In this document: positions 1 through 29,232 of the stretch, one piece after another
Layout: every line of letters begins with the position of its first letter
How positions within the stretch are numbered: position 1 is the stretch's first letter
Assembly (NCBI GenBank): GCA_964501085.1
Contig: CAZCRM010000001.1
Span: 1-29,232, forward strand
Length of the DNA: 29,232 nt
Reading direction: 5' to 3'
From: an uncultured Methanosarcinales archaeon
Lineage (GTDB): Archaea; Halobacteriota; Methanosarcinia; Methanosarcinales; Methanoperedenaceae
Made by a program: the position numbers and the translations under genes
Notes under the pieces: generated by a model
Database searches by the model: none
Told to the model about the DNA's origin: nothing
The model's input: only the letters and a program-made list of their open reading frames with translations

Positions 1-69
1 CTAAAGATTTCTTTCATCGGTATGCTCTACTTAGCAGCTTCCATAATCCTATGGAGGGTTTTGGGATGA
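1..69 (+). CDS. Possible 3' end of a membrane-protein gene entering the window (partial)
   Basis: Frame 1 reads LKISFIGMLYLAASIILWRVLG then TGA at 67-69; hydrophobic and helix-like, but too short to identify. Confidence 0.35.
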   Translation, partial: LKISFIGMLYLAASIILWRVLG

Positions 70-282
70 ACTCAATATATATCCGCTGTGAGCAAAGTGA
101 ACAGCGGCGCCAAAAAAAATGATAAGGAATTAGGTTTATATTTCATGCGCCTCGCTTCGCTCGGATAGTTTTTTCAATGATCTCAAGTTATGCGGATAAC
201 TATAATCTCATAGTTCTTTCCACCTAAAAACTAGCAAGTAAACTCAGAAACTTTTAACTATACTTTGGTATTTCTATGCTTC

Positions 283-1641
283 ATGAGTGATGCGCTTCGA
301 ACAGACCTGTACCAACTTACTATGATGCAGGCTTACTGGAATTCAGGGCATAATCCTGAAGCCACCTTTGATTACTTTATCAGAAAAACGCCTTTTGGTT
401 CTTATATTCTGATAGCAGGATTGAATTATGTTCTGGATTACATTGAAAACTTACGTTTTGAGAGTGATGATATCGAATACCTGAGAACCCAGGGTTTTGA
501 TGAGGGATTTCTGAATTACCTTAAAGATTTCAGATTCACAGGGGATATCTTAGCTATGCCAGAAGGCAGCATAGCCTTCCCCCTTGAACCCATCATCAGG
601 GTGACCGCTCCCATAATTGAAGCCCAGCTTGTGGAAACCTTTCTGCTGAACAAGATGAACTTCTCAACACTGATAGCTACCAAGGCTTCAAGAGTTGTGC
701 ATGCTGCAAGGGGGAGAAGCATAGCAGAGTTTGGGTTACGTAGAGCACAGGGTGATGCTCATCTTGAAGCAACACGTGCAGCATATATAGGTGGGTGTGC
801 CTCAACCTCAAACGTGCTTGCGGGTAAAAAGTTAGGGATTCCCATCTCTGGTACCATGGCACATTCCTTTGTCACAAGCTATGAGCATGAAATCGATGCC
901 TTCTATGCCTATTCCAAAGCATTCCCCTCAAACTGCTTCCTGCTCATAGACACCTATGACAGCATAGAAGGGGCAAAAAAGGCTGTTATCATTGGTAAGG
1001 AGCTGGAGAAGAAAGGTAAGAAACTAAAGGGAGTGAGGCTTGATAGCGGAGACCTATGTAAGCTCTCAAAACAGGTAAGAAGAATCCTCGATGATGCAGG
1101 TCTTACCTATGTTAAAATAGTGGCAAGCGGAGACCTGAATGAATGGAAGATCGACGAGCTTATGAGAAATCATGCTGAGATAGACATGTTTGGTGTGGGT
1201 ACTGAACTCATCACAGGTAGACCAAAACCTGCCCTTGATGGAATCTACAAGCTTTCAGATGTGGTTCAAAATGAAAAGCATATACCCAAGATGAAACTTT
1301 CAGAAGATGCCGTAAAAACAACACTGCCTGGCAAGAAACTTGTGTGGAGAGTCTATGAAAAACAAAAATTCAAGAAGGATATTATCTCGCTCGAGGATGA
1401 GGTGATTGATAACGCTGAGGCTTTACTTAAGCTTGTGGTTAAAGATGGTAAGGTTGTTTACAGACAGTCACTTGATGAGATAAGACAAAGAGCAAAGGAT
1501 AATCTTTCCAAACTGCCTGAAGAATACAAAAGGCTTGAGAATGCACCAGAGTATCCTGTTGAGTTGAGCAAGGGATTAACAGCATTGAAGAAACAAATGG
1601 TGGAGAGAATAAAACGTGAAGAGATAGGATGGCAGAGATAA
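283..1641 (+). CDS. pncB: Nicotinate phosphoribosyltransferase
   Basis: Family motifs TDLYQLTM, EFGLRRAQG, GTMAHSF, LIDTYD, GVRLDSGD, FGVGT; ATG at 283 preferred over TTG at 265. Confidence 0.92.
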   Translation: MSDALRTDLYQLTMMQAYWNSGHNPEATFDYFIRKTPFGSYILIAGLNYVLDYIENLRFESDDIEYLRTQGFDEGFLNYLKDFRFTGDILAMPEGSIAFPLEPIIRVTAPIIEAQLVETFLLNKMNFSTLIATKASRVVHAARGRSIAEFGLRRAQGDAHLEATRAAYIGGCASTSNVLAGKKLGIPISGTMAHSFVTSYEHEIDAFYAYSKAFPSNCFLLIDTYDSIEGAKKAVIIGKELEKKGKKLKGVRLDSGDLCKLSKQVRRILDDAGLTYVKIVASGDLNEWKIDELMRNHAEIDMFGVGTELITGRPKPALDGIYKLSDVVQNEKHIPKMKLSEDAVKTTLPGKKLVWRVYEKQKFKKDIISLEDEVIDNAEALLKLVVKDGKVVYRQSLDEIRQRAKDNLSKLPEEYKRLENAPEYPVELSKGLTALKKQMVERIKREEIGWQR

Positions 1642-2303
1642 TTGAAGAAGAAGAACTAAGAAATAAAAAATACGTTTTCAAGGATAGATTTCATGCAGGT
1701 AAGCTTCTTGCTCTTAAGCTTAAGCAATACAAAGATTACTTTACAGATGCTATTGTTCTAGCCATACCTTACGGAGGAGTTCCTGTAGGTAAAAGCATTG
1801 CAAGAGAGTTAGGCTATCCCTTGGAGCTAATAATGGTCAGAAAGATTCCCATCCCCTATAACCCAGAAGCTGGGTTTGGTGCAGTCACATGGGATGGGGA
1901 GGTGGTGATTAACCAGAGTCTTCTGGATCAGCTAGGCTTGGGCAATCATGAGATCGAGCAAGCTATTCAAAGAGTAAAGCTTGAGCTTGAAAGAAGAATG
2001 CAAGCCTTTGGAAAAACTTTACCTGAGCTTAATGACAGAAGCGTGATAATCACAGATGATGGACTTGCCTCTGGTTATACCATGCTTGCATCTTTGCGAT
2101 CCATAAAGAAGCATTCGCCTAAGAGCATAGCTATTGCTGTGCCCACTGCTTCAACAAGTGCAATTAAGCTTGTTAGTACTCATGTGGATATGCTCTTCTG
2201 CCTGAATATAAGAGAAAGCATGGTGTTTGCGGTTGCTGATGCCTACCAAGAATGGCATGATCTCACAGATAAGGAGGTAAGGGAAATCATTCATGATAAG
2301 TAA
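1629..2303 (+). CDS. Type I phosphoribosyltransferase family protein (COG1926-like)
   Basis: FKDRFHAG, LAIPYGGVPVG and RKIPIP motifs plus the PRPP-binding loop VIITDDGLASGYT; overlaps the pncB stop. Confidence 0.85.
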   Translation: MAEIIEEEELRNKKYVFKDRFHAGKLLALKLKQYKDYFTDAIVLAIPYGGVPVGKSIARELGYPLELIMVRKIPIPYNPEAGFGAVTWDGEVVINQSLLDQLGLGNHEIEQAIQRVKLELERRMQAFGKTLPELNDRSVIITDDGLASGYTMLASLRSIKKHSPKSIAIAVPTASTSAIKLVSTHVDMLFCLNIRESMVFAVADAYQEWHDLTDKEVREIIHDK

Positions 2304-3210
2304 ATACAGGGGATGCATGCTTGGTGCTGCTATTGGAGACGCTCTTGGAAAGCAGAATGAAGGGTTGAAAAGACATGAGATAAAAAATTATGTAACTGAC
2401 TATGGCAAAGCTTATGAAGGAAGTCCTGCAGAGTATCTTAAAGCCTCTGAGTATACAGATGATACAGAACAGATGTTGATTCTTGCTGAGTCATTGGTTA
2501 GGTGTAATGGCTTTAACGTAGAGGATTTTTCACATAGCATTGCTCAATGGGGTGCAAATCTACCAGAGACTAAAAAACGCCTGTTAGGACCTTCAAGTTC
2601 CTCTGCAATAGCAAGATTGAATTCAGGAGTAGACTGGAAAAAAGCTGGAAGTCATATCCCTTCATGTGGCTCTGCCATGAGAGCACCACCAATAGGACTT
2701 TTTTATGAAAATCTTGATGAAATCGAATACTGTGCATCTCTTTCATCAATACCCACCCATAATAACAATGGCTCTATAGCAGGGGCAGTAGCGGTAGCTA
2801 TTGGAGTTAGATGTTCACTTCAAGGAATGAATTGTTATGAGATCATAAAGCAAAGCAGTATCAGAGCTTCAAACTATGATTATACTCTCGGAAAAAGAAT
2901 AGAACTTTCATTCAGGAAAAGAAAGGAAGCTCCTGATAAGGTGTTTTCTGAGATAGGTACTTCTTATGTTGTTTATGAAACCATACCTTCTGCATTCTAC
3001 TGCTTTTCAAGACATTTTGAGGATCCTGAGAAGGCTGTTATCGAGGCTGTGAATGCTGGAGGAGATACAGATACCATCGCCTGCATAACAGGTGCATTAT
3101 GTGGTGCTCTTCATGGTGTTGAAGCATTTCCTGAACGATGGATAAATGGGCTTGAAAACAGGAAGAGAGTGGAGCTTGCAGCTGATTTGATTTCTGAGCA
3201 TCGAAGATAA
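2293..3210 (+). CDS. ADP-ribosylglycohydrolase (DraG/ARH family)
   Basis: GAAIGDALG, YTDDTEQ, CGSAMR, THNN and GGDTDTIA metal-binding motifs typical of the ARH/DraG fold. Confidence 0.9.
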   Translation: MISKYRGCMLGAAIGDALGKQNEGLKRHEIKNYVTDYGKAYEGSPAEYLKASEYTDDTEQMLILAESLVRCNGFNVEDFSHSIAQWGANLPETKKRLLGPSSSSAIARLNSGVDWKKAGSHIPSCGSAMRAPPIGLFYENLDEIEYCASLSSIPTHNNNGSIAGAVAVAIGVRCSLQGMNCYEIIKQSSIRASNYDYTLGKRIELSFRKRKEAPDKVFSEIGTSYVVYETIPSAFYCFSRHFEDPEKAVIEAVNAGGDTDTIACITGALCGALHGVEAFPERWINGLENRKRVELAADLISEHRR

Positions 3211-3243
3211 GATTACAAATATAATTTTTTTAGACTGGAAATC

Positions 3244-3293
3244 TTTAAATATTATTAATACACCAATAGGTTACCGCTTACCTAAGGAGGTGA
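3244..3293 (+). promoter_or_regulatory. Putative nif promoter: TATA box, inverted repeat and ribosome-binding site
   Basis: TTTAAATA at 3244-3251; TAGGT-N8-ACCTA at 3267-3284; AGGAGGTGA at 3285-3293 before the nifH ATG. Confidence 0.55.
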
Positions 3294-4432
<1,139 letters not shown>

Positions 4433-4433
4433 A

Positions 4434-4793
4434 ATGAAGGAAATAATAGCAATAATCAGGATGAATGCAATTCAAAAAACTAAGCGCGCACTTGCTGATG
4501 CAGGCTTTCCTTCTTTGACGGTAAAGCGAGTATTTGGAAGAGGTAAGCAAAAAGGATTGCATCTCTTTCCTCCTACCAGCGTTAATCCAGAGGATAGAAA
4601 GGGTAATGGAATGAAGTATATACCAAAGAGGATGCTCACAATGGTTGTGCCTGACGAGAAGGTGGAGGAAATTATCAGGATAATCATGAAAACCAACAGA
4701 ACAGGAATGATAGGCGATGGGAAGATTTTTGTATGCCCTATCAAAGATGCCATCAGAATTAGAACAGGAGAACGAGGCGAGGAGGCGATTTGA
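4434..4793 (+). CDS. nifI2: P-II family nitrogen fixation regulator NifI2
   Basis: MKEIIAIIRMN start (ATG at 4434, not the ORF-track 4383), GRGKQKG, longer T-loop, GDGKIFV. Confidence 0.92.
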   Translation: MKEIIAIIRMNAIQKTKRALADAGFPSLTVKRVFGRGKQKGLHLFPPTSVNPEDRKGNGMKYIPKRMLTMVVPDEKVEEIIRIIMKTNRTGMIGDGKIFVCPIKDAIRIRTGERGEEAI

Positions 4794-6182
4794 ATGCCAT
4801 TTACCCTTTTAAAGTGTGATATACCTATACCAGAACGAAAGGAGCATACTTATATCAAACATTCAAGAGAAAACATTATACCAAAGTGCAATATTCAGAC
4901 CACACCAGGTGACTTCACAGAGCGAGGTTGCACGTATGCGGGTTGCATGGGTGTGGTAGGTGGTCCTGTCAAAGATGTGATTCATTTAGTGCATGGCCCA
5001 ATAGGATGCGCTTACTGGACATGGGGTGGAGGTACGAGGCAGAACTGGTCTGATAACCCAAGCTTTCATCGCAAATATTGCTTCTCCACTGATATGCAGG
5101 AGGATAACGTCATTTTCGGTGGTGAAGATAAGCTCTATAAAGCCATAATAGAGGCACACGAAGCATTCCCAGAGGCAAGAGGCGTATTCGTCTATGCAAC
5201 ATGTTCAATCGGGCTTATCGGTGATGATATAAAGGCGGTGTGCAAGCGTGCAGAGAAGGAGATAGGAATCAAGGTTGTTCCATTCAACTGCGAGGGATTT
5301 AGAGGGTGCAGTCAATCATTAGGGCATCATATCGCAAATGATACGCTTTTCGAATATGTTGTGGGCACAAAGGAGCCAGAATATACCACAGACTATGACA
5401 TGAACATCATTGGCGATTATAATATACAGGGCGATCTCTGGCTAATAAAATCACTATTTGAGCGCATGGGCATAAGAATACTTTGTACATTCACCGGAAA
5501 TGCTTCAATCGATGAAATCGCACAGGCACATCGTGCAAAACTTAACTTGATGCACTGCCAGCGTTCTACACCATATATCTGCAAACTCATGGAAAAAAAA
5601 TATGGGATTCCTTTCGTGAGAGCGTCAATGTTTGGAATAGAGCAAACCTCGAAGGCATTGAGAGATGTTGCAGCATTCTTCGGATTGGAGGAGAAAGCTG
5701 AGAAGATTATTAAAGAAGAGGTTTCAAAGGTTGTGCCTAAGATGGAAGAATATAAGAAAAAATTCAAAGGAAAGCGAGTTTTCATCTATCAGGGTGCGCC
5801 GCGCACATGGCACTGGGTAAGACTGTTTCGTGAATTAGGAATGGAAACGATAGCAGCGGCTACAACCTTCGGGCATGAGGAAGACTATGTACGTATTTGT
5901 GAACGTGTGAAGGATGGTACATTGGTCATAGACAATCCAAATGCGCTTGAACTTGAGGAGGTTTTGCTGGAATTAAAACCAGATCTGTTCATTTCCGGGC
6001 TTAAGGAAAAATATCTCTCTTACAAGCTTGGAATACCGTTCATAAACGGGCATTCTTACGAGAAGGGACCCTATGCAGTCTATTCAGGATTCCTGAACTT
6101 CGCAAGAGACATAGAGAAAGCGATGTTCGCTCCAGTATGGAAGATGATAAGGAGGGTAAGCAATGCGGAGCGTAACAATTAA
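4794..6182 (+). CDS. nifD: Nitrogenase catalytic component alpha subunit
   Basis: P-cluster Cys in RGCTYAG, HGPIGC and ATCSIGLIGDD; SQSLGHHIAN (Gln191/His195 equivalents); cofactor ligands HCQRS and NGHSY. Confidence 0.93.
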   Translation: MPFTLLKCDIPIPERKEHTYIKHSRENIIPKCNIQTTPGDFTERGCTYAGCMGVVGGPVKDVIHLVHGPIGCAYWTWGGGTRQNWSDNPSFHRKYCFSTDMQEDNVIFGGEDKLYKAIIEAHEAFPEARGVFVYATCSIGLIGDDIKAVCKRAEKEIGIKVVPFNCEGFRGCSQSLGHHIANDTLFEYVVGTKEPEYTTDYDMNIIGDYNIQGDLWLIKSLFERMGIRILCTFTGNASIDEIAQAHRAKLNLMHCQRSTPYICKLMEKKYGIPFVRASMFGIEQTSKALRDVAAFFGLEEKAEKIIKEEVSKVVPKMEEYKKKFKGKRVFIYQGAPRTWHWVRLFRELGMETIAAATTFGHEEDYVRICERVKDGTLVIDNPNALELEEVLLELKPDLFISGLKEKYLSYKLGIPFINGHSYEKGPYAVYSGFLNFARDIEKAMFAPVWKMIRRVSNAERNN

Positions 6183-7434
6183 TCCAGCAAAGATGTGCCA
6201 ACCTATAGGAGCGATATATGCTCTTTTAGGAATACATGCTTCGGTACCATTAGTTCATGGTTCTCAAGGTTGTGCTGCATATCCGATGCGAATGTTGAAT
6301 CGGCATTTCAAGGAGATGGTGCAGGTTGCGGTGAGTTCTCTTGGTGAGGATGCTGCGGTATTTGGGGGGAAGACGAATCTAATCACTTCGATAAGGAATA
6401 TAATTGCAAGAAGAAAGCCCGAGCTCATAGGTGTGATTACAACATGTCTCTCAGAGACCATAGGGGATGATATTGAAGGTATTATCAAAGAAGGTAATTT
6501 TGTGGAATCAAAGGTTATTGCTATCCACACGCCAAGCTATGTTGGTTCACATGTTACTGGGTATGACAACGCATTGAAGGCGCTCATAGGTCTTTCAGAG
6601 AAATCAGATGCTTCAAATGGTAAGCTGAATATCATTCCAGGCATGATTAACCCAGGGGATATCTATGAGGTGAAGCATATGCTTGATTTGATGGACATCT
6701 CCTATACCATTATAAGTGATGTTTCAGAGACGCTTGAGGTGCCTCTTATCCTGCCAAAACTACCTTTTCCTGAAGGTGGAACCTCTGTGAAGGAAATTAT
6801 GGAATGTGGTAATGCATGCGGTGTGATTGCACTGTGCGAGCATGCGGGTGGTTCTGCAGCCACGCTACTTGAGAAAAAATATGAGCTTGAGTATGATACC
6901 ATCTGCCCGATTGGGGTATCGAATACTGACCGATTCTTAGAGAGCATCACTGATATAATGGATGCAAAGATACCATATTCGCTTGAAAAGGAGCGTGGAA
7001 GGCTCATAGATGCGATGGTAGATGTGCATCAAACCACATACGGAAAACGTGCTGCGATATTCGCAGACCCAGATGTGGCAATTGCACTTGCAGAGTTCAT
7101 ATCTGAGTTAGGAATGGAAGTTGCCGTTATCTCAAGTAGCACAGCGAGCAGAAAGTTCGCACAGAAAGCAAAATCATTCACCAATAAGATTCTGAATGGA
7201 AGCGACTTATATGAATTGCATAATGCAGTGAGAAGTAATGAAGTGGATGTTCTGCTTGGGAATACTAAATGCAAGTCGATTGCGAAAGATGAAGGAATTG
7301 CGTTTGTGAGGTGCGGATTCCCCGTCTATGACAGGGTTGGATATCATAGGTATGGTATCATGGGATATCGTGGCGGGATATATCTCACGGACATGATAAC
7401 AAATGCAATACTGGAAATGGAAGACAAGAGGTAA
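6163..7434 (+). CDS. nifK: Nitrogenase catalytic component beta subunit
   Basis: NPAKMCQPIGA, HGSQGC, TTCLSETIGDD and TPSY (P-cluster Cys x3 plus Ser); overlaps nifD by 20 nt; 423 aa. Confidence 0.88.
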   Translation: MRSVTINPAKMCQPIGAIYALLGIHASVPLVHGSQGCAAYPMRMLNRHFKEMVQVAVSSLGEDAAVFGGKTNLITSIRNIIARRKPELIGVITTCLSETIGDDIEGIIKEGNFVESKVIAIHTPSYVGSHVTGYDNALKALIGLSEKSDASNGKLNIIPGMINPGDIYEVKHMLDLMDISYTIISDVSETLEVPLILPKLPFPEGGTSVKEIMECGNACGVIALCEHAGGSAATLLEKKYELEYDTICPIGVSNTDRFLESITDIMDAKIPYSLEKERGRLIDAMVDVHQTTYGKRAAIFADPDVAIALAEFISELGMEVAVISSSTASRKFAQKAKSFTNKILNGSDLYELHNAVRSNEVDVLLGNTKCKSIAKDEGIAFVRCGFPVYDRVGYHRYGIMGYRGGIYLTDMITNAILEMEDKR

Positions 7435-7436
7435 AT

Positions 7437-7799
7437 TCATTTATAATCTGAAATCTCCACAATGTCTTTTAGCTTCATCATGGGGTAGTTTTTCTTATCA
7501 TCATATGAAAGTTCACCCTCTACTAAGATGTTCTTATAAAGAAGCTTTAGTGTTACATGAAGCATTCTTCCTTCCAGTTCACAGTAGCCAAAGATATTCT
7601 TCGTATCCTCTACCATCTTTCTGTCAATAGTTACACTAATACTCTTAACATAAGGTTGAAGACCTATACTTTTCTCTATGGCTTTCTCCAGTTCTTCTAT
7701 GGTATCCACGCTTACTGGCGTTCCTACAAACTGGTGATACAGTGCACCAAGCTTGATTCCTGCCTCAAATACAGCGATATCCCTTTCATTGATTCTCAT
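7437..7799 (-). CDS. mptD: Archaeal dihydroneopterin aldolase (DUF381/MptD family)
   Basis: FEAGIKLGALYHQFVGTPV signature and C-terminal YPMM motif. Confidence 0.85.
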   Translation of the reverse strand: MRINERDIAVFEAGIKLGALYHQFVGTPVSVDTIEELEKAIEKSIGLQPYVKSISVTIDRKMVEDTKNIFGYCELEGRMLHVTLKLLYKNILVEGELSYDDKKNYPMMKLKDIVEISDYK

Positions 7800-8463
7800 A
7801 CAACTTTCTTACCACAGGATATAAGATATAGAATGCTATTAAAACGAGCAGGGTTGAAGATATCATCTTGACAACATTTACGTATATAAAGAATGCTACA
7901 ATATCAAGCACAAGAAGAAACACCAGAGGTGTGAGAAACACAGGGTTGCTTGGTTTGGGATAATGTACTGTGCTCACCATAAGCAAAGATAAAAGAACAA
8001 GAATTAAACTAAACACCTGCTCAGAATATGGGAAATCCTTTATAAGAAGAAATAACGCAACGATAAACCCACTGGCTGTTATGGGTACACCAGTAAACCC
8101 CTGATTATTCGTAGTTATGTTGAAACGTGCAAGTCTGAGTACACCACATATCAGAAAAAAACCTGATAAAAGTATTGCCAAGTATCCAAGGTCTCTAAGA
8201 AAAATAAACGCTGCTGATGCAGGTGCTACACCAAATGATATGGTATCGGCAAGTGAGTCAAGGTTTGCACCCAGTGCACCATATCCTCTATACCTTGCTA
8301 TTGCACCATCAGCACCATCTGCCATCACCGCTCCAAGAATCAGGATAAGAGCTTCATCATATCTACCTTGAGCAAGCATGAGTATCGATACAAACCCCAG
8401 AAGAGCATTAATCAGGGTAATGATATCTGCAGGCTTTATCAGCTTGATGATATTCTCTTCCAT
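7786..8463 (-). CDS. pssA: CDP-archaeol/diacylglycerol--serine O-phosphatidyltransferase (archaetidylserine synthase)
   Basis: CDP-alcohol phosphotransferase motif DGADGAIAR...GANLDSLADTISFG, LRLARFN, multiple TM helices. Confidence 0.92.
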   Translation of the reverse strand: MEENIIKLIKPADIITLINALLGFVSILMLAQGRYDEALILILGAVMADGADGAIARYRGYGALGANLDSLADTISFGVAPASAAFIFLRDLGYLAILLSGFFLICGVLRLARFNITTNNQGFTGVPITASGFIVALFLLIKDFPYSEQVFSLILVLLSLLMVSTVHYPKPSNPVFLTPLVFLLVLDIVAFFIYVNVVKMISSTLLVLIAFYILYPVVRKLYENQ

Positions 8464-9077
8464 TCTTCCACTTTCTTACTTCTGATAGCGATGATTGTCT
8501 CTCCTGCTTTTACCTTATCCCCTTTCTTTATTATTATTCTGTAATCTTCTGGAACAACCACATCCACTCTTGAACCAAAGCGTATCATTCCTATTCGTTC
8601 TCCCCTTCTGACATATGTCCCTTCGCTGATATATGAAACAATCCGCCTTGTCAAAGCCCCTGCGATCTGAGTTAGTTCAAGAATTCCATAATCAGATTGC
8701 ATTACGATATGATTTCGTTCATTCACATTAGAATTCTTATTAAAGGCAGGAATGTAACCTCCTGACCTGTAATCAATACGTTTGACTTTTCCAGCCAAAG
8801 GAGCACGATTAACATGAACGTTATGAAGATTCATGAAGATACTGAGGCTTTTCTCACCTATAGCAATAACCTTGCCATCAGCAGGTGAGACCATATCATC
8901 CTCCTCACCTGAGGGAGTGCGTTCAGGATCGCGAAAGAAGATTAAAAAGAAAATCGTTGTAATTATGCTTGGAATAAACAAAAAAAGTAATACAGAATTC
9001 AGTTTTGAAAGATAACCTGTGATAACAGTCAGGAGCAACCCACTTCCTACCCATGAGAAAGAACCTTTAGCCAGCAT
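8439..9077 (-). CDS. psd: Phosphatidylserine/archaetidylserine decarboxylase proenzyme
   Basis: FFRDPER, SPADG, SIFMNLHNVHVNRAP and the RFGSRVD self-cleavage motif. Confidence 0.92.
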   Translation of the reverse strand: MLAKGSFSWVGSGLLLTVITGYLSKLNSVLLFLFIPSIITTIFFLIFFRDPERTPSGEEDDMVSPADGKVIAIGEKSLSIFMNLHNVHVNRAPLAGKVKRIDYRSGGYIPAFNKNSNVNERNHIVMQSDYGILELTQIAGALTRRIVSYISEGTYVRRGERIGMIRFGSRVDVVVPEDYRIIIKKGDKVKAGETIIAIRSKKVEEWKRISSS

Positions 9078-9867
9078 TAAATATACCCCTAATCACCTTC
9101 AGAATACCATCAATCATGTCTATGATTTCAGGAAGTATCTTCAGAACTACATGAGAGATTATGAACAGTGCTATAAGCGAGCCTGTTTTTGCGATGATGG
9201 TATGTGCTATATAAAAACTTGTTTCTGGGTTTCCAAACCATAACATACCATAAGCATTAACCACAAAAATATTTCTTATGAGATTTAGCACATATATAAC
9301 AGGTACAGATACGAGAAAAGCGGATGCGAGGCGTTTAAAGGGTGCTCTTACGCTCGCGATGATTCCTGTGAAGAGTGCAATGCTCTCAATAGCTGTGCAT
9401 GCGAGGATGATCTCAACCCTGTAGCCATTGACTGCAACTATATTCCAGTCCATTCGTGTGATTGTTATTCCAAGAAGCGAGGCAAGCCAGATGGTTTGAT
9501 TTACAACTGTTGAGATAAGCCACTTATGCATTTCCTGAATTTCAGAGAACAAGAAATATGTAAGTCCGCCCACAGCAGCTGCGGTGGTTGCCATACAAAG
9601 AGAGGCTATGATATTTTGATTAAGTACATTTTTATCCTGAAATACCAGAACATATCCTACTATAAAACCTACAAAGGAAGCAATTAACGTAAGCGCCACA
9701 TTAACATAATCACCGATATTGTAATAATATGGTGTAAGGCTTGCCAAATGTACTGAAAAGAGGCCCCAGCCTGCACCTGCAGTTGTGAGTTTCCATTTAT
9801 ATCGCTTAGGTATAAGCGAGGCTATCATCAGCAAACCTAACGCCAACCAGAGCACTATTGCAGTCAT
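9067..9867 (-). CDS. artA: Archaeosortase A
   Basis: Polytopic membrane protein with EIILACTAIESIALF (catalytic Cys), NLIRN (Arg) and SFYIAH; next to psd/pssA; PGF-CTERM proteins nearby. Confidence 0.88.
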   Translation of the reverse strand: MTAIVLWLALGLLMIASLIPKRYKWKLTTAGAGWGLFSVHLASLTPYYYNIGDYVNVALTLIASFVGFIVGYVLVFQDKNVLNQNIIASLCMATTAAAVGGLTYFLFSEIQEMHKWLISTVVNQTIWLASLLGITITRMDWNIVAVNGYRVEIILACTAIESIALFTGIIASVRAPFKRLASAFLVSVPVIYVLNLIRNIFVVNAYGMLWFGNPETSFYIAHTIIAKTGSLIALFIISHVVLKILPEIIDMIDGILKVIRGIFNAG

Positions 9868-9883
9868 GATTCTACCATGTGTT

Positions 9884-9918
9884 TTTTGTCAGAATATTTT
9901 GTCAGAATATTCTGCAAA
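9884..9918. repeat. 13-nt tandem repeat overlapping a 12-bp palindrome upstream of artA
   Basis: TTTTGTCAGAATA at 9884-9896 and 9897-9909; CAGAATATTCTG palindrome at 9903-9914. Confidence 0.7.
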
Positions 9919-10034
9919 CTTATTAAATCTCTCGGTTTACAGAAAGGAGAGTTAAGCTAAAGTCATTTAGCCAAGCTTTTTGATGTTTGAGAAGGTTTAA
10001 TATACTTAAGAGTTATATAAGCTAAAGGTGATTC

Positions 10035-10136
10035 ATGATGAATGAAAAAGATTCAAAGATAAAAGACGCTTTTACTGTTCTTGTGATAATCATCGTGCTT
10101 CTGATTGTATATGGCGTTTTGAAACTCTTGCTTTAG
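10035..10136 (+). CDS. Putative small single-pass membrane protein (33 aa; not in ORF track)
   Basis: MMNEKDSKIKDAFTVLVIIIVLLIVYGVLKLLL*; GGTGA ribosome-binding site just upstream; TATA-like TTATATAA upstream of that. Confidence 0.6.
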   Translation: MMNEKDSKIKDAFTVLVIIIVLLIVYGVLKLLL

Positions 10137-10137
10137 G

Positions 10138-11298
10138 TTACGTTTGCTCCTCCATATCCTTCCAGGGTGGGAGGATATGAGTTACAACTTTAAGGATAAT
10201 GAAAGGAAGTATTATGAGTACTATTGCAGCCAGAACTCCTTCACGATTGAAGAATTCAGGCACATATGTAAGCGTGCCACTCAGACTCTTGGAGATTTCC
10301 TGACCACCTATAACTACGTTCCATCTCATGGAAAACACGCCTATGAGTACAAGTATAGAAGCGATGGACGTCATTATGACCTTCAGAGACTCACGGTTCT
10401 TCATTATGATCACAAGCAAAAGAAGAATGAAAGGTAAAAGTGCGCCCATCGTTAATTGTACACCATAAAAAGTAAAGGCAATCTTCTCAGAAAGCAATCG
10501 ATTAATGATCTCGATTTCTTCAAGAGATTCGTATTTTGCACTTAAAAGCTCTAATAGCTCTAATGTCACATCCAGTATAAGAAAAACCCAGAGATAAAGG
10601 GAAAGAGAATAAATGGTATTATGGTTGAGGGAATGCTTTCTTAGTTTCATAGTTATAATATAGAGCAAAATAAGGAGTGCAATCCCTGACACAACAGCAG
10701 ACAGCAGGAATATGATGGGCATTAGTGGAGAGGACCACCATGGATTTGCCTTAATCCCTCCAAAGATGAAACCCACATATCCATGCAAAAATGAGGCAGC
10801 AGGTATACCTATGATGGCAAGCTTCTTGGCGAGTTTTTCATCCTCTTCTAGTGCTTTCTCAGAGATATCATATGAAAAAAGGGCAAGTGCTGAATACAGT
10901 ACCTCTTTAAGTCCCTTTGAGTTCAAGGCGTTATTTACAATATCCTTTCTGAAAGAAAGCCATATCTCCAGCACTAACACAATCAAATAGAATGTGTAGA
11001 TATACCCAAAACCCGACATGGCAGAGGTGAAATGGGGCGTGAACATGATTTCAATGCCTCTTTCAGAATGTCCAAGATGGGCAAGAAGAGGCATAGGTGC
11101 AACTAATAAAAACGAGAACGCAGTAAGAAGGGCGAATCTTGCCACAGGTTGAATTTCCTTTTTTCCAAAAACATGGTAGAGCGAGGATACTATAAATGCA
11201 CCTGCAACAAGTCCTGTGATGTAAGGATAGAGAACAATCAGTATGCTCCACTGAATTTCAACCTCGTTTGGATACACAAAACCCGAGACCAAGTCCAT
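10138..11298 (-). CDS. NrfD/PsrC family quinol-interacting integral membrane subunit
   Basis: WSILIVLYPYITGLVAGA, HLGHSER, TSAMS, LHGYVGFIF, WWSSP and RWNVVIGGQ motifs; many TM helices. Confidence 0.9.
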   Translation of the reverse strand: MDLVSGFVYPNEVEIQWSILIVLYPYITGLVAGAFIVSSLYHVFGKKEIQPVARFALLTAFSFLLVAPMPLLAHLGHSERGIEIMFTPHFTSAMSGFGYIYTFYLIVLVLEIWLSFRKDIVNNALNSKGLKEVLYSALALFSYDISEKALEEDEKLAKKLAIIGIPAASFLHGYVGFIFGGIKANPWWSSPLMPIIFLLSAVVSGIALLILLYIITMKLRKHSLNHNTIYSLSLYLWVFLILDVTLELLELLSAKYESLEEIEIINRLLSEKIAFTFYGVQLTMGALLPFILLLLVIIMKNRESLKVIMTSIASILVLIGVFSMRWNVVIGGQEISKSLSGTLTYVPEFFNREGVLAAIVLIILPFIILKVVTHILPPWKDMEEQT

Positions 11299-12059
11299 TA
11301 TCTCACCACCATATCCAGCCCGACATAGTACACTTTTGGTCTCGTCCCAAGGTCGGGTTTGAGAACATTTATCCTCTTTTCAGCCAGAATCTTGTTTACA
11401 GCGCTATCTTCATCGTTAAGGTCTCCGAATATCCTTGCTCCCACCGGACATGCCTGAACACATGCAGGTAAGAGCCCTTTTGTGATTCTGTGATAACACC
11501 ATGTACATTTATCCGCTGTCCTCTTCTCGCTATTGAAGTATCGTGCACCATACGGACATGCCTGAATGCAATATCTACACCCAATACAGTAATCATAATC
11601 CACAAGAACGACTCCATCTTTTGTCATATATGTAGCCCCTACAGGACATACCTGTACGCAGGGAGGATTATCACAGTGATTGCACAGCTTGGGAACATAG
11701 AAGGCTTTTTTAATATATTCAGAGGGAATATCATCAACAAACCCCTTGATACCCCCATCAGGAGAGTCTATCTTCACCTCCCCGTTATTTAGTATTCTGT
11801 ACCTTTCAATCCATGTCCTATACACTGGTTCATCGAAAGGCACGTGGTTTTCAAGCTTGCAGGCATTGGCACATCTCCCGCACCCAATGCATTTTGTGGT
11901 ATCTACAGCAAAGCCCCAGAAATGCTTGTTCCAGTCATACTGCGGGGAAGCACTGCCCTCTCTGGCAAGAGCTTCAATAACAACACCTGTAGCTGCCATT
12001 ATAACAATCTTACATCCAAGTTTGGTGAAATCACGTCTTGATAGCATGTTTTGCTTCAT
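11298..12059 (-). CDS. NrfC/DmsB-like 4x[4Fe-4S] protein with Tat signal
   Basis: SRRDFTKL twin-arginine signal; CIGCGRC, CNHCDNPPC, CIGCRYC and CTWC...CVQACP; ATG at 12059 overlaps the upstream TGA. Confidence 0.92.
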   Translation of the reverse strand: MKQNMLSRRDFTKLGCKIVIMAATGVVIEALAREGSASPQYDWNKHFWGFAVDTTKCIGCGRCANACKLENHVPFDEPVYRTWIERYRILNNGEVKIDSPDGGIKGFVDDIPSEYIKKAFYVPKLCNHCDNPPCVQVCPVGATYMTKDGVVLVDYDYCIGCRYCIQACPYGARYFNSEKRTADKCTWCYHRITKGLLPACVQACPVGARIFGDLNDEDSAVNKILAEKRINVLKPDLGTRPKVYYVGLDMVVR

Positions 12060-12505
12060 ACGAACCACGGTTTATGAGGGTTATGACAATATGCACATTT
12101 CAGATTCTCTCCATGGGTAAGAGGGTCTATCTGCGGAAAATCCTTGGGTCTAGCAGCACGCTTATAGTGGCATAAACCACAGAAATCTCTTGATTCATTG
12201 GCTGGAGGAGGCATTACTCTCACATTCTTTACATGATTTGCTGAAGGACCATGACAGGTCTCGCAATTAACGGTTTTATGTCTTGATTCAGACCATACCT
12301 TGTAGAGTGTGGAGTGGCAGTCCTCCTCTCCACAACTTTTTGAGCCAGCGTACCCTACTGGAAAATTCCTGTTTTCAATAACAGAGTTTGCACGATACCA
12401 TCCATACCTTCCAAAGGATTCTGGAATCACAAGGCTTCTTACGAGTATAAAGACTATTATCAACATCACCAGTAACGTGAATGCCTTTTTCAAATGTGGT
12501 TGCAT
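12056..12505 (-). CDS. Membrane-anchored tetraheme c-type cytochrome
   Basis: N-terminal hydrophobic helix; CETCH, CGLCH, CAYCH and atypical CGEEDCH. Confidence 0.85.
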   Translation of the reverse strand: MQPHLKKAFTLLVMLIIVFILVRSLVIPESFGRYGWYRANSVIENRNFPVGYAGSKSCGEEDCHSTLYKVWSESRHKTVNCETCHGPSANHVKNVRVMPPPANESRDFCGLCHYKRAARPKDFPQIDPLTHGENLKCAYCHNPHKPWFV

Positions 12506-12543
12506 GTTATCCCTGCATCAGCGTTTTTATCATCATATATCCC

Positions 12544-13476
12544 CTACTTTTTTCTTAGATATATTATGAGAAGAGCTATTATGCTTGTAATACCAATAAA
12601 TCCAGGAGTCTCAGGAACAGTTTTGGTTGGAGTAGGGGATGGCTTCACAAGTTCTTGAGCTTTGAGTGCATCCTTGTTTGCTGAGTCAACCTCCTCTTCA
12701 AAGCGGGTGAGATTGAACTCGTGCCACATGGGCGGGAGTTTGTTAATGGTATCTAATGCATCATCCACAAGCCTTTTTGCCTCTACCACATCTGTTCCAT
12801 TCTTTTCAGCCCAGAATATATCCTTCCTTGCCATATCAATGTTGAATTTAACTTTCTTTACTTTCTCAAGCAGATATTCTGCCTTGAGAGGCACATCATA
12901 GGGCGCCACCTTCTTATACACTGAATGGCAGTTTCCACAGAAGTTCCTGAATTCGACTGGATTAAGCACTTTGAAGGTATGCGGAGCATGGCATGTGGTA
13001 CATGTTGGAGCGAGTTTCAAAGCTTCAAGCTTCTTATAATGCTTACTATTTTCAAAATTGTTCAGTTCCTTAGGATGACATTTTCCACAGGTTTTGGGAA
13101 CATTGGTGTAATACACTGGGCTTTCAGGGTCTGTATAGTTCTTGATACCTGCATGTGCTTTTTCTTTAATATTAGAAGAGGGGTCACCTCCATGACACTT
13201 ATCACAGGTGACATCCTTGAGGGCATGCACTGACTCACTCCACTGCTCATAGTTTGCTGTCGCAAGCTGTCGTATCCTGTCCTCATGGCACTCAAGAGAA
13301 CAGCTCACTCCTCTCTCAAGATGCCGAATCCTTATCGCATTGAACTGCTTTTGAACCTCTATGAAAGGAGATAATGTTTTATGGCAATCTATGCATGAAT
13401 TCTTAGCAGCATCTGCATTGGATACCAAACTACCCATCAACATTATTAAAACTATAACAAACAACCTATGCTTCAT
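12544..13476 (-). CDS. Hexaheme c-type cytochrome with PGF-CTERM anchor (paralog 1)
   Basis: Signal peptide; CIDCH, CSLECH, CDKCH, CGKCH, CTTCH, CGNCH; C-terminus ETPGFIGITSIIALLIIYLRKK. Confidence 0.9.
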   Translation of the reverse strand: MKHRLFVIVLIMLMGSLVSNADAAKNSCIDCHKTLSPFIEVQKQFNAIRIRHLERGVSCSLECHEDRIRQLATANYEQWSESVHALKDVTCDKCHGGDPSSNIKEKAHAGIKNYTDPESPVYYTNVPKTCGKCHPKELNNFENSKHYKKLEALKLAPTCTTCHAPHTFKVLNPVEFRNFCGNCHSVYKKVAPYDVPLKAEYLLEKVKKVKFNIDMARKDIFWAEKNGTDVVEAKRLVDDALDTINKLPPMWHEFNLTRFEEEVDSANKDALKAQELVKPSPTPTKTVPETPGFIGITSIIALLIIYLRKK

Positions 13477-13505
13477 TTTTTCAGACCTGCTACGTTTTAA
13501 TGTAT

Positions 13506-13555
13506 AGTTTCCGTTTTTCCGTTAGTCTCCGTTTTTCTGAGTCTCCGTTTTTCTG
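13506..13555. repeat. 16-nt direct repeats upstream of the left-arm cytochrome
   Basis: AGTCTCCGTTTTTCTG exact at 13524-13539 and 13540-13555; 14/16 copy AGTTTCCGTTTTTCCG at 13506-13521. Confidence 0.85.
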
Positions 13556-13571
13556 TCGGAGTTATGCTGCT

Positions 13572-13660
13572 CATTATAAATAGTTTTTGTTTTTTCTTAG
13601 AAAGATAAATTTAAATATATTGCAGACCTGAAGACAAATAAATCTTCATTATTTATAATG
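13572..13660. promoter_or_regulatory. Back-to-back divergent promoters with identical TATA 11-mers
   Basis: TATTTATAATG on - strand at 13572-13582 and on + strand at 13650-13660. Confidence 0.6.
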
Positions 13661-13668
13661 GTGTTGTG

Positions 13669-13719
13669 AGATGTCACGGAAAAACGGTGCATGGAGAAGT
13701 AAGATGTCATGGAAAAACG
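13669..13719 (+). repeat. 18-nt direct repeat with 33-nt period at the start of the right-arm operon
   Basis: AGATGTCACGGAAAAACG (13669-13686) and AGATGTCATGGAAAAACG (13702-13719). Confidence 0.8.
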
Positions 13720-14658
13720 TATCAAAGTTGTGGATTGTTCTGATCCTGTTGATTTTAACTTATTGTAGAATTGCAGCCTGTGATAGCAGCAGTACCAAAT
13801 CTGCCCAACAACTCATGTGCTGATTGTCATCGCAGGTTGATCTTCACCTCAGAAGCACAACGAAAGTTCATTGAAATACGCCTCAAGCATATTGAAAGTG
13901 GAATCTCATGCTCCATAGTTTGTCATGAGGATAAGCTCAATAAAACCACTGCAAGCACCTATGCATTATGGTCAATATCCACACATGCTCTTTTTGGAGT
14001 TACATGTGAAAAATGTCATGGGGGTAATCCAACCATAACTTCCAAGGAAGGAGCTCACGCAGGTCTTTCCAATAAAAGTATAGCACGTAGTAGTACTCCT
14101 GAGATGTGTGGTAGATGTCATAAAGCTCAACTTGTTGAGTTCAGGAGTTCAAAACATTACAAAATATTAGAGTCTGGTGGTGAAAAAGCTCTTGCCCCTG
14201 CATGCATAACCTGCCATCAGGCACACAGCGTGCGTGTATTGACTGCCTCCGAGATAGAGGATTTCTGTAGTAACTGTCATAATAATATAACAGGTATTCA
14301 TCCAGATGTACCAAGAAAAGCTGAAAAGGCATTATCTTTGGTTAGTGACCTAGAAGCTGAGATTTCAAAGGCAAGAAGTGCTGTAATCTCAGCTAAAGCA
14401 TCAGGAAAGGATGTGACACACGCTCAGGAGGAGCTAGAATCTGCAAGAGCAGTCCTAAAAGAGGTACCTTCAGTCTGGCATAGATTCAACCTAACATATT
14501 TTGAAACCGAGGTTCAGAATGGTATTACCAAAGCAGAACAAGCTAAGGAAGAAGCAGGAGCAGCTTCACAGGTTACACCTGCTCAAACGCAATCTCCAGG
14601 GTTTGAGTTAATATTGTTTATATCAGCTATGCTCTTATACATAATAAGAAGGCGTTAA
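13704..14658 (+). CDS. Hexaheme c-type cytochrome with PGF-CTERM anchor (paralog 2); signal peptide offset by a frameshift near 13757
   Basis: Body (13771-14658) has CADCH, CSIVCH, CEKCH, CGRCH, CITCH, CSNCH and QSPGFELILFISAMLLYIIRRR; signal-like MSWKNVSKLWIVLILLIL starts at ATG 13704 in another frame. Confidence 0.82.
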
Positions 14659-14659
14659 A

Positions 14660-15583
14660 ATGATCAGGATTGTTGCGTGCTCACTACTACTATTTGTTAT
14701 TCTTGCATCCTATAGTGGAGTAGCAGATAACTCATGCATAAACTGTCATGCCAATCTCACAGCTTTCAATGAGACTGAAAAGTTATTCAATAAAATAAGA
14801 CTTAAACATCTTGAAAGAAATGTTCCATGCTCTCTTGAATGCCATGCCAGTACACTTAAAAAGTTTGCTAAGAGTAACTATGAGCAATGGACAAAATCAA
14901 AGCATGCCTTATTTGATGTTACCTGTGATAAATGTCATGGAGGAAATGCTTCCTCTGCTGTCAAGGAGGAAGCACATAAAGGTGTTCTTCGATCCTCTAA
15001 CCCAAATAGCACAATATTTTACAGGAACGTGCCTGAAACCTGTGGGAAATGTCATAAAGATGAACTAAAGGAGTTCAAAAGCTCCAAGCACTATCAGAAA
15101 CTCAAAGCTCTTGAACAGGCACCAACATGTGATACCTGTCATCAACCCCATAAATTCAAGATTCTGAATATCAGTGAGTTCCATAGCTTATGCAGTAACT
15201 GCCACAACCCAGAGATGAGAATCGCTCCTGCAGATGTGCCAGATAAGGCTATTTCAGCCCTTGAAAATGCTGAATCCTTAAAGAACGAAATCATAACAGC
15301 AGAGAAGGTTATAAAGCAGGCAAAAGAGCAGGGGAAAGATGTTTCTATCGCTCAAAAAGAGCTTGAAAAAGCAGAATCCACTCTGGATACTCTTCCAGTA
15401 CTGTGGCATGGTTTTGATCTCACAGCCTTTGAAGAGGTGGTTAACAAAGGAATACAAGCTGCTCAGAATGCACAACAGGATGCAGGTAAACCAGTTTCTA
15501 CTCCTTCAAGTCCATCACTTGGAGTGGTTTTAGCCCTATCTGGAATTGTTTTAGTATATCTTAAAAAACGATGGAGAGGGTAG
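14660..15583 (+). CDS. Hexaheme c-type cytochrome with PGF-CTERM-like (PSL) anchor (paralog 3)
   Basis: Signal peptide; CINCH, CSLECH, CDKCH, CGKCH, CDTCH, CSNCH; C-terminus SSPSLGVVLALSGIVLVYLKKRWRG. Confidence 0.9.
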   Translation: MIRIVACSLLLFVILASYSGVADNSCINCHANLTAFNETEKLFNKIRLKHLERNVPCSLECHASTLKKFAKSNYEQWTKSKHALFDVTCDKCHGGNASSAVKEEAHKGVLRSSNPNSTIFYRNVPETCGKCHKDELKEFKSSKHYQKLKALEQAPTCDTCHQPHKFKILNISEFHSLCSNCHNPEMRIAPADVPDKAISALENAESLKNEIITAEKVIKQAKEQGKDVSIAQKELEKAESTLDTLPVLWHGFDLTAFEEVVNKGIQAAQNAQQDAGKPVSTPSSPSLGVVLALSGIVLVYLKKRWRG

Positions 15584-15586
15584 GTT

Positions 15587-15916
15587 ATGCACAAAAAACG
15601 TGTGATGTTAGTATTTACCATGATTCTGCTGTTTACTTCCATTGCTTCTGCCAAGATTGAATATGCGGTAAAGGAAAGCCGTAACTGTCCCTATTGTCAT
15701 TCTTCAAATGGACCACCCCAGCTTAATGAGAGGGGGGCATACTATGCAATGCATAATCATTCCTTAGAAGGATTTGTACCTTCTCCAAAAGTAACCCCTA
15801 CTCCACAACCTACTGAGAAGAAGATTGGCGTGCATATGAATACATGGGATGTTGGCTTAATTGTATTCTCCTTTCTTTTGCTGATGCTTGGACTTATTTA
15901 TATTATACGATTATGA
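15587..15916 (+). CDS. Small monoheme c-type cytochrome with C-terminal TM anchor
   Basis: Signal peptide ending ASA; CPYCH; Pro/Thr linker; C-terminal hydrophobic helix. Confidence 0.78.
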   Translation: MHKKRVMLVFTMILLFTSIASAKIEYAVKESRNCPYCHSSNGPPQLNERGAYYAMHNHSLEGFVPSPKVTPTPQPTEKKIGVHMNTWDVGLIVFSFLLLMLGLIYIIRL

Positions 15917-15925
15917 GGTGATACC

Positions 15926-16201
15926 ATGCACATCGAGAAAATTGAATATGGGCCAGAAAAAACAGGCTTATGGTCTCAGGTGGCTTTTATTCTTATTATA
16001 TTATTAAGCTTAATAGCAACTGTAATAGCCTTTACAATACTCTGGAGACTTATGATAGTCGAACCTTCCAAAGCATCTTCACAAGCCTTTATAGAAGGGA
16101 TAGGAAAGCTGTTGTCTTCTTTAGTGTTCATCTTAGGAGCCATTATTTACTTATATGTTAAAGGACTGCTTCAAGACGAGTATGTTACTACAGTAGAGTG
16201 A
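15926..16201 (+). CDS. Small two-TM membrane protein, hypothetical
   Basis: GAGGTGA ribosome-binding site; two hydrophobic segments; inside the cytochrome/Rieske operon. Confidence 0.7.
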   Translation: MHIEKIEYGPEKTGLWSQVAFILIILLSLIATVIAFTILWRLMIVEPSKASSQAFIEGIGKLLSSLVFILGAIIYLYVKGLLQDEYVTTVE

Positions 16202-16205
16202 TAGC

Positions 16206-16709
16206 ATGAGCAACAAAAACGATAGGATTACCATTACCTTTACAAGGAGAAGGCTTACAGAGATACTTATGGGTTTGGTAGCACTTTTCTTTGCATCAGG
16301 TGCTGTAGCTACTGTTCTGAAATATCTATGGCCAAAAACTACAGGTAAAGGTCAAGTTAGTGAGGTGAGAATTGCATCTGTGGATGAAATACAGACTGGT
16401 AGTGCTAAGATGTTTAATTTCAATGGTAAGGCAGCCATACTTTTAAAAACTCCGGGTGGGTTTAGAGCGTATGGTGCGGTATGCACTCATTTAGGATGCA
16501 TTGTAAAATGGAAAATAGATGAGAATATTATTCTGTGTCCATGCCACTTAGGCAAGTTTGATCCCAACACAGGAAAGGTGGTTGCTGGTCCACCACCTTC
16601 ACGTTTACCCACTATAATTATTAAAGTAAAAGAGGGCAGTGTGTATGCCCTCAAATGGAAAGACCCTGCCTATGTGAAAACTCTTTCTATGTATGCAGGA
16701 GCTGCATGA
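16206..16709 (+). CDS. petC: Rieske [2Fe-2S] subunit of a Rieske/cytochrome b complex
   Basis: TRRR Tat-like N-terminus plus TM helix; CTHLGC and CPCH boxes; GPPP. Confidence 0.92.
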   Translation: MSNKNDRITITFTRRRLTEILMGLVALFFASGAVATVLKYLWPKTTGKGQVSEVRIASVDEIQTGSAKMFNFNGKAAILLKTPGGFRAYGAVCTHLGCIVKWKIDENIILCPCHLGKFDPNTGKVVAGPPPSRLPTIIIKVKEGSVYALKWKDPAYVKTLSMYAGAA

Positions 16710-16718
16710 GGTGATGAT

Positions 16719-17375
16719 ATGAATGAAAAAATCTACAAATGGTTTGATGAGAGATTCAAACTGAATGAGTTACTTCCATCCATAACCAAACATCCAGCTC
16801 CTGAGAAGGTTATTTCCAATCCATTATACTGTCTTGGCGGGACAGCATTTCTTTGCTTCCTTATTCTTGTAATTACTGGAATGTTCCTTGCAATGTACTA
16901 CAAACCCACCCCAGATGAAGCTTATAAAAGTGTGGAGCATATAATGACAGAAGTGCCTATGGGGAGCTTGATACGAAGTCTGCATCACTGGACTGCCAAT
17001 ACCATGATTGCAGCAGTGATGCTACACATGATAAGAGTATTCTTTATGGGTGCGTATAAAAAACCCAGAGAGCTGAACTGGGTGGTAGGTGTACTTCTAT
17101 TTCTCACTGCCACCACCTTTGGATTTTCAGGATATTTATTACCATGGGATCAGCTTGCATACTGGGCAACGAAGATAGGCACTGGCATCGCTGGCTCAAT
17201 ACCTTTTGTAGGAAAATATATCTCCCTTATACTGGTTGGTGGCTCTGATATCAGTGCAGAGACGTTATCAAGGTTCTATGCGTTACATGTACTCATACTC
17301 CCTGCTATTATCATTACCCTTCTTGCAATACACTTTACTATGGTGAGGATTCAGGGAATCTCTGGGAGGCTTTAA
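16719..17375 (+). CDS. petB: Cytochrome b6-like N-terminal cytochrome b subunit
   Basis: YCLGG, four heme-b His (SLHHW...MLH; ALHV...AIH), GYLLPWDQLAYWA, C-terminal QGISGRL; 218 aa split form. Confidence 0.94.
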   Translation: MNEKIYKWFDERFKLNELLPSITKHPAPEKVISNPLYCLGGTAFLCFLILVITGMFLAMYYKPTPDEAYKSVEHIMTEVPMGSLIRSLHHWTANTMIAAVMLHMIRVFFMGAYKKPRELNWVVGVLLFLTATTFGFSGYLLPWDQLAYWATKIGTGIAGSIPFVGKYISLILVGGSDISAETLSRFYALHVLILPAIIITLLAIHFTMVRIQGISGRL

Positions 17376-17377
17376 AC

Positions 17378-17848
17378 ATGGCGATAATCGAGGTTGAGAA
17401 GGTAAAGGATGTAGAAAAGGAAGAGAAACCACAGGAACCCATAAGAGTCAGAGGATTGCCGTTTTTCCCGCATTTTGTACTGCGTGAAGTTGTGGTGATG
17501 TGTATTGTTACAGGAGTACTAATACTGCTGGCATCAATATACCCAGCAAGTCTGCTTGAACCTGCTGACCCGTTCAATACACCCTCACCTATATACCCAG
17601 AGTGGTATTTTCTTTATGTATTTGGTTTTCTGAAGTTCTGGACCTTTGATATAGGACCTATACCTGCAAAATATATTGGAATAACTGTGCCCATGGTGCT
17701 CTTTTACCTTGTTCTAATACTTGTACCCTTCATTGATAGAAATCCTCATACCGAAATCAGAAAGAGAAAGACTGCAATAACTATTGGCGTAATTGTTCTT
17801 CTGTTAATACTGTATTTCACATACTATAGCATAGTTCATCATGGATAA
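17378..17848 (+). CDS. petD: Subunit IV (C-terminal cytochrome b half)
   Basis: PFFPHF, PADPFNTP and IYPEWYFL Qo-site motif; three TM helices. Confidence 0.92.
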   Translation: MAIIEVEKVKDVEKEEKPQEPIRVRGLPFFPHFVLREVVVMCIVTGVLILLASIYPASLLEPADPFNTPSPIYPEWYFLYVFGFLKFWTFDIGPIPAKYIGITVPMVLFYLVLILVPFIDRNPHTEIRKRKTAITIGVIVLLLILYFTYYSIVHHG

Positions 17849-18020
17849 CAATATTGAAGCATTTTCAAAAGTCATAGGGTTAGTTATCGCTACCATAGGT
17901 GTGGATAAGATATTCAGTGGTAACTATGTTATAGCTATCGTTCTTTTTTTCTTAGGAGGGGTAATAAGCATTATACCATTACTGATTGACCACAGCTTAA
18001 TAACCAAGTGCAAGAATTGA
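17841..18020 (+). CDS. Putative small two-TM membrane protein (59 aa; not in ORF track)
   Basis: MDNNIEAFSKVIGLVIATIGVDKIFSGNYVIAIVLFFLGGVISIIPLLIDHSLITKCKN*; its ATG overlaps the subunit IV stop by 8 nt. Confidence 0.65.
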   Translation: MDNNIEAFSKVIGLVIATIGVDKIFSGNYVIAIVLFFLGGVISIIPLLIDHSLITKCKN

Positions 18021-18032
18021 TCTACAAAAAAA

Positions 18033-19157
18033 TTAAAGTTGTTTAAGCATTATGGACATTATGCTTGAGGTGTTTGATTCTGGAGAAAATGCAAACATCT
18101 CACCTGATAGCTCCTTATTAAATCTATCTGTAATCTCCTTGAATATCATTTTATAAGCCTTACAATGAGGGTCAACACCTTTTATTTCACCTTGGGTAGG
18201 TACTATTGCATTGTAGGGACATCCACCTCTGCAGAAGTTGATGTATGCACATTCGCTACATTCCTGATCTACGTATTCCTTGAACTCATGCATGAGCTTC
18301 CATGCATAGGATTGGGCAAGCTCTTGCTTGGTCGGGTGGTCATATACATTGCCCATAACATACTTTGGCATGTCTACAAAGCGATAGCATGGGTAGATGT
18401 TTCCTTTAGGTCCTATTGCAAAGGTATCACCCATGCAATCTACAAAGGTGCATATCGTACCTCTACCGGTAAAAACAGATTTACAAAGGTGATCAAGATT
18501 CATTATTTCAATCCTACCCATGTTCTGCAGGTATTTATCCAAAAGATAAATCAGAAGCTTACCATATTCCTCTGGATCAAGTGCCCATTTTTCAGGTTTA
18601 TCATCACGTAAAGAAGGTAATGCTGGATGTAATTTAAGGGTTAGCCCGTTCTCTAAGAAGAAATTGAAAATATCCTCCTTAAATCTAATAGAGTAGGAGG
18701 TGATGGTGCATATAAAACTCACCTTGAGACCATGAGCTTTTGCAATCTCATACCCTCGCATGGTTTTTTCGTAGTATCCTTCTCCTCTCTGCAAATCATT
18801 AAGCTCCTTTGGTCCATCTAAGCTTGAACCTATTGGTATATCATACTCAGCCAGAATCTGTGCCAGTTCAGGGGTGATTCTCCAGAGGTTAGTTTGCATG
18901 GCAAACGCTGGCTTCATGTGGCTAAGGCACTGAGATAGTAATGGCAAAGCCTTACGATAAAAGTCTATACCTGCTAAAAGAGGTTCTCCACCATGAAAGG
19001 TGAAAGTCACTGGGTCATCTCGGAAATTCTTGAGCCATTTAATCATTTCTTTGATGGTTTCAAGGCTCATTACAGGAGCGTTTTTCTCAGAACTCCAGCA
19101 ATAACTGCAATTAGATGTGCATCTTAACGTAGGGATTATCATTACATGAAAAGCCAT
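18033..19157 (-). CDS. Radical SAM/SPASM enzyme, putative peptide/protein-modifying (resembles TIGR04083 family)
   Basis: FHVMIIPTLRCTSNCSYC (CX3CX2C), FHGGEPLL, SPASM Cys set C..GNIYPCYRF..CSECAYINFCRGGCP..DPHC. Confidence 0.85.
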   Translation of the reverse strand: MAFHVMIIPTLRCTSNCSYCWSSEKNAPVMSLETIKEMIKWLKNFRDDPVTFTFHGGEPLLAGIDFYRKALPLLSQCLSHMKPAFAMQTNLWRITPELAQILAEYDIPIGSSLDGPKELNDLQRGEGYYEKTMRGYEIAKAHGLKVSFICTITSYSIRFKEDIFNFFLENGLTLKLHPALPSLRDDKPEKWALDPEEYGKLLIYLLDKYLQNMGRIEIMNLDHLCKSVFTGRGTICTFVDCMGDTFAIGPKGNIYPCYRFVDMPKYVMGNVYDHPTKQELAQSYAWKLMHEFKEYVDQECSECAYINFCRGGCPYNAIVPTQGEIKGVDPHCKAYKMIFKEITDRFNKELSGEMFAFSPESNTSSIMSIMLKQL

Positions 19158-19247
19158 ACTGCTCTTAAGCTTCTTAACGATATTAATAGTTTTCTACTTA
19201 CTTGATGCTCTTTTTATGATTAAAAAGATTTTTATTCTGATATTAGC

Positions 19248-20336
19248 TCATACATTAATAAAATGCTCCAGTCTTTTTATAGCTCTGTACTTCTCTTTTC
19301 TATCCAGCTTTGCGCTCTCTAGGGCGTCACGAAGCACTTGAATGGAATTATCATAGGTTTCTTTATCCACAGGATAAGGATAACCATCCTTACCCCCATG
19401 AGCGAAGCTGTACTTTACAGGGTCACGCCAGCTTGGAGGAGTTCCAAACACTATATCCGAGATCAGGGCAAGAGCCTTTATTTTTTTAGGTCCCATTCCT
19501 GAAAGCGATATGAGTTCCTCATAGGTTTCAGGCTGAAGTTCATATGCCCTTCTGAGCACCTCCATACCATGCTTGCCTATATCTATATCAAGAACAGGGT
19601 GGTGGGAAGGAAGAGCAAAACTGCTTTCAAAATCCTCCAGCACTCTCTGTTTTGACAGATACTTTTTCAGATGATCTGGGTTATCCTTTATCAGGTCAAG
19701 ACATACCTCTCTTGCTGCTTCGCTTGCTCTTGCAGTCATGTCAAGAACCTTAGCTTCTTTTCTATCACAGCAGATACCTTCATGTGGCTCTTCTGTGAAG
19801 CTGTGTATGTCTGAAAGCCAGTGGTATCTCCTTGCATAGGTGTTGTTCATGCCCTGCTGTACCACAGCCCACTCACCCTTTTCTGTGAAGAAAAAACAGT
19901 GATGGTATAGCTGATAACCATCCTGAATGCAGGAGTTATCCACCTTTGCTGTCATTCTGCTTGAATACTTCAACCTTTCAATTCTATCAGAGGAAAGCGA
20001 AAGAATCTCGCCCATAGCTTCAATTTCAGCAGGTGTTTTTCTTGACGTGCTTCCTTTTCCACCAGCAACCGCTACACCATGCTCTTCTGGAGAAAGTGCA
20101 ACCTTGAGAGCTCCGCATGTGGTTGTTGTAGTGCCTGAGGAATGCCAGTCAAACCCTAACACACAGGAGAATGCCTGAAACCAGTGAGGGTTGGAGATGC
20201 GCCTGAGAAACTCCTTTACCCCATACTCATAGATGATTACCTCAGCAATACCACCTGCAAGCTTCACCATTCTCTCGAACAACCATCTTGGCGTTTTCCC
20301 GTCATGAAGGGGTAGATTCACACTGCCTGTGCGCAT
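19248..20336 (-). CDS. DUF763-like conserved protein
   Basis: LPLHDGKTPRWLFERM, DWHSSGTTT, KVDNSCIQDGYQLYHH and AHGGKDGYPYPV motifs; ATG at 20336 preferred. Confidence 0.8.
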   Translation of the reverse strand: MRTGSVNLPLHDGKTPRWLFERMVKLAGGIAEVIIYEYGVKEFLRRISNPHWFQAFSCVLGFDWHSSGTTTTTCGALKVALSPEEHGVAVAGGKGSTSRKTPAEIEAMGEILSLSSDRIERLKYSSRMTAKVDNSCIQDGYQLYHHCFFFTEKGEWAVVQQGMNNTYARRYHWLSDIHSFTEEPHEGICCDRKEAKVLDMTARASEAAREVCLDLIKDNPDHLKKYLSKQRVLEDFESSFALPSHHPVLDIDIGKHGMEVLRRAYELQPETYEELISLSGMGPKKIKALALISDIVFGTPPSWRDPVKYSFAHGGKDGYPYPVDKETYDNSIQVLRDALESAKLDRKEKYRAIKRLEHFINV

Positions 20337-20398
20337 AAGATAAACTTTAACCACTTGGGTGTTAAAGTTATTTAAAGCACGGTGAAAGTAAGTTTAAT

Positions 20399-21565
20399 TT
20401 AACTTTTTGGATACAGAGGGGATAATTCTCTCAGCTTTTTAACCACACCAGGTACATGCTCAATAACGTAATCCACATCCTCTTCAGTATTATACCTGCC
20501 CATGGTGAGCAGAAGAGAACCATGAGCTTCCTCATGCTTCAGCCCTATCGCTATGAGCACGTGTGAAGGTTCAAGGGTTTTACTTGTGCATGCAGAACCT
20601 GTGCTTGCTGAAATTCCAAGCTCACTGAGATGAAGAATAATGCTCTCTCCCTCTATAAAACTGAATCTGAAGCTGGCGTTATTAGGCAATCTCTTCGTTC
20701 TATGCCCTGTGAGATAGGTGTACTCTATCTTAAGAATATTGTCTATGAGCTTATCTCTCATTCTAATAAGTCTATCACTTTCTTTTTTCATCTCCTGTTT
20801 TGCAATCTCTGCCGCTTTGCCCATTCCCACGATTCCAGGCATATTTTCAGAACCACTTCTTATCCCCCTCTCCTGTCCTCCACCCAGTATAAGGGGCATG
20901 ATTTTCACCCCTTCCCTGATATAAAGAGCGCCAACCCCTTTTGGGCCATACATATCGTTTGAGGAGATTGTTAATAAATCGATGTGTTCTTCTTCAACAT
21001 TTACAGGAATCTTACCGCATGCAGAGGTTGCATCCACATGGAAAGGTATATTCTTATCTGCTGCGATTTCACCTATCTCCTTTATTGGCTGTATGGTACC
21101 TATCTCTCCATTAGCATACATTATGGAGATAAGGATTGTTTTGTCTGTAATCTCTTCCTTTATTCTCTCAGGGTCAACCATTCCATATTCATCCACTGGT
21201 ACATACGTAACTTTAAATCCATTTTTTTGCAGGTATTTCATGGTATTCATCACAGACATATGTTCAATTGAACTTGTGATGATATGATTTCCCCTATCCT
21301 TGTATCTCATAGCAACTCCACGAAGGGCGAGGTTGTTGGATTCTGTGGCACATGATGTGAATATTATACTCTTGGAAGGTGCACCTATCAGGGATGCCAC
21401 CCTTTCCCGTGCAGTCTCAAGTTCCTTTTTTGCCTTTCTTCCATGAGAGTGAAGTGAGGACGGATTTCCTATGTGTTTATCAAAAAAGGGCATCATTGCC
21501 TCAATTACCCTTGAATCAACAGGTGAGGCTGAGCCATAGTCCATATAAACATTCATATTCATCAC
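20399..21565 (-). CDS. iscS: Cysteine desulfurase (IscS/NifS group I)
   Basis: [34 protein letters not shown] and STGSACTS catalytic loop. Confidence 0.92.
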
Positions 21566-21925
21566 CTAAAACCACATGGTTGCGTTTGCTTCAAGTACTA
21601 AATCATTGAGAGTTGCAGCGCCAACTATCTCAGCTTCTGGAATAAAATCTCCTTTTTCAAGATTGATGAGCTTACAGCTCTGCTCGCATACCATTAACTT
21701 CACCCCTGCTTTTATAGACTGCTCAAGTACTTCCTTGAGTGGAGGAAAACTTCCCACTCTAACCTTTTCAGCATTACCTTTCTTGACCACGGTTATTCCT
21801 CTACCAAGGAAATATATTATCGCTTCTATTCCCATAGCTTTTGCTGTCTGTGCAAGAATGAAAGGTGAGTACAGCCGTTCTGGAGTATCTATCCCACTGG
21901 TCTGGACATATAGAATACTTGTCAT
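21566..21925 (-). CDS. DsrE/DsrF-like family protein
   Basis: SPFILAQTAKAMG, IYFLGRG, KLMVCEQSC and IVGAATL pattern typical of the DsrE fold; abuts iscS. Confidence 0.8.
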   Translation of the reverse strand: MTSILYVQTSGIDTPERLYSPFILAQTAKAMGIEAIIYFLGRGITVVKKGNAEKVRVGSFPPLKEVLEQSIKAGVKLMVCEQSCKLINLEKGDFIPEAEIVGAATLNDLVLEANATMWF

Positions 21926-22022
21926 GTGTTCTCCTACTCGTTCATGATAGATACGTTTTTCTAATGCTATACCCGCTGATAAATAAATAAGTTTTAATAC
22001 CCTATCGTTCTACTTGTTAAGT

Positions 22023-22685
22023 ATGAATGTTGTTTTGCTTGGAGCGCCAGGTGCAGGAAAAGGAACTCAGGCTAAGAAAATAGCAGAGTATTATTCAATC
22101 CCACATATCTCCACTGGTGACATACTTCGCCATCACATAAACAATAAAACACCGTTAGGATTAAAAGCCGAATCATATATGTCAAAAGGGGAGCTTGTGC
22201 CTGATGAACTGTTAATATCCATAATAAAAACAAGCATAGTAGAACAAAATTGTAAGAAAGGCTTTTTGCTTGATGGTTTTCCCAGAACCATACCTCAAGC
22301 ACATGCCCTTGATTATATGCTAAAGGAAGCGAATAAGAAGCTTGATGTTGTTCTGAATATCGATGTGAATCAAGAAGAGTTGATCAAACGCCTTTCAGGA
22401 AGAAGGATGTGCTCATGCGGTGCGAGTTATCATGTGGAGTTCAACCCTCCTAAATTACAAGGAGTATGTGATGTATGCAATGCAAAGCTGTATCAGCGCC
22501 CAGATGATAAACCCGAGGCGGTAAGAAACAGGCTGATTGCCTATGATAATCAAACCCGGCCTTTAATAGACTACTACAACAAAAAAGGAATTCTCAGAAC
22601 CATAGATGGAAGTAAAGGTATCTCTGAGGTCTTTGAGGAAATAAAGAAGGTACTGGAGGAGTATGATCAAAAGGATATTAAATAA
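22023..22685 (+). CDS. adk: Adenylate kinase (long, Zn-lid type)
   Basis: GAPGAGKGTQ, HISTGDILR, GFLLDGFPRT; lid with CSC...CDVC; ATG at 22023. Confidence 0.95.
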   Translation: MNVVLLGAPGAGKGTQAKKIAEYYSIPHISTGDILRHHINNKTPLGLKAESYMSKGELVPDELLISIIKTSIVEQNCKKGFLLDGFPRTIPQAHALDYMLKEANKKLDVVLNIDVNQEELIKRLSGRRMCSCGASYHVEFNPPKLQGVCDVCNAKLYQRPDDKPEAVRNRLIAYDNQTRPLIDYYNKKGILRTIDGSKGISEVFEEIKKVLEEYDQKDIK

Positions 22686-23259
22686 AATCATACTATGGAC
22701 TGGTATCTTCCTCATGGTGGGTATTCTTGTGTTCCCGAATTTGAGAGAGGTAATAGGCAAAGTAATGGGAAGCTTTCTGAACCCACTCTTGTATTTTCTT
22801 CCACTGCATATGATCATCTTCATTCTTGCTGCCATAACAGGATTGTATGCCTCTCTGATTCAGAAGTATACCATGGACTGGGAACTGATAAAACGGGTTC
22901 AGGAGAAAATGAAAGCTATACAGAAAGAGTTCAGACAGGCACAGCTTGCCAACAATCTCCAGAAGATAAAAAAACTGGAAGCACAGCGTGCAGAGCTTCT
23001 CTCAGAACAGATGGAGATGAGCAAACAACAGCTTAAGCCCATGCTGTACATAAGCATCATCTCAATTCCTCTGTTCTTCTGGGTGTATTTAGCCATAAAC
23101 CAGCATCCTGATGCTTCTATGGTATTTCCTTTCTGGGGTGAACAGAAATTAAGTGCCCCTCTTTTTGGTCCCTTTCAGTACTGGTTATTCTGGTATTTCT
23201 TATGCTCTTATCTTGTCAGTCAGATAACAAGGAAAGCACTGAATATAGGCGGTATGTAG
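22663..23259 (+). CDS. DUF106/EMC3-TMCO1 (Oxa1 superfamily) membrane protein
   Basis: TM helix, coiled-coil (MDWELIKRVQEKMK...), LKPM, C-terminal WYFLCS; located between adk and cmk as in other archaea. Confidence 0.85.
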   Translation: MIKRILNKIILWTGIFLMVGILVFPNLREVIGKVMGSFLNPLLYFLPLHMIIFILAAITGLYASLIQKYTMDWELIKRVQEKMKAIQKEFRQAQLANNLQKIKKLEAQRAELLSEQMEMSKQQLKPMLYISIISIPLFFWVYLAINQHPDASMVFPFWGEQKLSAPLFGPFQYWLFWYFLCSYLVSQITRKALNIGGM

Positions 23260-23781
23260 GTGATAATCACAGTCAGTGGTCCACCTGGCAGTGGAAAAAG
23301 CACGTTATCAAGAATACTCTCTGCAAGACTCGGGATGGAGTTAATTTCTGCTGGAGATATCTTCAGGAGGATGGCAAGTGAGAGATGCATGTCACTTGAG
23401 GAGTTTGGCATGCTTGCTAAGTGTGATGAGAACATAGATAGAAAGCTGGATGAAATGCAGAAAAAAATCGCACAGGAAAAGGATAATATCATACTCGAAG
23501 GCAGGCTCTCTGGATTTCTGGTGGATGCTGATCTGAAGGTAGGGCTCAAAGCTCCTCTTGAGGTAAGAGCACGGCGCATCGCAAAGAGAGAAGGTACGTC
23601 TGTTTCTTCAGCCATGAAGGAAACCTTAGAAAGAGAGAGATGTGAGAGAGAACGTTATCTTAAATATTATAATATTGATATTAACAACCTCTCTATATAT
23701 GATTTGGTGATAGATTCCAGCAGGTGGAAACCTGAAGAAATATATGAGATAGTGGCAAAAGCTCTGGAGTATCTGCGGTAA
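23260..23781 (+). CDS. cmk: Archaeal cytidylate kinase
   Basis: MIITVSGPPGSGKST, SAGDIFR, LEGRLSG, RARRIAKRE and YDLVIDS motifs. Confidence 0.92.
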   Translation: MIITVSGPPGSGKSTLSRILSARLGMELISAGDIFRRMASERCMSLEEFGMLAKCDENIDRKLDEMQKKIAQEKDNIILEGRLSGFLVDADLKVGLKAPLEVRARRIAKREGTSVSSAMKETLERERCERERYLKYYNIDINNLSIYDLVIDSSRWKPEEIYEIVAKALEYLR

Positions 23782-23829
23782 TGCAGAACAGCTATAGCTT
23801 GGTTCTTACTTGTGAAGTCTCAGGGTGGG

Positions 23830-24150
23830 TCAAACCATGGTCCAGTCAAGTTGGTAGCCGTCAAGCGTCATGAGGGTGATTTTTTGCTTTCTGTCCGGAA
23901 GTTCATATGGCAAGTCTTCATACCCTATGTAGAGTTCATCACCTGGGTTGATATCAGGCGGAGGATTGATAACCTTTCCAAAAAAATATTTTTTCTTTGT
24001 TTTCAGGTCCTGAACCACTACATTCCTCCAGCCCTTTGCCTGAGCCACGCGCACAACCTTGCATTTCCTTTTGAATTTCCTTAATTTCTTCTTGACTCCC
24101 TGTATCTCGGTTTCTATTATCTGTTCATCAATTTCATTCGTTCCATTCAT
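23830..24150 (-). CDS. Hypothetical protein (basic, beta-rich)
   Basis: 106-aa ORF with ATG and AGGT ribosome-binding-like site; no family recognised. Confidence 0.65.
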   Translation of the reverse strand: MNGTNEIDEQIIETEIQGVKKKLRKFKRKCKVVRVAQAKGWRNVVVQDLKTKKKYFFGKVINPPPDINPGDELYIGYEDLPYELPDRKQKITLMTLDGYQLDWTMV

Positions 24151-24194
24151 AGGTTACCTTGATATACCAGTACATGTATTAATGTTACTGTCAG

Positions 24195-24422
24195 GTGATA
24201 ACCGTGGGACTCCCAGCTATCAAACGTTATTTGGTTGAATTACTGCATAACTATAAGCTATCCTATGAAGAGATTGGAGCATATACAGGCATAGACCCTG
24301 AACGAATCAAAGCCATCAGGAAGGGTGAAGAACCCACAGAAGAAGAGAAGCTAAGAATTCGAGAGGTAGCCTTTTCTCTTGCTGAACTTCGACAAAAGGA
24401 TATAGGTGAGACCTTAGAATAG
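24195..24422 (+). CDS. Small helix-turn-helix (XRE-like) protein
   Basis: LSYEEIGAYTGIDPERIKAIRKGEEP resembles an HTH_XRE helix pattern; GGTG(A) at the start. Confidence 0.65.
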   Translation: MITVGLPAIKRYLVELLHNYKLSYEEIGAYTGIDPERIKAIRKGEEPTEEEKLRIREVAFSLAELRQKDIGETLE

Positions 24423-25631
24423 TCAGGCGAACATCGTTGTATCCTCTTTAGCTCGCTTTACAAAGAGCTTGTGATAGGCATCTTTGAAATCCTGCATAGT
24501 TACAGCCTTACCCCTTCGTCTTATCACAAACATCCCTGCTTCAGTCACTATAGCTTTTAAATCAGCTCCGCTCAGCCCTTCAGTCATCGCAACGAGTTCA
24601 TCAAAGTTTACCTTCTCAAGTTTCATGTTACGTGTATGAATCTTAAGTATCTCCTTCCTCCCTTTTGCATCTGGTAGAGGTATCTCTATGATTCTATCAA
24701 ACCTGCCTGGTCTTAAAAGAGCAGGGTCAAGAAGATCAATACGGTTTGTGGCTGCAACGATTTTCACATCCCCACGAGCATCAAAACCGTCAAGTTCTGC
24801 CAGAAGCTGTACCATCGTTCTATTTACCTCAGATGAACCTGTAGTTCCATCATAGGTTCTCCTGCTTCCAACAGCATCGATCTCATCTATAAAAACAATA
24901 CTAGGTGACTTTTCCCTTGCAATACTGAAAACATCCCTCACGAGACGAGCTCCTTCACCTATATATTTCTGCACAAGCTCGCTTCCACTCATCCTTATAA
25001 ATGTTGCCTTGGCACTGTGTGCCACAGCCTTTGCAATAAGAGTTTTACCAGAGCCAGGGGGACCATAAAGCAATACACCTTTGGGAGGTTCTACTCCAAC
25101 ATCCTCGAAAAGCTCTGGGTTTGTGAGGGGAAGTTCAAGGGTTTCGATAATCTCTTTTATCTGACGATCCAGACCACCTATCATGCTGTAATCTATATCA
25201 GGTATTTCTATAAGTTCCATTACCCTTGCCCTTATATCTGCTGACTTCGAAAGTACTTTTACGATGGCAAGATTATTTGTAACCGCTACCCTTGCTCCCA
25301 CCTCTATTTTGGATCTGAGCTCTTCGGGTATTATGGTGAGCACTTCCTGGTTACTGCCATGCTGTCTTAATAATGCCATGCCATCAGTAATCTCTTCAAC
25401 ACTGCATATAAATAAAGGAGGTTTTTTGAGCTCTTCTATCTGTCTCTGGTAATTCTGAATACTCTGAACGTATTTATTATTCAGGATGGCTGCTTCAAGA
25501 AGCTTTGAATGCATCTCGTTGATCTGCTTCTTCAGGGATTCAATGGTTTTCTGGAGTTCTTCTATTTTTGAAAGATTTCCCTCTTTTATCGTACTTTCAG
25601 TGGTCTGTGGCTTTGCCATTGCATCATCCAT
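24423..25631 (-). CDS. pan: Proteasome-activating nucleotidase (AAA+ ATPase)
   Basis: N-terminal coiled coil, PPL, GVLLYGPPGSGKT, FIDEIDAVG, AATNRIDLLDPALLRPGRFDR, C-terminal MFA; start could be 25631 or 25619. Confidence 0.92.
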   Translation of the reverse strand: MDDAMAKPQTTESTIKEGNLSKIEELQKTIESLKKQINEMHSKLLEAAILNNKYVQSIQNYQRQIEELKKPPLFICSVEEITDGMALLRQHGSNQEVLTIIPEELRSKIEVGARVAVTNNLAIVKVLSKSADIRARVMELIEIPDIDYSMIGGLDRQIKEIIETLELPLTNPELFEDVGVEPPKGVLLYGPPGSGKTLIAKAVAHSAKATFIRMSGSELVQKYIGEGARLVRDVFSIAREKSPSIVFIDEIDAVGSRRTYDGTTGSSEVNRTMVQLLAELDGFDARGDVKIVAATNRIDLLDPALLRPGRFDRIIEIPLPDAKGRKEILKIHTRNMKLEKVNFDELVAMTEGLSGADLKAIVTEAGMFVIRRRGKAVTMQDFKDAYHKLFVKRAKEDTTMFA

Positions 25632-25826
25632 GTTATATAGTGTGGAGTTATACCATATAAACATTGTCTGTTGGTGTGTGTTCTGATTGCTGTACTTAAG
25701 GTTATGAATATATCAGTAACAAGTTTTGTCAGATAATATTACATCTTGCTATTTCGTCAATTAGCATACAACTAATCCTCAGCTATAAATACTAAAAACA
25801 TCCTATCCTGAAAATAAAGGGTAGAA

Positions 25827-26057
25827 ATGTCCGTAGGAAGATGTGGTCTTGCCTGTGAGGTATGTGTATACTTTAACAGAGAATGTCTTGGCTGTGAAAA
25901 AGAGAATCGAATAAAAAACGTATGCATCATTTTCAAATGCACTGAAATAAAAAATATTAAATGCTGTTTAAGATGTCCTGATTATCCCTGCAGACTCATG
26001 CGAGGGTTATCAAAGGCATACTGTCCTGCATACACCATGATCAAGTTCCCACCATAA
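25827..26057 (+). CDS. Small Cys-rich metal-binding protein (DUF3795-like)
   Basis: CGLACEVC, CLGC, C..C and CCLRCPDYPC pattern. Confidence 0.7.
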   Translation: MSVGRCGLACEVCVYFNRECLGCEKENRIKNVCIIFKCTEIKNIKCCLRCPDYPCRLMRGLSKAYCPAYTMIKFPP

Positions 26058-26078
26058 GGTTCATTACGTTATATCATT

Positions 26079-29000
26079 ATGCCCTCAAAATGGCAGTTCT
26101 GGATTGATCGAGGCGGAACATTCACAGATATCATAGCTGTTAGCCCAGAGGGCAGGCTTATTGTGCATAAGCTTCTGTCAGACAACCCTGAACGCTATAG
26201 TGATGCTGCTCTTCAGGGGATAAGGGATATATTATGCTTACCTCCTGATGCACCTATCCCTTCTGAAAAAATCGAAAGCATCAGAATGGGAACCACAGTA
26301 GGAACCAACGCACTATTGGAGCGAAAGGGTGAAGCAACCGCTTTAGTTATCACCAAAGGTTTTAGGGATGCTCTGCGCATCGCTTACCAGAATAGACCTG
26401 ACATTTTTGCCTTGAATATTAAACTTCCTGAATTATTATATGAGAAAGTTATTGAGGTAAGGGAGAGATACGATGCTCATGGTAATGAACTCCTCTCATT
26501 AGACATTGATGCAGCACGTGCTGAGCTTGAGAAGGCATTCAAGGAAGGCATTCGCTCTGTAGCCATAGTGTTCATGCATGCCTACCGTTATCCCAAGCAT
26601 GAGCTTCAGGTGGCTGAACTGGCAAAGAGCATAGGATTTACCCAGATATCGGTTTCGCATAAAGTAAGTCCACTGATGAAACTAATTTCACGAGGAGAGA
26701 CTACTGTAGTGGATGCCTATCTTTCCCCTGTTCTTCATCGCTATATTGAGAAAATAATGACAGAACTTGAAGCTGGAGATACCAAACTCATGTTCATGCA
26801 GTCTAATGGAGGGCTTGCTGATGCTAAGCATTTCAGAGGGAAGGACTGCATACTTTCAGGGCCAGCAGGTGGTGTTGTGGGTGCAGTTGTCACCTCCAGG
26901 ATGGCGGGATTTGATAAAATCATAAGCTTTGATATGGGTGGCACCTCTACAGACGTAGCTCATTACAATGGAGAGTATGAGCGCAGTTTCGAGACCAGCA
27001 TAGCAGGTGTACGCCTTCGCTCACCCATGCTTAATATTCATACTATAGCTGCAGGTGGTGGCTCCATACTTCATTTTGATGGAAAAAGATTCAGAGTAGG
27101 TCCAAGGTCTGCGGGAGCAAATCCTGGCCCTGCTTGTTATCGCAGAGGCGGACCTCTAACAATTACCGACTGCAATGTTATGCTTGGTAAACTTCTACCT
27201 GATTTCTTTCCAAAGGTTTTTGGTCCTAAAGGTAATCTTCCTATCGATACTCAAGTGGTAAAGGAGAAATTCGAGGAACTTTCTCAGAGGATTCGCTCTT
27301 CTACAGGCATCTCTTATTCTCCAGAAGAAGTAGCTGAGGGATTTCTTTCTGTGGCTGTTGAGAACATGGCAAATGCCATCAAAAAAATCTCGGTAGATAA
27401 AGGGTATGACCTTAAGGAGTATGTTCTTTGTTGTTTTGGTGGTGCTGGAGGACAGCATGCATGCAGGGTAGCTGATGCCCTTGGTATTACCAAGATATTT
27501 ATACATCCTTATGCAGGCGTGCTCTCAGCCTATGGAATGGGTCTGGCAGACCAGAGGATTATTCATGAACATGCTGTTGAGAAGCCTCTGGATAAGAGCT
27601 TAATGAAAGAGATTGAAACCATACTTGCACAGCTTGAAGCCAAAGGTAGAGATAAGATTGCAGAAGAGAATATCATGGTAAAGCGAAAGGTGCATATACG
27701 TTATGAAGGAAGTGATACCCCACTTATAGTGGACTTTGGGAATATTGAAACCATAATATCGAATTTTCAAAAAGCTCATCGTCAGCGCTTTGGCTTCATC
27801 ATGGATAAAGCCCTTATCGTGGAAGCGGTTTCTGTTGAGGTGATCGGAGTTACAAAAAAGCAAGAGGAGCAGGTTGTTATACATAAAAATATTAAACCTT
27901 CCCCGGTAGCTATGGTTAGGATGTACACCTACAACGCTTTTCATGAAACTCCTGTTTTTTTGCGTGAGCATCTTAAGGGTCGCATACCTGGTCCTGCCAT
28001 CATCATAGACTCCACCTCTACCATAATCATAGAGCCAGGATGGGAAGGTGAAGTTACCCCAAAAGGTTATCTGATTCTCACCAGAAAAACCTCTTTACCA
28101 GATGTAAAGGTTGCATCCTTCGATCCTGTGATGCTTGAGATATTCAATAATAGATTTATCTCGATTGCAGAGCAGATGGGGTATGTCTTAAAAAACACAG
28201 CGTATTCTGTGAATATCAAGGAGCGTCTTGATTTTTCCTGTGCTATCTTTGATAGGAAGGGGAATTTAATAGCCAGTGCCCCTCATATACCAGTGCATAT
28301 CGGTTCTATGGGAGAGTGTGTTAGATCTTTACTAAAATATAAAATTCATCCCGGAGATGTATTCATGCTGAACTCGCCATATCATGGTGGGACGCATCTT
28401 CCTGACATCACTGTTGTAACTCCAGTGTTTGATAAGGATGAGCTAATATTCTTTGTTGCTTCCCGAGGTCATCATGCAGATGTAGGGGGAATTACTCCAG
28501 GCTCAATGCCTCCCAACAGTAAAAGTATTCATGAAGAAGGAGTTATAACAAGCTGCTTCAAGCTTTTGAGCAAGGGCAAATTCCGTGAGAAGGAGTTAAG
28601 AATGTGGTTACTCTCTGGAGATTATCCTGCCAGAAACCCTCATCAAAACATCTCTGATCTTATGGCTCAGATAGCAGCCAATCAGAAAGGAGTAAAAGAG
28701 CTTAGAAAACTTGTGAAGCAATATTCATTAAAAACAGTTAATGAGTATATGCAGCATGTACTAAGTTGTGGTGAGGAGGCGGTGCGCAGATTAATAGATG
28801 TGCTGAAGGAAGGAAGCTTCACGTATGTAATGGATGATGATAGTGTTATTAAGGTAAGAATAACAATAGATAAAAATAAAAGAAATATAGTTATTGATTT
28901 TACAGGTACCTCACCTCAACACGGTAACTTAAATGCTCCTAAGGCGGTTTGCAAGGCTGCCGTGCTTTATGTCTTCCGTACGCTTATCAAGGAAGACATT

Positions 29001-29232
29001 CCTCTGAATGATGGATGCTTTAAACCTCTAAAAATCATCATTCCAGAAGCCTGCATGCTCAACCCTAAATATCCTGCTGCTGTGGTAGGAGGTAATGTTG
29101 AGACCTCACAATACATTGTGGATGCTTTGTATGGAGCATTAGGGGTAATGGCTGCCTCTCAGGGCACCATGAATAATTTTGCCTTTGGGAATGAGGAATG
29201 GCAGTACTATGAAACAATATGCGGAGGAGCGG
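26079..29232 (+). CDS. oplA: Fused hydantoinase A/B-type ATP-dependent 5-oxoprolinase family protein (3' partial)
   Basis: Manual translation: [70 protein letters not shown]; these motifs are all in one frame; no stop seen before the window end. Confidence 0.9.

Follow-up and report, generated by a model that had tools for sequence, protein, structure and literature searches.

Two probable menaquinol:cytochrome c oxidoreductase operons of described types lie head to head in a Methanoperedenaceae genome

Archaea of the family Methanoperedenaceae oxidise methane and pass the electrons to nitrate, metals or electrodes, and the step by which electrons pass from the quinol pool to outward-facing cytochromes in these archaea is known from genomes and transcripts only. 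An eight-gene Rieske/cytochrome b cluster, MPEBLZ_00816-00823, has been published, all of its genes showing similar expression (Arshad 2015, PMC4683180). Five groups of MK:cytochrome c oxidoreductases were subsequently defined in the family (Leu 2020, PMC7327174), and two operons, one of the bc1/b6f type that includes two 6-haem MHCs and one of NrfD, a 4Fe-4S protein and 3- and 6-haem MHCs, were found to be strongly expressed under Mn(IV) reduction (PMC7082337). That several such modules provide flexibility towards acceptors of different potential has already been proposed in these papers.

How does the present locus compare with these systems? The window, a stretch of 29,232 nucleotides from an uncultured archaeon of this family, belongs to a fragmented metagenome bin (222 contigs, 93% complete). 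Between positions 10138 and 18020 it contains 12 ORFs, confirmed at the coordinates assigned to them in an earlier note on this DNA, which are arranged in two arms with intergenic gaps of -13 to +38 nt inside each (Table 1). The minus-strand, or left, arm leads from hexahaem-1 through a membrane-anchored tetrahaem and a TAT-exported NrfC-like protein with four [4Fe-4S] clusters to NrfD; the plus-strand, or right, arm runs from hexahaem-2 and hexahaem-3 through a monohaem, a 2-TM protein, Rieske, cytochrome b6 and subunit IV to a small TM protein. ORFs, Pfam, NCBIfam and PDB matches and haem motifs all agree with the gene content that the earlier note had listed, and its observation that a molybdopterin or terminal reductase subunit is absent holds within the window. 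[quoted passage not shown] Its proposal of an undescribed system does not stand, as the right arm was published in 2015 (PMC4683180) and both arms in 2020 (PMC7082337, PMC7327174). We therefore consider it likely that the locus combines two distinct menaquinol:cytochrome c oxidoreductase operons, both of them known already from Methanoperedenaceae, which happen here to stand head to head.

Table 1. Features of the two arms, the region between them and a neighbouring gene, in window coordinates.
Feature	Position	Strand	Characteristics
Archaeosortase A (ArtA)	9067..9867	minus	TIGR04125, 233.8 bits (cut-off 75); neighbour, outside both operons
NrfD-family integral membrane quinol-interacting subunit, 386 aa	10138..11298	minus	PF03916, 156 bits
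NrfC/PsrB/TtrB/DsrO-like four-cluster iron-sulfur protein	11298..12068	minus	Fer4_11, 98 bits; twin-arginine signal SRRDFT
Membrane-anchored tetrahaem cytochrome c	12056..12505	minus	N-terminal TM helix; 3 CxxCH + CGEEDCH (CX4CH)
Hexahaem-1	12544..13476	minus	Signal peptide; 5 CxxCH + CX3CH; invariant WH in the C-terminal helical domain; putative anchor of the PGF type at the C-terminus
Divergent control region, 227 nt	13477..13703		Between hexahaem-1 and hexahaem-2
Hexahaem-2	13704..14658	plus	Frameshifted near 13757 in the window sequence
Hexahaem-3	14660..15583	plus	Signal peptide; 5 CxxCH + CX3CH; C-terminal hydrophobic anchor
Monohaem cytochrome c (CPYCH)	15587..15916	plus	Signal peptide; C-terminal TM anchor
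Small 2-TM subunit, conserved, no role assigned	15926..16201	plus	63-70% identity in all family loci
Rieske [2Fe-2S] protein	16206..16709	plus	PF00355, 50 bits; PetC-like, 66 bits; TRRRLT twin-arginine motif; TM anchor
Cytochrome b6	16719..17375	plus	PF00033, 189 bits; NCBIfam cytochrome b6, 286 bits
Subunit IV (PetD-like)	17378..17848	plus	PF00032, 50 bits; PEWY Qo-site motif (PEWYF)
Hydrophobic 59-aa protein, conserved final operon gene	17841..18020	plus	40-56% identity in 32/35 family loci

The right arm matches MPEBLZ_00816-00823, the 'group 1' bc1/b6f cluster of Leu 2020, gene for gene and in order over all eight genes, and is 60-84% identical to the clusters of M. nitroreducens and BLZ2. 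This order is kept in the family loci L008-L042, which include M. nitroreducens ANME2D (L014) and BLZ2 (L035), wherever the contig extends so far (hex2 is cut off in two loci and the last small gene went undetected in three), and Ca. M. nitroreducens, BLZ2 plus 33 further loci of the family show full synteny with each arm. What sets the window operon apart from MPEBLZ_00816-00823 is that it adjoins an NrfCD operon head to head and that its hexahaem-2 carries a polymorphic frameshift. Judged by its sequence, the arm is of the b6 type, with a four-His cytochrome b6 split from a PEWY-bearing subunit IV and a TAT-type Rieske protein in which the cluster ligands CTHLGC...CPCH are found. Its cytochrome b6 aligns over the full length with that of Chlamydomonas (1q90_B, E 1e-65), all four haem-ligand His included, and the Cys that binds haem ci in b6f (Cys35) is kept, LYCLGG aligning with FYCIGG; on the ExtP model it scores 279 bits, under the cut-off of 290. 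The monohaem shows 54-77% identity across 35 loci of the family and 50% in Archaeoglobi, and probably takes the place of cytochrome c1/f. The last ORF, taken in the earlier note for a second 2-TM protein, is present, though its short product has one or two hydrophobic segments.

The left arm corresponds, in all four genes and their order, to the NrfD-like + 4Fe-4S + 3- and 6-haem MHC operon of Leu 2020, where it is read as a menaquinol:cytochrome c oxidoreductase and the small cytochrome is counted as 3-haem. As this cytochrome contains a CX4CH motif and its Archaeoglobi orthologues have four canonical CxxCH, it most likely binds four haems rather than three. The gene order is kept at 64-83% identity in relatives, with 64-82% in G001, G031, G050 and the metagenome contigs, and 45 of 52 genomes in the family encode an orthologue with 75-82% identity to NrfD, which has some 9-10 hydrophobic segments by hydropathy and no haem motif. 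The NrfC-like protein (256 aa, Fer4 domains only) finds its top PDB match in PsrB (2vpw_B, E 1e-49) and scores 229 bits for TtrB and 207 for DsrO. The core of the arm, an NrfD-family subunit with a periplasmic four-cluster FeS protein and an anchored multihaem cytochrome, is that of Alternative complex III, Qrc, DsrMKJOP and NrfABCD; it lacks, however, the ActB/QrcB molybdopterin-like domain, the second NrfD-like subunit, DsrMK and NrfA of these complexes. An E. coli-type NrfABCD nitrite reductase was rejected, as NrfA is missing and the hexahaems match NrfA models only locally, at 19-23 bits and far under the cut-offs, and none of them holds the CxxCK haem motif of NrfA. Alternative complex III was rejected for an FeS protein without the ActB-type domain and a single NrfD gene instead of two, and DsrMKJOP because NrfD reaches only 43 bits against the DsrP cut-off of 350 and the window holds no DsrMK genes; the NrfC-like protein lies barely above the DsrO cut-off of 200.

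Both arms begin with members of one hexahaem family. All 28 family members compared have five CxxCH and one CX3CH, and the six motifs and six further (distal) His are invariant; Arshad counted the two right-arm cytochromes as pentahaem from CxxCH alone, whereas the invariant CX3CH makes them hexahaems here. The family tree resolves four paralogue clades with 100% support, each with a copy from the window's genome: three are encoded in the window, where hexahaem-1 falls into a 100/100 orthologue clade, and the fourth, hex4, on contig C154. The gene that the earlier note called hexaheme-2 is there, but the window allele is frameshifted and lacks a signal peptide in the right frame: from the ATG at 13704 a signal peptide reads into a stop, and the mature domain sits in a different frame with a TTG at 13771 as its sole entry. 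An allele one base shorter at about 13757 yields an intact 317-aa precursor and predominates in run X1, with a word depth of 19.2 out of 24.2, and orthologues have intact signal peptides. Because of the frameshift in the window allele, the right arm may be one cytochrome short in some cells. At their C-termini, hexahaem-1 and hexahaem-2 combine PGF and a hydrophobic stretch with RKK and RRR, respectively, and hexahaem-3 has PSLG where the others have PGF. The PGF-CTERM model did not match the hexahaems in the NCBIfam scan, and PF18204 matched only faintly, in one orthologue; the neighbouring archaeosortase A would be the enzyme expected to process such PGF-type ends.

From the gene identities, cofactor motifs, orthology, synteny and motif statistics observed here we infer a direction of electron flow, partners and an energy yield, and, further below, regulation. 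In the left arm, menaquinol would be oxidised at the NrfD-type membrane subunit, from which electrons would pass to the NrfC-like four-cluster protein, the anchored tetrahaem and the putatively lipid-anchored hexahaem-1, a path without a Q cycle. In the right arm, menaquinol would be oxidised at the Qo site of the b6-type complex formed by b6 and the PEWY-bearing subunit IV, one electron reaching hexahaems 2 and 3 by way of Rieske and the anchored monohaem and the second cycling via the b haems, so that more protons would be released per electron. Both paths would end on the outward side of the membrane in paralogues of one old hexahaem family, which could hand electrons to larger extracellular cytochromes or minerals. 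The same concept of parallel quinol:multihaem modules feeding extracellular electron transfer is found in Geobacter, with the inner-membrane quinol oxidoreductases ExtMNOPQS/Cbc6, the NrfD modules of the CbcSTU type and the ImcH/CbcL/CbcBA set; there, potential-dependent use of the quinol modules has been demonstrated. Unlike in Geobacter, the host here is an archaeon, there is no outer-membrane conduit, and the cytochromes bear putative archaeal PGF-type anchors.

The two arms are not tied to each other throughout the family. In all 39 related species genomes that hold both, they lie on separate contigs, and the divergent architecture emphasised in the earlier note is seen in none of them; it recurs only in the metagenome contigs L120 and L121 of one other Methanoperedenaceae lineage, and a relative, G050, has its arms separated precisely inside the intergenic region. 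In G001, G050 and several metagenome contigs, NrfD is followed by an extra hexahaem and a NapC/NrfH-like cytochrome, a pair that the window's genome carries on C154. Outside the family, three Archaeoglobi genomes and a few Planctomycetota and Verrucomicrobiota carry the modules next to each other and in one direction. Ca. Polytropus marinifundus (Archaeoglobi JdFR-42) has been described with 'three contiguous operons', in which a bc1-like Rieske/cytochrome b with hexahaem and monohaem directly precedes tetrahaem-NrfC-NrfD (Boyd 2019); its cluster is co-directional rather than divergent, has one hexahaem as against three, and adjoins a second NrfCD-type module. Two Archaeoglobi loci are the nearest b6 relatives outside the family among the loci compared (b6 65-66%, NrfD 52%).

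The claim that the arms are co-regulated gains support from the control region. Mirror-image TATA-like TATTTATAATG elements stand at 13572-13582 (minus strand) and 13650-13660 (plus strand), and three 16-nt repeats at 13506-13555 and two 29-nt repeats at 13658-13719 have a common GAAAAACG core on the transcribed strand. Across the 1.56 Mb genome GAAAAACG forms clusters at just three places, the hex1, hex2 and hex4 leaders, and AAAAACGG repeats occur in the leaders of all four of its quinol-module operons, each of them six-haem-led, which take up 8 of the 38 genomic copies where 0.03 would be expected. In relatives the motif recurs 5' of multihaem genes at 10 of 20 sampled sites, many of the sampled matches being orthologues of one gene and hence non-independent; family-wide, 76 matches against 40 in the reversed control amount to an enrichment of about 2-fold only. 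None of the RNA runs contains the locus. As this promoter-proximal AAAAACGG repeat is common to them, both arms and the two other quinol modules of the genome are probably controlled together, and the common motif argues for coordinate and against reciprocal control of the arms. Only the back-to-back placement and the common, repeated promoter-side motif are unusual at this locus; the new points are the AAAAACGG leader repeats, the polymorphic frameshift of hexahaem-2 and a respiratory molybdoenzyme not found in the 93%-complete genome.

A farther-reaching scenario can be put forward tentatively, with the balance of likelihood against it: the NrfCD and Rieske/b6 modules would be an old, co-inherited pair whose head-to-head order is probably ancestral to the family, and together with the NapC/NrfH-type and FdnI-type modules they would form one regulon, marked by AAAAACGG repeats between TATA box and start codon, through which a putative regulator sets the whole electron-export capacity. 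Unlikely in our view is the idea that both modules make up a single unit in function and evolution, be it a two-gear menaquinol oxidase or even a supercomplex, with an ancestral and meaningful adjacency. The three of 96 Archaeoglobi genomes with a b6 orthologue all place it 2-2.4 kb from co-directional tetrahaem-NrfC-NrfD orthologues, joint clusters are seen at two loci of Planctomycetota and one of Verrucomicrobia (L059, L062, L076), and the head-to-head layout in two Methanoperedenaceae lineages, the split within the intergenic region of G050 and the leader motif common to both arms would also fit a unit. However, the arms are unlinked in every one of those 39 family species genomes, at least 11 Archaeoglobi genomes carry the NrfCD module and lack the b6 module, NrfD occurs without a b6 match in five genomes of the family, and the motif is also found on two further, unrelated quinol modules.

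It is improbable that the modules supply a terminal reductase, soluble or membrane-bound and encoded elsewhere (for nitrate, nitrite, arsenate or selenate), instead of extracellular electron transfer. This was proposed for the Rieske/cytochrome b cluster of nitrate-reducing M. nitroreducens (Arshad 2015, PMC4683180), and NCBIfam puts b6 and subunit IV beside ExtP and ExtQ of a Geobacter selenite/tellurite-reduction operon, but PF00384 matches nothing in the genome except FwdB (625 bits) and, weakly, a NuoG-like ORF. The genome, from whose assembly a reductase could be missing, yielded no respiratory molybdoenzyme, and there is no molybdopterin subunit in the window and no reductase gene within 10 kb on either side. 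NrfD-family modules are known to run both ways, Qrc and HybB reducing quinone and Psr, Nrf and ACIII oxidising quinol, and flow direction is unreadable from sequence; one arm, most plausibly NrfCD, could work in reverse as a Qrc-like cytochrome c:menaquinone reductase, serving electron uptake or a redox loop with the Rieske/b6 arm. The NrfC-like protein indeed also matches QrcC (119 bits) and HybA (120 bits). Yet a QrcB-like or hydrogenase partner is absent, nothing at the locus suggests an electron donor, and the orthologous operon is highly expressed during methane oxidation with Mn(IV), that is, during electron export (PMC7082337), all of which makes reversal a slim prospect. That the head-to-head junction is an assembly chimera is very hard to credit: the bin is in 222 contigs and unitig bubbles occur at the junction, but the bubbles stem from a one-base indel, the source runs give a continuous unitig path across it, in which a single unitig joins hexahaem-1 coding sequence to 219 nt of the region between the arms, the TATA element of hexahaem-2 among them, and overlapping unitigs extend into hexahaem-2, a second run has the same sequence, and the independent assemblies L120 and L121 have the same layout.

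Two separate, described operons thus remain the likely account, and the locus encodes no new machine. What it offers is a compact 8-kb piece in which both module types lie behind one 227-nt control region, suited to heterologous expression and promoter studies, and a candidate common cis-element, a possible route to the regulator of electron export. That both modules travel together across phyla bears, in addition, on how the capacity for electron export may spread by lateral transfer.

Which systems are encoded by the two divergent gene strings at 10138-18020? The 12 tightly packed ORFs have the gene content that the earlier note had listed for both arms, with a single correction concerning the frame of hexahaem-2, and, as that note had also claimed, a catalytic subunit, be it of the molybdopterin or any other type, is not encoded in the window. 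Over its whole length, cytochrome b6 can be aligned with the b6 of Chlamydomonas (E 1e-65), and it retains the four haem-ligand histidines as well as the cysteine that bears haem ci in b6f; the Rieske protein carries TRRRLT and CTHLGC...CPCH, subunit IV carries PEWY, and the monohaem cytochrome of the right arm combines a CPYCH haem motif with a C-terminal anchor. For NrfD, a PDB sequence search returned no solved relative at E 1e-3. Membership in NrfABCD, ACIII and DsrMKJOP was tested and rejected in each case.

Features of the two arms, their surroundings and related loci (window coordinates unless contig C154 or C159 of the same genome, G000, is named)
Feature	Position	Strand	Remarks
Hexahaem-1	12544-13476	-	left arm
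Tetrahaem cytochrome, 149 aa	12056-12505	-	N-terminal TM helix; three CxxCH and one CGEEDCH
Four-cluster ferredoxin (NrfC-like), 256 aa	11298-12068	-	SRRDFT twin-arginine signal; best solved relative Thermus PsrB, E 1e-49
NrfD-family membrane protein	10138-11298	-	PF03916, 156 bits
Right arm, in order		+	hexahaem-2, hexahaem-3, monohaem, 2-TM protein, Rieske, cytochrome b6, subunit IV, 59-aa hydrophobic protein
AAAAACGG/GAAAAACG leader repeats	13506-13719; C154:207-227; C159:3030-3047		all four G000 quinol-module operons
Conserved N-terminal string of hexahaem-2	13704-13725		compared in L002-L041
One-base indel in hexahaem-2	~13757 (within 13704-13830)		polymorphic
Radical-SAM/SPASM gene and DUF763	18033-20354		after right arm
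Archaeosortase A region	7786-9867		TIGR04125, 233.8 bits
nifH-I1-I2-D-K operon	3297-7434		2.7 kb from left arm
hex4 locus (L005)	C154:259-2298		fourth hexahaem paralogue
C159 locus (L116)	C159:1354-3004		six-CxxCH cytochrome

In the left arm, electrons would presumably flow from menaquinol through NrfD and the four-cluster FeS protein to the anchored tetrahaem cytochrome and on to hexahaem-1. The right arm would form a Q-cycle complex, with a high-potential branch leading from the Rieske protein via the monohaem cytochrome to hexahaems 2 and 3 as its likely partners. Electrons from both arms would end on cytochromes anchored at the outer face, and these cytochromes are probably lipid-anchored through archaeosortase A. 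As no respiratory molybdoenzyme was found in assembled G000 (93% complete), which does encode 8- to 12-haem cytochromes, an extracellular electron sink is more likely than nitrate.

Neither arm is new. The right arm has been described gene for gene as MPEBLZ_00816-00823, with two of its cytochromes counted as pentahaems and with similar expression levels across all eight genes (Arshad et al., 2015; PMC4683180). Both operon types, one of bc1/b6f type with two 6-haem cytochromes and one with NrfD, a 4Fe-4S protein and 3- and 6-haem cytochromes, are among those highly expressed in Mn(IV)-dependent methane oxidation (Leu et al., 2020, ISME J; PMC7082337), and each of the two is one of the five groups of menaquinone:cytochrome c oxidoreductases distinguished in a second study, whose multiplicity was proposed to give flexibility towards different acceptors (Leu et al., 2020, mBio; PMC7327174). 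Thus, the functional idea of the earlier note is the published one: the quinol-to-cytochrome role agrees with these accounts, so that the note's reading is borne out in part, but the system can no longer be called undescribed. The NrfD cluster that is induced on electrodes (Ouboter 2024) has 7-haem cytochromes and is not the one encoded here.

The genome itself (1.56 Mb in 222 contigs, the window being its contig C1) is alone in its genus; its family, Methanoperedenaceae, also includes Ca. Methanoperedens nitroreducens. In the 52 other family genomes, orthologues of NrfD (74-82% identity) occur in 45 and those of b6 in 40, and in all 39 genomes that have both, including the near-closed G001 (10 contigs) and G031 (6 contigs), they reside on separate contigs. 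Each arm alone displays perfect synteny across relatives. Among 35 family loci around b6, the right arm is complete wherever the contig is long enough, and the fetched flanks of these loci (up to 10 kb) contain no left-arm genes. A synteny search therefore shows the divergent architecture, on which the earlier note had built a co-regulated unit, not to be conserved in the family, as the arms are unlinked in 39/39 genomes.

The head-to-head arrangement is nevertheless found elsewhere. Two metagenome scaffolds from ENA, L120 and L121, which are 88-94% identical to each other, carry hexahaems 3 and 2 in one direction and hexahaem-1, tetrahaem cytochrome, NrfC and NrfD in the other, and a possible third instance is L135, a JGI contig with many errors. 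L120 is ~84% DNA-identical to a genome of genus g3, G050, in which the arms are apart and in which the homology to L120 ends exactly within the intergenic region. Because the arrangement is shared by two distinct lineages, repeated splitting of a head-to-head pair present in their ancestor is the more economical explanation; we infer that this rare layout is probably ancestral in the family. In G000, the junction is crossed by a continuous unitig path in Logan data, where the locus is present in contigs of two microbial-mat runs, X1 and X2, and in no RNA-seq run. The same data bear on the irregular frame of hexahaem-2, whose signal peptide (ATG 13704) and mature domain lie in different frames in the window allele: a one-base-shorter allele, making up 19.2 of the 24.2 word depth in X1, yields an intact 317-aa precursor resembling the orthologues, and X2 holds only the frameshifted allele of the window.

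Beyond the arms, the window contains nifHI1I2DK, archaeosortase A with lipid-head-group genes, a radical-SAM/SPASM protein, DUF763 and an aminotransferase. As four relatives (L016, L028, L032 and L042) also have DUF763 (67-76% identity) behind their right arm, the right flank is partly conserved, whereas the left flank is not. Archaeosortase A is encoded directly downstream of NrfD; next come genes for phosphatidylserine decarboxylase and a CDP-alcohol phosphatidyltransferase, which would be expected to provide the lipid in a putative PGF-CTERM anchoring of the neighbouring hexahaems. NAD-salvage and ADP-ribosylglycohydrolase genes precede the nif operon. In one Methanoperedenaceae MAG (L022), three successive monohaem matches look like a tandem triplication inside the right arm.

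Beyond Methanoperedenaceae, the nearest b6 sequences that were found come from two Archaeoglobi MAGs (65-66% identity), in which the right-arm genes are directly followed, in the same direction, by tetrahaem, NrfC and NrfD genes; the JdFR-42 locus has already been drawn as 'three contiguous operons' (Boyd et al., 2019). A b6 orthologue is present in 3/96 Archaeoglobi genomes, each time 2-2.4 kb from an NrfD orthologue, while the NrfCD module occurs without b6 in at least 11 further ones, with 8- or 12-haem cytochromes as partners. A single string of both modules is also seen at two loci from Planctomycetota and one from Verrucomicrobia. As it also occurs alone, the NrfCD module is autonomous, yet it has repeatedly travelled or stayed with the b6 module.

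In an alignment of 28 hexahaem proteins, one of them from Archaeoglobi, five CxxCH motifs, one CX3CH motif and six other histidines are invariant, the last of which follows a tryptophan (WH) in the C-terminal helical domain; the pattern fits six bis-His haems. A PDB sequence search yielded one weak local NrfA-like match and nothing else, and an AlphaFold2 model of hexahaem-1 built on the 28 sequences (mean pLDDT 68) is confident only in the C-terminal helices 197-277, most of the haem domain falling below 60. In the maximum-likelihood tree, the proteins fall into four paralogue clades, all supported at 100% and each with one G000 copy at or near its base, which places the duplications before the radiation of the family. 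The fourth paralogue, hex4, precedes a 12-CxxCH NrfH/NapC-like membrane cytochrome on C154, and on C159 a 304-aa six-CxxCH cytochrome unrelated to the hexahaem family precedes an FdnI-like b-type cytochrome. With the two arms, this brings the quinol modules of G000 to four kinds, all headed by a six-haem cytochrome of ~310 aa.

The 227-nt spacer between the arms, for which there is no Rfam match, bears on each strand an outward-facing 11-nt TATA-like element, the two being 100% complementary. Three 16-nt repeats on the hexahaem-1 side and two 29-nt repeats on the hexahaem-2 side all share the core GAAAAACG on the transcribed strand. This 8-mer is not enriched genome-wide (68 copies versus ~60 expected), and it forms only three clusters in 1.56 Mb, on these two sides and ahead of hex4. 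The looser motif AAAAACGG has 38 copies in G000, both strands counted, eight of them in the 170-nt leader windows of hexahaem-1, hexahaem-2, hex4 and the C159 cytochrome (0.03 expected). A family-wide count gives 76 paired AAAAACGG sites versus 40 in a reversed control. Hexahaem genes follow 6/7 paired sites in genus g3, and a multihaem cytochrome gene lies downstream of 10 of the 20 sampled in Methanoperedens, seven of these ten representing one orthologous six-haem family and hence being non-independent. In Methanoperedens, exact GAAAAACG is mostly missing upstream of hexahaems 1 and 2, the signal being seen only in the looser AAAAACGG pairing and at other cytochrome genes. From this distribution, we read the repeats as a candidate regulatory element common to quinol:cytochrome c operons. 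The signal-peptide N-termini of hexahaem-2 orthologues keep K-N-(V/A/G)-S, with the codons AAA AAC G.., so that a copy of the AAAAACG motif falls within the first codons in many species; this may point to a constraint on the nucleotide sequence.

The systems of this locus are thus of known types; the genus is new, and the head-to-head layout is rare and probably ancestral. It is the leader repeat common to the operons and the linkage of the two modules across phyla that are worth following.
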